A stretch of 64,000 nucleotides of DNA from an uncultured Chloroflexia bacterium (GCA_963735455.1 CAVTKZ010000004.1:371238-435237), one strand, 5' to 3'; shown: positions 1-64,000, counted from the first letter of the stretch. The notes: generated from the sequence alone by a model not told the origin. Made by a program: numbers and translations.

Positions 1-1
1 G

Positions 2-658
2 CCGGCCCACGAGGTGGAGCCCGAGCGGGCGGTCGTCTTCGGGATCGTCCTGGGGGTGATCTCGTTCGTCGTGATGGCCTGGTTCGTCAACCTCCTGGCC
101 GCGTTCCTGACCCTCCTGGCGATCGCCTTCTATGTCGTCGTCTACACGATGATCCTGAAGCGGACGACGCCCCAGAACATCGTGATCGGCGGCGCCGCCG
201 GCGCGCTCCCGCCGGTGATCGGCTGGGCCGCCGTGACCGGTTCGGTGCAGCTGCCCGCGATCCTGCTGTTCTTCCTCGTCTTCTACTGGACGCCACCGCA
301 CTTCTGGGCCCTGTCGCTGAGGATCCGCAAGGACTACGCGGCGGCGGGGGTGCCGATGCTGCCCGTCGTGCGCGGGATCCCCGAGACGACCCGCCAGATC
401 GGGCTGTACACGATCCTCCTCGTCGCGATCTCGCTGGTCCTGTGGTCGGTCGCCCATATGGGCGCGATCTACCTCGTCGCGGCGGTCGTACTCGGGGCGA
501 TCTTCCTGCGCCAGGCCTATGTCCTGTGGCGACAGGGCACCTCGCCCGAGCGCTCGACCGCCCAGGCGATCCGGCTCTACAAGTACTCGATCACCTACCT
601 CAGCCTGCTGATGCTGGCCGTGGCGATCGACGCCGTGGTGGTGGTCCCGCTGGGCTAG
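2..658 (+). CDS. ctaB: protoheme IX farnesyltransferase (heme O synthase), C-terminal part; 5' end lies outside the window
   Basis: ORF is open to the window edge. Polytopic UbiA-family sequence with 'FYWTPPHFWALS' and 'GVPMLPVV' motifs typical of CtaB/CyoE. Confidence 0.85.
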   Translation, partial: PAHEVEPERAVVFGIVLGVISFVVMAWFVNLLAAFLTLLAIAFYVVVYTMILKRTTPQNIVIGGAAGALPPVIGWAAVTGSVQLPAILLFFLVFYWTPPHFWALSLRIRKDYAAAGVPMLPVVRGIPETTRQIGLYTILLVAISLVLWSVAHMGAIYLVAAVVLGAIFLRQAYVLWRQGTSPERSTAQAIRLYKYSITYLSLLMLAVAIDAVVVVPLG

Positions 659-708
659 GGGCCTCGGGCGCGGCCACGGTCATCGTCCGGCGGTGGCAGA
701 CTCCGCCA

Positions 709-2565
709 ATGCACCTCCAGTTTCTCGGCGCGGCCACCACGGTGACCGGCTCGCAATACCTGCTGACCACCGAGCGGGCGACGATCCTGATCGACTGCGG
801 GATGTTCCAGGGCAGCCCCAGCGAATCGATCCGGAACCGGATTCCGCTGGCCTACGACCCGGCCCGGATCGACGCGATCCTGTTGACCCATGCCCACCTG
901 GACCACTGCGGGCTGATCCCGCACGTCGTCAAGTCGGGCTTCAAGGGGCCCGTCTGGGCAACCAAGGGCACGGTCGAGCTGGCCAGCCTGGTCCTGCTCG
1001 ACTCGGGCAAGCTCCAGGACGAGTTCTCGAAGCGCCAGGTCCGCCGCGAGAAGCGCGATCCGGCCAAGTCCGCAATGTTCGAGAAGCGTGACCGCGACGC
1101 GCTTGCCTCGGCCGAGGAGCTGGCCGCCGATGGTGTCGATGGCAGGCTGAACGCGGCCGATGCCGCTGCCGCCCGGGCGGCCACGGTCGGTGAGTCGAAC
1201 GACGACGGCGGCTTGCCGCCGGTCGCGATCCCGGTCGGCGAGCGCCGCCATTACGACGATCCCCGCCAGGACCCGGCTCATTTCGGGAGCCGCCGGTTCG
1301 ACGCGGCCCTGCTCGTGCCAGCCGCGCCCCAGGAGGCCGGCGGTGCGTCCGATCCGGTGACGATCCCGGCGCCGCTCAGCGCGGCCAGCGCCCCCAGCGC
1401 GTCGAGCGCCTCGGAGATCGCTCCACCGGCGTTCGTGGCCCCGCATGTCGCTCGCGACCCCGAGCAGGCTCTGCTCAAGCAGCCGGCGATCCTGGACATC
1501 GAGCTCGATGAGCCGCTCTACGACGCCGCGGACGCCCAGGCGTCGCTGGCCTCGTTCCGGGGCATCGACTACGACACCGAGATCGAGGTCGCGCCCGGTA
1601 TTCACGCAACGTACGTCGATGCCGGCCACATCCTGGGCTCGGCGATCATCCGGCTGCGGGTCGTCGACCGGGATGGGGGCCCCGAGCTGCGCCTGGTCTT
1701 CTCGGGCGATCTCGGCCGGACGGGCACCCCGATCCTGCGCGACCCGACCGTCGTGACCGATGCCGACTACGTCCTGATCGAGTCGACCTACGGCGGACGC
1801 GAGCACGAGCCGGAGGCCGAGTCGAACCAGCTCCTGGCCGACGCGGTCAAGCTGGTCGCCGACCACGACGGCGTCCTGCTCGTGCCGTCATTCGCGATCG
1901 GGCGTACCCAGGAAGTGGTCTGGGAGCTCCATCGGCTCATCGAGGCCGGCAAGATCCCGCTCCTGCAGCTCTTCCTCGACTCGCCGATGGCGTCCAAGGC
2001 GAGCGACGTCTACCGCCACCACCCCGACTACTACGACGCCGAGACCACGGCCCTGTTGGCCGCCCACGACGCCCCGCTCGACTATCCCAAGCAGACGATC
2101 ACCAACGACGCCAGGCAGTCCGAGGCGATCGCCCAGGCCCCCCGGCCGTACATGATCGTGGCCTCGAACGGGATGCTGACGGGCGGCCGGGTCGTCGGCC
2201 ACCTGCGCAACCTGGTCGACGACCCGAGCGCGGTGATCCTCTTCGTCGGCTACCAGGGCGTGGGTACCCTGGGCGCCCACCTGCAGGCTGGCGAAACGAC
2301 GATCAAGCTCGATGGCCAGGTCCGCCGGGTGCGCTGCCAGGTCCGCTCGATCAGCGGCTTCAGCGCCCATGCCGACGAGAGCGAGCTGCTCAGCTGGGTC
2401 GCCAACTTCGCGACGGGCAAGGCACCCGGGGCGTCGGGCTGGCCCAAGACGGTATTCATCGTCCACGGCGATCCCGATGCCCAGGCCGCCCTCGAGCCGA
2501 AGATCAAGGCCCTCGGCCTGAACACCCACATCCCGCTCTGGCACGAGATCGTCGAGCTGCGCTGA
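709..2565 (+). CDS. MBL-fold beta-CASP family hydrolase (RNase J/CPSF-like) with a long low-complexity insertion
   Basis: In-frame ATG at 709 gives 'MHLQFLGAATTVTGSQYLL..IDCGMFQG', followed by 'HAHLDHCG', 'DAGHILGSA', 'FSGDLG' and a C-terminal 'GFSAHAD'. The 442 start in the ORF track would overlap ctaB. A CAGACT hexamer lies 6 nt upstream of the ATG. Confidence 0.75.
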   Translation: MHLQFLGAATTVTGSQYLLTTERATILIDCGMFQGSPSESIRNRIPLAYDPARIDAILLTHAHLDHCGLIPHVVKSGFKGPVWATKGTVELASLVLLDSGKLQDEFSKRQVRREKRDPAKSAMFEKRDRDALASAEELAADGVDGRLNAADAAAARAATVGESNDDGGLPPVAIPVGERRHYDDPRQDPAHFGSRRFDAALLVPAAPQEAGGASDPVTIPAPLSAASAPSASSASEIAPPAFVAPHVARDPEQALLKQPAILDIELDEPLYDAADAQASLASFRGIDYDTEIEVAPGIHATYVDAGHILGSAIIRLRVVDRDGGPELRLVFSGDLGRTGTPILRDPTVVTDADYVLIESTYGGREHEPEAESNQLLADAVKLVADHDGVLLVPSFAIGRTQEVVWELHRLIEAGKIPLLQLFLDSPMASKASDVYRHHPDYYDAETTALLAAHDAPLDYPKQTITNDARQSEAIAQAPRPYMIVASNGMLTGGRVVGHLRNLVDDPSAVILFVGYQGVGTLGAHLQAGETTIKLDGQVRRVRCQVRSISGFSAHADESELLSWVANFATGKAPGASGWPKTVFIVHGDPDAQAALEPKIKALGLNTHIPLWHEIVELR

Positions 2566-2574
2566 GCGCCGCTG

Positions 2575-2916
2575 CTACTGCGGAATCAGGAGCTCGATGA
2601 TCGCCAGCAGGACACCGATCACGGCCAGGATCGGGCCCCACAGCTCGACTGACACGAAGAAGAAGGTGTTCTCGCGCCGAAGGACGACCTGGGCGCCGGT
2701 CTTGGGATCGACGAGGACCCGCGGCGGCTGCGCGTCGAGGCGTTTGCCGGCGAACCAGCACACGGCACCGCCCGGCACCAGGGCGATCGACATCAGGGCC
2801 CCGGTCAGGGACGCGTTGGCGTGGACCACGTCGCCGGCGGCGATCCCGATCGCCAGGAAGACCACCGCGATCACCAGGACAACGATCCCCCAGCCCTTCC
2901 AGATCAGCAGGAACAT
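2575..2916 (-). CDS. small hypothetical membrane protein (113 aa)
   Basis: Internal ATG at 2916 ('MFLLIWKGWGIVVLVIAVVFLAIG..'). At least three hydrophobic helices. The longer ORF-track N-terminus is Arg-rich junk. Confidence 0.5.
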   Translation of the reverse strand: MFLLIWKGWGIVVLVIAVVFLAIGIAAGDVVHANASLTGALMSIALVPGGAVCWFAGKRLDAQPPRVLVDPKTGAQVVLRRENTFFFVSVELWGPILAVIGVLLAIIELLIPQ

Positions 2917-2936
2917 GCCGCCTCCCCAGCTCGCTG

Positions 2937-3710
2937 CTACCCCGCGCGAATCTCCCGGACGGCGGCGTCGGCGGCGGCGACCATGAAGCCGTAGTCCGCG
3001 TTCACCGTGATCCAGCGAAACCCCTGCTCGCGCCGCTTGCGGGCGATCGTTGGTGATTGGGTCCACGCCCCCGCCGGGATCCCGTGCTCCCGGGCACATT
3101 CGGCGATGTGGGCGATGGCGTCCTCGACTTCGGGGTCAGTGATCTGGCCGGTGTGACCGAGCGACGCGGCGAGGTCGTTGGGGCCGATCAGGAGGGTGTC
3201 AACGCCGGCCACATCGAGGAGCTCGTCGAGCGCGGCGAGCGCCTCGCGGGTCTCGATCTGGATGCAGCACGTCACCGCGCCGTTGGCGGACTCCATGTAG
3301 TCGGGCGTCTTCCGCCCGAAGTCCGAGACCCGTCGCGGGCCGATCCCGCGCAGGCCCACCGGAGGGTATCGACACCAGGCCACGGCCCGCTCGACGTCGG
3401 CCACCGTACGAACCTGGGGGATCACCACCCCGCTGGCTCCCGCGTCGAGGGCATGCATGATCCGGACCGGCTCGTTGGCGGCTACCCGGTACAGGACCGG
3501 CACCTGCGCGGCCCGGGTGGCGATCACCATCTGGACGAGATCCGCGGTGGCCACCGGGCCGTGCTCCCCGTCGGCCACGAGGAGGTCGTAGCCGCTCCCC
3601 GCCAGCAGCTCGGGCACGGTTGGGTCGAGCAGGGTGAGCCACGTCCCGACGAGGAAGTCGTCGGACCTGAGGCGCTCCCGGAAGTCGGGCACCATCGGCG
3701 GAGGGGTCAT
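2937..3710 (-). CDS. HpcH/HpaI family aldolase
   Basis: 257 aa from the ATG at 3710. 'FLVGTWL', 'DLLVADGEHGP', 'RVAANEP..ALDAGASGVVIPQV' and 'IQIETREAL..IGPNDLA' are typical of HpcH/HpaI aldolases. A CATACT hexamer lies 6 nt upstream of the ATG. Confidence 0.8.
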   Translation of the reverse strand: MTPPPMVPDFRERLRSDDFLVGTWLTLLDPTVPELLAGSGYDLLVADGEHGPVATADLVQMVIATRAAQVPVLYRVAANEPVRIMHALDAGASGVVIPQVRTVADVERAVAWCRYPPVGLRGIGPRRVSDFGRKTPDYMESANGAVTCCIQIETREALAALDELLDVAGVDTLLIGPNDLAASLGHTGQITDPEVEDAIAHIAECAREHGIPAGAWTQSPTIARKRREQGFRWITVNADYGFMVAAADAAVREIRAG

Positions 3711-4125
3711 GCGCGGAGTATGACGAACCTCCATGGGCCGAACCTGCAGTCCACGAGCGCGCCCACCCGCCGAGCGAGGGGACCCGGGCCGGCCGGGCCT
3801 GGGCCAGGTTGCGTCAGACGGGCGTAACTGCACGGTTGCGCTCCAATCAGGTCGATTCGGTGCGCTCGACGCGAGCATGGGCCGCATCCGTGCCTGGAAG
3901 GCACCGGAACTGCCGATGGACAAGGGAAACGGTGCAGTTGTGCCCGTCAGAGGCACACAGGCCTGCATGGTCGAGGCGGGCGGACGGTCGCGGCAGGGCA
4001 AGGCAAGGAGCCCGGACCCAACGCCGCTCGAGCCTGTCCCACTAGACGCAACGATGTTGCGTACTATGGAACGGTGGGCGCACCAGACGGGACGTCGAGC
4101 CGCCGCGGAAGGGCGGCCGGACAGA

Positions 4126-5751
4126 ATGCCGGGCATGACTGAGCCAGTTGACGCGATCGTCGTGGGCGGCGGCCACAACGGTCTGGCCTGCGCCGCCTAC
4201 CTTGCCAAGTCGGGCTTCAAGCCGCTCGTCCTCGAGAAGCGCGGGGTGATCGGCGGCGCGGCGGTGACCGAGGAGCCCTGGCCGGGCTTCAAGGTCAGCT
4301 CGCTGTCCTACGTCCAGAGCCTGATGCCGCCCCGGATCATCAAGGAGCTCGAGCTCGCCAAGCGGGGCTACAAGGTCTACCCGATGGGCCCCTACTTCAT
4401 GGGCTTCCCGGACGGCTCGGGCGTCGTGATGTACGAGGACCACGAACGGCGCTACGCCGAGATGGCCAAGTTCAGCAAGCACGACGCCGACGTCTATGAC
4501 GACTACGTGGCCTGGAAGGACGGCCTGGCCGAGGTCGTCCGGCACCTCCTCTGGATGACCCCGCCGAAGCTCGGCTCGCGCTCGCTGCCGGACCTGCTCG
4601 ACCAGCTTCGCTTCGCCTGGAAGCTGCGCGGCCTGGGCGGGCGGGGCGTCGCCGACCTGACCCGGATCATGACGATGAGCGCGGCGGACCTGCTCGACGA
4701 CTGGTTCGAGTCGGACCGGATCAAGGCCGGCCTGTCGATCGACGGGATCATCGGGACGTGGGCCGGGCCGTACGAGCCGGGCACCGCCTACGTCCTGCTC
4801 CACCACGAGATCGGCACGGTCGACGAGAACGAGGCCGACGGCCCGATCGGCGGCTGGGGCTTCGTCGAGGGCGGGATGGGCGCGGTCAGCACGAACCTGG
4901 CGGCGGCCGTCGAGGAATACGGCGGCCAGGTCCGCCTGAAAGCGCCGGTGGCCCGGATCCTGGCCGAGGGCGACCGGGCGGCCGGCGTGGTGCTCGAGTC
5001 GGGCGAGGAGATCCGGGCCGACCTGGTCATCTCCAATGCCCACCCCCAGATCACCTTCCTGCGCCTGATCGAGGAGCGCCAGCTGCCGTCCGAGTTTGTG
5101 ACCGACATCCGCAACTACGACAGCCGCTCGGGCACGGTCAAGGTCAACCTGGGGATCAGTGAGCTGCCCAACTTCAGCTCGGTGCCGGGCACGAACCTGC
5201 AGCCCCACCACACCGGCGCGATCGAGCTGGCCCACTCGATGTCGTACATCCAGCAGGCCTTCGATGACGCCCGCCAGGGCCGCGGCTCGGCCAAGCCCTA
5301 CTGCGATGGGGTGATCGCCTCGACCCTCGATCCGACCATCGCCCCGGAGGGCATGCACATCTTCTCGATGTTCGCCCAGTGGGTGCCCCAGGACTGGCAT
5401 GCCCAGCCGCATCGGGCCGAGGTCGAGGCGTTCGCCGACCGGCTGATCGACGGCTACAACGAGCTGGCCCCCAACCTGAAGGCCTCGATCGTCCACCGCC
5501 AGGTGATCAGCCCGTACGACATGGAGCACGAGTACGGCCTGATCGGGGGCAACATCTTCCATGGCGAGCTGACCCTCAACCAGCTCTTCCACATGCGCCC
5601 GGCGGCCGGCTACGCCAACTACCGGACGCCGATCCAGGGCCTCTACCAGTGCGGCTCGTCGACCCATCCAGGTGGCGGAGTGACGGGCCTGCCGGGACGC
5701 AACGCCGCGCGCGAGATCCTCAAGGATCGGCGCAAGCGGAAGATCGCCTGA
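4126..5751 (+). CDS. NAD(P)/FAD-dependent oxidoreductase, phytoene-desaturase (CrtI/PYROXD2-like) family
   Basis: 'DAIVVGGGHNGLACAAYLAKSGFKPLVLEKRGVIGGAAVTEE' dinucleotide-binding fold. C-terminal 'GSSTHPGGGVTG'. Codon bias (GC3) only becomes coding-like near 4126. In-frame alternative starts at 4054 and 4066. Confidence 0.8.
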   Translation: MPGMTEPVDAIVVGGGHNGLACAAYLAKSGFKPLVLEKRGVIGGAAVTEEPWPGFKVSSLSYVQSLMPPRIIKELELAKRGYKVYPMGPYFMGFPDGSGVVMYEDHERRYAEMAKFSKHDADVYDDYVAWKDGLAEVVRHLLWMTPPKLGSRSLPDLLDQLRFAWKLRGLGGRGVADLTRIMTMSAADLLDDWFESDRIKAGLSIDGIIGTWAGPYEPGTAYVLLHHEIGTVDENEADGPIGGWGFVEGGMGAVSTNLAAAVEEYGGQVRLKAPVARILAEGDRAAGVVLESGEEIRADLVISNAHPQITFLRLIEERQLPSEFVTDIRNYDSRSGTVKVNLGISELPNFSSVPGTNLQPHHTGAIELAHSMSYIQQAFDDARQGRGSAKPYCDGVIASTLDPTIAPEGMHIFSMFAQWVPQDWHAQPHRAEVEAFADRLIDGYNELAPNLKASIVHRQVISPYDMEHEYGLIGGNIFHGELTLNQLFHMRPAAGYANYRTPIQGLYQCGSSTHPGGGVTGLPGRNAAREILKDRRKRKIA

Positions 5752-5832
5752 GGTCCGGGGCGCCGGGCGACCTTCGTTCGGGCATCAGGCTCGAACTGGA
5801 GCGCTAGACTCGGCCCGGAGGTTCGTCCAGCG

Positions 5833-7149
5833 ATGACTGCCAGCGCGCCATTCAGCCCCGAGGAGATCGCCGCCGTTCGCCGGCCGTTTCGAGCTGCCTC
5901 GCTGCTGCCGGCCCGCGCCTACCACGACCCGCAGGTGTGGGACTACGAGCGCGAGAACTGGTTCTTCCGCGATTGGGTCTGCGTCGGACGTGACGAGGAC
6001 GCGCCGGAACCGGGGACCTTCTTCCGGTCCGAGGAGCTGGGCGAGCCACTGGTCATCGTCCGGGCCCGGGACGGGGTCCTGCGCGCCTTCTACAACGTCT
6101 GCCAGCACCGGGGCACTGCGGTCGTCGAAGAGCAGTGCGGCAAGGCGGTCCGCTTCCAGTGCCCGTACCACGCCTGGATCTACGACCTCGACGGCAAGCT
6201 GATCCGGGCCAAGCACACCGAGGACCTCGACGACTTCAGCTTCGAGACATTCGGCCTGACCCCGGTCCGCCTCGCGGTCTGGCAGGGCTTCGTGTTCGTC
6301 TCGCTCGATCCCAGCGGGCCCGAGCTCGAGTCCTACATGGTCGACTGGCACGACCATCACGCCGGCTTCAAGCGCGACTACGGCCGCCTGCGCCGGGCGA
6401 CCCGGCTGACCTACGACGTGGCCGCCAATTGGAAGATCGTGGCCGAGAATTACTCCGAGTGCTACCACTGCCCGGGTGTCCATCCCCTCCTGAACAAGCT
6501 GACCCCCTACGACCTGGGCGAGGATTTCTTCCCGGACGGGCCCTGGAAGGGCGGCTGGATGATCTTCTCCGAAGGCTGCGAGACGATGTCGATGGATGGC
6601 CTGCGCCACGGCCGGCCGCTGCTGTACGCGACGGACGAGGTCGACGAGCGCCGGATCTACTACTACATCCTGTGGCCGAACCTGATCGTCAGCGTCCACC
6701 CCGACTACGTCCTGACCCACCAGGCCTGGCCGGCCGGCCCGAACCGGACGATCGTCAACTGCGACCTGTACGTGGACAAGGACTCGATCGGGCTGCCGGG
6801 CTTTGACGTCTCGGGCGCACGCGACTTCTGGGACCTGACCAACAAGCAGGACTACCACGTCGTCGAGCTCCAGCAGAACGGCAGCCGCTCGCGCAGCTGG
6901 GTGGCCGGCCGCTACTCGAACCAGGAGGCCAGCGTGCAGGCCTTCGACCTGATGGTCGCCGACCGCTATGCCAACGACGGGGTCCGCTCCGACCGCGCGG
7001 CCCGGACCGAGGTCGCCCGGCCCGACCGGCTGGCCGCCCGGACCGCGGCCAGAAGCCGTTCCCGGGCCGCCCCCGCCCCCGACCCCGCCCCTTCCGAGCT
7101 CACCAATTCCGACCTCGCCCATCCCGATCCGGTCCCATCCGCCGGCTAG
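5833..7149 (+). CDS. Rieske [2Fe-2S] non-heme-iron oxygenase alpha subunit (GbcA/Stc2-like), paralog 1
   Basis: Rieske motif 'CQHRG..x17..CPYHAW' and mononuclear-iron region 'ENYSECYHCPGVHP'. GGAGG Shine-Dalgarno (SD) sequence 11 nt upstream. Confidence 0.8.
   Translation: MTASAPFSPEEIAAVRRPFRAASLLPARAYHDPQVWDYERENWFFRDWVCVGRDEDAPEPGTFFRSEELGEPLVIVRARDGVLRAFYNVCQHRGTAVVEEQCGKAVRFQCPYHAWIYDLDGKLIRAKHTEDLDDFSFETFGLTPVRLAVWQGFVFVSLDPSGPELESYMVDWHDHHAGFKRDYGRLRRATRLTYDVAANWKIVAENYSECYHCPGVHPLLNKLTPYDLGEDFFPDGPWKGGWMIFSEGCETMSMDGLRHGRPLLYATDEVDERRIYYYILWPNLIVSVHPDYVLTHQAWPAGPNRTIVNCDLYVDKDSIGLPGFDVSGARDFWDLTNKQDYHVVELQQNGSRSRSWVAGRYSNQEASVQAFDLMVADRYANDGVRSDRAARTEVARPDRLAARTAARSRSRAAPAPDPAPSELTNSDLAHPDPVPSAG
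6040..6326. repeat. 287-bp segment 100% identical to 7361..7647 (copy 1)
   Basis: Base-by-base comparison. Identity starts at GGC (Gly70 of paralog 1, Gly67 of paralog 2) and ends after 'CGAGCT'. Flanks are clearly diverged. Confidence 0.9.
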
Positions 7150-7162
7150 CTGGAGGCAACCA

Positions 7163-8428
7163 ATGGCGATCCTCACCCCCGCGGAGCTGGCCTCGATCAG
7201 GCGGCCGTATCGGGCCGCGACGCTCCTGCCCCGGCGGGCCTATCACGACCCCGAGATCCACGAGTTCGAGCGCCGGGAGTGGTTCCACCGGGATTGGGCG
7301 ATCGTCGGCCGGGAGTCCGAGGCGGCCGCCCCGGGCGAGTATTTCCTGGCCGAACAGGACGGCGAGCCACTGGTCATCGTCCGGGCCCGGGACGGGGTCC
7401 TGCGCGCCTTCTACAACGTCTGCCAGCACCGGGGCACTGCGGTCGTCGAAGAGCAGTGCGGCAAGGCGGTCCGCTTCCAGTGCCCGTACCACGCCTGGAT
7501 CTACGACCTCGACGGCAAGCTGATCCGGGCCAAGCACACCGAGGACCTCGACGACTTCAGCTTCGAGACATTCGGCCTGACCCCGGTCCGCCTCGCGGTC
7601 TGGCAGGGCTTCGTGTTCGTCTCGCTCGATCCCAGCGGGCCCGAGCTGACCGATTTCCTGGCCGACCTCGTGCCCCACTGGAACCGCTTCGACTTCGGCG
7701 CGCTGCGCTCGGCCAAGCAGGTCCGCTACGAGGTCGGCTCGAACTGGAAGTTCATCGGCGAGAACTACTCCGAGTGCTACCACTGCCCGGGTCTCCACCC
7801 CCAGCTCAACAAGCTCACGCCCTACGACCTCGGCGGCGACTACGAGAGCGAGGGTCCCTGGGAGGGCGGCTGGATGGAGCTGGCCGGCGGGGCCGAGACG
7901 ATGGCCCTCGAGGGCGGCCACCGCAACGGCCGGCCGGCCATCCCGGGGATCACCCCGATCGACGAGCGCCGGGTGTACTACTACCTGCTCTGGCCGAACA
8001 CGTTCATCTCGATCCACCCCGACTACGTCCTGGTCCATCGGCTCGTGCCCCAGGGCGTCGATCGCACCGTGGTGATCTGCGACTGGCTGTTCGAGCCGTC
8101 AACGATGGCAATGGCCGGCTTCGACGCGACGGACGCCTACGACTTCTGGGACATGACCAACCGCCAGGACTGGCACGTGTGCGAGCTCCAGCACCGGGGC
8201 ACGAGCTCGCGGAGCTGGGTCGCCGGCCGCTTCTCGAACCAGGAGGCCAGCGTCCACGCCTTCGACCTGATGATCGCCGACCACTACGCCAACGACGGCG
8301 TCGAGGTCCGCCGGACGGTCCGCGAACGGTACGACACACCGCCGCCCAAGACTGCCCAGACGGGCGGGATCGCCAGCGAGGAGAAGGCTGCGGCCCGCCT
8401 GGCTGCCCGGGCGGCCGCCCAGTCGTAG
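7163..8428 (+). CDS. Rieske [2Fe-2S] non-heme-iron oxygenase alpha subunit, paralog 2
   Basis: In-frame ATG at 7163 ('MAILTPAELASIRRPYRAA'). Same Rieske and 'ENYSECYHCPGLHP' motifs. Tandem to paralog 1. Confidence 0.8.
   Translation: MAILTPAELASIRRPYRAATLLPRRAYHDPEIHEFERREWFHRDWAIVGRESEAAAPGEYFLAEQDGEPLVIVRARDGVLRAFYNVCQHRGTAVVEEQCGKAVRFQCPYHAWIYDLDGKLIRAKHTEDLDDFSFETFGLTPVRLAVWQGFVFVSLDPSGPELTDFLADLVPHWNRFDFGALRSAKQVRYEVGSNWKFIGENYSECYHCPGLHPQLNKLTPYDLGGDYESEGPWEGGWMELAGGAETMALEGGHRNGRPAIPGITPIDERRVYYYLLWPNTFISIHPDYVLVHRLVPQGVDRTVVICDWLFEPSTMAMAGFDATDAYDFWDMTNRQDWHVCELQHRGTSSRSWVAGRFSNQEASVHAFDLMIADHYANDGVEVRRTVRERYDTPPPKTAQTGGIASEEKAAARLAARAAAQS
7361..7647. repeat. 287-bp segment 100% identical to 6040..6326 (copy 2)
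   Basis: See copy 1. The offset is exactly 1321 bp. Confidence 0.9.
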
Positions 8429-8495
8429 GCCGCCGGGGTCCGCGGAAGCTCCGGCCGGCGGGTCAGCTCCGGCCGGCGGGTTAGCCCGGGCGGGG

Positions 8496-8843
8496 TCAGC
8501 CCCGGGCCACGAGCCGGGCGATGATCCGGGCGATCACGTGGGAGCTCGCCGCGGCCGCCTGGACCGGAGCCGCGGGCAAGGCGGCTGCCGCGGGCGCCGC
8601 GATCGAGGTGACGGCCGGCGCAGCTTCGGGCAGGGGCTGGGCAACGGCGCCGGCACGCGCTGCCGCGGCGGCCCGGTCGGCCGGCCCGGCGGCGCAGGCG
8701 GCGATCACCGGGGCCAGCGCCGCGGCGGCGCCGACCGCCGCGATTCGCTCGAGCAGCTGGCGGCGGGTCATCCGCTGGGCGTCGAGGTAGGCGCCGAGGA
8801 CCTGCTCGAGGTCCGCTGCCGGATCGTCGGGTCGTTCGGTCAT
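8496..8843 (-). CDS. hypothetical Ala-rich protein with an internal Tat-signal/lipobox-like segment; possibly a gene remnant
   Basis: ATG at 8843. 'MTRRQLLERIAAVGAAAALAPVIAAC' (alternative start at 8771) looks like a twin-arginine lipoprotein signal. No mature domain follows it. Confidence 0.3.
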   Translation of the reverse strand: MTERPDDPAADLEQVLGAYLDAQRMTRRQLLERIAAVGAAAALAPVIAACAAGPADRAAAAARAGAVAQPLPEAAPAVTSIAAPAAAALPAAPVQAAAASSHVIARIIARLVARG

Positions 8844-8875
8844 CAGGGCGCGAATCCTAGCGACTCGAGGCGATC

Positions 8876-9715
8876 TCAGCCAGCCAGGTCGACATACAGC
8901 GGAGCATGGTCGGACGGCAGCTTGCCCTTGCGGGCGTCGCGGTCGCGCTCCGCGGCCGTCACTCGCTGGGCCACCGAGCGCGAGGCATACAGGTGGTCGA
9001 TCCGCATCCCCAGGTTCTTGTGGAAGTTGCCTGCCCGGTAGTCCCACCAGGTGTAGAAGCCGGCCTCCGGGTGGAACAGCCGGACGACATCGACCAGGCC
9101 CCACTCGCGGAGGCGGGCCAGGGCGGCCCGCTCGGCAGGCGAGACGTGGGTGGCGCCCACGTAGGCCTGCGGGTCGTAGACATCGAGGTCGTCCGGGGCG
9201 ACGTTGAAATCGCCGCCGATCAGGATCTGGTCGGCCGGATCCTGGGTCTCCTCGAGCCAGCGGCTGAGGCGGTCGTACCAGGCCAGCTTGCCGTCGTAGA
9301 AGGGCGTATCGAGGGCCCGCCCGTTGGGGGCGTAGATGCTCACGACCCGGATCCCGCCGCAGCGGGCCGAGATCATCCGGGCCTCGGGGCCGAGACCCTC
9401 GTCGCCCGGCTCGTCGGCCGGCGCCGAGCCAGGGCCGCCGGCCGCGCCCGGAGGTCGGACGAGCGGTCCGTCGCCGAAGTTCGTGACGACGTCGGCGATC
9501 CCCACCCGGCTGGCGATCGCCACGCCGTTCCAGCGGCCCTCACCATGGTGGGCCAGCTCGTAGCCGGCCATGGCGAAGGGCAGCACCGGCGCGGCTTCGT
9601 CGGACAGCTTCGTCTCCTGCATCAGCAGGACGTCCGGGGCGGCGATCGTCAGCCATTCCTCGACCCGGTCCAGGCGGGCCTTGAGCGAGTTGACGTTCCA
9701 GGTGGCGATCCGCAT
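8876..9715 (-). CDS. xthA: exodeoxyribonuclease III
   Basis: 'MRIATWNVNSLKARL..', 'LMQETK', 'GGDFNVAP' and 'SDHAP' are ExoIII/AP-endonuclease family motifs. Confidence 0.9.
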   Translation of the reverse strand: MRIATWNVNSLKARLDRVEEWLTIAAPDVLLMQETKLSDEAAPVLPFAMAGYELAHHGEGRWNGVAIASRVGIADVVTNFGDGPLVRPPGAAGGPGSAPADEPGDEGLGPEARMISARCGGIRVVSIYAPNGRALDTPFYDGKLAWYDRLSRWLEETQDPADQILIGGDFNVAPDDLDVYDPQAYVGATHVSPAERAALARLREWGLVDVVRLFHPEAGFYTWWDYRAGNFHKNLGMRIDHLYASRSVAQRVTAAERDRDARKGKLPSDHAPLYVDLAG

Positions 9716-9734
9716 CAGCGGCCGTGGGCCACGC

Positions 9735-10007
9735 TCAACCCCCGGCCGTCGGGCGGAGATCGGCGACGGACAGGCGCTCGGGCTCGAGGCCGCCCGTCGG
9801 GTCGTGCTCCTCGAACGCCTGGCCGAGGGCCTCGAAGGCCGCCCGGGTGGCGGCCGGATCGCTGGTCGTGAGCATCAGCGCGCCATCGGTGTCCTCGGCC
9901 ACGCCGACGATCCCGGTGATATTCACGCCGCGCTCGGCGAGCGCTCCCGCGACCCGCGCCAGCGAACCCGGCTTGTCATCGAGCTGGACCGTGAACCAGA
10001 CCGTCAT
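9735..10007 (-). CDS. ACT domain-containing protein
   Basis: ATG at 10007 preceded by GGGAGG. 'VQLDDKPGSLARVAGALAERGVNI' is an ACT fold signature. Confidence 0.7.
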   Translation of the reverse strand: MTVWFTVQLDDKPGSLARVAGALAERGVNITGIVGVAEDTDGALMLTTSDPAATRAAFEALGQAFEEHDPTGGLEPERLSVADLRPTAGG

Positions 10008-10082
10008 CGAGGGACCTCCCAGGGCCGCCAAAGGCAGCCACGTCCAGCGATGGTACCGCCCAGCGGCCGCTACGATCCTGCG

Positions 10083-10451
10083 GTGGCCCAGCCGTCAGCG
10101 CCTTCGGTCCAGATCTTCGGGCTGGTGGACGACCAGCCGACCCGGGCGGCGCTGCGCTTCTTCAAGGAGCGCCGCTGCACGATCCATTTCGTCGACCTGC
10201 GGCGCAAGCCGATGGCCGCCGGCGAGCTCCGCCGATTCACCGAGCGGCTGGGGGTCCGGGCGGTCCTGGACGGCGACGGCCGGGCGGCGCGCGAGGCCGG
10301 CTTCGCCTGGCTCAGGCTGACCGACGCCGAGCTCGCCGAGCGCGTGCTGGCCGACCAGCGCCTGCTCCGCCTGCCCCTCGTCCGCTTCGGCAACGAGCTG
10401 AGCGCCGGCCGCGCTGAGCCTGACTGGAAAGGCTGGCTGAGGCTGCCCTGA
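10083..10451 (+). CDS. ArsC/Spx-family (YffB-like) protein
   Basis: 'VQIFGLVDDQPTRAALRFFKERRCTIHFVDLRRKP' thioredoxin-like ArsC-family N-terminus. GTG at 10083 lies 6 nt after a TACGAT -10 box (10071-10076), so probably leaderless. An in-frame ATG at 10050 is an alternative. Confidence 0.7.
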   Translation: MAQPSAPSVQIFGLVDDQPTRAALRFFKERRCTIHFVDLRRKPMAAGELRRFTERLGVRAVLDGDGRAAREAGFAWLRLTDAELAERVLADQRLLRLPLVRFGNELSAGRAEPDWKGWLRLP

Positions 10452-10492
10452 GCCGGCTGACGGCTTCCGGCCGCGGGGTGCATTCTTGGCAA

Positions 10493-11308
10493 ATGCCAGA
10501 CGAACAGGGTCCCGAGCTGTCGGGGTCGCCCGAGCGCCGCCGCCGGGGCCGGGTGACCGTCGATTCGCGGACCACCGCCCGGATGGATGGCGGCGGCAAG
10601 CGGACCGAGGACGAGAAGCTCCTCACCCGCTCCAGCCGGCCGGCGTTCATCAGCGAGGATCCCTGGCGAGTGCTCCGGATCCAGGCCGAGTTCGTGGACG
10701 GCTTCGATGCCCTGGCCACCCTTGGCCCGGCGGTCACGGTCTTCGGCTCGGCCCGGATCCAGGAGGGCAGCCCGACCTATGAGCTGGCCCGGGCGATCGG
10801 CCGGCGCCTGGCCGAGGCCGGCTTCGCCGTGATCACCGGTGGTGGCCCGGGAGTGATGGAGGCGGCCAATCGCGGCTGCCAGGAGGGCGGCGGGATCTCG
10901 GTCGGCTGCAACGTCGAGCTGCCCCACGAGCAGTCGCTCAATCCCTACGTCGACCTGGGCGTCGATTTCCGGTACTTCTTCGCGCGCAAGACGATGTTCG
11001 TGAAGTACGCCGATGCGTTCGTCATCCTGCCCGGCGGCGTGGGCACGTTGGACGAGCTGTTCGAGGCGCTGACCCTGATCCAGACCGGCAAGATCGAGCA
11101 CTTCCCGGTGATCCTCGTCGGCCACGACTACTGGAGCGGGCTGATCGACTGGATGCGCCGGGTGCAGCTGCCGGCGGGCACGATCGACGCCGACGACCTG
11201 CGCCTGTTCCATGTCACCGATGATCCCGACCATGTCCTGCGCCTGATCCGGGAGTACACCCAGGACGACCACCTGGATCCGGACGAGGAGATCGAGCTCC
11301 GGGGCTGA
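10493..11308 (+). CDS. LOG-family (TIGR00730) nucleotide 5'-monophosphate nucleosidase / cytokinin riboside 5'-monophosphate phosphoribohydrolase-like
   Basis: 'GGGPGVMEAANRG' and 'PGGVGTLDELFE' LOG motifs. ATG at 10493 lies 6 nt after CATTCT. A GTG at 10478 is an alternative start. Confidence 0.8.
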   Translation: MPDEQGPELSGSPERRRRGRVTVDSRTTARMDGGGKRTEDEKLLTRSSRPAFISEDPWRVLRIQAEFVDGFDALATLGPAVTVFGSARIQEGSPTYELARAIGRRLAEAGFAVITGGGPGVMEAANRGCQEGGGISVGCNVELPHEQSLNPYVDLGVDFRYFFARKTMFVKYADAFVILPGGVGTLDELFEALTLIQTGKIEHFPVILVGHDYWSGLIDWMRRVQLPAGTIDADDLRLFHVTDDPDHVLRLIREYTQDDHLDPDEEIELRG

Positions 11309-11313
11309 GCCGG

Positions 11314-11799
11314 CTAGCCCTGGACCGGCAGCGCGACCTCGATCCGGCCGTCGACGATCCGGACCGGGTAGTAGCGGATCCGGCGGACGCGGGTGAAGCG
11401 GCGAGCCTCGGCCTTCTTGCCCGGGGGGTCTTCCTTGGGTGGCAGCCCGGCCGCCGACCAGGTCGGGTGGTAGGTGCCCTCCGGGTCGAGACCCCCGGTG
11501 GTCGGCATCTGGACCGGCTCGCCGGTCGACAGGTCGAACCGGCCGCTATGGAGCGGGCAGTCGACGATGCAGCCGTCGAGGACGCCGATCGACAGCGGCG
11601 CCGCCATATGCGGGCAGCGATCGTCGACCGCGACCACCCCGGCGCTGGTGTTGGCCAGCAGGACGTCGAGGTCGCCTCGGCTGATCCGGCGCATCGCGCC
11701 GGGCGGCAGGTCGGCCAGGTCGAGGACGGCGGCGAATGGCGCGCCCCGGGTGCCCAGCGCGCGCAGGCCCGCCGGCAGCGGGGCGGGATCGATGGTCAT
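11314..11799 (-). CDS. Rieske (2Fe-2S) ferredoxin-type protein
   Basis: 'CPHMAAPLS..x..CPLHSGRF' Rieske cluster ligands. A TAGGCT hexamer lies 7 nt upstream of the ATG. Confidence 0.8.
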   Translation of the reverse strand: MTIDPAPLPAGLRALGTRGAPFAAVLDLADLPPGAMRRISRGDLDVLLANTSAGVVAVDDRCPHMAAPLSIGVLDGCIVDCPLHSGRFDLSTGEPVQMPTTGGLDPEGTYHPTWSAAGLPPKEDPPGKKAEARRFTRVRRIRYYPVRIVDGRIEVALPVQG

Positions 11800-11901
11800 C
11801 GCCGCCAGCCTACCCGGAAATGAAGACCGGCCCCGCCGCGTTGTCCGCAGCAGGGCCGGAGGTGGATCACGGTGCGCCGGCCGAGCCGGCCGCCTGGCCG
11901 G

Positions 11902-13591
11902 TCAGTCGAGGGCCGGGCTGGCCGAGCCGACGCCCGGCTCGCTGGCCGGCCGGCCACCGGCGGCCGCCTGGGCCCCGGTGCTCGTCCGGAGCGGGATCTC
12001 GCGCAGGAAGAGGGCCGCCACGACAACGGACACCGCGGCCGCGCCGACGCCCAGCAGCATCGAGCTGGAGATCGCGAGGGTGAAGGCCTGGTGGAAGCCC
12101 TGGATGAAGATGGCCTGCAGCCCGGCCGGCAGCTGGCTCACGAATGCGAGCGGGTTGCCCGTGCTCGTGACCGATGTCAGCGAGCTCAGGTCGAAGCCGG
12201 GCGGGGGCGTCGTCGGCACGGCCGAGGCGGGTGCCCCGGCGGCCACGATCTGGTCGTGGAGCAGGGTCCAGGTCAGGTTCTCCCGGAAGAACGTGAAGGC
12301 CAGGGTCAGGCCCATCGTCGTCCCGATCTGGCGGAAGAGGGTCAGGTCGGCCGTGGCCGCCCCGAGCTCGCTGAACGGCACCGCGTTCTGGACGATGATC
12401 GTGAAGACCGCGAAGGTCGGTCCGACGCCGAAGCCGGCGACGAACATCCAGCCCCACAGGACGACGTTCGGGGTATCCGCCCGCAGGAACGACATCAGGT
12501 ACAGGCCGATCGCTCAGGATCACCAGGCCGCCGACGACGATCGCCTTGTAGCGACCGGTCCGGCTGACGACGATGCCCGAGCCGATCGAGGCGACGATCA
12601 GGCCGATCAGGAACGGCAGGAGCTGGTAGCCCGACGCCGTCGCGCTCGAGCCCTGGACGATCTGGAAGTACAGCGGCAGGAAGATGATCGCGGCGCCGAA
12701 GCCGAAGGTGGCCAGGAAGATCGCGACCATCGAGGCGCTGAACGTCCGGTTGCGGAACAGGTGGAGCGGGATGATCGGCTCCGCCGCCCGCGACTCGACG
12801 AAGACGAAGATGACCAGGAAGACGAGGCCCGCGACGATCGAGCCCCACACGGCCGGGTCGCTCCACTGCGAAGTCTCGGCCAGGGTCAGGCCGATCAGGA
12901 TCGGCATTAGCCCGAGGGTCAGGGTCACCACGCCGGCGTAGTCGATCTTGATGTCCCGCCGGCGGCCCTTGATGTTCGGCAGCAGTCGGAAGATCACGAC
13001 CAGGGCCACGATCCCGATCGGCAGGTTGACGAAGAAGACCCAGTGCCAGCTGAAGTTGTCGGTCAGGAAGCCGCCCAGGCCCGGGCCGACCAGGAAGGCG
13101 ATCCCGAAGACGGCTCCGAAGAGGCCCTGGTACTTGCCCCGCTCGGCCGGGGTGAACAGGTCGCCGATGACCGCCAGCGCGATCGGGAACAGCGCGCCGG
13201 CGCCGAGTCCCTGGATCCCCCGGAAGAGGATCAGCTCCCACATCGTCTGGCTCAGCCCGGACAGGGCCGAACCGATCAGGAACAGGACGATGCCGAACAT
13301 CAGCAGCGGTCGCCGGCCATACAGGTCGGAGAGCTTGCCGTAGATCGGGACGGTGATCGTGCTCGTCACCAGGAAGATCGTGACGACCCAGGTGTACAGG
13401 TCGGCGCCCTTCAGCTCGGTGACGATCCGGGGCAGCACCGGCCCGACGATCGTCTGGTCGAGGGCGGCCAGGAACAGCCCAAGGAGGATGGCCCCGAGGA
13501 TCTCGAACTTCGCCCGGCGGTCGAGCCCGAGGGCTGGATCGGTCTCGGCGGTAGGCCCGGTGGCCTCGTCTTCAACAGGAAATGCTTCCAT
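11902..13591 (-). pseudogene. MFS transporter (DHA2/EmrB-QacA type, 14-TM) interrupted by a +1-type frameshift near 12511
   Basis: The N-terminal 2/3 is in ORF 11867..13591 ('LDQTIVGPVLP', 'LSDLYGRRP'). The C-terminal 1/3 is in ORF 11902..12495. The junction reads CTG AGC G ATC GGC, and removing one base gives a continuous '..GGLVILSIGLYLMSFLRADTPN..'. Confidence 0.75.
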
Positions 13592-13629
13592 GGATCCCTT
13601 CCCTTGCCGTGCTGGGGTTGTCGGCCGGA

Positions 13630-14136
13630 TCAGCCGGCGGACGTTGCGTGCTGATGAACCGGATGGATCTCGTCGGCGTCGATCCCGAACTCGGCGGCGA
13701 TCGCCACCCGGAGGTCGCCCAGGGCCTGGGTGATCCGCCGGAGCTGGACGTCGTCGAGGCGATCGCAGATCGCCCGGATCCGGTCGAGCTTGATGCCCTC
13801 GGTCTCGTCGAGCGCCTGGATCCCCAGGGCGGACGGCTGGACGAGCACGACCCGCCGGTCATCCGGCACCCGTACTCGCTCGACCAACCCGCGCTCGGCC
13901 ATCCGGTCGATGATCCCAGTGGCGTTCGAGAGGGACACATCGAGGAGCTCGGCGATCCGGCTCATCGACATCGTGCCGTGCTGCTCGAGCTGCCGCAGGA
14001 CGTGGATCTGGGTCATGCTGATCCCGGCCTTGACGAACTTCTCGGTCGAGGCACAGCGCAGCTCGCGCAGCGACCAGCCCACATCCGACAGAATTGACCC
14101 GACGAGGTCGTCGCGTTTCTGATCGATAGTTCGCAT
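13630..14136 (-). CDS. MarR family transcriptional regulator
   Basis: ATG at 14136. The winged HTH 'MTQIHVLRQLEQHGTMSMSRIAELLDVSLSNATGIIDRMAERGLVERVRVPDDRR' is classic MarR. It lies directly upstream of the MFS gene. Confidence 0.85.
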   Translation of the reverse strand: MRTIDQKRDDLVGSILSDVGWSLRELRCASTEKFVKAGISMTQIHVLRQLEQHGTMSMSRIAELLDVSLSNATGIIDRMAERGLVERVRVPDDRRVVLVQPSALGIQALDETEGIKLDRIRAICDRLDDVQLRRITQALGDLRVAIAAEFGIDADEIHPVHQHATSAG

Positions 14137-14149
14137 GTCGTGAACTATC
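14125..14149. promoter_or_regulatory. inverted repeat GATAGTTC-N9-GAACTATC spanning the marR start codon; candidate MarR operator
   Basis: Perfect 8-bp arms at 14125-14132 and 14142-14149. Sits in the AT-richer divergent marR/LLM promoter region and overlaps the marR -10-like GATAGT. Confidence 0.45.
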
Positions 14150-14236
14150 ATAAACAACCGAACAGTTATGTCAAGCCTGATGATCGCCCCGAAGGTGATC
14201 ATCGGCCTGAGCCGAAACGACCGGAGACCAGCTTCG

Positions 14237-15187
14237 ATGCGCTTCGCGATCATGCTCGAGCCCCAGCAGGGGATCACCTACGCCGAGCAGCTGGCCGTCG
14301 CCCGGCGGGCCGAAGCGGCCGGCTTCGAGGCGTTCTTCCGCTCCGACCATTACGAGAGCTTCCCGGGGCCGGGCGGCCTGCCGACGACCGACGCCTGGAC
14401 CGTGCTCGCCGGGATCGCCCGGGAGACGAGCACGATCCGCCTCGGCGCGCTCGTCTCGCCGGTGACCTACCGGCTGCCCGGCCCGTTCGCCAAGATCGTC
14501 ACGACCGTCGACGAGATGAGCGGGGGACGGGTCGAGGTCGCGCTCGGGACCGGCTGGCACGAGCTCGAGCATGCCCGCCTGGGGATCCCCTTCCCGCCGG
14601 TCGATGAGCGGGCCGAGATGCTCGAGGAGACACTGGCGATCTTGCACGGGCTGTGGGAGGCGCCCGACGGCTGGTCGTCGGACGGTCCGCGCTGGCGGGT
14701 GGTTGACGCACTCTTCCGGCCGAAGCCGGTCCAGCGGCCGCATCCACCGATTCTCGTCGGCGGCGGTGGGACGCCTCGTGGCCTGCGAATCGCGGCCCGC
14801 TATGCCGACGAGTTCAACCTGACGGACACGAAGCCGGCGGTGATCGCCGAGCGCTACGCCGCGCTCGACGAAGCCTGCCGCGCGATCGGCCGCGAGCCGG
14901 CCTCGATCCGGCGCTCGGCGATGATCGGGGTGCTGGTCGGCCGCGACGCCGCGGAGCTGGCCCAGCGGCGGGCGGCCTTGCTGACCTCGTTCGACGCGCC
15001 GGATGAGGGCGCGAGCTGGCTCGACCGGCGCCTGGTCAACTGGATCAGCGGCACGCCCGACCAGCTCCGGCCGCGGGTGGCCGAGCTGGAGCGGCTGGGC
15101 GTCGAGCGGGTCATGCTCCAGGACTTCCTGCCGCGCGACCTGGCGATGATCGACCTGCTCGGCCGCGAGCTGATCGCGCAGGCCTAG
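14237..15187 (+). CDS. LLM-class F420-dependent oxidoreductase (luciferase-like monooxygenase family)
   Basis: ATG at 14237. The N-terminus 'MRFAIMLEPQQGITYAEQLAVARRAEAAGFEAFFRSDHY' is typical of the TIGR03560-type LLM family. Confidence 0.85.
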   Translation: MRFAIMLEPQQGITYAEQLAVARRAEAAGFEAFFRSDHYESFPGPGGLPTTDAWTVLAGIARETSTIRLGALVSPVTYRLPGPFAKIVTTVDEMSGGRVEVALGTGWHELEHARLGIPFPPVDERAEMLEETLAILHGLWEAPDGWSSDGPRWRVVDALFRPKPVQRPHPPILVGGGGTPRGLRIAARYADEFNLTDTKPAVIAERYAALDEACRAIGREPASIRRSAMIGVLVGRDAAELAQRRAALLTSFDAPDEGASWLDRRLVNWISGTPDQLRPRVAELERLGVERVMLQDFLPRDLAMIDLLGRELIAQA

Positions 15188-15670
15188 CCCGAACGGTCCA
15201 ATCCCCCAACGGCGCGGCGCGGCCGCAGGCCCGGCCGGCTGATCGGCCCGATTGGACGACCCGGCGGCCCGTAGCGCAGCCAGGCACGGCCCTCCAGGCG
15301 ATCGACGCCGACCGCGCCGTACGAGCGCGAATCGACGCGAATCCCCGCCGGCGTCGCCCAGCAGCCAGGCCTCGTCCGGCCCGAGAGCGACCGGGCCGTC
15401 CGGGGTCCGGACCGCGTCACCGGGCCGGGCGGCGACGCGCTTCACGACGAGGGACCCGGTGGCGGGCTCGCGGACGACCACGATCGTGCCCCGGCGCGGC
15501 CAGCGGCGGGTCGTCGGATCGACGAGCAGCCAGTCGCCCGGCTCGAGGGCGGGTCGCATCGAGCCTTCGGCGACCAGGACTCGCCATGGTCGGCCGAGCG
15601 AGGCTTGTTCCTCGTCGGTCGCCGGGGCTTCGGCGTCGAGCTCGACCAGGCCCGGGGCGGCAGGGGCCAC
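15184..15670 (-). pseudogene. sodX: Ni-SOD maturation protease SodX (S26 signal-peptidase family), with a +1-type frameshift in a GGGG run at 15343-15346
   Basis: Catalytic 'EGSMRPAL' and 'VVKRVAARPGD' boxes are in the frame of ORF 14171..15928. The conserved C-terminus 'VDSRSYGAVGVDRLEGRAWLRYGP' is in ORF 15184..15420. Deleting one G joins them as '..LLGDAGGIRVDSRSYG..'. A GTG start at 15670 lies 24 nt after the sodN stop. Confidence 0.65.
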
Positions 15671-15693
15671 GGCCTCGCCCCGGGTCCCTCGGC

Positions 15694-16119
15694 CTACTTC
15701 TTGGTCGACCAGAAGATGTCCGAGAACTCCTTGACCGCGGCCTGCAGCTGGGCGGCCGCCTCGGCGTCGACGTTCTGCTTGTTCTTGCCGGCCAGCTTGA
15801 GCAGGTTCCAGACCTTCGTGTGAAGGTCGGGATTGGCGGCCAGGTGCTCGGGCTTGAAGTAGTCCGACCAGATCACCTGGACCTCGTGCTTGACCAACTC
15901 GGCGTGCTGCTCCTTGACGGCCACACAACGGGCGAACTTGTTGCGGTCGGCCACGCTGCTGCCTTCGAGCCCGCCGATCAGGTCAACCATCTTGGCAACG
16001 GTCTGGGCGGCCAGGACGGCGCCGGCCGGGTCGTAGATGCCACACGGGATGTCGCAGTGGGCACGGGCGATCCGGGTCGGGGCGACTGCGCGGGCGAGGC
16101 GATCGGTGAAGCGGGGCAT
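15694..16119 (-). CDS. sodN: nickel-containing superoxide dismutase precursor
   Basis: The Ni-hook 'HCDIPCGIYDP' follows a 20-aa propeptide 'MPRFTDRLARAVAPTRIARA'. [10 protein letters not shown] sequence upstream. Confidence 0.9.
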   Translation of the reverse strand: MPRFTDRLARAVAPTRIARAHCDIPCGIYDPAGAVLAAQTVAKMVDLIGGLEGSSVADRNKFARCVAVKEQHAELVKHEVQVIWSDYFKPEHLAANPDLHTKVWNLLKLAGKNKQNVDAEAAAQLQAAVKEFSDIFWSTKK

Positions 16120-16227
16120 CGGGCGTCTCCTTCGGGTCGGGTCTGGGGATCGTGCTCAGTCTCGGAGCGAGGCCGGAGCCTGTCAAACGGGGCTCGCGGT
16201 GGGGTTTGGGGCGGTATCATCGTCGGG

Positions 16228-17529
16228 ATGACGGAGCCAACCCCAACCGGTGCGCTCGCCTGTCCATTCGTCGCCTTCGAGGACGATCGCGATGCCCGCG
16301 CCGATGTGCCGGACCATCGCCACCGCTGCTACGCGGAGATCCGTCCGGCACCCCGGGCCATCGCCCACCAGGAAGCCTTCTGCCTGTCACCCGGCTTCGC
16401 GGCCTGCCCCACGTTCCAGGATTGGGCGCGGCGCGAGGCGGCCCGGGCCAAGCCGACGATCGACCGGAGCGAGCTGGCCGGGCTGGCCCGACCCGGCCGC
16501 GGCCCCGAACCCGGATCGGGCTCGGGGCGGCCGGCCCGCGGCGAGGATCGTCAGGACGACGACCCCGATGCCGGCTACGCCGCGTCGGCCGGCGGCTTCG
16601 CGGTGCCACCCGCGGCACGCTCGAGGAGTCGCGATTGGGCCGCGCCACCAGCCTGGGCCGCCGGCGAAGACGATCGGCCCGAGGATGCCGAAGCGCCACC
16701 GTTCCTGGCCGCCGGGTCAGGCTCCGGCGGTGGCCCGGCAGGCGCCGCCGCGTCCGATCCCGGTGGGTTGGCCGGCCATGCCCGGGCTGGCCGGGCGGCG
16801 GACGCCGGCGCAGAGCCGGCCGCGGGGCTGGCCGGCTCGCGCTGGCTGAACGAGGCCCGTTCGGCGGCCGGTGACGATCCCGAGCTGGCCGACCTCGATC
16901 GCTCCCTGGAGGCCGACCGGGCGGCCCGCCTGGGGCGCGAGGCAGGTGCCCGGCGGGGAGTCCCGGCCGAGGACGACTACGAGGACGACGACTCGGTGCG
17001 GCCGGTGGCCAGCGCCGTGGCCTCCCCCGGCCGGCGAGCCAACCAGGTCTCGCGCCGCCCGCCGTCGGCCGGTGCCGGGCGTCCGGCTTGGGAGCGCTCG
17101 CGGCGGAGCGAGGCGTACCCGACGCTCAAGACGCGGGTCGGGATGCCGGCCATTCCGCGCTGGCTCCTGGCGCTCGGCGCGCTGGTCATCGCGGCGGTCG
17201 TGATCTTCTCGCTGCCGTTCCTGTTCAACTTCGGAGGCGGGCCGGGCGTCGCGACCCCGTCGCAGTCCGTCGGGCCGTCCGATTCCGGCCAGTCGTCGAG
17301 CGAGCCGTCGGCGTCGGTCCCGGCCGTGCCGTCGCAGAAGGTCTACACGGTGGTCTCCGGCGACACGATCACCAAGATCGCCAAGCGCTTCGGGCTGACC
17401 ACGGCGCAGCTCCTGGCGGCCAATCCCCAGATCAAGAACGCCAACAGCATCAAGCCCGGCGACAAGATCACGATCCCCAGCGCGACCCCCAGCGACGAGG
17501 TCACCGGAGCCTCCCCCAGCCCGTCCTGA
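16228..17529 (+). CDS. LysM domain-containing membrane protein with a Cys/His-rich N-terminal domain
   Basis: ATG at 16228 lies 7 nt after TATCAT. N-terminus is 'ACPFVAFEDD..HRHRCYAEI..FCLSPGFAACPTF', followed by a long disordered region, a TM helix 'WLLALGALVIAAVVIFSLPFLF' and a C-terminal LysM 'YTVVSGDTITKIAKRFGLTTAQLLAANP..IKPGDKITIP'. Confidence 0.75.
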   Translation: MTEPTPTGALACPFVAFEDDRDARADVPDHRHRCYAEIRPAPRAIAHQEAFCLSPGFAACPTFQDWARREAARAKPTIDRSELAGLARPGRGPEPGSGSGRPARGEDRQDDDPDAGYAASAGGFAVPPAARSRSRDWAAPPAWAAGEDDRPEDAEAPPFLAAGSGSGGGPAGAAASDPGGLAGHARAGRAADAGAEPAAGLAGSRWLNEARSAAGDDPELADLDRSLEADRAARLGREAGARRGVPAEDDYEDDDSVRPVASAVASPGRRANQVSRRPPSAGAGRPAWERSRRSEAYPTLKTRVGMPAIPRWLLALGALVIAAVVIFSLPFLFNFGGGPGVATPSQSVGPSDSGQSSSEPSASVPAVPSQKVYTVVSGDTITKIAKRFGLTTAQLLAANPQIKNANSIKPGDKITIPSATPSDEVTGASPSPS

Positions 17530-17573
17530 CCAACGCCGGCCGCGAGCGGGCTTCGCCCGGCGCCGCCGCGGCC

Positions 17574-17903
17574 TTAGCGCGGGGCGAGGTTGATCGAGGT
17601 GATCTTGCCGGCCTCGACCCGGAACGTGGCGTCGAGGTGGCGCGAGGTCGCGCCGGGTCGGACGACCAGCAGGTCGGCCTCGTAGGTGTTGCCGGTGTCG
17701 CGGACCTCGCCGGGGATCATCTTCAGCCCCCGGTCGCTGCGCAGGAACCAGCCCCCGACGCGCTCGACGCCGCGCAGCGTCTCGACGCTGTCGCCGACGT
17801 GGATCCGCATCTCGGTCTTCTCGTCCATCAGCGCCACGGCACCCTCGCGGTCACCGGCGTTGAGGAGCTCGAAGAAGACTTCCATCGTTTCGACCGCACC
17901 CAT
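17574..17903 (-). CDS. SnoaL-like / NTF2-fold protein
   Basis: 109 aa. 'FFELLNAGDREGAVALMDEKTEM' is an NTF2-like N-terminus. A TACACT hexamer lies 6 nt upstream of the ATG. Confidence 0.55.
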   Translation of the reverse strand: MGAVETMEVFFELLNAGDREGAVALMDEKTEMRIHVGDSVETLRGVERVGGWFLRSDRGLKMIPGEVRDTGNTYEADLLVVRPGATSRHLDATFRVEAGKITSINLAPR

Positions 17904-17972
17904 GCCCGCAGTGTAAGCGAGGAGCTCGGCCCCGGCCCACCGGCGAAGCCCGACCGGCCGGACTCGCCTGCC

Positions 17973-19718
17973 CTAGAAGCCGCCGCCGGCGCCGCCTCCG
18001 CCGCCGCCCGAGCCACCGCCGCCGAAGCCGCCTCCGCCGCCCCCACTGCCCGACGACGACGGCGAGTTGCCGATCGTGCCCAGGGCCGCCATCATCCCGC
18101 CGACATCGGGGATCCCGCCGCTCGAGAAGATCGAGGCCGCCGGCGCCCCGGCCGCGCCGCCGCCGAAGCCGCCCGCGCCACCCAGCGCGCTCGAGCCGTA
18201 CCAGATCGGGAAGTACGCGCCCGCCGGGGCGCTGCCCTGCCGGACGTCCTCGACCGTCCGCCCCAGGACCTCCTGGACCTCGTGGTTCAGGTCCAGGGCG
18301 ACGCCCCAGACCACGGCCAGGTCGGGCGTATCGAGCCAGTCCAGCTTGGCCGTCGCGACCACCTCGTCCATCGAGCGAGCCTGGGCCATCGTCGCCTCGA
18401 GCGTCCGCCGATAGGCCTTGAGCTGGGCGTCGATCATCGCGCCCTGGGCCGTCCGGGCGGGCATCGCGTGGGCGATCACCATCGAGGCCACCCCGCCGCC
18501 GATCAGCCCGACGGCCACGAAGAAGAGGCCCGCGAAGGGAATCGAGCTGCCGACCACGAACGCGATGAAGCCCACGAACAGCTCGATCCCACCCCGCGTC
18601 GAGTAGCGGCTGATCGCCTTGGTCGGCGCCTCGACGAACCAGCCCTGGGCGACGGCGTGATCCTCGAGCTTGGAGTTGAACGTGGCGGCGTACTTCCCGA
18701 ATTTGGGCAGGTCGTCGGGCTCGATCCGATCCGTGTCGGCGCCGACGTTGTGGAGCATGGTCAGGGCATACGTCTCGGCGTCGGTCAGCTTCTGGCGGGA
18801 CGCCTTCTGGCGGGCGGCCTCGACCTTCGGGTCCTTGGCGACTGGCGGCGCCAGGTCGATCGCCAGCGACGAGGCGTGCTTCGGGTCGGGAACGTCGAAG
18901 GCAATCTCGCCCCGGCTGGCAAGGTCAAGCATCGCCGTGGTCAGCGCCCGGCGGCTCGACCGGTCGTCATAGACGAGGGCGGCCGAGGCCGGGGTCAGGT
19001 CGGGCGGCGGGGCCGGCATCAGGACCGACGGATCGTCGGTGTAGATGGCATCTCGGCCGCGGCGATACCAGCCCAACCCCGCCGACGCGATCGACAGCAG
19101 GATGATCCCCGGGGCCAGGACCAGGCCGACCAGGGCGTTGAGGATCCGGCCCCGGGACAGGTTCTCGGCGTTCTGGGGCGTGGCCGCCGCGTCGACCTTG
19201 GCCAGCCCGGCGGCCAGCGCGCCGTCCATGTCGCAGGCCTGCAAGCGGGGCAGCATGTCGTCGTTGAAGATCGAGTCCCGCTGGTCGTTCGACAGGTAGG
19301 CGGCCCGGTAGCCCGGCCCGGCGTACAGCTGGATCTGCCCGTGGCAGCCGCTGGGGTCGATGTCGAACAGGATGACCAGCCCGTCGTCGAAGCCCTTGCG
19401 GCCGACACCCCACTGGTCCATCAGGGCCTGGGCATTCGACGCGGCGTCGTCGCTCGTGATCCCGTAGTCGACGGACTCGGAGTAGACGACAACCTGGGCG
19501 CCGGTCCGGCCCTCGATCCCGGCGATCGTCGCGGCCGCGGCCTCGATCGTGCCCGGCCGGAAAATGCCGGCCGTGTCATAGACCCTTTGGCCCGGGACCG
19601 GATCCGGGTAGGGCGGGCCGCCGGCCAGGGCAATCACGGCGATGAACGGCAGGATCGCCACAGCAATCAGGAGCGCGGCGGCGCTGGCGCGGAACGGCAG
19701 CCGGCGAGCGAGCCCCAT
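17973..19718 (-). CDS. TPM-domain / DUF2207-type membrane protein with a Gly-rich C-terminus
   Basis: Signal/TM N-terminus. TPM-like 'VYDTAGIF..IEGRTGAQVVVY..GLVILFDI'. Several TM helices. C-terminal 'GGGGGGFGGGGSGGGGGGAGGGF'. Its ATG overlaps the lysA stop (ATGA at 19716-19720). Confidence 0.7.
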   Translation of the reverse strand: MGLARRLPFRASAAALLIAVAILPFIAVIALAGGPPYPDPVPGQRVYDTAGIFRPGTIEAAAATIAGIEGRTGAQVVVYSESVDYGITSDDAASNAQALMDQWGVGRKGFDDGLVILFDIDPSGCHGQIQLYAGPGYRAAYLSNDQRDSIFNDDMLPRLQACDMDGALAAGLAKVDAAATPQNAENLSRGRILNALVGLVLAPGIILLSIASAGLGWYRRGRDAIYTDDPSVLMPAPPPDLTPASAALVYDDRSSRRALTTAMLDLASRGEIAFDVPDPKHASSLAIDLAPPVAKDPKVEAARQKASRQKLTDAETYALTMLHNVGADTDRIEPDDLPKFGKYAATFNSKLEDHAVAQGWFVEAPTKAISRYSTRGGIELFVGFIAFVVGSSIPFAGLFFVAVGLIGGGVASMVIAHAMPARTAQGAMIDAQLKAYRRTLEATMAQARSMDEVVATAKLDWLDTPDLAVVWGVALDLNHEVQEVLGRTVEDVRQGSAPAGAYFPIWYGSSALGGAGGFGGGAAGAPAASIFSSGGIPDVGGMMAALGTIGNSPSSSGSGGGGGGFGGGGSGGGGGGAGGGF

Positions 19719-21043
19719 CAGCGAATCGTAGCCCCGCCGCCCCGCCGCCGGGCAACTGTCAGCCCGCCGTCAGCCTCGAGGATCAGCTGGATCGCCCGCG
19801 GCCGGCCGTTGTAGGTCGAGCCGAGCGACGCGCCATAGGCGCCGGCGTCCCGGATCACGACCAGGTCGCCCCGGACGAGGGGCGGCAGGTGGTGCTGGCC
19901 GAACGAGTCGGTCGATTCGCAGATCGGGCCCTCGACGGCCGTCGACGCCATGCCCGCGCTCGCCGCATTCCTAGCCGGGTCCGTGACGGCGGCATCCGTG
20001 CCGTCCGCGGAGTCTGCGGACCAGGCCCGAAGCCCCGAGGTCAGCGCCACGACCCCGTGGCGGGCGCCGTACAGGGCGGGCCGGATCAGCTCGGTCAGCC
20101 CGGCGTCGAGGACCACCATCGGCCCGTTCCGCCGACGGGCGTGGAGGACCCGGGCAACGAGGTAGCCGGCCCGGGCCACGAGGAAGCGGCCGGGCTCGAC
20201 CGCCAGGCGCCTCGGCCGGCGATCGGCGGGCAGGGCAGCGAGCAGCTCCGTCAGCTCCCGCGCGAAGCGCTCCGGACGGGGCGCCGGCGAGCCGACCGCG
20301 AAGACCGGGAAGCCGCCGCCCAGGTCGAGGGTATCGAAGTCGGGGTTCGTCCCGCCCAGCAGCCCGACGATGGCCAGGGCTCGTTTCACGCCGTCCCGCC
20401 AGGCGTCGACGGCGCCCAGCTGCGAGCCGACGTGGAGCTGGATGCCCCGCCAGCGGAGCGGTCCGTCGGCGCCACCACCGGCCTCGATCGCGGCCGCCAG
20501 CTCGTCGGCGGCCAGGCCGAACTTGCTCGACTCGGCCCCGACGGCCAGCTCGGGCAGGGTCTCGGGCTCGACGGCGGGATTGAAGCGCAAGAGGACGTCG
20601 AGGCGCGGCGCCCCGCGCCGGACGGCCCGCGCGGCGAGGCGGGCGAGGGCGGCTGCCTCGTCGGACGACTCGATCGCCGTCCACAGCAGCGGCTCGCCCT
20701 GCTCCCTCGCCCGGACAGCCGCGCGCAGGTCGGCCCCGGTCTTGCCGACCCCCTCGAGGGTGATCCGCCCGTTCGGGAGGCCTGCTCGCCGGGCGATCGC
20801 CCATTCACCGAGCGAGACCACGTTGGCACCCAGGCCCAGACCGCCCAGCCGGCCGACGATCGCAGGGACGTCGTTGGCCTTGACCGAATAATGGCGCAGG
20901 ACCGGGTCGGGGAAGGCCTGGGCGAGCTCGTTGGCCGAGCGGCCGAGCTCGGCGGCGTCGGTCAGGACGAGGGGCGTGCCGAAGCGCTCGGCGGCCAGGC
21001 GCAGGGCGGCGGCCAGGCCGGGCAGCCGATCGGCCTCGATCAC
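19718..21043 (-). CDS. lysA: diaminopimelate decarboxylase (Orn/DAP/Arg decarboxylase family 2)
   Basis: 'HYSVKAN' (PLP Lys), 'HVGSQ', 'LDLGGGF', 'EPGRFLVA', 'GPICESTD' and 'DAGAYG' motifs. Confidence 0.8.
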   Translation of the reverse strand: MIEADRLPGLAAALRLAAERFGTPLVLTDAAELGRSANELAQAFPDPVLRHYSVKANDVPAIVGRLGGLGLGANVVSLGEWAIARRAGLPNGRITLEGVGKTGADLRAAVRAREQGEPLLWTAIESSDEAAALARLAARAVRRGAPRLDVLLRFNPAVEPETLPELAVGAESSKFGLAADELAAAIEAGGGADGPLRWRGIQLHVGSQLGAVDAWRDGVKRALAIVGLLGGTNPDFDTLDLGGGFPVFAVGSPAPRPERFARELTELLAALPADRRPRRLAVEPGRFLVARAGYLVARVLHARRRNGPMVVLDAGLTELIRPALYGARHGVVALTSGLRAWSADSADGTDAAVTDPARNAASAGMASTAVEGPICESTDSFGQHHLPPLVRGDLVVIRDAGAYGASLGSTYNGRPRAIQLILEADGGLTVARRRGGGATIR

Positions 21044-21081
21044 CGATCCGGGCCCCGGGTCCGTCGGCCCGGGCGACTCGA

Positions 21082-21483
21082 TCAGCGGCTCGTCTTCACG
21101 AACGGCAGCAGCCCGATCAGGAGCGAGACCGCACTCAGGACGACGGCTCCGATCAGCGCGGCGGCGATCGTGGTCGTATCGATCGTGTGCGGGAAGTGGC
21201 CGATCGTGAACGTGATCTTGAGCTTCTCGGCGATGTAGGCGACGCCCAGCAGGACGACCCCGTTGACGATCAGGCCGGACAGGCCGAGGGTGAGCAGGGA
21301 GATCGGGAAGGTGAGCATCTTGAGGACCGGCTTGACCAGGGCATTGGCCAGGCCGACGACGATCGCGACGACCACGACCTGCCAGATCTGGGGATGCCTG
21401 CCGAAGCTGATGTCCGAGTAGATCAGCGAGGTCACCCAGAGGGCCAGCGCCGTGCCCAACGTCTCGACGGCGAATCCAATCAT
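21082..21483 (-). CDS. phage-holin-4_2 / DUF360 family membrane protein
   Basis: 133 aa with four hydrophobic helices. The 'VGLANALVKPVLKMLTFPISLLTLGL' pattern resembles the DUF360 family. Confidence 0.5.
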   Translation of the reverse strand: MIGFAVETLGTALALWVTSLIYSDISFGRHPQIWQVVVVAIVVGLANALVKPVLKMLTFPISLLTLGLSGLIVNGVVLLGVAYIAEKLKITFTIGHFPHTIDTTTIAAALIGAVVLSAVSLLIGLLPFVKTSR

Positions 21484-22100
21484 TGCGATCCCTCCTTGGG
21501 GCTATGACGGGCCAGACGTGCCTGGAGGTGCGCTTGAACGTCGGGCCATTCGGTGTCGATCACGCTGTAGTAGGCCGAGTCCCGAGCTCGGCCGCCGGGC
21601 ATCACCATATGCTTTCGGAAGATCCCCTCGAACTGGGCGCCGATGCCCAGGATGGCGGCCCGCGACGGCTCGTTGAGGGCGTCGGTCTTGAACTCCACCC
21701 GGCGCATGCCGAGCGTCTCGAAAGCGTGACCCATCCCCAGCAGCTTGGCCTCGGTGTTCACCGCGCTGCGCTGGAAGGCCGGATCGATCCAGGTCCAGCC
21801 GATCTCGAGGCGCAGGTGCGCCGGCGCGAGGGCCAGGTAGCGGGTGCTGCCGACCACCCGGCCGGTCGCCGCCTCGATCGTTACGAAGGGCAGCTCGGCG
21901 CCTGCCGCCTGGGCGGCAAGGGCAGCCTCGACGATCCCGGCCATCCCCGCCGGCGTGGATCCGTCGAGCGGCATCCAGCGCCAGATCCGTGGGTCGGACC
22001 CGGCCGCGGTCAGGCCGGCTAGATGGGCCAGCGTCAGCGGCTCGAGCCGGACGTGGCCGCCCACGAGCTCGACCGGTGTGATCCGGAGGTCGACTGGCAT
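21480..22100 (-). CDS. GNAT family N-acetyltransferase (RimJ/RimL-like)
   Basis: 'GHVRLEPLTLAHL..', 'RLEIGWTWIDPAFQRSAVNTEAKLL' and 'GMRRVEFKTDALNEPSRAA'. ATGA overlap with the downstream gene. A TACACT hexamer lies 6 nt upstream of the ATG. Confidence 0.8.
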   Translation of the reverse strand: MPVDLRITPVELVGGHVRLEPLTLAHLAGLTAAGSDPRIWRWMPLDGSTPAGMAGIVEAALAAQAAGAELPFVTIEAATGRVVGSTRYLALAPAHLRLEIGWTWIDPAFQRSAVNTEAKLLGMGHAFETLGMRRVEFKTDALNEPSRAAILGIGAQFEGIFRKHMVMPGGRARDSAYYSVIDTEWPDVQAHLQARLARHSPKEGSQ

Positions 22101-22141
22101 CGGCCGAGTGTACGGGAGCGCTAGACTCGTCGTCCCGAGTT

Positions 22142-23953
22142 GTGATCGATCCGACCGCCCCCAGGAGCTGTCCAGTGGCGTCCTTCGCCGACCAGACCGG
22201 CACGTTCTTCAGCGAGTTCTTCGCCCTGAATCCGCTCGCCGCGACCGCCGCCGGGATGCACGACCACGACGCCCAATGGCCCGACCTGACCGAGGCCGGG
22301 CGGCTGGCCAGGCTGGCCTTCGCCGAGCGCTGGACGACGGCCTTCGGGGCGATCCCGGCAGCCGAGCTGGACCGCGACGCCGCGGTCGACCGGCGGCTGC
22401 TGCTGCTCGTCCTCGACGAGATGCGCTTCGAGGACCTGGAGCTCCAGCAGCTGGCCTGGGACCCGCTCGAATGGGTCTACGTGATGGGCGCCGGCATCTT
22501 CCCGCTGGTCGCCCGCGAGTTCGCGCCGCTCGCCGAGCGGCTGGCTTCGATCGCCGGCCGGCTCGAGGGCCTGCCCGGGCTGGTCGAGGCCGCCCGGGCG
22601 AGCCTCGTCGGGACGAGCGATGGGCGGCCGGTGGCCCGCTTCCACGCCGAGACCGCCCTCGGCCAGCTGCCCGGCATCGCCGAGCTGATCGGCGACGCCC
22701 TGGCCCAAGCGGATGCCGCCGCGCCGACCGACCAGGCCGTCGGCGCGATCCTCAACCGGCTGCGCGCGGCCGCCGCGACCGGCAGCGAGGCCGTCAGCCG
22801 GGTCGAGGCGATCCTGCGCGACGAGGTGATCCCCCGCTCAAGCGGCGAAGGCCGCCTGGGGCCGGACCTGTTCGCGGCCAAGATGCGCCACACCCTGCGC
22901 GACGGCGAGCTGACCCCGGCCCGGATCCTCGAGCGCGCGAGCGCCGAGGCCGACGCCGTGCGGGCCGAGATGGTCCGCCTGGCCGCCGGGATGTGGTCGA
23001 CCTGGTGTCCCGGCCGGGCGCGCCCGGCGACCGACGGCGAGCTGGTCCGGGGCGTCCTCGACGCGATCAGCAGGGAGCACCAGCAGCCGGCCGACCTGCT
23101 CGATTTCTGCCGGGCGGAGCTGGGCCGGATCGAGGAGTTCTGCCGGGCGAGGGACCTGGTCGGGCTATCCGACGAGCCGCTCGAGATCCGCTGGACGCCG
23201 CTCTTCCTGCGTGCCTTCGGCGGGGCGATGCTCGACTCGCCCGGACCGCTCGACCGGGGCCAGAAGGCGTTCTTCGTGATCACCCCGATCCCGGCCGAAT
23301 GGACCGCCGAGCAGGCCGAGAGCTACCTGCGCGAGGACAACGACCGGATGCTGCGGGTCCTGACGATCCACGAGGCGGTGCCCGGGCACTATCTCCAGGG
23401 CGCCTACTCGAATCTCTGCCCGTCGCTCGTCCGAGCGGTCTTCCAGAGCGGGGTCTACGCGGAGGGCTGGGCCGTCTACGTCACCCAGGTGATGATCGAC
23501 GTGGGCTACGGCGAAGACGACCCGGCGCTCCTGCTCACCCACTGGAAGTTCTACCTGCGGGCCGCGCTCAACGCCGTGATCGACGTCCGGATCCACGCCG
23601 GCGAGGCGTTCGGCGGCCCGCTGACCGAGGAGCAGGCCGTGGCGCTGATGGTCGAGGGTGGCTTCCAGGAAGAGGCCGAGGCCCGCAACAAGTACAACCG
23701 GGCACGCCTGTCGTCGACCCAGCTATCGACCTACTTCGTCGGCTCGATGGCCCTTTGGGCGCTTGAGCGTGACGTCCGCCGGAAGCTGGCCGGCGAGCGG
23801 GCCGCGACCGTCGTCGAGCGAGCCATCCCGGGCGGCTTCGGCCCGACGCCGGGCTTCAACCAGCGCCGCCACCTCGAGGCGACGCTGAGCCACGGGACCC
23901 TGGCCCCGTCGCTCTTGCACGACCTGGTCCTGGGCGACGCCGGCGGGGGCTGA
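22142..23953 (+). CDS. DUF885 domain-containing protein (putative metallopeptidase-like)
   Basis: The 'IHEAVPGHYLQ' signature and overall length are typical of DUF885. Confidence 0.8.
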   Translation: MIDPTAPRSCPVASFADQTGTFFSEFFALNPLAATAAGMHDHDAQWPDLTEAGRLARLAFAERWTTAFGAIPAAELDRDAAVDRRLLLLVLDEMRFEDLELQQLAWDPLEWVYVMGAGIFPLVAREFAPLAERLASIAGRLEGLPGLVEAARASLVGTSDGRPVARFHAETALGQLPGIAELIGDALAQADAAAPTDQAVGAILNRLRAAAATGSEAVSRVEAILRDEVIPRSSGEGRLGPDLFAAKMRHTLRDGELTPARILERASAEADAVRAEMVRLAAGMWSTWCPGRARPATDGELVRGVLDAISREHQQPADLLDFCRAELGRIEEFCRARDLVGLSDEPLEIRWTPLFLRAFGGAMLDSPGPLDRGQKAFFVITPIPAEWTAEQAESYLREDNDRMLRVLTIHEAVPGHYLQGAYSNLCPSLVRAVFQSGVYAEGWAVYVTQVMIDVGYGEDDPALLLTHWKFYLRAALNAVIDVRIHAGEAFGGPLTEEQAVALMVEGGFQEEAEARNKYNRARLSSTQLSTYFVGSMALWALERDVRRKLAGERAATVVERAIPGGFGPTPGFNQRRHLEATLSHGTLAPSLLHDLVLGDAGGG

Positions 23954-26900
23954 GCTCAGCTGCCGCCACCAGCCGATCGAGGCGATAGCCGGCGTCGGCG
24001 GCGGCCCGGGCCAGTGTCCGTTGGCGGGCCACGGCCGGCCGGCCGCTCGCCTCGGCCACGACCGCGAGCCAGAGCAGCCAGGCCTCGCGCTCGACGAACT
24101 CGACACCGTCCCAGGCGTTGACCCGCAGGCCGGCCCGGATCCCCGGATCGGCGAACCACGACCGGATCGCCGGGGCGTCGAGGGCAATCACCGCCGGGTC
24201 CGGGCCGGCGAGGGCGCCGGCGAGGGCGGCGGCCAGGCCGACGGCCCGATCGACATCGTCGGGCGGCCAGCCCGTCGCCAGGAGCGCCGCGCGAATCACG
24301 GGCCACAGTCGGAGGCGCTCGACGTCCAGGCCGCGGATCGCCCCGGCTGCGGCCACGATCCTGGCGGGCGGGCTGGCGGCCGTCCCGAGAGCTGCCTGCA
24401 GGGCGGCCCCGACCCGCTCATGCTCGGGCTCGAGGACCAGGTCGGCCAGGGCATCGGCCAGGCGGGGTACCGAGCCGCCGGCCAGGCGGTGGGCCAGCTG
24501 CGACCAGGGCGCAGCGGGCGTCGAGGCCACCTCGCGCAGGTCGACGTACACCCGGCAGGCATAGGCAGCCAGGCTGGCCGGCAGGCCGTCCTCGACGATC
24601 TCGCGGGTCGAGAACAGCGCTTCCCGATCGGTCATCGCGTCCCGGACGGCCAGCCAGCGATCGGGTCCCAGAGTGAGGCCGAGGGCGTCGCCGACGGTGA
24701 CCCGGGCCGGCCGCTTCTCGCCGTCCGGCCCGCGCTCGGCGTAGGTCGTCGAGCGACGCAGCCGGCCGCTCGTCTCGGCATAGCGATTGTGGAAGATGAC
24801 CAGCGACCGTTCGCCGCCCGGACCCCGGTTGCTGTAGGCGTAGACGTTCTCGTCGACCGCGCCGCCCCCGATCTCGAAGTCGAACAGGCGGAACTGCTCG
24901 GCCCCGGCGAACTCGGCCCGCCGGTGGAGGAGCGGGAAGATCGTCCGCTCGTGGTGGTCGAGCAGGCCCTCATCGACCGCCTCCTCGAGCCGCGGCCGGC
25001 GGAACTCCATCCCGTACTGCTCGCGGTAGCCTTCGACCTGACCGTGGCCGAGCAGCGGCAGGCCGGGCATGGTCGCCAGCAGGGCCGCCACCCCGAAGTA
25101 CTTGTCGCCCGTCCCGAACTGCTCGACGGCGGTCTTCTCGTCGGGGTTGCTCATGAAGTTGACGAACCGGCCCAGGATCGCCGGATCGAATTCGAGGGTG
25201 TTCTTGATCACCTGGCGGTACTCGTCGTTGTGCTCGTCGCGGAGCATGTTCATGAAGGCGCTGTTGTAGACCCGGTGCATCCCCAGGGTCCTCACGAAAT
25301 AGCCCTCGAGGAGCCAGAACGCCTCGGCCAGGAGCAGGGTCCCGGGCGCCTCGAGGGCGACCCGGTCGACCACCTCCCGCCAGAACTCGTGGGGCATCAG
25401 GGCCTCGAACGCCCGCCGGCTCATGCCCCGGCCGGCACGCGAGGGGATGGCCCCGCCGGCGCCTGGCTCGGGGAACCACAGCCGTTCGATGTGGCGCTTG
25501 GCCAGGACCATCGCGGCGTCGAAGCGGATCACCGGGAACTGCCGGGCAACGGCCACGATCGTCCGGATCACCGCCTCCCGCACGCTCGCCTGGGAGTAGT
25601 CGAGCTGGGCCGTGTCGTTCCAGGGGAAGGTCGTCCCGTCGTTGCCGTGGTAGACGTAGCGCACCCCGCCGGTCAGCCGATCGGTGCGCTGGAAGACGAC
25701 CGCGGCGTCGCTGGCGTCGTAGTAGTGATCCTCGATCCGGATCCCGACCCGCTCGTCGTCGGACAGGTCGGGACCCTCGAACGAGTACGCCGGGAAGGGC
25801 GACTCCGGCAGCGACAGGAACCAGTCGGGCTGCTCGATCACCCAGCGCGAGTCGATCCCCATATGGTTGGGGACCATGTCGCTGGCCAGCCGGATGCCCC
25901 GCCGGGCGGCCCGGCCGCGGAGGTCGGCGAGGGCCGCCGGACCGCCCAGGTCGGCGGCGATCTGGTAGTCATCGAGCGAGTAGGCCGAAGCCACCGCGTC
26001 GGGCTGGCCGCGGAGCTGCTTGATCCGGGCCGACGCCCGGCTGCGCTGCCACAGGCCGATCAGCCACAGGCCGGTGATCCCGCGCCGGGCGAGCGTGTCG
26101 AGCTCCTCGTCGGGGATCGCATCGAGCGTGCGCACCTCACGCTCGTAGTGGCGCGACAGCTGGTCGAGCCAGACGTAGGTGCTCTTGGCGACCAGGATCA
26201 GGCGCGGCATCCAGTCCGTGTCGAGGCTGAACTGCTCGGTCTCGGTTGCTTCGCCCTCGAACGTGTAGACCTCCGCCGGGCCGCCGGCACCGGCGTCGGG
26301 CTGGATGGCGAGCCAGGCCAGCTCGGCTGAATGGCGCTCCTCGGCCAGGACGTCGAGGGCGACCAGGAGCTGCTCGAGGAGGTCCCCCAGGAGCGGCGCG
26401 AAGCGCTCGCCCCAGGCCCTCCGGATGTAGCGCAGCTGGTCGGCCAGCGAGCCGGGCGCGGCCCGGGCCGGCTCCCGCAGGAGCTCGATCAGCGAACGAG
26501 GATCGTCGGGGAAGGCCGGCCGGCCGTCGAAGACCTCGTCGAGGGCCGCCTGGACACCCGGCGCGGCAGCCGCCCGCTCGCGCAGAGGTCCCAGGTCGAC
26601 CAGCTCGCCGAACGGCACGACGGCCGGATTCTCGGAGAGCACGCCGAGCAGCAGGAGCTGGGCCAGGGCGACGTCCGGGTCGGCCGGCTCCGGGCCGCCA
26701 TCGAGGTGGCGCGGAAACTCGACCGGGAAGGCCTCGACGGTCGCCGCCAGGCCGTCCGGGCCGACAACGCTCTCGAGCTGGTCGGCCGCCAGCTGGAGGG
26801 CGTCGCCGTCGGCCGACTCGCGATAGCGGTCGATCAGCCGGCCGAGGATCGAGACGAGGATCCCGGCGGCGTGCAGCTCGCCGCTGGTGACCGGCGGCTC

Positions 26901-27056
26901 CTGCCCGGGACGTGGCTTGCGCCTGGCGGCCAGCCGGGCGGCAATCGTCCGGGCCGTGGAGAGCTGCGGGTCGAGGGTCAGGTCGGACAGGCCGTAGCGT
27001 TCCCGGGCGAGCCGAGCGAGACGGAACTCGTGCTCGGTGGGCTGCCGGGGGGCCAC
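23856..27056 (-). CDS. large alpha-amylase (GH13) family protein, 1066 aa
   Basis: GH13 conserved regions 'ASDMVPNHMG' (I), 'VIRFDAAMVL' (II), 'LLLAEAFW' (III) and 'FMSNPDE' (IV). Long N- and C-terminal extensions. The GTG start abuts the GntR stop. Confidence 0.75.
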   Translation of the reverse strand: MAPRQPTEHEFRLARLARERYGLSDLTLDPQLSTARTIAARLAARRKPRPGQEPPVTSGELHAAGILVSILGRLIDRYRESADGDALQLAADQLESVVGPDGLAATVEAFPVEFPRHLDGGPEPADPDVALAQLLLLGVLSENPAVVPFGELVDLGPLRERAAAAPGVQAALDEVFDGRPAFPDDPRSLIELLREPARAAPGSLADQLRYIRRAWGERFAPLLGDLLEQLLVALDVLAEERHSAELAWLAIQPDAGAGGPAEVYTFEGEATETEQFSLDTDWMPRLILVAKSTYVWLDQLSRHYEREVRTLDAIPDEELDTLARRGITGLWLIGLWQRSRASARIKQLRGQPDAVASAYSLDDYQIAADLGGPAALADLRGRAARRGIRLASDMVPNHMGIDSRWVIEQPDWFLSLPESPFPAYSFEGPDLSDDERVGIRIEDHYYDASDAAVVFQRTDRLTGGVRYVYHGNDGTTFPWNDTAQLDYSQASVREAVIRTIVAVARQFPVIRFDAAMVLAKRHIERLWFPEPGAGGAIPSRAGRGMSRRAFEALMPHEFWREVVDRVALEAPGTLLLAEAFWLLEGYFVRTLGMHRVYNSAFMNMLRDEHNDEYRQVIKNTLEFDPAILGRFVNFMSNPDEKTAVEQFGTGDKYFGVAALLATMPGLPLLGHGQVEGYREQYGMEFRRPRLEEAVDEGLLDHHERTIFPLLHRRAEFAGAEQFRLFDFEIGGGAVDENVYAYSNRGPGGERSLVIFHNRYAETSGRLRRSTTYAERGPDGEKRPARVTVGDALGLTLGPDRWLAVRDAMTDREALFSTREIVEDGLPASLAAYACRVYVDLREVASTPAAPWSQLAHRLAGGSVPRLADALADLVLEPEHERVGAALQAALGTAASPPARIVAAAGAIRGLDVERLRLWPVIRAALLATGWPPDDVDRAVGLAAALAGALAGPDPAVIALDAPAIRSWFADPGIRAGLRVNAWDGVEFVEREAWLLWLAVVAEASGRPAVARQRTLARAAADAGYRLDRLVAAAELSPRRRRPGPGRARATGPGSRGSASPRGGGAG

Positions 27057-27057
27057 C

Positions 27058-28092
27058 TCAGCGGACGGCCCCGATCGAGGTCGGCTGGAGGGTGGGTCGC
27101 TCGTCCGGTCCGTCGCCGGCCGGCCGCTCGTCCTGGACGCGTTCGATCGCCCGCCGGAGGAGCTCCAGGCCGGACGGGTCGAACTCGTACTTCCAGGCCC
27201 GGATCCGCTCAGGCCGGCTGAACCGGTCGTCGAGCCCGAGGGCGATCGCCTCGCGCGACAGCAGGATCAGGTCGGCGACATCGTCGATGTGCTGCAGGCC
27301 TTCGTCCGAGCCGATCACCGCCCGGACGATCTCGACGCCCGTCGCACCGGCCAGGCGGAGGGTCTCGGCGATGTTATCGGTGCCCGTCTCCGAGGCACAC
27401 ACCAGGCCAACGACGCCGCCCGGCGGCAGGGCCGCGATCTCGTGGACGAGCTCCATGTAGCCCGGCCCGACGATCATCGCGATCAGGGGAATGCCCAGGC
27501 CGACCGAGTACGCCTGGGCCTCGTCGGCGTGGAAGGTCGTGGTCGCGATCAGGTCGTAGTGGAAGCGCTCGAGCCGCTCGGGAATGTCCTGGAGCAGGGT
27601 GCCCTCAGCCTCGACCGCGGCCGGGAAGGCTTCCACGATCGCCGCCGCGTCATAGATGGCGTCGGCATTGGTGCACTCGGCGAATAGGATCCGGACGAGC
27701 GGGCCGGGCCGCTTGCGCTCGGCCGCGGCGGCAAAGGTGGCCGAGGCCACCTCGTCGGCCGTGAAGCCGGCCGCGCTCGCCCGGCGGAGCATCTCGGCAA
27801 CGATCCCGGCCAGGGCCTCCTGGCCCCGGCGCTGGGGTGGCCGGTCGGCGACGTGGGTGCCGGCGCCATGGCGGCTGGTCACGTAGCCCGCGTCGGCCAG
27901 CCGCTTGTAGACCGCCCGGATCGTGTTCGGGTTGACCCGCAGCGCCGCTCCCAGCTCGCGGACCGGGGCCAGGCGGGCACCCGGCAGGAGGCGGCCCGAG
28001 TCGATCTGGTAGGCGACCTGCCAGAAGATCTGGGTGCTGATCGGGACGTCGGAGTCGCGCTCGACGTCGAGGCCCCGATGGGTGGTTGACAT
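27058..28092 (-). CDS. GntR family transcriptional regulator with a large C-terminal domain
   Basis: ATG at 28092. 'PISTQIFWQVAYQIDSGRLLPGARLAPVRELGAALRVNPNTIRAVYKRLADAGYV' is a GntR winged HTH. Confidence 0.8.
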   Translation of the reverse strand: MSTTHRGLDVERDSDVPISTQIFWQVAYQIDSGRLLPGARLAPVRELGAALRVNPNTIRAVYKRLADAGYVTSRHGAGTHVADRPPQRRGQEALAGIVAEMLRRASAAGFTADEVASATFAAAAERKRPGPLVRILFAECTNADAIYDAAAIVEAFPAAVEAEGTLLQDIPERLERFHYDLIATTTFHADEAQAYSVGLGIPLIAMIVGPGYMELVHEIAALPPGGVVGLVCASETGTDNIAETLRLAGATGVEIVRAVIGSDEGLQHIDDVADLILLSREAIALGLDDRFSRPERIRAWKYEFDPSGLELLRRAIERVQDERPAGDGPDERPTLQPTSIGAVR

Positions 28093-28180
28093 AGTGGAAT
28101 GGTCCAAGTAGGATTTGGCCTAGGACACTATATCAACATTGAGTGCGAGTCCGGCACTCGAGCAGCTATCGAGACACACC

Positions 28181-28312
28181 ATGGCACTCATCGCAGGCAT
28201 CGTCATCATCGTTGCCATCCTGACACTATTCGGAGCACTGGCGCAGCGCTGGGGCGTCGACTCACGCGACAGCTGGGTCGACTCGTATACCCCGCGCGCG
28301 GGCGTCCGCTAG
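28181..28312 (+). CDS. unannotated 43-aa single-TM micro-protein 'MALIAGIVIIVAILTLFGALAQRWGVDSRDSWVDSYTPRAGVR'
   Basis: ATG..TAG ORF below the ORF-track cutoff. GC3 ~79%, against ~60% for the surrounding non-coding DNA. One hydrophobic helix followed by a 'RWGVDSRD' tail. Confidence 0.4.
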   Translation: MALIAGIVIIVAILTLFGALAQRWGVDSRDSWVDSYTPRAGVR

Positions 28313-28426
28313 CTCACGCCATCGCCTTCGAGGCCAAACTGGTTGCTTGTGCAATAATCGTTGAGGGTCTACCTGACCCGCAACGAGGCAACGAACCGAG
28401 ATGCGCAACGCAGCCGCGGTGCCGCG

Positions 28427-29059
28427 ATGACCACCACCCGGGCCAACGATGTCGCGGGCGGGCCGCCCGCAGGCCTCGATCCGGTCGAGCGGGTGGCGAC
28501 GGCCATCCGCGCCCATAACATCGGGGTGGTCGTCGTCGCCACGAAGGACGAGGCGCGGGACGCCGTCCTGGCCCTGATCCCGGAAGGCGCCGAGGTCCAC
28601 TCGGGCAAGTCCAGGACCCTCGAGGAGCTGGGCCTCTTCGCCGAGCTGATGGAGTCCGGCCGCTACGACGCGGTTCGGCCGCGGGTCGCGAAGCTCGACC
28701 GCCAGACCCAGGGCGCGGAGATCCGCCGCCATACCTCTTCGCCGAGCTACATGCTGGGCAGCGTCAACGCGCTGACCGAGGGCGGTGCGTTGGTGGCCGC
28801 CAGTGGCACGGGCAGCCAGCTCGCGGCCTATTCCGCCGGCGCCGGCCACCTGATCCTGGTCGTGGGCAGCCAGAAGATCGTGCCCGACCTGGACGCCGCC
28901 CTGCGCCGGATCGACGAGGTTGTCTTCCCCTACGAGGATGCCCAGGTCTTCGAGCGGATGGGCGTGCACACGATCCTGGGCAAGATCCTGATCATCTATG
29001 CCGAGTGGGTCGCGCAGCGAACGACGGTCGTCCTCGTTCGCGAGCCGGTCGGAGTCTAG
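28427..29059 (+). CDS. LUD (lactate-utilisation/YkgG-like, DUF162) domain protein
   Basis: ATG at 28427. The 'GSVNALTEGGALVAASGTGSQL..HLILVVGSQKIVPDLDAALRR' pattern is LUD-domain-like. Confidence 0.65.
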   Translation: MTTTRANDVAGGPPAGLDPVERVATAIRAHNIGVVVVATKDEARDAVLALIPEGAEVHSGKSRTLEELGLFAELMESGRYDAVRPRVAKLDRQTQGAEIRRHTSSPSYMLGSVNALTEGGALVAASGTGSQLAAYSAGAGHLILVVGSQKIVPDLDAALRRIDEVVFPYEDAQVFERMGVHTILGKILIIYAEWVAQRTTVVLVREPVGV

Positions 29060-31269
29060 GCCGCCGGAGCTCCAGCTCCGACACCCGGCTGCTCCGGCCG
29101 GGCGACGACCGGCACGCCGGCCGCGGGCAGGTACAGCTGCTCGGTGTACTCGTGGAGCATCCGGGTGGTCGAGAAGCGCCAGATCGTCGAGGCGATCGAG
29201 CTCCGCATCCGCTCCGTCCAGCCGGTCGGGATGCCGCTCGGGCCGCGCTCGTAGTAGCGCGGCACGATCTCGTCCTCGAGGATCCGGTAGAGGTCCAGTG
29301 CGTCCGCCCAGTCCTGGGCGCCCTCGTCCGGATTCTGCTCGCGGCTGCCGATCGCCCAGCCGTTGTCGCCGGTCCAGCCCTCGTCCCACCAGCCGTCGAG
29401 GACCGACGCGTTGACCACCCCGTTCTGGGCGGCCTTCATCCCGCTCGTCCCCGACGCCTCGAGCGGCCGGCGAGGATTGTTCAGCCAGACGTCGACGCCC
29501 TGGACCAGGAAGCGGGCGATCCGCATGTCGTAGTCCTCGAGGATGAACACCCGACCGCGCAGGGCGGCTGAGCGCGAGCGCTCGAAGATCTGCTGGATCA
29601 CGCCCTGGCCGGGCCGGTCGGCCGGATGGGCCTTGCCGGCGAAGATGACCTGGACCGGCCGCTCCGGGTGCCACAGCAGGCGGGCCAGCCGCTCGACGTC
29701 GGTGAACAGCAGGCCGGCCCGCTTGTAGGTCGCGAAGCGGCGCGCGAAGCCGATCGTCAGGATCTCCGGATCGAGGGCCTCCTCGAGCTGCTCCAGGACG
29801 AGCGGCGCCTCGCCGTGGCGGGCGAACTGGCTGCGCAGGCGCTTGCGGGCGAACATCGACAGCTCGCTCTTCTGGCGCTGGTGGGCGGCCCACAGGTCGC
29901 GATCCTGGATCCGGCTCAAGCGCTCCCAGAACCGGCCGGTCTTCGTCGCCGGGTCGAGGTCGTCGAGGTCGGCGCCCAGGAAGTTCGCGTACAGCCCGTT
30001 CATCTCGGTCCCGACCCAGGTCGGCGCGTGGACGCCGTTGGTGATCCCCAGGATCCGGCGCTCGCCGAGCATCGGTGACCAGGTCGCGTTGGCGGTGATC
30101 GCGTGGAGCTGGCTGACCGCGTTGGCGGCACACGACAGGCGCAGCGAGAGGGCCGTCATGTCGAACTGGCGGGGGTCCTCGTCGACGCCCCGGCCGAGGA
30201 GCAACAGGCGCTCGATGTCGACCAGCCCGGCCGCTTCGGGCCGCTCCACCCCGAGGACCGGCCCGGCGACCTTCCGGACAAGGTCCGCGTCGAAGCGCTC
30301 GTTGCCGGCCGAGACCGGGGTATGGATGGTGAAGACGCTGGTCGCCCGGACCTGCTCGAAGGCATCGTCGAAGGTGCTCCCGGCCGCCACCAGCTCGCGC
30401 GCCCGTTCGGCCAGCAGGAACGCGCTGTGACCCTCGTTCAGGTGCCAGGCCGCCGGGCTGATCCCCAGGGCCCGGATCGCGCGCGTCCCGGCCACGCCCA
30501 GGACCAGCTCCTGGTGGAGGCGCATCTCGCGCCCGCGCACGTACAGGATGTGACTGATCGGTCGGTCGGCCTCGTCGTTCTCGTTGATGTCGGTGTCCAG
30601 CAGGAGCGTTGGCACCCGGCCGACCTGGGCGACCCACACCGCGACATGGAGGGTCCGTCCGGGCAGGTCGATCGTGACCGTCAATGGATCGCCGTAGCGG
30701 TCCGCCGCCCGGAGGACCGGCAGCCGGGCCAGGTCGTAGTCGGGGTACGCGTGCTCCTGGTGGCCGTCGGCGTCGATCGTCTGGCGGAAGTAGCCCTTGC
30801 GATACATCAGGCCGACGCCGATGAACGGCAGGGCCATGTCCGAGGCGGTCTTGAGGTGGTCGCCGGCCAGCACGCCCAGGCCGCCGGAGTAGATCCCCAG
30901 GCTCTCGTAGAAGCCGTATTCGGCGCAGAAGTAGGCGATCGGGCCTTCGAGCGACCCGCCGTACTGGCGCTGGAACCAGTGGTTGCTGCCGTTGGCCAGG
31001 TAGGCGTCGAGGTCGGCGATCACGGCCTGGTATTCCACCAGGAAGTCCTGGTCCTCGAGCAGGGTCCGCCAGTCGACGGCGCCCTCCAGGACGGCGACCG
31101 GGTTGCGGTAGCGGGTCCAGGCTGCGGCGTCGATCCGGTTGAACAGGACCTTGGCGGCCGGATGCCAGCTCCACCACAGGTTGTAGGCGAGCCGGCGCAG
31201 GCCTTCCAGCTGGGGCGGCAGGCGGAACGGCGCGCCGGGCATCGTCGGCACGTGAACGAGGGGATCCAT
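29056..31269 (-). CDS. glgP: alpha-glucan (glycogen/maltodextrin) phosphorylase, GT35
   Basis: 'LAYNLWWSWHP', 'GGLGVLAGDHLK' and 'EASGTSGMKAAQNGVVNASVLDGWWDE' (PLP Lys). ATG at 31269. An alternative start at 31314 would leave only a 12-bp gap to glgA. Confidence 0.85.
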   Translation of the reverse strand: MDPLVHVPTMPGAPFRLPPQLEGLRRLAYNLWWSWHPAAKVLFNRIDAAAWTRYRNPVAVLEGAVDWRTLLEDQDFLVEYQAVIADLDAYLANGSNHWFQRQYGGSLEGPIAYFCAEYGFYESLGIYSGGLGVLAGDHLKTASDMALPFIGVGLMYRKGYFRQTIDADGHQEHAYPDYDLARLPVLRAADRYGDPLTVTIDLPGRTLHVAVWVAQVGRVPTLLLDTDINENDEADRPISHILYVRGREMRLHQELVLGVAGTRAIRALGISPAAWHLNEGHSAFLLAERARELVAAGSTFDDAFEQVRATSVFTIHTPVSAGNERFDADLVRKVAGPVLGVERPEAAGLVDIERLLLLGRGVDEDPRQFDMTALSLRLSCAANAVSQLHAITANATWSPMLGERRILGITNGVHAPTWVGTEMNGLYANFLGADLDDLDPATKTGRFWERLSRIQDRDLWAAHQRQKSELSMFARKRLRSQFARHGEAPLVLEQLEEALDPEILTIGFARRFATYKRAGLLFTDVERLARLLWHPERPVQVIFAGKAHPADRPGQGVIQQIFERSRSAALRGRVFILEDYDMRIARFLVQGVDVWLNNPRRPLEASGTSGMKAAQNGVVNASVLDGWWDEGWTGDNGWAIGSREQNPDEGAQDWADALDLYRILEDEIVPRYYERGPSGIPTGWTERMRSSIASTIWRFSTTRMLHEYTEQLYLPAAGVPVVARPEQPGVGAGAPAA

Positions 31270-31326
31270 CCGGGCCGAATGATAGGCGAGCGAGCGGGGG
31301 CTCGGCGCGGCCACGACAATGGGCCG

Positions 31327-32866
31327 ATGCGAATCGTGTCGGTGGCCGCCGAGTGCGAGCCCTGGGCGAAGGCCGGCGGGCTGGGCGACGTGGTCGATGC
31401 GCTCGCGCGCAGCCTGGGCCGGACGGACGCCCTTGACGAGCCCGTCGACGTCTTCCTACCGGCCTATCGCTCGGTCGTCCCCCCGGCCGATGCTGTCGTC
31501 TCGGAGGCACGGGTCAGCGTGCCCGGGCCGTACGGGCCGCCGACCGCCGCCCACCCCGAGGGCGTCGCGACGCTGACGGTCCGATCGGTGTTGACCCACG
31601 GCTATCGCCTCCGCCTCGTCGATTTCCCGCCGGCCTTCGACCGCGACGGGATCTACGGCTATGACGACGATCCGTGGCGGTTCGGCCTCCTCGCCCGGGC
31701 GGCCCTCGAGACGCTCCGCCTGGAGCGGCGCCCGGTCGACCTGCTCCACGTCCACGACTGGCACGCCGCGACCGCGCTGGTCCTGCGCGACTGCTTCTAC
31801 CCCGACGATCCGATCGTCGGCCGCGCCCGGCTGGCGTCGCTCCTGACGATCCACAACCTGGCCTACCACGGCTGGGTCGAGCGGGCCGGCCTGGCCAGCC
31901 TCGGGCTGGCCCCCGGCGACCGGGTCGTCGCCGCGACCGCGGCCGGGATCGACCTGCTCTGGGCCGGGATCGAGCGCGCCGACCTGGTCAACACGGTCAG
32001 CCCGACATTCGCGGCGGAGGCCTTGACGCCGGCCGTCGGCTTCGGCCTCGATCCGACCCTGCGCTGGAAGGCGGCCCAGCTCGACCTGTCCGGCCGGCCG
32101 CGCTTCTTCGGGATCCTCAACGGGATCGACCCGGCGGTCTGGAACCCGGCCACCGACGCCGTCCTGGCCGCGCCGTACTCGGCCGCCGATCGCGCCGGCA
32201 AAGCGGCCTGCCGGACCGACCTGCTCGACCGGCTCGGCTTCGACCCCGGCGACGACGGCCCGGTCCTGGGGATGATCGGCCGGCTCGACCCGCAGAAGGG
32301 CTTTGACCTGCTGGCCGAGGCCGCGCCCCGCCTGCTGTCGTCCGGCGCGCGGCTGATCGTGCAGGGCAGCGGCGACCCGGCCCTGGCCGAGCCGTTCCGG
32401 GCCCTAGCCCGGCGGCGTCCCGATCGAAATCGTCTTGAACGAGCACTTCGACCGGGCGATGGCCCGCCGGATCTACGCCGGCTGTGACCTGTTCGTGATG
32501 CCCAGCCGCTTCGAGCCCTGCGGCCAGGGCCAGATGATCGCCCTGCGCTACGGCACGCCGCCGATCGTCCACCGAACCGGCGGCCTGGCCGACACCGTCG
32601 TCGACGAGTACCTTCATCCGGGCGCGGGGACCGGCTTCGTCTTCGAGCACCCCACCGCGGCTGGCCTGGCCTGGGCGTGCGAGCAGGCCTTCGAGACGCG
32701 CGCCCGGCCGGCGGCTTGGGACGGGCTGATCGAGCGCGGGATGGCCGTCGATCACGACTGGGGGTCCGGGCCGACGGCGGCCTATCTCGATGCCGATCGC
32801 CGGGCGATCGCCCTGGCCCAGGCGCCCCGGAAGGCGACCAGGCGGCCACCGCCACCCAGGCCCTGA
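31327..32866 (+). pseudogene. glgA: glycogen synthase (GT5) interrupted by a +1-type frameshift between 32408 and 32434
   Basis: The N-terminus 'MRIVSVAAECEPWAKAGGLGDVV' is in the frame of ORF 30103..32487. The C-terminus 'NEHFDRAMARRIYAGCDLFVMPSRFEPCGQGQM' is in ORF 32435..32866. Removing one C from the CCC at 32419-32421 gives '..ALARRRPIEIVLNEHFD..'. Confidence 0.8.
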
Positions 32867-32956
32867 GCGGCCGGGCCGCCGTTCGCCGGCCGGACGACCC
32901 TCCGGCGAACTGGCCGCCGTGTCAGAATCGGCCGACCCAGATCCGCGGAGGTGCTC

Positions 32957-33346
32957 ATGGCCCGCCAGTTCGTCGTCCAGCTGCCCAATGAACCCGGTGC
33001 CCTCGCGACCCTGTCGGAGGCCCTGGCCGAGCGCGGCGTTGACCTGCGCGCGATCGGCGGCGGGAGCATGGGCGAGACCGGCCACGTGATCATGACCACG
33101 GCCGACGACGACACGGCCCGAGCGGTCCTGCAGGCCGGCAAGTACACGTTCGTCGAAGGCGAGTCGATCCTGGCCGAGGTTGGTGATCGGCCGGGCGGGA
33201 TGGCCGGCGTGACCCGCGAGCTGGCCGACGCCGGGGTGAACATCATCGGCCACCTCTTCCTCGGTCGCTGGGGCGACCGGGCGATGTTCACCTTCGTCGT
33301 CGACAACGCCGAGGTCGCCCGGCCGATCCTCGAGCGCAAGCCCTAG
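32957..33346 (+). CDS. ACT domain-containing protein (two ACT-like repeats)
   Basis: 'VVQLPNEPGALATLSEALAERGVDL' and 'VGDRPGGMAGVTRELADAGVNI'. GGAGG SD sequence upstream of the ATG at 32957. Confidence 0.7.
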   Translation: MARQFVVQLPNEPGALATLSEALAERGVDLRAIGGGSMGETGHVIMTTADDDTARAVLQAGKYTFVEGESILAEVGDRPGGMAGVTRELADAGVNIIGHLFLGRWGDRAMFTFVVDNAEVARPILERKP

Positions 33347-33378
33347 CCTCGCCGAGCGCCTGGCCAGGGCCCCCAGCG

Positions 33379-34446
33379 ATGCGCTTCGACCGGATGATCA
33401 CGGCCGTCGATGCCCACGCGGCCGGCGAGCCGGGCCGGGTGATCACCGGCGGCGTCCTCGATGTCCCGGGCGCGACGATGCTCGACAAGATGGCCCACCT
33501 GCGCGACCACGCCGACGAACTGCGCAAGCTGATGCTGCGCGAGCCGCGGGGCTACCCGGCGGCCAACTGCAACCTGATTCTGCCGCCGACGATCCCCGGC
33601 GCCGACGCCGGCTACGTGATCATGGAGCAGGTCGAATACCCGGCGATGTCCGGCTCGAACACGATCTGCGTGGTCACCGTCCTGATCGAGACGGGCATGG
33701 TCCCGGTCGTCGAGCCGGTCACCACCCTCCGGCTCGAATCGCCGGCCGGCCTGATCGAGGTCCAGGCCGAGGTTCGCGACGGCCGGGTGATGAGCGTCAC
33801 GTTCCGCAACGTGCCGGCCTTCGCGGTCCATCTCGATGCGGTCGTCGAAGTGCCCCATCTGGGCTCGGTGACCGTCGACGTGGCCTGGGGCGGGATGTTC
33901 TACGTGATCGCCGACGCCGAACGGTTCGGCCTGCGGATCACGCCCGACGAGGCGCATGACATCGTCCGAATCGGCGAGATGGTCAAGCTGGCGGCCCAGG
34001 AGCAGCTGCCCGTCCGCCACCCGGTGAACCCCGAGCTGACGACCGGCGTGACGATCGCCCAGATCTCGGGCCCGGCCCATGCCCCCGGCTCGGCCCGTCG
34101 CAACGCGGTGATCGTGTCGACCGGCCAGGCCTCCTGGGACCGGCCCGAGAGCTGGACCGGCGCGATCGATCGCTCGCCGTGCGGCACCGGCACCAGCGCC
34201 AAGATGGCCTGCGAGCACGCCCGGGGACGGCTGGGCCTGGACCAGCCCTTCGTCCACGAGGGGATCCTGGGCACAACCTTCACCGGCCGGCTGGTCGCCC
34301 AGACCAAGGTCGGCGACTACCCGGCGGTGATCCCCACGATCAGCGGCCGGGCCTGGATCACCGGCTTCGCCCAGTACGTCGTGGCGCCCGACGACCCGTT
34401 CCCGACTGGCTACACCCTCACCGACATCTGGGCGTCGGCGACCTAG
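33379..34446 (+). CDS. proline racemase family protein (hydroxyproline epimerase/dehydratase-like)
   Basis: 'DAHAAGEPGRVITGG', 'REPRGY' and 'DRSPCGTGTSAKMA' family motifs. The first catalytic position reads 'AMSGSN' (Ser, not Cys). Confidence 0.85.
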   Translation: MRFDRMITAVDAHAAGEPGRVITGGVLDVPGATMLDKMAHLRDHADELRKLMLREPRGYPAANCNLILPPTIPGADAGYVIMEQVEYPAMSGSNTICVVTVLIETGMVPVVEPVTTLRLESPAGLIEVQAEVRDGRVMSVTFRNVPAFAVHLDAVVEVPHLGSVTVDVAWGGMFYVIADAERFGLRITPDEAHDIVRIGEMVKLAAQEQLPVRHPVNPELTTGVTIAQISGPAHAPGSARRNAVIVSTGQASWDRPESWTGAIDRSPCGTGTSAKMACEHARGRLGLDQPFVHEGILGTTFTGRLVAQTKVGDYPAVIPTISGRAWITGFAQYVVAPDDPFPTGYTLTDIWASAT

Positions 34447-34931
34447 AACTGCGGCTTGACCGCCATGAAGAAGACGATCAGGACGAGCAGGACGGTCAGG
34501 AAGATGCCCCCGTTCTGGGCCCGCGCGGCGAGGGCCAGAAAGGCTGGTGGCGGCGGGCCGGGCGGGGTGCCTGGCGCCGGCGCCGGCGCCGACTCGACGA
34601 GATGGATCATCGACTCGACCGTCCGCGCCTGGACCAGGATCGCGAAGCTGATGGCGATCACGTACAGGATGATTCCGGCCAGCAACCAGTGGGCCGCGAT
34701 CACGTCGAAGCCGACGGTCCAGATCAGGCCGATCCCGGTCACTGCCTGAAAGAGACCGAGCGGGATGATCAGGCGGCGCTCGATCATGTCGGTCAGCTTC
34801 AGCCCGAACAACGCGCCGGAGGGCATCGCCCGCGACTGGCTGGCGATGATCGGCAGCGTGAACGACGGCCCGAAGGCGGCGATCGCGCCCATCACGTGCA
34901 GGAACAGGAAGATCGTGGCGAGTGGGCTCAA
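34443..34931 (-). CDS. DUF2269-like membrane protein
   Basis: TTG at 34931 lies 6 nt after GGAGGG. Four TM helices ('IFLFLHVMGAIAAFGPSF..'). The ORF-track N-terminal extension is not protein-like. Confidence 0.6.
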   Translation of the reverse strand: MSPLATIFLFLHVMGAIAAFGPSFTLPIIASQSRAMPSGALFGLKLTDMIERRLIIPLGLFQAVTGIGLIWTVGFDVIAAHWLLAGIILYVIAISFAILVQARTVESMIHLVESAPAPAPGTPPGPPPPAFLALAARAQNGGIFLTVLLVLIVFFMAVKPQF

Positions 34932-35017
34932 GTGGGTCCCTCCAGTTGCGGATCGGCTGGGCGCCAATTCTGCGGCCCGGCCCGGGCGCCTATTCTGCAG
35001 TCCCGGAATGGGCACCG

Positions 35018-35920
35018 TCAGGCCGGATGGTAGGCCTCGGGCCCGGGCTTGATGCCGAGGCGGTCGAACAGGTCGTCAAGCTCGGCGAGAGTGGTCGCAT
35101 CCAGGGTCGGTGACGGACCGCGGGTGCGGCTCGTGGCGAAGATGCCCCGGCGATGGAGGACTTCCTTGCGGATCCCGAGGCCGATCACCGGCTGCGCCTC
35201 GTACTGGATCAAGGGCAGGTAGCGATCGAAGACGAGCCCGGCAGCGCGCCGGTCGCCGGCCTCGACGCGCTCGCGGACGGCCCGCAGAATCTCGGGGTAA
35301 GCAAAGCCGGTCATCGTGCCGCAGGCGCCCCGGCCCAGCTCGCCCAGCGCCGAGACGCCACCCAGCCCGCCGAAGATGTCGAGCTCGGAGTTGCCCGCCA
35401 GCAGCCGGCCGATCTTGTACGGCGTGGGCGGGTCCTCGATCTTCATCGTCCGGCTGCCGCTGGCGCTCGCGGCAGCGAGGAGGATGCTGACCGGGATCAC
35501 GACGCCCGTCGCGTTCGGCTCGTCCTGGATGACCAGGGGCAAGCCGGCGCCCGCCGCCTGGCGGAAATAGTCGGGCAGCTGGTCGAGGTTCCGAAAGAGC
35601 GGGGGAGCAGCGACCATCGCTGCGCAGGCGCCCAGCTCGCGGGCCTGGCCGGCCAGCTCGAGGGTCGCACTGACGGCGCTGCCCGAGCAGCCGACGGCGA
35701 TCGGCAGCCGCCCGGCGCTCGCCTCGAAGATGGTCCGCAGGGCGGCCGCCCGCTCCGCGGCGCTGAGGGTGCCGGGCTCGGCCATCACGCCCATGACCGT
35801 CAGGCCGTCGACGCCCCAGGCAAGAACAGCTTCAACGAGCCGGCCGAGACTGGCAAGATCGACGGCGCCGCCCGAATCGAACGGCGTCGGCACGATGTAC
35901 CAGGTCCCGCGCAGCCTCAC
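35018..35920 (-). CDS. dihydrodipicolinate synthase family protein (DapA-like lyase)
   Basis: 'VPTPFDSGGAVDLASLGRLVE..GVDGLTVMGVMAEPGTLSAAER' is a DHDPS/NAL family N-terminus. Confidence 0.8.
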   Translation of the reverse strand: MRLRGTWYIVPTPFDSGGAVDLASLGRLVEAVLAWGVDGLTVMGVMAEPGTLSAAERAAALRTIFEASAGRLPIAVGCSGSAVSATLELAGQARELGACAAMVAAPPLFRNLDQLPDYFRQAAGAGLPLVIQDEPNATGVVIPVSILLAAASASGSRTMKIEDPPTPYKIGRLLAGNSELDIFGGLGGVSALGELGRGACGTMTGFAYPEILRAVRERVEAGDRRAAGLVFDRYLPLIQYEAQPVIGLGIRKEVLHRRGIFATSRTRGPSPTLDATTLAELDDLFDRLGIKPGPEAYHPA

Positions 35921-36351
35921 GGCCGGGCCTTGGCGGGCGGCAGCTCCCAGGTCAGCATCACATGGCTCGACTCGTCAGCCGTGCCGCTCGACCGGTACGT
36001 CGCGAGGGCCGCGTCGTTGTCGTTGTCGGTCAGGACCCACATGTCGTAGCAGCCCTGCGCCCGGGCGATCTCGAGCAGCCCGCCGACGAGCGCCTTGCCA
36101 ATCCCGCGCCGCCGGAATGGCTCATCGACGGCCAGCTCGTACAGGAACATCTCGGTGCCCTTGTCCGGGTGGGTCAGCTCAACGCCGCTGACGAAGCCGG
36201 CCGGCGAGTCGTCCTCGAAGGCCATCAGGAGATGGTGGCCGGGGGTGCCGAGGAAGCGCTCGGCCGTCGCCAGGTCGGGCGGGGAGTCAAAAAGGTGGCC
36301 GGCGGCCACGATCGTCGGACCTTCGCCAGGCTGGATGGCCCGGATCGTCAT
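35917..36351 (-). CDS. GNAT family N-acetyltransferase
   Basis: 'LYELAVDEPFRRRGIGKALVGGLLEIARAQG' is the acetyl-CoA-binding motif A. 4-bp overlap with the downstream DapA-like gene. Confidence 0.75.
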   Translation of the reverse strand: MTIRAIQPGEGPTIVAAGHLFDSPPDLATAERFLGTPGHHLLMAFEDDSPAGFVSGVELTHPDKGTEMFLYELAVDEPFRRRGIGKALVGGLLEIARAQGCYDMWVLTDNDNDAALATYRSSGTADESSHVMLTWELPPAKARP

Positions 36352-36557
36352 CTCGTCATCTCCGCCCTAGTCTGCCACGGACCCACCGCAATCCGTCCGG
36401 ACCGGTGCCTGCCGCCCACGCTCAAACGTGCTTGCAGAACGCACCGGGTCCGCGGACTTCCGGATACGGCCGGGCGGCTTGTTCGTCTGCCACGATCCGG
36501 GGAGTTCCATGGCCGACGAGACGTTAGGGCGAGCCGAGAGATCCTGGGGGGAAACGG

Positions 36558-39196
36558 ATGCGTTCATCTAATTCCGTGAGAAACCTGCTCCTGGCAGGGG
36601 TCATCGCGGTTCTCGTAATCCTTCTCGGATTCGGGTCAACGAGGTTGATCTCGAATACGGGCGTCGCCGGAGCGGCCGGCCCAGCCGGCTCGCCTGGCGC
36701 GACCGGCCAGCGTGGCCCGGCGGGCGGGAACGGCGCCAATGGTGCCAACGGCACGAATGGCAAGGACGGCGCCGACGGCGCCGACGGCGCGGACGGCTTC
36801 AACGGGAGCCGGGGCGCGACGGGCGCGACCGGCCCGGCCGGACCTGGCGGCGGAACCAACGGAACCAACGGAACCAACGGAACCAACGGAACCGACGGAA
36901 CCGACGGAACCAACGGCGCCGCAGGCGCGACCGGAGCCACTGGTGTGGCCGGACCGGCCGGCGCGACGGGCGGCGCTGGCGCAACCGGAGCGGCTGGAGC
37001 TGTCGGACCGGCGGGCGCCACGGGTGCTGCCGGCGCGACGGGCGCCGCTGGCGGAGTCGGAGCGGACGGCGCGACGGGCTCGACCGGAGCCACCGGCGCA
37101 GCGGGCTCGACGGGTGCCACGGGTGCAGTCGGCGCGAATGGCGTCGCCGGCTCTGCCGGCACGAATGGCACGAATGGCATTGACGGCGCCCCGGGGGCCA
37201 CTGGCGCGGTCGGCGCGACCGGTGCCACGGGCGCGGTCGGCGCCAACGGCGCTGCCGGCACGAATGGCACGAATGGCGCCACGGGCGCTACTGGAGCCGC
37301 TGGAGCGACCGGGACGACTGGCGCTGCCGGAGCCAATGGCGCAGCCGGCGCCCCTGGAGCCGCCGGCGCAACGGGCGCAGCGGGCACCAACGGCGCCACG
37401 GGCGCTGCGGGCAATGACGGAGCCGCCGGCGCTACCGGCGCCGCGGGTACCAACGGTGCGGCGGGTGGCGCAGGAGCCACCGGCGCGACCGGAGCCACGG
37501 GCGCAACTGGGGCCGCTGGGCCGACGGGCGCCGCAGGAACGAATGGCACAGACGGAGCAACTGGCGCAACCGGTTCAGTCGGCGCACCGGGCGCGGCTGG
37601 CGCAACCGGAGCCACCGGCGCAACCGGGGCCGCTGGCCCGACGGGCGCCGCCGGAGCCAACGGGATTGACGGCGCACCCGGTGCCACCGGAGCTCCCGGA
37701 GCTACCGGTGCCGCGGGCACGAACGGAACGAACGGCACGAACGGAGTCGACGGCGCAGTAGGCGCGACCGGCGCCGCCGGCCCGATGGGCGCTACCGGCG
37801 CCGCGGGGACGAACGGAACGAACGGGACCAACGGCGTCGATGGCGCCACCGGTCCGACAGGACCTACGGGTCCCCAGGGCGATCCAGGTGGACCGGTTGG
37901 GCCCCAGGGTCCTCAGGGTCCCCAGGGCATCACCGGCGACACCGGTGACACCGGCGCCTCGGGCGCTCCGGGTGCGGCTGGCGCACGCGGACCCGCAGGA
38001 GCCACCGGCGCCGCAGGGCCTACCGGAGCGACCGGTTCAGCTGGGGCCACTGGCGCACCGGGCGCAACCGGCGCAACGGGATCGACCGGCGCTGCCGGTC
38101 CGACGGGCGCCGCTGGCACCGATGGAACCAACGGCATCGATGGTAACAACGGTGCACCTGGCACCGACGGTGCCCCGGGCATCGACGGAACCAACGGCAC
38201 CAACGGCATCGATGGCCAAAACGGTCAGGATGGTGCCCCGGGCGCCGCTGGCACCGACGGAACCAACGGCACCAACGGCATCGACGGCCAAAACGGCCAG
38301 GATGGTGCCCCGGGCACCGACGGAACCAACGGCACCAACGGCATCGATGGCCAAAACGGTCAGGATGGTGCCCCGGGCATCGCAACGGCACCAACGGCAC
38401 CAACGGCATCGACGGAACCAACGGTGCCCCGGGCATCGACGGAACCAACGGCACCAACGGCCTCGATGGCAGCAATGGATCCAACGGCCAGGACGGCGCT
38501 GACGGAGCAACCGGCGCTGCCGGTCCGATGGGCTCGCCCGGCCTCGACGGCACCAATGGCACCAACGGCAGCGATGGCGCCACTGGCAGCACCGGGCCGG
38601 CCGGACCCACTGGAGCACAGGGCGTCCAGGGCGACACCGGTCCCCAGGGTGCGACGGGCGATCCGGGAGGTCCAGTCGGACCGCAAGGACCGCAGGGTGA
38701 GCAGGGCCTTACCGGCGACACCGGCGCCACCGGCGCCTCAGGCGCTCCTGGCGCCGCCGGCGCACGGGGTACCGCGGGGACCAACGGAACGAACGGAACC
38801 AATGGCGCAACCGGCGCAACCGGATCTCCCGGAGCTGCTGGAGCCACTGGTGCTCCAGGCGCGATGGGCGCCACCGGAGCAACGGGAGCAACCGGAGCAG
38901 CAGGTGCCGTCGGAGCCGATGGGGCTCGCGGAGCCACGGGCGCTGACGGGACGAGCGGTTCCGCCGGAGCCGCCGGCGCAACTGGCCCCGCAGGACCAGC
39001 CGGAGCCGACGGGGCCCCGGGCGCGGCCGGTGCCGCTGGAGTCAACGGGACCTCGGTCACGATGACCTCAATTCCGTCGAGTGACACCTCAAGGTGTGGC
39101 GGAAACGGCGGCGCAGAGCTCCAGATGCTCAACGCTGCCGGCGACCCAACGGGCAGCCCGATCGACATCTGCAACGGGGGGCTTTCCCCGGGCTGA
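36558..39196 (+). CDS. membrane-anchored collagen-like (Gly-X-Y)n repeat protein; reading frame broken near 38383 by a 2-nt lesion
   Basis: Lower-GC start '[27 protein letters not shown]' (TM anchor). About 265 G-X-Y triplets span 36660-39055 ([12 protein letters not shown]...). The first 607 codons are in frame with 36558. Collagen phase then continues in the frame of ORF 38528..39196, which ends in a 47-aa 2-Cys domain. A strong terminator follows. Confidence 0.8.
38169..38460 (+). repeat. tandem 63/72/63-bp coding repeats (GAPG[ID/AAGTD/TD][15 protein letters not shown]) inside the collagen-like gene
   Basis: Units start at Gly538, Gly559, Gly583 and Gly604 of the ORF. The units are near-identical at nucleotide level. 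The fourth unit carries the frame break. Confidence 0.8.
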
Positions 39197-39224
39197 GGCC
39201 CGTGGGCAGTCCTTCGCATACGAG

Positions 39225-39251
39225 AAGAGCCCCGGGTCACCCGGGGCTCTT
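39225..39251 (+). terminator. Rho-independent-type terminator hairpin after the collagen-like gene
   Basis: Perfect 12-bp stem AAGAGCCCCGGG / CCCGGGGCTCTT with a 3-nt loop (TCA), followed by TCCTTGTCC. Starts 29 nt after the TGA. Confidence 0.7.
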
Positions 39252-39291
39252 TCCTTGTCCCCGATTCTCGACCCCAGGGCTTGACTGCCTC

Positions 39292-39336
39292 TTGACAGGC
39301 CGTGCCGCAGCCTGCTACCTTGGGCTAGAAAGGTAG
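39292..39336 (+). promoter_or_regulatory. padR promoter (TTGACA-18 nt-TACCTT) overlapped by inverted repeat CTACCTT-N8-AAGGTAG (candidate PadR operator)
   Basis: -35 at 39292-39297 and -10 at 39316-39321. Inverted-repeat arms at 39315-39321 and 39330-39336. The ATG is at 39345. Confidence 0.5.
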
Positions 39337-39344
39337 TAGAGCCA

Positions 39345-39665
39345 ATGCAAGACTCAAAGCTTGGGCCGCTGCGCAAGGGACTCCTGGAGTTCCTGATCCT
39401 CGAGATCGTCTCGGCGGGCGACGTCTATGTGGCGGACATCCTGGGGCGCCTGGCCACGACCGACTTCGCCACCCGCGAGGGGACCCTCTACCCGCTGCTG
39501 AGCAAGATGCGGAGCGAGGGCCTGCTCGACTACGACTGGCGTGAGTCGGCGGCGGGGCCGCCGCGCAAGTACTACCGCCTGACCGACGCAGGACGAGCCC
39601 AGCTCGCGCATTTCCGAGCGTATTGGGCCTCGCTGACCTCACTCATCGACGAACTGGGAAGGTGA
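39345..39665 (+). CDS. PadR family transcriptional regulator
   Basis: 'LLEFLILEIVSAGDVYVADILGRL..REGTLYPLLSKMRSEGLL..PRKYYRLTDAGR' is a canonical PadR winged helix. Confidence 0.85.
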   Translation: MQDSKLGPLRKGLLEFLILEIVSAGDVYVADILGRLATTDFATREGTLYPLLSKMRSEGLLDYDWRESAAGPPRKYYRLTDAGRAQLAHFRAYWASLTSLIDELGR

Positions 39666-39668
39666 ATC

Positions 39669-40391
39669 ATGGATAAGACGGCCGTCATCAGCCTGAACGG
39701 GCATAGCGAGCAGTTCCGACTCGATGGTGACGCATATGACCTGCTCTCGAGCTATCTCGATCGGGCGGCGGGGCGGTTGCCGCAGGGTTCCGATCGGGTG
39801 GAGGTCCTGGGTGACCTGGAGCGCTCCGTCGGGGACAAGCTCGTGGCCGCCCTCGGCTCCGAGGACCGGGTGGTCACCGCCACCGACATCGAGGCGATCG
39901 TCGAGGAGATCGGCGGGGTCGAGGCCGACGGCGAAGGCGACCAGGGGCCGGGTGCGGGCCTGCTCCCGCGCCGGCTGCGGAGCCTCCACCGGATCCGGGC
40001 GGGCAAGCAGCTCGCCGGCGTGTGCACCGGCATCGCCGCGTACGCCGACCTGGACGTCAGCTGGGTGCGCCTCGGATTCCTCGCCGCGTCCGTCCTGACC
40101 GCGGGCATCGTCGCAGTGCTCTACATCCTGCTGGCCTTTGTCCTGCCGATCACCCCGACGGCCGACAGCCCGGTCCCGCAGCGTGATCGCCGCCTCGAGC
40201 GGATCCGGGAGGGCCAGCAGATTGCCGGCGTGTGCAATGGGCTGGCCGCCTACGCCGAGATCGATGTCAACTGGGTTCGAGCCCTGTTCCTGCTCGCGAC
40301 GGCCGTCACGGCCGGCGGCTTCCTGCTGGTCTATGCCGCCCTGGCGTTCATGCTGCCGATCCGCGCGGCGCGCCCGATCTCGGGCCGGTAA
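39669..40391 (+). CDS. membrane protein with two PspC domains
   Basis: Two copies of the PspC signature: 'LHRIRAGKQLAGVCTGIAAYADLDVSWVRLGF' and 'LERIREGQQIAGVCNGLAAYAEIDVNWVRALF'. Confidence 0.8.
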   Translation: MDKTAVISLNGHSEQFRLDGDAYDLLSSYLDRAAGRLPQGSDRVEVLGDLERSVGDKLVAALGSEDRVVTATDIEAIVEEIGGVEADGEGDQGPGAGLLPRRLRSLHRIRAGKQLAGVCTGIAAYADLDVSWVRLGFLAASVLTAGIVAVLYILLAFVLPITPTADSPVPQRDRRLERIREGQQIAGVCNGLAAYAEIDVNWVRALFLLATAVTAGGFLLVYAALAFMLPIRAARPISGR

Positions 40392-40448
40392 TCGGACCAT
40401 GGCCGAGGGCGCGCACGCCGTGGTAGCGTGTCGTCCTGGCCAGCCCAG

Positions 40449-40524
40449 GCGGGAGTAGCTCAGTTGGCAGAGCGTCAGCCTTCCAAGCTGAATGTCGCGA
40501 GTTCGAACCTCGTCTCCCGCTCCA
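40449..40524 (+). tRNA. tRNA-Gly (anticodon UCC), CCA encoded
   Basis: Manual cloverleaf: acceptor GCGGGAG/CTCCCGC, D arm GCTC-AGTTGGCA-GAGC, anticodon arm TCAGC-CTTCCAA-GCTGA, 5-nt variable loop, T arm GCGAG-TTCGAAC-CTCGT, then T-CCA. Confidence 0.9.
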
Positions 40525-40538
40525 CCTCCGTCCAGTTC

Positions 40539-40988
40539 ATGGTCGAGGACCCCGGCTCGGCGGACGCGCAATGGTGCGTCGAGCAGTATTTCGCCGAGCT
40601 GAATGCCCGGTTCCCGGGCGGCTTCAATCCGGCCCTGAGCATCTCCGCGGATCGCAGCGAGCTGACCCCGCCGGCCGGCCTCTTCCTGATCGCCCGGACG
40701 GCGGACCGGCCGGTTGGCTGCGGCGCCCTCAAGCTCCATCCCGGCGCGCCGGCCGAGCTGAAGCGGATGTGGGTCGCACCCGGAGCGCGCGGCCTCGGGC
40801 TGGGCCGCCGGATCCTGGCCGAGCTGGAGGAGCGCGCCCGGAGCGCGGGTGTCGAGATCCTCCGCCTCGAGACGAACGGGACCCTGGCCGAGGCAATCGC
40901 CCTGTATCGCAAGAGCGGCTTCGACGAGGTCCCGGCCTTCAACACCGAGCCTTATGCCCAGCACTGGTTCGAGAAGCGGCTGGCCTGA
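40539..40988 (+). CDS. GNAT family N-acetyltransferase
   Basis: ATG at 40539. 'ELKRMWVAPGARGLGLGRRILAELEERARSAG' (motif A) and 'AIALYRKSGF'. The ORF-track N-terminus would run through the tRNA. Confidence 0.75.
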   Translation: MVEDPGSADAQWCVEQYFAELNARFPGGFNPALSISADRSELTPPAGLFLIARTADRPVGCGALKLHPGAPAELKRMWVAPGARGLGLGRRILAELEERARSAGVEILRLETNGTLAEAIALYRKSGFDEVPAFNTEPYAQHWFEKRLA

Positions 40989-41010
40989 TCGGGGCGGTAC
41001 TCTCAGCGCG

Positions 41011-41844
41011 ATGGACGACGCCCTCCTGGCCAATCGCGACCTGTGGAACGCCTGGACGAAGATCAACCGGGCGTCCGCGTTCTATGACGTCGACTCGTTC
41101 CGGGACGGCCGCAACCCGATCCGGATCTCCGACTATGAGCTTGACGAAGTTGGTTCGGTCGAGGGCAAGACCCTTCTCCACCTCCAGTGCCACTTCGGCC
41201 TCGATAGCCTGTCGTGGGCCCGTCTCGGGGCGACGGTCACGGGCGCCGATTTCTCGTCGGAAGGGATCGCCACGGCGCGCAGCCTCGCTGCGGAGCTCGC
41301 AATCCCGGCGACCTTCGTGCAGGCCAACCTGTACGACCTGCCGGCCGAGCTCGACGGCCAGTTCGACGTCGTCTACACGTCCAAGGGCGTCCTCGGCTGG
41401 CTGCCCGACATCGCCGGCTGGGCGCGAGTCGTCGCGCACTTCGTGAAACCCGGAGGCTTCTTCCACATGACGGAGGTCCATCCGGTGGTCCAGGTCTTCG
41501 AGGACGAGGGAGTCGCGCCGGGCGAGCTCAAGCTGGTCTACCCGTACTGGAGCCATCGCGAGGCGATCCGGTTCGAGGTTCATGGCTCGTATGCCGATCC
41601 ATCGGCGCCGACCGAGGGCCTCATGGGGCACGGCTGGGACCACTCCCTGGGCGAGATCGTCACGGCCCTGATCGATGCCGGGCTGCGTATCGAGTTCCTG
41701 CACGAGTTCGACTTCGTCGAGTGGCCGGTCGACTTCCTGGTCGAGAGCGCTGACGGGCGCTGGCGCCTGCCACCCGGGACGGCCGGCCAGCTGCCGCTGT
41801 TCTTCTCGCTCAAGGCAGGCAAGCCGCTCGAGGGGAGCTCGTAG
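41011..41844 (+). CDS. class I SAM-dependent methyltransferase
   Basis: 'KTLLHLQCHFGLDSLSWARLGATVTGADFS' SAM-binding motif I. ATG lies 7 nt after TACTCT (40998-41003). Confidence 0.8.
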   Translation: MDDALLANRDLWNAWTKINRASAFYDVDSFRDGRNPIRISDYELDEVGSVEGKTLLHLQCHFGLDSLSWARLGATVTGADFSSEGIATARSLAAELAIPATFVQANLYDLPAELDGQFDVVYTSKGVLGWLPDIAGWARVVAHFVKPGGFFHMTEVHPVVQVFEDEGVAPGELKLVYPYWSHREAIRFEVHGSYADPSAPTEGLMGHGWDHSLGEIVTALIDAGLRIEFLHEFDFVEWPVDFLVESADGRWRLPPGTAGQLPLFFSLKAGKPLEGSS

Positions 41845-41847
41845 CCG

Positions 41848-44532
41848 ATGGCCCCCGAGCTGCCGGTTGGCACGGTCACCTTCCTGTTCAGCGACGTCGA
41901 GGGCTCGACCCGTCTCGCCCAGGCGCTGGGCACTGATCGCTGGCGGACGACGCTGGAGGCCCAGCAGGCCATCTGGCGGTCGGTCTTCGCGGCGAACGGC
42001 GGGACCGAGATCTCGACCGAGGGCGACAGCTTCTTCGCGGTCTTCCCGAGCGCGGTCGACGCGGTCGCGGCCGCGGCCGCCGCGCAGCGAGCCATCCGAG
42101 CCGCCACCTGGCCCCCGGAAGCCGGGTCGGCGGGCATCCGCGTCCGGGTTGGCCTGCACACCGGCGAGGGCCGGCTCGGCGGCGACAGCTACGTCGGCCT
42201 CGACGTCCATCGGGCGGCCCGGATCGGCGCGGCCGCCAACGGCGGCCAGATCCTCATCTCGGCCACGACCCGTGCGCTAACCGAGTCGAGCCTGCCCGCC
42301 GGCCTCAGTCTCCTCGACCTTGGACGGCACCGGCTCAAGGACCTCGACCAGCCCGAGGCACTCGGTCGCCTGGTCATCGCCGGCCTCGACGACGATCCGC
42401 GACCGCCCCGAAGCCTCGAGACGCCAACCAACCTGCCGGCCAGCCTGACCAGCTTCATCGGCCGGAAGCGCGAGGTGGGCGAAGTCGTGGAGCTGGTCCG
42501 CACGGTGCGCCTGGTGACCCTGACCGGGCCGGGCGGCACGGGCAAGACCCGCTTGTCGCTGGCGTCCGCCGCCGAGCTCCTGGGTGATTTCCCGGACGGG
42601 GTCTACTTCGTCCGTCTTGCCCCGCTCAGCGATCCGGACCTGCTGGCCGCGACGATCGTCGGCGCAATCGGGCTGGAGCAGTCCCCGACGGCCGATGCCG
42701 TCAGCCTTCTGCGCGGCCACCTGGCCGACCGGCGGGTGCTCCTCGTCCTCGACAACTTCGAGCAGATCGTCGCGGCGGCGCCACTCGTCGGCGAGCTGCT
42801 GACAGCGTCAGAGGGACTCCATGTCCTCGTGACGAGCCGGGAGACCCTCCACCTCCACGGGGAGCAGGAGCTGCCGATCCCCCCGCTCGGACTGCCCGGC
42901 CCGGGCGATGGACCGCTCGACCCGGCCGAGCTCGTCAAATCCGAGGCGATCGCGCTCTTCGTCGCCCGAGCCCGGGCGGTCGTGCCGGCCTTCGTACTCG
43001 ACCGAAGCAACGCCTCCGCGATCGTGGCGATCTGCACCAGTCTGGACGGCCTGCCCCTCGCCATCGAGCTCGCGGCCGCGCGGGTGAAGGTCCTCTCGCC
43101 GGAGGCGATCCGGGACCGCCTGCGATCGAGCCTGGGCTTGCTCGCGAGCGCCGAGCGGGACGTGCCCGAACGCCAGCGCACGTTGCGCGGCGCGATTGCC
43201 TGGAGCTACGACCTGCTAACGGCAGCGGAGCAGGCGGTCTTCCGGCGCGCGGCGATCTTTGTCGGCGGTTGGTCACTCGAAGCGGCCGAGGCCGTGTGTG
43301 CCGTGAGCGGAGATCTCGAACCGGAGGTCTTCGACGTCCTGGCCTCGCTCGCCGACAAGAGCCTCGTCCGATCCGAGCCGGGTGCGGACGACGAGCCGCG
43401 CTTCCGGTACCTGGCCACGATCCGCGAGTTCGGGCTCGAGCTTCTGAAAGCCTCCGGAGAACGCGACGACCTTGCCCGCCGCCATGCGACCTACTTCGCT
43501 GGGCTGGCCGAGCGGATGGTCAAGCCGCTTGCTGGGCCAGATGTCGTGCGCTGGGTCAGCCGCCTCGAGGCCGACCACGCCAATCTGCGCGCCGCGGTCC
43601 ACTGGTCGGTCGAGGCCGGCGAGCCCGGGCTCGGGCTCCGGATCATGGGTCTGGCCTGGCGCTTCTGGTACCAGGGCAGCCATCTCAGCGAGGGCCGGGC
43701 TGCGATCGAGGAGCTGCTCCGCCAGCCGGTCACCGCCGCGTCGGATCGGGACCGGGCTGTCGGATTGAATGGGGCCGGGGGAATCGTCTACTGGCTCGGC
43801 GACTTCGACGCGGCGGCGAAGTTCTGGAGCGAGGCCCTCGCTATCAACGAGGCCCTGGCTGAGTCGTCAGGCACCGCCGAAGCCCACTACAACCTTGGCT
43901 TCATCTCGATGATCCAGGGCGACTTCCCGACCCAGCGGGCGCACCATGCGAAGGCGCTCGCGTTGTACCAGGAGATGGGCGACGAAGCTGGCGTGATCGA
44001 CACCCAGGAGGCTCTCGTCCCGGCCCTCCTGCGGGCCGGCGAGCTGACGGCCGGTGAGGAGCTCCTCCGATCGACCGTGGCCGCCCAACGCGCGCGCGGT
44101 CATCTCGTGCGCCTCGGCGAGGACCTCAGCCTGCTGGCGACGTTCCAGGCCCTCGCCGGCCACCTGGATTCGGCGCGCGCCTCGATCCGCGAGGCCCTTC
44201 CGCTGGCGGAGAGCAGCGGGACGTTGACCAGCGCGGCCTCGGCCTTGGCCAGCGCGGCGCTGATCGAGGCCGAAGGCGGCCATGCCGAGCGGACGGCCAC
44301 GATCGCCGGAGCCCTCGACGCCATGACCGAGGCCTCGCGCGTGGCGATCGCCCAGGTCGACATGCTCCGGATGCCGACCGCCGCCGACGAGGCGCGTTCA
44401 CGGCTCGATCCCGAGGCGTTCGAGCGGGCCTATCGCGTGGGTCGCACCATGGACCGCGACGCGATCCTGGCCTTCGCCCGGGCCGGCCTGGCCGAATCCG
44501 AACCCGGCGCTACGGCGCCTCGCGACGCCTGA
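41848..44532 (+). CDS. class III adenylate/guanylate cyclase domain - AAA/STAND ATPase - TPR protein (894 aa)
   Basis: 'VTFLFSDVEGSTRL', 'EGDSFFAVF' and 'RVGLHTGEG' (cyclase). Walker A 'LTGPGGTGKTRL'. C-terminal TPR-like helical repeats. No C-terminal HTH seen. Confidence 0.8.
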   Translation: MAPELPVGTVTFLFSDVEGSTRLAQALGTDRWRTTLEAQQAIWRSVFAANGGTEISTEGDSFFAVFPSAVDAVAAAAAAQRAIRAATWPPEAGSAGIRVRVGLHTGEGRLGGDSYVGLDVHRAARIGAAANGGQILISATTRALTESSLPAGLSLLDLGRHRLKDLDQPEALGRLVIAGLDDDPRPPRSLETPTNLPASLTSFIGRKREVGEVVELVRTVRLVTLTGPGGTGKTRLSLASAAELLGDFPDGVYFVRLAPLSDPDLLAATIVGAIGLEQSPTADAVSLLRGHLADRRVLLVLDNFEQIVAAAPLVGELLTASEGLHVLVTSRETLHLHGEQELPIPPLGLPGPGDGPLDPAELVKSEAIALFVARARAVVPAFVLDRSNASAIVAICTSLDGLPLAIELAAARVKVLSPEAIRDRLRSSLGLLASAERDVPERQRTLRGAIAWSYDLLTAAEQAVFRRAAIFVGGWSLEAAEAVCAVSGDLEPEVFDVLASLADKSLVRSEPGADDEPRFRYLATIREFGLELLKASGERDDLARRHATYFAGLAERMVKPLAGPDVVRWVSRLEADHANLRAAVHWSVEAGEPGLGLRIMGLAWRFWYQGSHLSEGRAAIEELLRQPVTAASDRDRAVGLNGAGGIVYWLGDFDAAAKFWSEALAINEALAESSGTAEAHYNLGFISMIQGDFPTQRAHHAKALALYQEMGDEAGVIDTQEALVPALLRAGELTAGEELLRSTVAAQRARGHLVRLGEDLSLLATFQALAGHLDSARASIREALPLAESSGTLTSAASALASAALIEAEGGHAERTATIAGALDAMTEASRVAIAQVDMLRMPTAADEARSRLDPEAFERAYRVGRTMDRDAILAFARAGLAESEPGATAPRDA

Positions 44533-45484
44533 TCTCGGCGCTGATCGCGGGGACGACCGTGTGCAGGTCGCCGATCACGGCGTAGGCCGCCCGGGACATG
44601 ATCGGCGCCTCGCGATCCGTGTTGATCACGAGGATCGCCTTGGCAGCCTTGCAGCCGACGATGTGCTGGATCGCGCCGCTGATCCCGCAGGCGATGTAGA
44701 TGTCGGGCGCGATTCGGGTCCCGGTCTGGCCGACCTGCTGGCTGTGCGGCCGCCAGCCGGCACTGGTCACGACCCGCGACACGCCGACGGCGCCGTGGAG
44801 GAGGCCGGCCAGCTCCTCGAGCTCGCTGAACGCCTCGGCCCCGCCCACGCCGCGGCCGCCACCGACCACGACCCGGGCGTCGGCCAGGGAGACCTTGCCC
44901 GCCTCGGGCGCCACCCGGGCCACGACCCGCACCCGGAGATCCGAATCCGTCAGGGTCGGCGTGAACGCTTCAATCCTGACCAGGGACGGGGCGGCCGCCT
45001 CCTCGGGCGGCGTGGCGTGCTCGGCAATCGTGACGAAGCGGACCGGGCCATCGAGCCGGGCATCCTCAAGCAGGCTGCCGCCCCAGCGCTGGCGGGTCAC
45101 CTCGAACAGGGCCCCGGGCCGCAGCTCGACGCAGTTGGCGGCCATCGGCGCCCCGGCCATCGTGGCCGCGTAGGCCAGGACCTCCTGGCCGCGGTCGTTC
45201 CCCGCGGCGAGGACGATCGCCGGCGACGAGACCGACGCGACCTGGGCCACGGCCCGTCCCCAGGCGGCCGGCGCATAGCCGTCGAGGCCGGCCGGCTCGA
45301 CGACCCAGGCCGAGCTCACCCCGAACGCGCCAAGGGCCGCCGCTGCCTGGGCCGCGCCCGGCCCGAAGAGGACGGCGCCCAGCGGGACCCCCAGCGACGC
45401 GGCGGTCCGCCGCGCGAAGGTGAGGGCCTCGAGGGACGAGCGGTCCGGCCGGCCGCCATCCTGCTCGACGAAGGCCAGGATCAT
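44510..45484 (-). CDS. etfA: electron transfer flavoprotein alpha subunit
   Basis: 'YIACGISGAIQHIVGCKAAKAILVINTDREAPI' is the FAD-binding ETF-alpha signature. Confidence 0.9.
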   Translation of the reverse strand: MILAFVEQDGGRPDRSSLEALTFARRTAASLGVPLGAVLFGPGAAQAAAALGAFGVSSAWVVEPAGLDGYAPAAWGRAVAQVASVSSPAIVLAAGNDRGQEVLAYAATMAGAPMAANCVELRPGALFEVTRQRWGGSLLEDARLDGPVRFVTIAEHATPPEEAAAPSLVRIEAFTPTLTDSDLRVRVVARVAPEAGKVSLADARVVVGGGRGVGGAEAFSELEELAGLLHGAVGVSRVVTSAGWRPHSQQVGQTGTRIAPDIYIACGISGAIQHIVGCKAAKAILVINTDREAPIMSRAAYAVIGDLHTVVPAISAEIRRREAP

Positions 45485-46281
45485 CCGGCCAGGACCCCGA
45501 TCCGGACGAGGACATCGACCACCGCGGGCGCGGCGTCGGCGCCGCTGCCCAGGATCTCGACCCGGCCCTCGGTCTCGGCCGGCAGGCGCAGGCGGATCTT
45601 GTCGGGTCCGGTGATCCCGGCGGCGGCCGGCCCGGTCCCGCCCGTCGGCGGCGCGAGGACCGTGGTCTCGATCTCCTTCTTCTTCGCTCGCAGGCGGCCG
45701 GGGACCGACGGATAGCGGGGCAGGTTGATCCCCTCGCGGACCGCGACCACGGCGGGCAGGGACACCTCAAAGACCTCCCAGCCGCCGGCGGCCTCGCGCC
45801 GGGCGGTTGCCACGCCGTCCTTGATGTCGAGCGACTTGACCCCGCTGACGCATGGCAGGCCGAGCGCCAGGGCGACCCGGATCCCGACCTGGAAGTCGCC
45901 CGAATCCGCGGCCTCGTTGCCGAACAGGAGCAGGTCGTAGCTGCTGCCGGCCGCGGCCTCGGCCCGGATCGCCTCGACGATCGCGGCGGCGGTGGAGACC
46001 GGATCCCAGTCCTGGCCGTCGGTCTGGAGCAGGATCGCCCGGTCGATCCCGATCGCCAGCGCCGCCCGGAGCTGGTCGGCCGCGGACTCGGGCCCGAGGG
46101 TCAGGACGGTCGAGCTGCCGCCGTTCGCCTCGATCAGGCGGACGGCCTCTTCGGTCGCGCACTCCTCGTGGGGACTGACCGTGAACCCAAGGTAGCGGGT
46201 GTCGATCTCCCGGGCATCGGCGGTCAGGGTCACCCGCCCGCCGGTCTCGGGGACCCGCTTGACGGCGACCAGGATGTTCAC
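45481..46281 (-). CDS. etfB: electron transfer flavoprotein beta subunit
   Basis: 'MNILVAVKRVPE..', 'SPHEECATEEAVRL' and 'DLLLFGNEAADSGDFQVG'. 4-bp overlaps with both neighbouring genes. Confidence 0.9.
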   Translation of the reverse strand: MNILVAVKRVPETGGRVTLTADAREIDTRYLGFTVSPHEECATEEAVRLIEANGGSSTVLTLGPESAADQLRAALAIGIDRAILLQTDGQDWDPVSTAAAIVEAIRAEAAAGSSYDLLLFGNEAADSGDFQVGIRVALALGLPCVSGVKSLDIKDGVATARREAAGGWEVFEVSLPAVVAVREGINLPRYPSVPGRLRAKKKEIETTVLAPPTGGTGPAAAGITGPDKIRLRLPAETEGRVEILGSGADAAPAVVDVLVRIGVLAG

Positions 46282-48794
46282 GCCCGGATCCGCGAGTTCT
46301 CCGGGTCGAAGATCGGCGTGCTGCCGACAACCGCGACCGTCACCGGGTAGCGCTCGCCGAAATACTCGACGGCCAGCTTCGTGCCCTCGACGGCGGCCTC
46401 GGGCGGCAGGTAGGCGAGCAGGAGGTGCTTGCCGATCGAGGGCGCGGAGCCGGCGCTCGTCGCGTACGCGCGGCGGCCCTTCGCATCGACCAGGAAGGTG
46501 CCGTCGGGCCGGGTGACCGGCTCACGCCCGAGCATGTAGCGCTTGACCCCGCTCGACGAGGTCGGATCATCGACGGTCAGGGTGCACAGGATCGCGGCCG
46601 GCGGGACGGCCCGCTGGGCGAGGTAGGCGGCCTTGCCCACGAAGTCGGCGTCCTTGACCGTCGGCCGGGCCATGCCCGCCTCGACCAGGTTGAAGTCGAG
46701 CTCGAGCTCGTTGCCGTGGGCCCGGTAGCCCTTCTCGAGCCGGCCGGTCGTGGCGTAGACGCCGATCCCGACCGCGACCACGCCCAGTGGCTGGCCGGCC
46801 GCCCAGAGGGTGTCCCACAGCCGGAGGCCCTGCTCCATCGGGGCGTAGATCTCCCAGCCCAGCTCGCCGACATACGAGATCCGGGACATCAGGGTCCGGA
46901 CTCCGCCGATGTCAACGGTCTGGGCCGTGCCGAACGGGAAGGCGGCATTCGAGAGGTCGGCGCTGGTCACCGACTGGACCAGCTCGCGGGCCCTCGGGCC
47001 CCACACGCCGATCGTGTACAGGGCCGAGGTCAGGTCGTGGACCTGGACTGAGCCATCACTTGGCAGGTGGTCGGTGAACCACTTCTTGTCGCGCATGCCC
47101 ATCCCGCCGCCGGTCACCACCCGGTAGTGGTTGGGGCCGAGCCGGATGATCGTCAGGTCGGCGACGATCCCGCCGGCTGCGTTGAGCAGGGGCGTGTAGA
47201 TCACCCGGCCGAGCTTGAGGTCGACCTGGTTGACGACCAGGCCCTGGAGGTAGTCGGTGGCGCCCGGCCCATCGACGTCGAAGATCGCAAAGGCCGCCAG
47301 GTCGACCATTCCCACCCGATCGCGCAGCGCGAGGTGCTCGGCGTTGACGATCGGCGACCACCAGCGCGATTCCCACTCGGCCGCGCGGGGCATCACCCGC
47401 TCGCCGTACTCGGCCAGCAGCGCTTCGTTGGCGCCGTACCAGAACGGCCGCTCCCAGCCGGCGGCTTCGAAGAAGACCGCCCCCAGCTCGCGCTGGCGGA
47501 TGTTGATCGGGCTCAGTCGGACGTCCCGATTGGAGCTCCATTGCTCCATCGGGTGGACGATCCCGTAGGTCTTGTTGAAGCCCTCGGCGCTCCGGGCGTC
47601 GATATGGGCGGCGACCCGCTGGTGGTCATAGAAGCGGGCGACGTCGGACGAGTGCGGGTCGATCTCGGGCGCGCCGTGGGTCATCCACTCGGCGACCGCC
47701 TTGGCGATCCCCGGCGCCTCCTTGATCCAGACCGCGGCCACCGACCACAGGCCGCGGACCTCGGCGGTCTCACCCAGGATCGGCATCCCGTCGGGGGTCA
47801 GCGACAGGAGGCCGTTGATCGCATAGCGGACGCCGACCCGCTCGTCGCGCAGGACCTCGGGCACCAGCTCGAGGGCCTGCTCCATCTGCAGGTCGAAGTC
47901 GTCATCGGTGAAGGGCAGCTCGCTGGGTGACTGGGCGGACTCGGCGATCGAGGGGATCTCGTCGGGCGACATCAGGATCGGCCGGTGGGCGTAGGAGCCG
48001 ACCTCCAGGTCGCCGCCGTGCTGGCGCTCGTACATGTTGGTGTCCATGTCGCGCACGATCGGGAAGGTGATCTCGCCGACGGTCTCGGCAAAGCCGGGTA
48101 CCGGGCCGACGCTGATCATCTGGTGGACGGCCGGGCTGAGGGGGATCGAGGCGCCCGCCATCCGGGCGATCCGGGGGCTCCAGATCCCGCAGGCGATCAC
48201 CACGGTCTCGGCCGCGACGTTGCCCTTGTCCGTCCGCACGCCGCTGACGTGGCCGTCGACGACGTCGATCCCGGTGACCTCGGTCTGGGCCGAAATCGTG
48301 AGCGCACCCAGCTCGACGGCCGCCTCGCGCATCAGGGTCCCGGCCCGGAGCGAGTCGACCACCCCGACCCCGGGGGTGTAGAAGCCGCCCAGCAGGATCG
48401 ACTCCTCGATGTACGGCACGAGCTCCTTGATTCGAGCCGGGCTGATCAGCTCGGATTCGATGCCCCACGAGTGGGCGGAGGCGAGCCGGCGCTTGAACTC
48501 CTCCATCCGCTCCGGGGTCCGGGCGACCTCGATCCCGCCGCTCTGGGTGAAGACTCCGAGCTCCTTGTACTGGCGCACGCTGTCCAAGGTGAACGCCGTC
48601 ATCTCCTTGGAGTGGTCGGTCAGGAAGATGAAGTTCGACGCATGACCGGTCGATCCGCCGGGGTTGGGGAGGGTCCCCTTGTCGATCAGGACGATGTCCC
48701 GCCAGCCGAGCCGGGCCAGGTGGTAGGCCATGCTGTTGCCGACGATTCCGGCGCCGATCACGACGACCCTGGCCCGCTCAGGCAGTCCGCTCAT
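46278..48794 (-). CDS. FAD-dependent oxidoreductase fused to a GcvT-like folate-binding aminomethyltransferase domain (dimethylglycine/sarcosine dehydrogenase family)
   Basis: 'VVVIGAGIVGNSMAYHLARLGW' N-terminus, 838-aa length and a C-terminal GcvT-type region ('ISYVGELGWEIY'). Lies in an operon with etfBA. Confidence 0.85.
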   Translation of the reverse strand: MSGLPERARVVVIGAGIVGNSMAYHLARLGWRDIVLIDKGTLPNPGGSTGHASNFIFLTDHSKEMTAFTLDSVRQYKELGVFTQSGGIEVARTPERMEEFKRRLASAHSWGIESELISPARIKELVPYIEESILLGGFYTPGVGVVDSLRAGTLMREAAVELGALTISAQTEVTGIDVVDGHVSGVRTDKGNVAAETVVIACGIWSPRIARMAGASIPLSPAVHQMISVGPVPGFAETVGEITFPIVRDMDTNMYERQHGGDLEVGSYAHRPILMSPDEIPSIAESAQSPSELPFTDDDFDLQMEQALELVPEVLRDERVGVRYAINGLLSLTPDGMPILGETAEVRGLWSVAAVWIKEAPGIAKAVAEWMTHGAPEIDPHSSDVARFYDHQRVAAHIDARSAEGFNKTYGIVHPMEQWSSNRDVRLSPINIRQRELGAVFFEAAGWERPFWYGANEALLAEYGERVMPRAAEWESRWWSPIVNAEHLALRDRVGMVDLAAFAIFDVDGPGATDYLQGLVVNQVDLKLGRVIYTPLLNAAGGIVADLTIIRLGPNHYRVVTGGGMGMRDKKWFTDHLPSDGSVQVHDLTSALYTIGVWGPRARELVQSVTSADLSNAAFPFGTAQTVDIGGVRTLMSRISYVGELGWEIYAPMEQGLRLWDTLWAAGQPLGVVAVGIGVYATTGRLEKGYRAHGNELELDFNLVEAGMARPTVKDADFVGKAAYLAQRAVPPAAILCTLTVDDPTSSSGVKRYMLGREPVTRPDGTFLVDAKGRRAYATSAGSAPSIGKHLLLAYLPPEAAVEGTKLAVEYFGERYPVTVAVVGSTPIFDPENSRIRA

Positions 48795-48826
48795 GCGTGT
48801 TCCTGGATCCTCCTGGATTGGGGCGC

Positions 48827-48895
48827 TCAGGCCCCGGCCGACGGAGCCTTCGGCTTCTTCGGCTTCGGTGGCCGCTTCGGCGTCTTGTCACCCAC
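48827..48895 (-). CDS. candidate 22-aa Lys/Pro-rich upstream micro-ORF 'MGDKTPKRPPKPKKPKAPSAGA'
   Basis: GTG start lies 6 nt after GGAGG. High GC3. Ends 32 nt before the dehydrogenase ATG. Below the ORF-track cutoff. Confidence 0.25.
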   Translation of the reverse strand: MGDKTPKRPPKPKKPKAPSAGA

Positions 48896-49020
48896 GGTGG
48901 ACCTCCGTTCTGGCTCTCAACGGGACGCCTGGCGGCGCCCGCAATCAGGACGACACGATACCGCGGCGGGCATCGACCGCGACGGCCGTCCCCGGGCCGG
49001 CCGGGACCAGACGACCGATT

Positions 49021-49038
49021 CTCTCAGGGAGTTCTCAG
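49021..49038 (+). promoter_or_regulatory. direct-repeat box CTCTCAGGGAGTTCTCAG (TCTCAG-N5-TCTCAG, 11-bp phasing) in the -35 position of the response-regulator operon promoter
   Basis: 10 nt upstream of a TACAAC -10-like hexamer (49049-49054). Near-identical boxes with identical spacing occur at 51167-51184 and 62159-62176 (minus strand). Confidence 0.55.
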
Positions 49039-49107
49039 AATGGGGGCGTACAACGGACTGTGGGATTGCCGTGATGTGCGCGGCTCCCGGGATCGAATGG
49101 GCGGGCG

Positions 49108-49785
49108 ATGCACCTTCTCGTCGTCGAAGATGACCAGCGCCTGCGCCGCCTCCTCAAGCGGCTGCTCGAGGAGGACCAGCACGTGGTCGAGGTCGCGGCC
49201 GATGGCGCGACGGCGGTCGAGCTGGCGACTGGATCGACCGGGATCGATGCCCTGATCCTGGATGTCGGCCTGCCCGACGTCAGCGGCCTGGAGGTCGCTC
49301 GCCGGATCCGGGCGGCCGGGGCCGATGTCTCGATCCTGATGCTCACCGCCCGGGACACGGTCGGCGACCGGGTCGGCGGCCTGGACGCGGGGGCCGACGA
49401 CTACCTGGTCAAGCCGTTCGCCTTCGAGGAGCTGTCGGCCCGCCTGCGGGCCCTGTCGCGACGGGGAGCCGCCGGTACCCGGCGGGCCGAGCCGAAGCTG
49501 GTCGCCGGCTTGATCGAGCTCGACGAGACGGCTCGCCGGGTGACCGTCGGCGGCGATCCGGTCGACCTCAGCCCGCGCGAGTTCTCGCTCCTCGAGTGCC
49601 TCCTGCGGCACGCCGGCCAGACCCTCAGCCGGGACCAGCTCCTCGACCAGGCCTGGCCATTCAGCGTGGCGGTCACCCCCAACGCGGTCGATGCCTACGT
49701 CCACTACCTGCGCACGAAGCTGGGCTCGGCGAGCCGCCAGCTGGAGACGGTCCGGGGAATCGGCTATCGCCTCGCCCATGACTGA
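49108..49785 (+). CDS. OmpR/PhoB-family response regulator
   Basis: 'LLVVEDD', 'DALILDVGLPDVSG', 'LTARD' and 'DDYLVKPF' receiver motifs, plus the winged-helix 'VRGIGYRL'. Confidence 0.9.
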   Translation: MHLLVVEDDQRLRRLLKRLLEEDQHVVEVAADGATAVELATGSTGIDALILDVGLPDVSGLEVARRIRAAGADVSILMLTARDTVGDRVGGLDAGADDYLVKPFAFEELSARLRALSRRGAAGTRRAEPKLVAGLIELDETARRVTVGGDPVDLSPREFSLLECLLRHAGQTLSRDQLLDQAWPFSVAVTPNAVDAYVHYLRTKLGSASRQLETVRGIGYRLAHD

Positions 49786-51145
49786 GCAACCCACCTCGGA
49801 GCGGATCACGGGCAGCGAGGACTGGGTGGACCAGCAAGCCCGCAAGGGCGACGCCCGCCTTGTCCGGGGCGTCCGCTGGCGGCTCGTCCTGTTCAGCGGC
49901 GGGACGACCCTGTTGATCCTGCTGGCCCTCGGCGCCCTCCTCTACGTCCGCGTCGCCAGCTCGCTCGAGACGACCGGAGTGACCCAGCTCGATGCCCGGG
50001 CAGCATCGCTCAAGCAATTCCTGGGTGGCAGCGATGACCCGGGCAAGGGCCCGCCGACCGGCCTGATCTTCGGTGGCGGATCGTCGGGCACGTTCGCCGT
50101 CCTGGTGACCGCCGCCGGCCAGCGGATCGGCGACCTCGATGACGGCGTGCCGGGCGGCCTGCCCAACGTGGCCTCCGTGGCCGCAGCCTGGCAGACCGGT
50201 CGCGACGTCCGGGACGCGGTGCTGGCGGACGTCCCGGTCCGGATCCTGAGCGTGACCGCCTCGAGCCGGATCGGGCCGGTCGTGATCCAGGTGGTCCAGG
50301 ACCGGACCGATGAGCAGAAGACGCTGGACGTGATCTCCGACGTGCTGATCTTCGGCGGACTGCTGGCCGTTGCGGCAGCCAGCGCCTTCGGGGCGGTCTA
50401 TGCCCGGCGCGCCCTGGCCCCGATCCGGTCGTCGCTCGCCAGCCAGCGCCTGGCACTCCGTCGCCAGCGCGAGTTTGCCGCCGACGCGAGCCATGAGCTG
50501 CGGACGCCCTTGACCGTGATCCGGAGCTCGGTCGAGTACCTGGGCCGGCATCGGACCGAGCCGGTCGGGGCGGTCGGCGAGGCGCTCGAGGACATCACCG
50601 CCGAGGTCGACCAGCTGTCGACCCTGGTCGAGGACCTGCTCCTGCTGGCCCGCTCCGATTCGGGCGCGATCGAGCTCGACCAACTGCCGCTCGACCTGGG
50701 CGACCTGGCGGGCGAAGCGGCCTCGACGCTGGCCCAGCCGGCCGCCGACCGGAAGGTCCGGATCGTGGTCGATCCCGAGCCGGCCGCGGTGACCGGCGAC
50801 CCGGTCCGGCTCCGCCAGCTGGTGGCGATCCTGGTCGACAACGCGATCCGGCACAGCCCGGCCGGGGGCGAGGTCCGGGTCGCGGTCAGGAGCGATGGCC
50901 GGTCGACCGAACTGTCGGTCGAGGACCAGGGCCCGGGCATCCGGCCGGAAGACCTGCCCCGGGTCTTCGACCGGTTCTGGCGGGCGCCCGGCGCTCCGGC
51001 CGGCGGGACCGGCCTGGGCCTGGCGATCGCCCACTGGATCGTCGAGCGCCACGGCGGCCAGATCGTGGTGGTCAACCGGGCCGAGGGCGGGGCGCGCTTC
51101 GACGTCCGGCTGCCGGTCCGCGACGCGTCGCCGGCCCGAGGCTGA
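49778..51145 (+). CDS. sensor histidine kinase (two TM segments, HAMP, HisKA, HATPase_c)
   Basis: ATG overlaps the regulator stop (ATGACTGA). H-box 'FAADASHELRTPLT', N-box 'LVDNAIRHSP' and G-boxes 'DQGPGI' / 'GTGLGLAI'. Confidence 0.85.
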   Translation: MTEQPTSERITGSEDWVDQQARKGDARLVRGVRWRLVLFSGGTTLLILLALGALLYVRVASSLETTGVTQLDARAASLKQFLGGSDDPGKGPPTGLIFGGGSSGTFAVLVTAAGQRIGDLDDGVPGGLPNVASVAAAWQTGRDVRDAVLADVPVRILSVTASSRIGPVVIQVVQDRTDEQKTLDVISDVLIFGGLLAVAAASAFGAVYARRALAPIRSSLASQRLALRRQREFAADASHELRTPLTVIRSSVEYLGRHRTEPVGAVGEALEDITAEVDQLSTLVEDLLLLARSDSGAIELDQLPLDLGDLAGEAASTLAQPAADRKVRIVVDPEPAAVTGDPVRLRQLVAILVDNAIRHSPAGGEVRVAVRSDGRSTELSVEDQGPGIRPEDLPRVFDRFWRAPGAPAGGTGLGLAIAHWIVERHGGQIVVVNRAEGGARFDVRLPVRDASPARG

Positions 51146-51166
51146 AATGGGCGATCACCAGCCGAG

Positions 51167-51184
51167 CTCTCAGGCAGTTCTCAG
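51167..51184 (+). promoter_or_regulatory. direct-repeat box CTCTCAGGCAGTTCTCAG upstream of the ferric-reductase/FMN-bind/ApbE operon
   Basis: 17/18 identical to the 49021 box. Lies 10 nt upstream of CAGGCT (51195-51200), which is 7 nt from the ATG at 51208. Confidence 0.55.
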
Positions 51185-51207
51185 CCGCCTTCCCCAGGCT
51201 GGGGCCG

Positions 51208-52581
51208 ATGACCACGATGACCAGTAGCCGGCGCGCCGTCCCGCTGCCGCGGGGCTGGACCCTGCGCACCCGCGAGATCGTGGCCGTCCTGATCGGCAAC
51301 GGCCTGCTGATCGGGGCGATGTGGCTGCGTCACGGTGGGCTGGACCTGCTCGACTCGCCCAGTGGCTGGTTCATTGCCGGGGGCGAGCTGACCGCCCTGC
51401 TGGGCGGCTACCTGGCCCTGATCCAGCTCGTCCTGATGTCGCGCAGCCCGTGGCTCGAGCAGGTCGTGGGCCAGGACGCCCTGACCGCCGCCCATCGCTG
51501 GGTCGGCTTCACCTGTGTCTGGCTGATCGTCGGCCACGTCGTCCTGACCACGCTCGGCTTCGCCCTGGCCGATGGCTCGAACGTGATCGTCGAGCTGTGG
51601 ACCCTCCTGACGACCTACCAGTTCATGCTGATGGCCGGTGCCTCGCTGGTCCTGTTCGTGGTCGTCGCGGTCAGCTCGGTCCGACTCGCCCGGCGGCACC
51701 TGTCGTACGAGACCTGGCACGGGATCCATCTCTACGCCTACCTGGCGATCGCCCTGGGCCTCGGCCACCAGCTGGTGACCGGCACCGACTTCGCTCACGA
51801 CCCGATCGCCTGGGCCTACTGGCTGGCCCTGTACCTGGTTGCGGGCTCGGCGATCCTCGTCTTCCGCTTCATCCAGCCGCTGGCCCAGTCCCTGCGCCAC
51901 CGCTTCCGGGTGGTCAACGTCGAGCGCGAGGGGCCGGGCGTGATCTCGATCTACCTCGGCGGGCGCGACCTGGATCGCTTCGCGATCCGGGCGGGCCAGT
52001 TCGTGATCGTCCGCTTCCTGCGCCGGGATGGCTGGTGGCGGGGTCATCCCTTCTCGATCTCGGCCGCGCCCAATGGGCGTTGGATCCGGCTGACCGTCAA
52101 GGACCTGGGCGATGACACGACCTCGATGGCCGCCCTGCCGGTCGGGACCCGGGTCTACCTCGAAGGCCCGTACGGCTTGCTGACCGGCGCCCGGCGCAAG
52201 CACCGCCGGGTCCTGCTGATCGCCGGCGGGATCGGGATCGCCCCGCTCCGGGCGCTGTTCGAGGAGCTGCCTGCCGATCCGGGCGACCTGACCCTGCTGT
52301 ACCGGGCGAGCCGGCCCAGGGACATCGTCTTCCGCGAGGAGCTCGACCACCTGGCTCGCGCCCGGGGCGCGATCGTCCATTACCTGATCGGCGCGCGGGG
52401 CTCCCGGGCGATGCCCGCCGACCCGCTCGCTCCGCCCGCGCTACGCAAGCTGGTGCCCGACGTCCGCGAGCGGGAGGTCTACCTGTGCGGGCCCACGGCG
52501 ATGATGGAGGCGGTCCGCGATGGCCTCCAGGCCCTGGGCATCCCGCGACGCCAGATCCACTTCGAACGCTTCGAGTTCTGA
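51208..52581 (+). CDS. ferric-reductase-like transmembrane protein fused to an FAD/NAD(P)-binding ferredoxin-reductase-type domain (NOX-like)
   Basis: Six TM helices with conserved His pairs. 'GQFVIVRF..HPFSIS' FAD-binding and 'LLIAGGIGIAP' NAD-binding motifs. Confidence 0.8.
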   Translation: MTTMTSSRRAVPLPRGWTLRTREIVAVLIGNGLLIGAMWLRHGGLDLLDSPSGWFIAGGELTALLGGYLALIQLVLMSRSPWLEQVVGQDALTAAHRWVGFTCVWLIVGHVVLTTLGFALADGSNVIVELWTLLTTYQFMLMAGASLVLFVVVAVSSVRLARRHLSYETWHGIHLYAYLAIALGLGHQLVTGTDFAHDPIAWAYWLALYLVAGSAILVFRFIQPLAQSLRHRFRVVNVEREGPGVISIYLGGRDLDRFAIRAGQFVIVRFLRRDGWWRGHPFSISAAPNGRWIRLTVKDLGDDTTSMAALPVGTRVYLEGPYGLLTGARRKHRRVLLIAGGIGIAPLRALFEELPADPGDLTLLYRASRPRDIVFREELDHLARARGAIVHYLIGARGSRAMPADPLAPPALRKLVPDVREREVYLCGPTAMMEAVRDGLQALGIPRRQIHFERFEF

Positions 52582-52589
52582 GGCCGACC

Positions 52590-53111
52590 ATGCCCAAACG
52601 TGCCGTTGCCGCCATCGTCATCACGGCGATCGCCCTCGCCCTGCTGTTCAGCTTCAAGACGCCCGCGGAGAACGGCTCGGCTCTCGGCGCCCCGGCCCTG
52701 GCCTCCCTGGCACCGCAGGCCTCGACTGATCCGGGCTCACTCGGCGGCACGTCGGTCGGCGACAGCCCCGCCCCGGTCGCGATCGGCTCGAGCGCCCCCG
52801 GAGCGACGCCGGCGCCGACCACGGCCGCGACCAAGGGCAATGGCACGTTCACCGGGTCGGCCGTCGAGAATCCGTTCGGCGAGGTGCAGGTCCAGATCAC
52901 CCTGACCGGCGGCAAGATCACCGCCGTGACGGCCCTCCAGATGCCCAGCCACGGCCGATCGGGCTTCATCTCCCAGGACGTCGCCCCGATCCTGCAGGGC
53001 GAGGCCCTGGCGGCGCAGAACGCGAAGATCGACACGGTCTCGGGTGCCACCTACACCAGCGATGCCTATGCCCAGTCGCTCCAGAGCGCGCTCGACCAGG
53101 CCCATGGTTGA
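52590..53111 (+). CDS. extracytoplasmic FMN-binding domain protein
   Basis: N-terminal signal/anchor. The C-terminal FMN_bind domain carries the flavinylation motif 'DTVSGATYTS'. Confidence 0.75.
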   Translation: MPKRAVAAIVITAIALALLFSFKTPAENGSALGAPALASLAPQASTDPGSLGGTSVGDSPAPVAIGSSAPGATPAPTTAATKGNGTFTGSAVENPFGEVQVQITLTGGKITAVTALQMPSHGRSGFISQDVAPILQGEALAAQNAKIDTVSGATYTSDAYAQSLQSALDQAHG

Positions 53112-53922
53112 GGCCCCCGCCCGGCGCCGGCCGACGATCGTGGCCACGATGGGCACGGTGATCGGGCTCGACCTGCGCGATCCGGATCTGCCCCAGGCCG
53201 CGGTCGACGACGCCCTGGCCTGGTTGACCGATGTCGATGCGCGCTTCAGCCCGTACCGTCCGGGCAGCCAGGTCAGCCGCCTGGCCCGGGCCGAGATCGA
53301 GCTCGAGGACTGCCCGCCGGACGTCCGTTTCGTGCTCACTCGCTGCGAGGCCCTGCGCTTGGAGAGCGACGGCTACTTCGACGTTCGCGGGCCGGGTCTG
53401 CTGGGTGGCCTCGATCCGTCGGGCTACGTCAAGGGCTGGGCCGTCGAGGAGGCCGCCTTCATCCTGGAGGCGGCCGGTGCCCGCAACTACGCCCTGAACG
53501 CCGGCGGCGACGTGATCCTGCGTGGCGTGCCCGAGGCCGGCCGGCCCTGGATCGTGGGCATCCGCCATCCGCTCGAGGCCGACCAGGTCGCGGCCCGGCT
53601 GGCCTTCGGGTCCCAGCCGACGGGCGGCCGGCAGGCCCTGGCCACCTCCGGCCTGTACGAACGCGCCGGGCACATCGTCAACCCCCGCACGGGGAAGGTC
53701 CCGGACGAGCTCCTGAGCATGACCGTCGTCGGTCCGAGCCTGGCCCTGGCCGATGCCTACGCAACGGCGGCCTTCGCGATGGGCCGGGCCGGGCTGGGCT
53801 GGTTGGCGAGCCGCCCGGGCTACGCTGGCTACGCCATCGATCGTGACCTGCGACCCAGCTGGAACGCCGGCCTTGAGCCATTCCTGGCGGCGGCTGGGGG
53901 CGAGCCTGGACCTGCCGGCTGA
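53104..53922 (+). CDS. apbE: FAD:protein FMN transferase (ApbE family)
   Basis: 'TMGT', 'DPSGYVKGWA', 'NAGGDV', 'ATSG', 'HIVNPRTG' and 'LADAYATA' ApbE motifs. 8-bp overlap with the upstream gene. Confidence 0.85.
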   Translation: MVEAPARRRPTIVATMGTVIGLDLRDPDLPQAAVDDALAWLTDVDARFSPYRPGSQVSRLARAEIELEDCPPDVRFVLTRCEALRLESDGYFDVRGPGLLGGLDPSGYVKGWAVEEAAFILEAAGARNYALNAGGDVILRGVPEAGRPWIVGIRHPLEADQVAARLAFGSQPTGGRQALATSGLYERAGHIVNPRTGKVPDELLSMTVVGPSLALADAYATAAFAMGRAGLGWLASRPGYAGYAIDRDLRPSWNAGLEPFLAAAGGEPGPAG

Positions 53923-53925
53923 GCC

Positions 53926-54459
53926 TCAGGCGTGGTGCTTGTAGCGCCGCCGCCGGGCCCGGATCCGGACGCCGTTGCCGTCGGTGGGCACGATGCTGAC
54001 CGAGCCGTCCGCTTCGAGGACAGCCAGCTTCATCTCCTTGATCGAGTCGAGCCCGTGCTCGCGCAGCGCCGCGCCCAGGTCGTCCGGGTCGAGGCCCTGG
54101 GAATCGAGCGCCTCCGTCAGCCAGGCACCGTCCTTGCCGATCACGGTCGGCTCGAACTCGAGCAGGCGGCGGACGAGCGGGACCCGCCGCCGGAGCTGGG
54201 CCACCACGCCGTTCAGGAAGAAGATCGTGACGATGATGATCGCCGCCCCGGGGATCGACTGGTCGGGGCCGGTCATCGCCGGCTGGAGGGCGTTCGCGGC
54301 GAGCAGGACGAGGGCCAGGTCGAACAGGGTGAACTGGCCAACCTCGCGCTTCCCGAAGATCCGCAGGGCGGCCAGGAAGATCAGGTAGACGATCGCGGTC
54401 CGGGCGACGATCTCGAGAGGCGGGAGGCCGAGCTGCCACATCGCCGGATCGTCGCACAT
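53926..54459 (-). CDS. DUF421 (YetF-like) membrane protein
   Basis: 'RTAIVYLIFLAALRIFGKREVGQFTLFDLALVLLAANA' DUF421 N-terminus. ATG at 54459 or 54441. The rest of ORF 53926..56691 is an antisense artefact. Confidence 0.7.
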   Translation of the reverse strand: MCDDPAMWQLGLPPLEIVARTAIVYLIFLAALRIFGKREVGQFTLFDLALVLLAANALQPAMTGPDQSIPGAAIIIVTIFFLNGVVAQLRRRVPLVRRLLEFEPTVIGKDGAWLTEALDSQGLDPDDLGAALREHGLDSIKEMKLAVLEADGSVSIVPTDGNGVRIRARRRRYKHHA

Positions 54460-54480
54460 CCCGGCCTGTACCCTGCGCCC

Positions 54481-55875
54481 ATGTTGATGCCGTTGCCCCG
54501 GTCCGAGGCTGCCCGCCCGCCGACCGTCGAGCGGCGCCGAGTGCGCGAGCTCAAGGACCGCGAGGACGCCCGGTTCGCCGCTGAGCATCCCCGCTCCCTG
54601 GCCCTCCTCGAGCGCGGCCGACGGGTGATGCCCAACGGGGTGCCGATGGCCTGGCACGTGAGCAGCTACCACCACCCGCCGATGTGGGCGGTCGAAGGCC
54701 GTGGCGCCCGCTTCACCGACGTCGACGGCCACACCTACAGCGACTTCAACATCGCCGACCTGTCGATGTTCTGCGGCTACGCCCCGGAGCCGCTCGTGCG
54801 GGTGGTCACCGCCCGGATCGCGAGCGGCCACCAGTTCCTGCTGCCGGTCGAGGATGCGATCGTCGTATCCGAGGAGCTCGGCCGGCGCTTCGGACTGCCG
54901 AAGTGGCAGTACACCCTGTCCGCCAGCCAGGCCAACACCGAGGCGATCCGGGTGGCCCGGGTGGCGACCGGCCGGGACAAGGTCCTGATGTTCGAGGGCA
55001 AGTACCTCGGCCACCTGGCCGAGGCGCTGGTCGAGATCGATCCGGATGGCCGGCTGGTGCCCGAAGAGCGCGGCGTGGCCGCCGACGTCGTGGCGGGCAC
55101 GGTCCTCGTTCCGCTCAACGACCTGGTGGCACTGGCCGCGGCCCTCGATCGGCGGGACATCGCCGTCGTCCTGGCCGAGCCGGCCTTGACCAACAACTTC
55201 GGGCTGATCCTGCCCGACCCGGGCTTCCACGCCGAGCTGCGCCGGCTGACCCGCGAGGCGGGCACGCTGCTGGCCATCGACGAGACCCACACCCAGGTGG
55301 TGGGGGCCGGCGGCCTGACCGCGGCCTGGGGCCTGGCCCCCGACCTGATCACCTGCGGCAAGTCGATCGCCGGCGGCGTCCCGTTCGGGGCGTGGGGGAT
55401 GACCGACGAGATCGCCGCTGTCCTGGCCCAGGCCAAGGGCGTCGACGGCGAGCGATCGAACCTGGTCGCGATCGGCGGCACCCTCTTCGGCAATGCCCTG
55501 TCGCTGGCCGCCGCCCGGGCCACGATGCTCGAGATCCTGACACCCGACGCCTATGCCAGCACCCAGCGCCTGGGCGGTCGCCTGGCCGACGGGATGCGGG
55601 CGGCCGTCGCCCGGGCCGGCCTGCCCTGGCACATCTACCGGCTTGGGCCGCGCGCGGGCTACACCTTCCAGCCCGAGCCGCTGCGCAACGCCGCCGAGGC
55701 GCGCGCCTGCCAGGACGACCTGCTTACCCGCCTGATCCGGATCTGGCTCGCCAACCGGGGCGTCTGGGAGGCGATCGTGGGCGCCGGTCCGGTGGCCTCG
55801 GTGCCCGCGACCGACGAGGACGTCGACGCCTACCTCCTCGCCTGGGGCGAGCTCCTCGACGCCCTGACCGCCTGA
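54481..55875 (+). CDS. class III aminotransferase (glutamate-1-semialdehyde aminomutase-like)
   Basis: ATG at 54481 lies 6 nt after TACCCT. 'LSASQANTEAIRVAR', 'DETHT' and 'CGKSIAGGVPFGA' (PLP Lys). Confidence 0.8.
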   Translation: MLMPLPRSEAARPPTVERRRVRELKDREDARFAAEHPRSLALLERGRRVMPNGVPMAWHVSSYHHPPMWAVEGRGARFTDVDGHTYSDFNIADLSMFCGYAPEPLVRVVTARIASGHQFLLPVEDAIVVSEELGRRFGLPKWQYTLSASQANTEAIRVARVATGRDKVLMFEGKYLGHLAEALVEIDPDGRLVPEERGVAADVVAGTVLVPLNDLVALAAALDRRDIAVVLAEPALTNNFGLILPDPGFHAELRRLTREAGTLLAIDETHTQVVGAGGLTAAWGLAPDLITCGKSIAGGVPFGAWGMTDEIAAVLAQAKGVDGERSNLVAIGGTLFGNALSLAAARATMLEILTPDAYASTQRLGGRLADGMRAAVARAGLPWHIYRLGPRAGYTFQPEPLRNAAEARACQDDLLTRLIRIWLANRGVWEAIVGAGPVASVPATDEDVDAYLLAWGELLDALTA

Positions 55876-55878
55876 ACC

Positions 55879-56865
55879 TTGGAAGGAGGCAGCGCCCTGC
55901 CTGCGAAGCTCCCGCATTCGTTCCGGATCGAGCCCCGCGGGCCGTTCTCGTGGCCGCTGGCCCTCGACGTCCTGGGCCACTTCGGGCCAACCGGCCGTCA
56001 TGTGCCGGGGGATGGGCCAGCCGTCGCGGCAGGATCGATCCTGAGGCTCGCGTTCCCGCTCGACGGCACCTTCGAGCCGGTGGCCGTCGCGCTCCGCTTC
56101 GAGGCAGGGGCGCTCCACGGCGAGGTCGCCGGAACGGAGCGCATCGAAGCCGTGGCCGCGCAGGTCGCCCGAATCTTCTCGCTCGACGTCGACGGCTCGG
56201 GCTATCCAGACCTTGCCCGGCGCGATCCTGCCCTGGGCCGGGTGATGGCGGCGCTGCCCGGGCTGCGGCCGGTCTGCTTCACCTCGCCCTACGAGACGGC
56301 GGCCTGGGCGATCCTGAGCGCACGGATCTCGATGGCCCAGGCGGCCCGGGTCCAGGACCGCCTGATCCACGAGCTCGGGACGCGGCTGCGATTGGCCGGC
56401 GAGGACGCCTGGAGCTTCCCGAGACCCGAGCGCCTCCTGGAGCTGGGCGAGCTGCCCGGTGCGGCGCCGGAGAAGGTCGTCCGGCTCCATGGCGTCGCCC
56501 GGGCGGCGCTGGAGGGGATCCTCGATGCCGAGCGGCTCCGGGAGCTGGGCGACGAAGCCGGACCGGCTTCGCTGCTCGGAATCCGGGGGATCGGGCCGTT
56601 CTGGTCGTCGGGGATCTACCTGCGCGGCTGCGGGATCACCGACGTCTTTCCCGACGAGCCGCTGTCGATCGCGGCGCTCGGCCAGCTCCATGGGCTGGGA
56701 GATCGGCCCGAGCAGGGCGACGTCGCTCGGCTCACGGCGGCCTACGCGCCGTACCGGATGTGGGCCTGCTTCCTGTTACGAGTCGCGGCGGGGCGGGGGA
56801 TCCCCGGCCTGGCCGGCCGGGAGATGGCGATCCGCCGGGGGGCCCGGGGCACGGGCCGGGACTAG
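55879..56865 (+). CDS. HhH-GPD superfamily DNA glycosylase (AlkA-like)
   Basis: '[15 protein letters not shown]' and '[21 protein letters not shown]' form a helix-hairpin-helix/GPD region. The TTG start is uncertain. Confidence 0.6.
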
Positions 56866-58235
56866 CCCACCTTGGGCAGGGCCGCCAGGGCCGCCTCGTC
56901 GGGGACGTATTCGTAGTCGGCCAGCGAACCGTCGAGGAACTGCTGGTAGGCGGCCAGGTCGAAATGGCCATGGCCGGACAGGTTGAACAGGATCACCTTC
57001 TTCTGGCCCGATGCCTTGGCGGCGAGGGCCTCGTCGATTGCCACCCGAATTGCGTGGGCTGACTCGGGTGCGGGCAGGATCCCCTCGGCCCGGGCAAAGG
57101 CGACGCCGGCGGCAAAGGCCTTGCCCTGGTGGACAGCCTGGGCCTCGATGTCGCCGTGATCCTTGAGCAGGCTGACCAGGGGAGCCATCCCGTGGTAGCG
57201 CAGGCCGCCGGCATGGATCGGCTCGGGAATGAAGTCCGAGCCGAGGGTGAACATCTTGACGATCGGGGCCATCTTGCCCGTGTCGCCGAAATCGAACGCA
57301 TACACGCCGCGGGTGAGCGATGGCGCCGCCTCGGGCTCGACCGCGATCACCCGGTACTTCTTGCCGCCGCGGAAGGTCAGGCCCAGGAACGGGAACGTGA
57401 GTCCCGCGAAGTTCGAGCCACCGCCCGCGCAGCCGATGATGATGTCCGGCTCCTCGCCGGCCATCTCCATCTGCTTGATCGCCTCCAGTCCGACGACGCT
57501 CTGGTGGAGCAGGACGTGGTTGAGGACCGAGCCCAGGCTGTACTTCGTGTCGTCCCGGGTAGCGGCGTCTTCGACCGCCTCGCTGATCGCCATGCCCAGC
57601 GAGCCGGTGCTGTGGGGGTGCTCGGCCAGGACCCCCCGGCCGTAGTGCGTGTCGGGGCTGGGGCTGGGCACGACCGACGCGCCGTAGGTCTCCATCAGGA
57701 TCCGCCGGTAGGGCTTCTGGTCGTAGCTGGCGCGGACCATGTAGACCTTGATCTCGAGGTCGAAGAGGGCCCCCGCGAAGGCCAGTGCGCTGCCCCACTG
57801 GCCGGCACCGGTCTCGGTCGCGATCCGCTTGGTGCCTTCCTGCTTGTTGTAGAAGGCCTGGGCGATCGCGGTGTTCGGCTTGTGGCTGCCGGCCGGGCTG
57901 CCACCCTCGTACTTGTAGTAGATGTGGGCCGGCGTGTCGAGGACCTTCTCCAGGCGGTGAGCCCGGAAGAGCGGGCTGGGCCGGTACAGCCGGTACGCAT
58001 CGCGAACCGGCTCGGGGATCTCGATCTCCCGCTCGGTGCTGACCTCCTGGCCGATCAGGGCCATCGGGAAGAGCGGGGCCAGGTCGGCCGGGCCGATCGG
58101 CTGGCCGGTGCCGGGGTGGAGGACCGGCGCCGGCGGGATCGGCAGGTCCGCCGCGATGTTGTACCAGGCCTTTGGGATCTGGCTCTCCGGGAGCAGGAAT
58201 TTGGTGGTTCGGTTGTCGGCGGGCGCGTCGCTCAT
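56862..58235 (-). CDS. TrpB-like PLP-dependent enzyme (tryptophan synthase beta, TrpB2 type)
   Basis: '[17 protein letters not shown]' (PLP Lys) and '[11 protein letters not shown]', with the long TrpB2-type N-terminus. Confidence 0.9.
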
Positions 58236-58270
58236 CTCGTCGTGCTCTCCACTCTGTGCTCAGCCTGGGC

Positions 58271-59203
58271 TCAACCGACGGCGGCAATCCTCGGGATCGT
58301 CGATCCCGCCAGGCGCTCTTCAAAGCGCCGGGCCGTCGCCTCCAACTTGTCGAGATGCTCCGCCAGTCGGCGGCGGGCCTCCTCTGCCGCTTCGCTCAGG
58401 TTCGTCAGGTCGAAGATCCGCCAATGGCGGAGGATCGGCATCAGGACCTCGTCGCGGTGGACCCGGACATCGTAAATCCCCGCCCGGGCCATTTGGGCCG
58501 CCTTGCGCACAAATTGGGGAATACCGGCGCCGGGCATCCGGAACGAGAGGACCTCGTCAACGATCGCGCAGACCGCGGCCGAGGGCTCCAGGACCAGGGC
58601 GGCCGACATGATGTCGCGGTAGAAGACCATGTGCAGGTTCTCGTCGGCCGCGATCCGGATCATGATCCGGTCGGCCACCGGGTCGTCCGAGTAGCGTCCG
58701 GTGTTGCGGTGCGAGATCCGGGTGGCCAGCTCCTGGAAGGCCACGTAGGCCAGGCCGTGGAGGGTGTCCGGCGAGGCCAGGTCGTAGCCCTTCTCGAGCT
58801 GGGTCATCCGGCCGCGCTCGAGCAGGATCGGGTCGATGTTGCGGGTCACCATCAGGTAGTCGCGCAGGACGATCGCGTGACGACCCTCCTCGGCGGTCCA
58901 GCGGCCGACCCAGTTGATCCAGGCGCCATCGCCGTTGCCGAACATGCCGTGGATCAGGCGGTGGTACGAGGGCAGGTTGTCCTCGGTCAGCAGGTTGATC
59001 TCGAAGGCCGTCTGGGCCACGCCGGTCAGGCGCGGCTGGTCCGGCGTCCAGGGCTCCTTGTCGAAGTCCCGGCCGAGCCGGTAGGGAATGAAGTCGTGAG
59101 GGAACCACTCCTGCGCAACCTTGAGATGGCGGTCATACAGGCGCCCCGCCTCGGGCTCGAGCTCGATCAGCAGACCGCGCTCGTTGTAGTCATCGGGGGA
59201 CAT
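58271..59203 (-). CDS. acyl-ACP desaturase (soluble di-iron, DesA-like)
   Basis: 'TAEEGRHA' and 'DENLHMVFYRD' di-iron EXXH motifs. ATG at 59203. Confidence 0.85.
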   Translation of the reverse strand: MSPDDYNERGLLIELEPEAGRLYDRHLKVAQEWFPHDFIPYRLGRDFDKEPWTPDQPRLTGVAQTAFEINLLTEDNLPSYHRLIHGMFGNGDGAWINWVGRWTAEEGRHAIVLRDYLMVTRNIDPILLERGRMTQLEKGYDLASPDTLHGLAYVAFQELATRISHRNTGRYSDDPVADRIMIRIAADENLHMVFYRDIMSAALVLEPSAAVCAIVDEVLSFRMPGAGIPQFVRKAAQMARAGIYDVRVHRDEVLMPILRHWRIFDLTNLSEAAEEARRRLAEHLDKLEATARRFEERLAGSTIPRIAAVG

Positions 59204-59363
59204 CAGGTCACCGATCCGGGCGGGACGGGAGGCAGGCGAAGGCCGCGAGCCGAACGATCCGCCCAGCAAGGGTAGTCGTCCGCGAGGGTTCGTCCCCGGA
59301 ACGGATGCGGACCTGCATCGACCACGAACAGGCGCGATTGCGATCGGAGATCATCAACGGGCG

Positions 59364-60395
59364 ATGAAACCCTGGTCGATCCCGTTCCGAGGGCGTCTCG
59401 AGGAGCACGTCTTCGAAAGCACGGTCCTCCGCGGGAATCCACTCGGCGACCCGAGCGACCGGCCGCTGTGGGTCTACCTGCCGCCGGCCTACGACGCCGA
59501 GCCGGAGCGCCGCTTCCCGTCGATCTACCTGATCCAGGGGATGACCGGCCAGCTCGACATGTGGCGCAATCGATCGGCCTTTCGACCGACCGTCCTGGAG
59601 CTGATCGACGAGCTGTTCGGGGGTCAGGGGGCCGCGTCGCCGGCGATCATCGTGTTCGTCGACTGCTGGACCTCATACGGCGGCAGCCAGTTCATCGATT
59701 CGCCCGGCACCGGCCGCTACGGGACGTACCTCGCCGACGAGGTGATCGACTGGGTCGATGCCCGCTACCGGACCCTGGCCGAGCCGGCCCATCGCGGGAT
59801 CAGCGGCAAGTCGAGCGGCGGCTACGGGGCCATGATCAACGCCCTCCACCGCCCCGATCGCTTCGGGGGGCTGGCGACCCACGCCGGCGACGCCCTCTTC
59901 GAGGTCTGCTACCAGGCCGACTTCGCTCCGGCCGGGCGCGCCCTGCGCGACGACTTCGGCGGCTCGTTCGAGCGCTGGCTGGCCGACTTCCGGGGCCGGC
60001 CGGCCTTCTCCAGGGCGGCCGACGAGGTCCTGATCAACACGTACGCGATGGCCGCCTGCTATTCGGCCGATCCCGACGGGACCATCCGGCTGCCGTTCGA
60101 CCCGGCGACCGGCGAGCTGATCCCGGCGACCTGGGAGCGCTGGCTGGCCTGGGATCCGGTGCGGGTCGCCCGGACGGAGGCGGGCATCGCCGCCCTGCGC
60201 GGCTTGCGCGCGATCTACATCGACGCCGGTACCCGTGACGAGTACCACCTCGACCTGGGCGCCGCAGCGTTCCGCCAGGCCTGCCTGGCGGCGGGGTCGG
60301 TGACCCCCTTCTTCGAGCTGTTCGATGCCCGCCATGGCGGCATCGAGTACCGCTACCCGATCTCGCTGCGCTACCTCGCCGAGCGACTGGGCTAG
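59364..60395 (+). CDS. esterase family protein (alpha/beta hydrolase, esterase-D/enterochelin-esterase-like)
   Basis: 'PLWVYLPPAY..FPSIYLIQG' and the nucleophile elbow 'GISGKSSGGYGA'. Confidence 0.75.
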   Translation: MKPWSIPFRGRLEEHVFESTVLRGNPLGDPSDRPLWVYLPPAYDAEPERRFPSIYLIQGMTGQLDMWRNRSAFRPTVLELIDELFGGQGAASPAIIVFVDCWTSYGGSQFIDSPGTGRYGTYLADEVIDWVDARYRTLAEPAHRGISGKSSGGYGAMINALHRPDRFGGLATHAGDALFEVCYQADFAPAGRALRDDFGGSFERWLADFRGRPAFSRAADEVLINTYAMAACYSADPDGTIRLPFDPATGELIPATWERWLAWDPVRVARTEAGIAALRGLRAIYIDAGTRDEYHLDLGAAAFRQACLAAGSVTPFFELFDARHGGIEYRYPISLRYLAERLG

Positions 60396-60451
60396 CCTGG
60401 CCCCGGCCAACCGGCCGGGCAGCCGGCCCCCGGGCTCCGAAGTCGGCTCGG

Positions 60452-61009
60452 TCAGCCGCCGCGGGCGGCGGCCAGGAAGGCAGCGACCCGGTCGAGCACG
60501 TCGGGCAGGACGGGCTGCAGGCCATGGCCCAGCCGGGGGTAGGTGACCAGCTCGACCGTCGCCAGGCGGCCGATCGCGGCGCGGAGCAGATCGATCCGGG
60601 CGAACGGGTCGGACTCACCGGAGAGGAGCAGGACGGGGCAGTGGATCCCGGGCCAGTGTGCGCTCCGGGCGTCCCAGGTCTCGGGCGCCCCCGGACGGTG
60701 GAGCGGGTAGGAGAAGCAGACCAGGGCCTGGATCTCGGCCGGCCGCTCGGCGGCGACGAGGCTGGCGACCCGGCCGCCGAAGGACTGCCCGCCGAGGGCA
60801 AGGCTGGCCGGAGCGTGCCTCGCGCGGAGCTCCTCGGTCGCGGTCCAGAAGCCCGCCTGGGCATCCTCGGCCTTGCCCCGCCGGAGGTTGATCGCCTCGG
60901 CGGCCAGGCCGCGCGCCCGGAGCCCGCTGGTGTAGGGGGTCATCGCGGCGGCCGTCCCCGAGGCACCGTGGCCGAGGACGATCAGCCAGTCGGTCGGGGC
61001 GCGGCTCAT
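60452..61009 (-). CDS. alpha/beta hydrolase (KANL3/Tex30-like small dienelactone-hydrolase-type)
   Basis: 'LIVLGHGASG' and 'LGGQSFGGRVAS' nucleophile elbow. A CACACT hexamer lies 6 nt upstream of the ATG. Confidence 0.7.
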   Translation of the reverse strand: MSRAPTDWLIVLGHGASGTAAAMTPYTSGLRARGLAAEAINLRRGKAEDAQAGFWTATEELRARHAPASLALGGQSFGGRVASLVAAERPAEIQALVCFSYPLHRPGAPETWDARSAHWPGIHCPVLLLSGESDPFARIDLLRAAIGRLATVELVTYPRLGHGLQPVLPDVLDRVAAFLAAARGG

Positions 61010-61124
61010 CAGGGCAGTGTGCCACCCGGCGCGGACGGTCCGCCCCGGGTGGGTGCTGGTGGGTGGGCCTGCTGAGGCCCGGGGCGGACCGCTGGGCCGC
61101 TGCGCGTCGGCGGTGGCCGTCAGC

Positions 61125-62096
61125 CTAGTTCGTGGTGGCCTGGCCGGCCTCGGCCTTGGTCAGGAGGGCCGCCGCGATGTTGATCGGGACGGCGAAGCCG
61201 ATCCCCTCGGCGCTCGAGTCGGTGGCGGTGTTGATCCCGATCACCTGGCCCGCCGCGTTGAGGAGCGGTCCGCCGCTGTTGCCCTCGTTGATCGCGGCGT
61301 CGGTCTGGATCAGCCCGGTCAGATGGACCGGCCGCCCGGTGGCCTCGTCCTGGACGTCGATCTGGCGCCCGGTGCCGCTCACGATGCCGGTCGTGACCGT
61401 TCCCGCGAAGGTCCCCAGCGGATCGCCGATGGCGACCGCCAGCTGGCCGATCTGGAGGTTGTCGGAGTTGCCCAGGGTGACCGTCGGCAAGCCGGTCGCC
61501 GCGATCTTGACCACGGCCACGTCGTGGGTCGGATCGGTCCCGACGACGGTGCCGTCGAACTGGCGGCCGTCGGACAGCTGGACGGTCAGCGTGCCGCTGC
61601 TGGCGATCACGTGGCGGTTGGTCAGGATGTAGCCGTCGGCCGTCACGATCATCCCCGAGCCGATCGAGGTGCCCGAGCTGCGGCCGAAGCCGCCGCTGCC
61701 GGCATCGGTGATCGTGACCACGGCCGGGCTGGCCAGCGCGGCAATCTGGACGATCGGCTGGTTGGCCGAGCCGCTGCTGGTGGGGGCGCTGGTGCTGGTG
61801 CTGGTCAGCTTGGCCGGGGCGCTGGTCGCGGCCGGCGCGGCGGCCGGCAGGGTAAGCTCGATGACCCCGAATGTCCCGCTCGCGGCGAGGACCGCGGCCA
61901 GGACGGCGGTCAGGACGATCGCCCCGCGACCGACGCCGCCGCCGCTCGGCGGGCGAGCCGGCGGCGTGACCGGCGGGAGGGGGGCCACCGGCGGTGGTGC
62001 CTCGTAGGCCGACTCGTCGTAGGTGATCGGCTGGGCCGGGGCGGTGGGGTAGTCGTAGGGGCTGTTGGTGGGGCCTGGGTCGGTTGGCTGGGTCAT
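61125..62096 (-). CDS. membrane-anchored trypsin-like serine protease (S1C/HtrA-like, no PDZ domain)
   Basis: ATG at 62096. Pro-rich N-terminus and a TM helix. Catalytic 'LTNRHV', 'HDVAVVKI' and '[15 protein letters not shown]'. Confidence 0.85.
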
Positions 62097-62158
62097 CGCG
62101 GGAGCCTCGTCGAATGGTGCGGGAGCTGGGGTGTATGCACCTGTTCTACGAACCGGCT

Positions 62159-62176
62159 CTGAGAACCACCTGAAAT
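62159..62176 (-). promoter_or_regulatory. third copy of the direct-repeat box (ATTTCAGGTGGTTCTCAG on the minus strand) upstream of the HtrA-like protease
   Basis: 14/18 match to the 49021 box, with the 3' half-site identical. Lies 10 nt upstream of TAGAAC (62143-62148, minus strand) and ~40 nt upstream of the ATG at 62096. Confidence 0.45.
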
Positions 62177-62190
62177 CAACCCCGGGCGAT

Positions 62191-62988
62191 TCAGGCCTCG
62201 CTGCTGGGCACGCCCATGATGCTGAAGCCGCCATCGACATAGATCACCTCGCCGGTCACCGCGGAGGACAGGTCCGAGGCGAGATACAGGGCGGTCCGGC
62301 CGACGTCCTCGATCGAGATGTTGCGGCGCAGCGGGGCCAGGTCGGCGAATGCCCCGTACATCTTCTTGAAGCCCGAGATGCCCGCGGCGGCCAGGGTCCG
62401 GACGGGTCCCGCGGAGATCGCGTTGACCCGCACGCCGGACGGGCCCAGGTCGGCGGCCAGGTAGCGGACCGATGCCTCGAGGGCGGCCTTGGCGACGCCC
62501 ATCACGTTGTAGTTGCTGACCACCTTCTCGGCCCCGTAGTAGGTCAGGGTCAGGACGCTCGAGCCGGGCCGCAGGACGCCCGCCGCCCGGGCCTCGCGGA
62601 CGACCGCGACGAGCGAATAGGCGCTGACGTCGAGGGCCAGGGCAAAGCCCTCGCGGGACGTGTCGACGAAGCTCCCCTCGAGGTCCTCGCGCTTGGCGAA
62701 GGCCAGGGCGTGGACCAGGATGTCCAGCTGGGCGGCCTGGCCGTGGGCCGTCCGCCAGCGGCTGAAGACCTCGCGAATCTGCTCGTCGGACTGGACGTCG
62801 CAGGGCTCCACGAAGGTCGAGCCGATCGACTCGGCAAGGGGCCGGACTCGCCGCTCGATCAGGCTCTCGACGGAGCTGAAGCCGACCTCGGCGCCCGCCT
62901 CGTGGAGGGCCTGGGCGATGCCCCAGGCGATCGAATGATCGTTCGCGACGCCGAAGATGAGCGCCCGCCGGCCATCGAGCAATCCCAT
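62191..62988 (-). CDS. fabI: enoyl-[acyl-carrier-protein] reductase (NADH)
   Basis: ATG at 62988 preceded by GGAGGAA. '[16 protein letters not shown]' and '[10 protein letters not shown]' FabI SDR signatures. Confidence 0.9.
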
Positions 62989-63055
62989 GGTTCCTCCGCG
63001 TCGGCTCCGACCGGTCTGGACGCCGGCCACCGGAGCGCACGGTACCATCCCGCCC

Positions 63056-63952
63056 ATGGCCCCAGCCCGAGATGCGCGCCGCCCTGCCGCGGCGGGCGAC
63101 CCGGCCGCCGCCCTGGTCGGAGCGCTGGCCGGCGTGCGCGGCTTGCTGCTCGACCTGGATGGCGTGGTGATCCTGGCCGGCCGCCCGATCGACGGGGCGG
63201 CCGACGCGATCGGCAGCCTCGACCGACGCGGGATCCCGTACCGGATCGTGACCAACACCTCGCTGCTGAGCCGGCGGATGCTCTCGGCGTGGGGCGCCCG
63301 GATCGGGCTGGCCTTGCCGCCCGAGCGGATCCTGTCGGCGCTTTCGCTGTCGGCCGCCTACACCCGCCGGCGGTACCCTGGCCTGCCCCTCTTCGTGCTG
63401 GCCTCGGACGACGCCCGGACCGAGTTCGACGGCCAGCGCCTGCTGACCGACGAAGAGGCCGGCCGGTCCGCCGCCGCGGCCGCGGCCGTCGTGATCGGCG
63501 ACTCGCCCGAAGCCGCCACGTACGCCAACCTGAACCACGCCTTCCGCCTCGTCCGCGCCGGCGCCGAGCTGATCGGGATGCACCGCAACCCGTGGTGGCT
63601 GACGCCCGACGGCCCGACCCTCGATTCGGGCGCCTTCGTGGCCGGCCTCGAGTTCGCCACCGGCCGGCGCGCAACGGTGATCGGCAAGCCCTCGCCGGCC
63701 TTCTTCCGGGCGGCCGCGGCGGAGCTCCTGGCCGGCCTGCCGGGCGCCGCGCGGCACGACCTGGCGATGGTCGGCGACGACGTCTTCAGCGACGTCCTGG
63801 CCGCCCAGCGCCTCGGCCTGCGGGGCGTCTTCGTGCGCTCGGGCAAGCACGGTGAGGCCGAGCTTGCCGCGGCCGGCGCGCGCCGGCGAGGTGGCGGAGT
63901 GCCGACCGCCGTGGCCGACTCGCTGGCTGCGGTGGTCGCTGCCCTCGGCTGA
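63056..63952 (+). CDS. HAD-IIA family hydrolase
   Basis: 'LLLDLDGVV', 'IVTNTS', 'GKPSP' and 'MVGDDVFSDV' HAD motifs I-IV. ATG lies 7 nt after TACCAT (63043-63048). Confidence 0.75.
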   Translation: MAPARDARRPAAAGDPAAALVGALAGVRGLLLDLDGVVILAGRPIDGAADAIGSLDRRGIPYRIVTNTSLLSRRMLSAWGARIGLALPPERILSALSLSAAYTRRRYPGLPLFVLASDDARTEFDGQRLLTDEEAGRSAAAAAAVVIGDSPEAATYANLNHAFRLVRAGAELIGMHRNPWWLTPDGPTLDSGAFVAGLEFATGRRATVIGKPSPAFFRAAAAELLAGLPGAARHDLAMVGDDVFSDVLAAQRLGLRGVFVRSGKHGEAELAAAGARRRGGGVPTAVADSLAAVVAALG

Positions 63953-64000
63953 GCGGACCCTCGCGCTACACTGGCTTCACAAGCCGCCGCCGCCGCGCAT

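Follow-up and report, generated by a model that had tools for sequence, protein, structure and literature searches.

A TCTCAG direct repeat as the predicted operator of an OmpR/PhoB-family regulator in Limnocylindria, with a counterpart at mycobacterial mprA and pepD

Three copies of an 18-bp direct repeat precede three genes in a stretch of Chloroflexota DNA of 64,000 nucleotides (hereafter the window). The locus raises the question of whether this repeat (the box) is an operator, which protein recognizes it and what the binding does to the genes downstream. We consider it quite probable that the box is the operator of the adjacent OmpR/PhoB-family regulator (49108–49785), which would activate its own operon, an MsrQ-like module and an HtrA-like protease. 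That this regulator binds, that it activates and does not repress, and what signal it answers are inferences.

The boxes and the −10-like hexamers behind them are the following (bit scores refer to a matrix derived from orthologous sites):

49021–49038, plus strand: box 1, CTCTCAGGGAGTTCTCAG, two TCTCAG half-sites 11 bp apart, 26.5 bits
51167–51184, plus strand: box 2, CTCTCAGGCAGTTCTCAG, 17/18 identical to box 1, 24.8 bits
62159–62176, minus strand: box 3, ATTTCAGGTGGTTCTCAG, 14/18 identical to box 1, 22.8 bits
49049–49054, plus strand: −10-like hexamer TACAAC, 10 nt after box 1
51195–51200, plus strand: −10-like hexamer CAGGCT, 10 nt after box 2; the ATG at 51208 follows after 7 nt
62143–62148, minus strand: −10-like hexamer TAGAAC, 10 nt after box 3

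A preliminary description of this DNA had given the coordinates and identities of the three boxes, a phasing of 11 bp between the hexamers of each box and a gap of 10 nt between the box and TACAAC, CAGGCT or TAGAAC. On re-reading the sequence, the coordinates and both identities were exact, and the phasing and the gap were present in all three boxes. The half-site starts are also 11 bp apart in 88 orthologous sites. In box 3, TTTCAG forms the 5′ half-site, and the box in general can be written as T(C/T)TCAG-N5-TCTCAG.

The box is rare in the window. When two mismatches at most were allowed, the pattern TYTCAGGNNGTTCTCAG matched three times, compared with 0.09 expected, and none of 100 shuffles reached three. 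The heptamer TTCTCAG occurred three times (3.08 expected), each time within a box. When the window was scanned with a matrix built from the orthologous sites of other genomes only, the three boxes were recovered at 23–27 bits. The next best hit, at 13.5 bits (43444–43460, minus strand), was considered as a possible fourth site and rejected; it lies antisense inside the coding gene of an 894-aa cyclase/STAND/TPR protein. Each box lies between genes and points in the direction of the gene downstream, which encodes the response regulator, a ferric-reductase-like protein (FRD) or a trypsin-like protease. None of the boxes is more than 13 kb from the regulator, and neither the pattern scan nor the matrix scan found a box in the other 48 kb.

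The genes next to the boxes are the following:

49108–49785, plus strand: OmpR/PhoB-family response regulator, 225 aa (Pfam Response_reg and Trans_reg_C)
49778–51145, plus strand: sensor histidine kinase, 455 aa (Pfam HisKA and HATPase_c)
51208–52581, plus strand: MsrQ-like or ferric-reductase-like membrane protein (FRD), 457 aa (Pfam Ferric_reduct, FAD_binding_8 and NAD_binding_1)
52590–53111, plus strand: membrane-anchored FMN-binding protein with the flavinylation motif DTVSGAT (Pfam FMN_bind; the anchor and the SGAT motif are present in the sequence)
53104–53922, plus strand: ApbE flavin transferase (Pfam ApbE, 1e-39), start approximate, the ORF opening at 53044
61125–62096, minus strand: membrane-anchored HtrA-family (S1C) serine protease, 323 aa (Pfam Trypsin_2)

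Box 1 lies in a divergent intergenic region of 313 nt, 70 nt upstream of the regulator gene. The regulator carries the recognition helix NAVDAYVHYLRTK at residues 192–204, and its stop codon is overlapped by the start of the kinase gene (ATGACTGA). The kinase has two transmembrane segments, with an extracytoplasmic loop of ~135 aa between them. The 62-nt gap behind the kinase stop contains box 2, 23 nt before the FRD gene. Box 3 follows the stop of an enoyl-ACP-reductase gene at 14 nt and precedes the protease gene by 62 nt. The protease consists of a proline-rich N-terminus, one transmembrane segment and a trypsin-like domain. No PDZ domain was found in it, and its match to the NCBIfam HtrA/DegP models is limited to the catalytic part. 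A 921-aa ORF downstream of the ApbE gene (53926–56691, minus strand), with a weak DUF421 match, was rejected as an artefact that arises antisense in high-GC DNA; in this region, the plus strand carries the real genes.

Family models did not provide a specific name for the two-component pair: neither the regulator nor the kinase reached the cut-off of any NCBIfam equivalog. A near-identical relative of the regulator is named by JGI only as 'OmpR family response regulator'. Orthologues of the regulator (64–93% identity) were found only in metagenome-assembled genomes (MAGs) of the class Limnocylindria in the Chloroflexota. Hence, the window is not actinobacterial.

These relatives made it possible to examine the box by phylogenetic footprinting, which the preliminary description had suggested. 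With up to one mismatch, TCTCAG-N5-TCTCAG occurred 89 times in 68 Limnocylindria loci (718 kb), compared with 3.25 ± 2.3 in dinucleotide shuffles. In 132 kb around more distant OmpR-family regulator homologues of other lineages, the box was not found. The large majority of the boxes (85/89) were co-oriented and upstream of eight gene families: trypsin- or HtrA-like protease (24), regulator (22), HlyD-family adaptor (17), ferric-reductase-like gene (9), DUF5666/CusF-like (6), YceI-like (4), a 297-aa protein without Pfam match (2) and FMN-binding protein (1). The remaining four boxes are about the number expected by chance.

Orthologous boxes precede the regulator in five loci (L001–L004 and L066) and in others. 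The 22 boxes directly upstream of regulator orthologues, together with many further boxes that head operons containing the regulator gene, argue for the autoregulation that had been proposed earlier for this locus. The single box of the FMN-binding family belongs to a homologue in one relative. Of the extra box-bearing families, only the FMN-binding one is represented in the window. The genes for the regulator, the protease and the ferric reductase are neighbours in many loci, where their orders and orientations are shuffled. Such shuffling points to a link in function, as opposed to synteny kept by descent.

The promoter behind the box was compared across the same relatives. With 88 orthologous sites aligned on the box, a hexamer T-A/T-n-A-A/C-T was conserved at positions +11 to +16, and the box flanks showed no other conservation. 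The final T of this hexamer was present in 83% of the sites, in DNA of 72% G+C. The flanks, including the hexamer, had played no part in selecting the sites. At the regulator, the same TACAAC stands at the same spacing in three relatives, and TATAAC in a fourth. The position of CAGGCT is taken by CAGACT, CAGAGT, CAGCAT or CACAGT in orthologues. The window hexamers TACAAC and TAGAAC lack the final T that is usually invariant.

No −35-like hexamer was found 16–18 nt upstream of the three window hexamers (0–3/6 matches to TTGACA). A consensus scan of 48.7–52.7 kb found neither a canonical sigma-70 promoter nor a terminator; for promoters without a −35 element, an empty sigma-70 scan is expected. 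Counting the −10 element as −12 to −7 places the box at about −40 to −23. The box had been described as occupying the −35 position, which agrees with a −10-like hexamer kept 10 nt after the box and with the absence of a −35-like hexamer. This placement corresponds to that in PhoB/PhoP-type promoters, which depend on an activator.

CAGGCT ends 7 nt before the ATG and, on this spacing, the FRD mRNA is probably leaderless. In relatives, 22–26 nt separate the box from the start of the ferric-reductase genes and of several regulator genes, and FRD boxes 22–25 nt before the start codon were seen in six loci. Such a distance between box and start codon is consistent with leaderless transcripts. At the regulator, many relatives have a second, box-free promoter with TAGGCT. 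It may provide basal expression of the regulator, and the layout fits a basal promoter combined with an inducible one.

The same promoter features bear on whether the regulator activates or represses. The adjacent regulator might bind the box as a repressor over the −35 region, with negative autoregulation and a block that is relieved by stress. The box does overlap the core promoter, and related systems contain repressors: in Corynebacterium glutamicum, MprA is described as mainly repressing sigE and sigB (PMC12113857), and CutR of Streptomyces represses htrB through a site at −17 (PMC12802291). As the C. glutamicum protein reportedly acts mainly as a repressor, the sign of regulation cannot be assumed here. 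Nevertheless, we consider repression unlikely. With 0–3/6 matches, there is no −35 hexamer that unaided polymerase could use, and the fixed 10-nt gap to the −10 hexamer is that of activator-dependent PhoB/PhoP promoters. Moreover, the box-free TAGGCT promoter in many relatives follows the pattern of a basal plus an inducible promoter.

A further question is which regulator binds the box. We compared the recognition helices of the regulators with the boxes in their loci. The helix NAVDAY[VI]HYLR was present in 58 loci, and 49 of these had the canonical box, compared with 2/22 for other helices (Fisher p = 5e-10 for the co-occurrence of helix and box, with loci treated as independent and kinship ignored). 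No box at up to one mismatch was found in the nine other loci with the canonical helix, of which several are short contigs or have versions with two mismatches.

Altered helices came with altered repeats. Paralogues with the helix NSVDAYVAFLRR have TTTCAT-N5-TTTCAT 26 nt before the start codon. Those with NTVEAYIHLLR have GTTCAG-N5-TTTCAG followed by 10 nt and TACAAC, heading a protease–regulator operon. Distant homologues have other repeats with 11-bp phasing, namely TGTGAG in locus L069 and TTCCAAG in L071. These unrelated repeats suggest that autoregulation through a direct repeat is generic and that the half-site is specific to the subfamily. The regulator of L069 has the helix NAVDLYVHYLRR, which is nearly that of the window, yet its repeat is TGTGAG. 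Hence, the helix sequence alone does not fix the specificity.

The tracking of the box with NAVDAY[VI]HYLR favours the adjacent regulator as the binding protein, as the preliminary description had proposed. It could instead be a different OmpR-family regulator encoded elsewhere in the genome, e.g. a paralogue, in which case the adjacency would be incidental or a sign of cross-regulation. Regulators with related half-sites (TTTCAG and TTTCAT) do occur in the same MAGs (L006/L054 and L058/L063), and box 3 has TTTCAG as its 5′ half-site. We nonetheless regard a foreign regulator as improbable: the type of box follows the helix of the adjacent regulator in three separate groups, 22 boxes lie immediately upstream of regulator orthologues, and the window boxes are all within 13 kb of the regulator, the remaining 48 kb being empty.

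The sequence relationship between helix and box also speaks against an alternative (e.g. ECF) sigma factor as the recognizing protein. This reading would account for a conserved element kept at a constant spacing from the hexamer behind it, and SigE also takes part in mycobacterial envelope stress. It is very improbable in view of the structure of the box, since both half-sites are equally conserved as direct repeats 11 bp apart, and the gap to the hexamer is too short for −35/−10 spacing from the proximal half-site (10 nt) and too long from the distal one (21 nt). An origin by chance, as a compositional artefact or as the remnant of a short mobile repeat can practically be dismissed, because TTCTCAG alone is as frequent as expected but the full box exceeds expectation both in the window (3 vs 0.09) and in the relatives (89 vs 3.25), the window boxes lie strictly between genes and point toward the gene downstream, and a mobile repeat is contradicted by flanks that are not conserved.

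The adjacent regulator as an activator gives the following putative mechanism. The membrane kinase (49778–51145) would sense an extracytoplasmic signal and phosphorylate the regulator. The regulator would then bind the box head-to-tail as a dimer, with one subunit per half-site, and the bound dimer would stand in for the contact between sigma region 4 and the −35 element and recruit RNA polymerase. Three outputs are predicted. The first is positive autoregulation of the regulator/kinase operon. The second is induction of the MsrQ-like NAD(P)H–haem–flavin module (FRD, FMN-binding protein and ApbE), which would deliver electrons to the outside of the membrane. The third is induction of the membrane-anchored HtrA-like protease. 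As the box also precedes genes for HlyD-type adaptors, DUF5666/CusF-like proteins and YceI-like proteins in relatives, the circuit looks like an envelope-stress response that covers protein quality and redox.

The redox part of this predicted regulon belongs to a described class. The FRD, FMN-binding and ApbE trio corresponds to the definition of an 'MsrQ-like' flavinylated system, that is, a PF01794 protein clustered with an FMN-binding protein and ApbE, in PMC8238504. According to the passages considered, MsrQ-like clusters are widely conserved among Actinobacteria and uncommon in other groups (Meheust et al. 2021, PMC8238504), and these passages contain no mention of transcriptional control of these clusters. 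Compared with the clusters of the survey, as far as those passages describe them, the one in the window stands out by its host, Chloroflexota, and by the two-component operator predicted for it. A predicted input to MsrQ-like modules from a two-component system of the envelope-stress type suggests conditions under which their function may be sought.

Among better known regulators, PhoB offers the same architecture with a different sequence. The regulator of the window scored 182 bits against the NCBIfam PhoB model, the cut-off of which is 296. The pho box of Escherichia coli has 18 bp, with two 7-bp direct repeats and a 4-bp spacer; it lies 10 bp upstream of the −10 element, and there is no −35 element. 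Its half-site is CTGTCAT, and the PhoB regulon responds to phosphate starvation. Hence, PhoB promoters share the box architecture of the window, but the half-site is unrelated.

The closest solved relatives of the regulator are PhoP (E = 1.4e-46) and PrrA of Mycobacterium tuberculosis. PhoP binds TCACAGC-N4-TCACAGC as a tandem dimer (structure 5ED4) and contacts bases through N212, V213, E215, S216, Y217 and Y220 and through R237 of the wing. The window regulator keeps the counterparts of N212, Y217, Y220 and R237, and has A, D and A in place of V213, E215 and S216. From these three substitutions, we infer consistency with a half-site that differs at the third base. Both systems have direct repeats of the form 7 bp + 4 bp + 7 bp, and TCACAGC and TCTCAGG differ at the third and the seventh base. 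In the cryo-EM structures of PhoP with RNA polymerase, the promoter-proximal dimer overlaps the −35 element, displaces sigma region 4 and functionally replaces the −35 element. PhoP differs from the window system in half-site, regulon and signal.

Control of HtrA-like proteases by a kinase and an OmpR-family regulator under secretion or envelope stress is found in Streptomyces CutRS/CssRS and in C. glutamicum MprAB. Two of their motifs were considered as the closest operator and rejected, as their sequences are unrelated to the box: TAWATAAA of Streptomyces CutR (PMC12802291) and TKTTAAGAAM of C. glutamicum MprA. The TCTCAG repeat is therefore not general to HtrA-controlling systems.

The closest parallel is the mycobacterial MprAB–PepD system, a resemblance that had been pointed out when the locus was first described. 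A protein database was queried with an M. tuberculosis MprA sequence. The query had a 99% match, and matches at 94–96% are named MprA by their sources. Promoters were then read in three mycobacterial mprA-mprB-pepD-moaB2 loci. An exact TCTCAG-N5-TCTCAG (0 mismatches) was present upstream of mprA in all three. In one of these loci, the mprA promoter reads TCTCAGGC-CAG-TCTCAGGC, then 10 nt and GACACT, and the pepD promoter reads TCTCAGTG-GAA-TCTCAGTC, then 10 nt and CAACCT. The Mycolicibacterium counterpart of the pepD repeat has one mismatch. The MprA box of He and Zahrt reportedly comprises two 8-bp direct repeats with 3 nt between them, and MprA is said to footprint the repeats at mprA and pepD. 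The sequence of the MprA box was not found stated in the open literature. Written in the same 8+3+8 form, window box 1 is TCTCAGGG-AGT-TCTCAGAA.

The window and the mycobacterial mprA and pepD promoters thus have in common the TCTCAG half-site, the 11-bp phasing, the 8+3+8 form and the 10-nt gap to a −10-like hexamer. Both systems have a box upstream of the regulator operon and another upstream of an HtrA-family protease, which is the third target in the window. The resemblance pointed out at first is borne out by this shared target and by the exact TCTCAG-N5-TCTCAG at mycobacterial mprA and pepD.

The proteins are more distant than the operators. The regulator shares 45% identity with MprA, and the two recognition helices resemble each other (NAVDAYVHYLRTK in the window and NALEVYVGYLRRK in MprA). 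In phmmer searches, the regulator scored 167–180 bits to MprA orthologues and ~161 bits to PhoP and PrrA, a small margin that applies to the tested paralogues only. Of the kinase, only the catalytic core aligns with MprB (38%); the topology is alike, with two transmembrane segments around a loop. No HAMP domain was found by Pfam in the window kinase. The protease is 39% identical to the catalytic region of mycobacterial PepD, with which it shares the proline-rich N-terminus and the membrane anchor but not the PDZ domain.

Unlike in the mycobacterial locus, the protease of the window is encoded 11 kb from the regulator. The host also differs, being Chloroflexota, and the predicted regulon includes the MsrQ-like module and, in relatives, HlyD adaptors, DUF5666 and YceI proteins. 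Leaving protein orthology to MprA and MprB aside, the circuit would work like MprAB–PepD with the same operator. It appears to be a circuit built on the MprA box that lies outside Actinobacteria and has a larger regulon with a redox flavour.

A wider reading is that the regulator–operator pair of mycobacterial MprA, marked by TCTCAG-N5-TCTCAG at about −40 to −23 together with an HtrA-type protease target, forms a module common to Actinomycetota and Chloroflexota, by ancient descent or by transfer, which has been extended in Limnocylindria to the MsrQ-like system, HlyD-type efflux adaptors, YceI and DUF5666. We put this forward tentatively and doubt it slightly more than we trust it. If true, the shared module would couple protein-quality control in the envelope to extracytoplasmic redox supply, and the window regulator and MprA would be interchangeable on each other's boxes.

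For Limnocylindria, a widespread class of soil and freshwater, the comparison yields a concrete predicted regulon and operator. We know of no cultured model and no known regulatory circuits in this class. The operator is letter-for-letter the same across the phyla, while the regulators have diverged to 45% identity, and the unchanged operator is useful for carrying regulon knowledge from M. tuberculosis to environmental MAGs. The mechanism is conventional; the directly testable points are the cross-phylum identity of the operator and the handle on MsrQ-like modules.

The start codon of the ferric-reductase-like gene FRD was located 22–25 nt 3′ of the box, which is 7 nt past the −10-like hexamer (window 51195–51210), and the same was found in its orthologues in the comparison loci L001–L004, L015 and L032. 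The FRD transcript is probably leaderless. The same short box-to-start arrangement was present at several regulator genes (L002–L004, L024, L045, L050 and L056).

In an unbiased 6-mer count over the upstream regions of 66 regulator orthologues, the top-ranked 6-mer was TAGGCT, with 16 loci compared to 0.22 expected:

TAGGCT, locus position about 5985–5995, 6–7 nt 5′ of the regulator ATG: L005, L007–L009, L011, L013, L014, L016–L021, L045, L059 and L067.

Because of this short distance to the start codon, TAGGCT looks like the −10 element of a second regulator promoter, which would be leaderless and box-independent. Both promoters, the box-linked one and the predicted TAGGCT one, were present in L011, L019 and L059. 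The TAGGCT promoter was absent from the window. Upstream of the regulator in L059 (5925–5952), three successive half-sites with 11-bp phasing were found (TCGCAG-N5-TCTCAG-N5-TCTCAG), which suggests that more than one regulator dimer may bind at some promoters.

Paralogous regulators within the same metagenome-assembled genomes (MAGs) had altered recognition helices, and their direct repeats were altered too (TTTCAT-N5-TTTCAT; GTTCAG-N5-TTTCAG). The phasing and the 10-nt gap to the −10 were unchanged. The altered repeats were located as follows:

L054, L057 and L058: some 26 nt 5′ of the regulator start codon (ATG at 6001).
L062: about 5090–5110.
L063: about 4775–4790.

Together with the box, these repeats form a small family of related predicted operator codes, and cross-talk among them is possible. 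The 5′ half-site of box 3, upstream of the HtrA-like protease in the window, is TTTCAG. More distant OmpR-family homologues had their own 11-bp-phased upstream direct repeats: TGTGAG-N5-TGTGAG in L069 (about 5900–5920) and TTCCAAG-N4-TTCCAAG in L071 (about 5960–5980). Between the recognition helices of the window and L069, essentially a single contact position was changed (A to L), making it a possible specificity determinant.

In some comparison loci, the matches to the regulator and/or the ferric reductase were broken over reading frames (L066, 6001–9449; also L059, L061 and L075). This points to frameshifts, which would be either MAG assembly errors or pseudogenes.

Other genes noted in the window were:

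41848–44532, plus strand: 894-aa multidomain protein (adenylate/guanylate cyclase, STAND-type NTPase, TPR repeats).
44510–48794, minus strand: operon divergent from the regulator, starting with an FAD-oxidoreductase/aminomethyltransferase fusion.
53932–55875, plus strand: class-III aminotransferase fusion.
55879–56865, plus strand: gene without a Pfam match.
58271–59269, minus strand: soluble acyl-ACP-type fatty-acid desaturase (FA_desaturase_2, 7e-63).

The fusion protein of the divergent operon (838 aa; DAO, FAO_M and GCV_T) is of the dimethylglycine or sarcosine dehydrogenase type. It is probably followed by two electron-transfer-flavoprotein subunits (44510–45484, by Pfam; 45481–46281, putative). 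A weak fourth box-like match (43444–43460, minus strand) was dismissed, as it lies antisense within the 894-aa gene. A 921-aa frame (53926–56691, minus strand) with a weak DUF421 match was rejected as an antisense artefact of high-GC DNA; based on codon-position GC, the real genes are opposite, on the plus strand.

In the mycobacterial locus L081 (CP130803.1, 5001–6035), the annotated mprA is a 344-aa fusion with a PPE-like segment upstream. The MprA box lies inside this ORF, so the true start is almost certainly further downstream than annotated. Acyl-ACP-type soluble desaturases are typical of Actinobacteria and plants. The desaturase, the MsrQ-like module (FRD, FMN-binding protein and ApbE) and the MprA-type box give this Chloroflexota region an "actinobacterial flavour".
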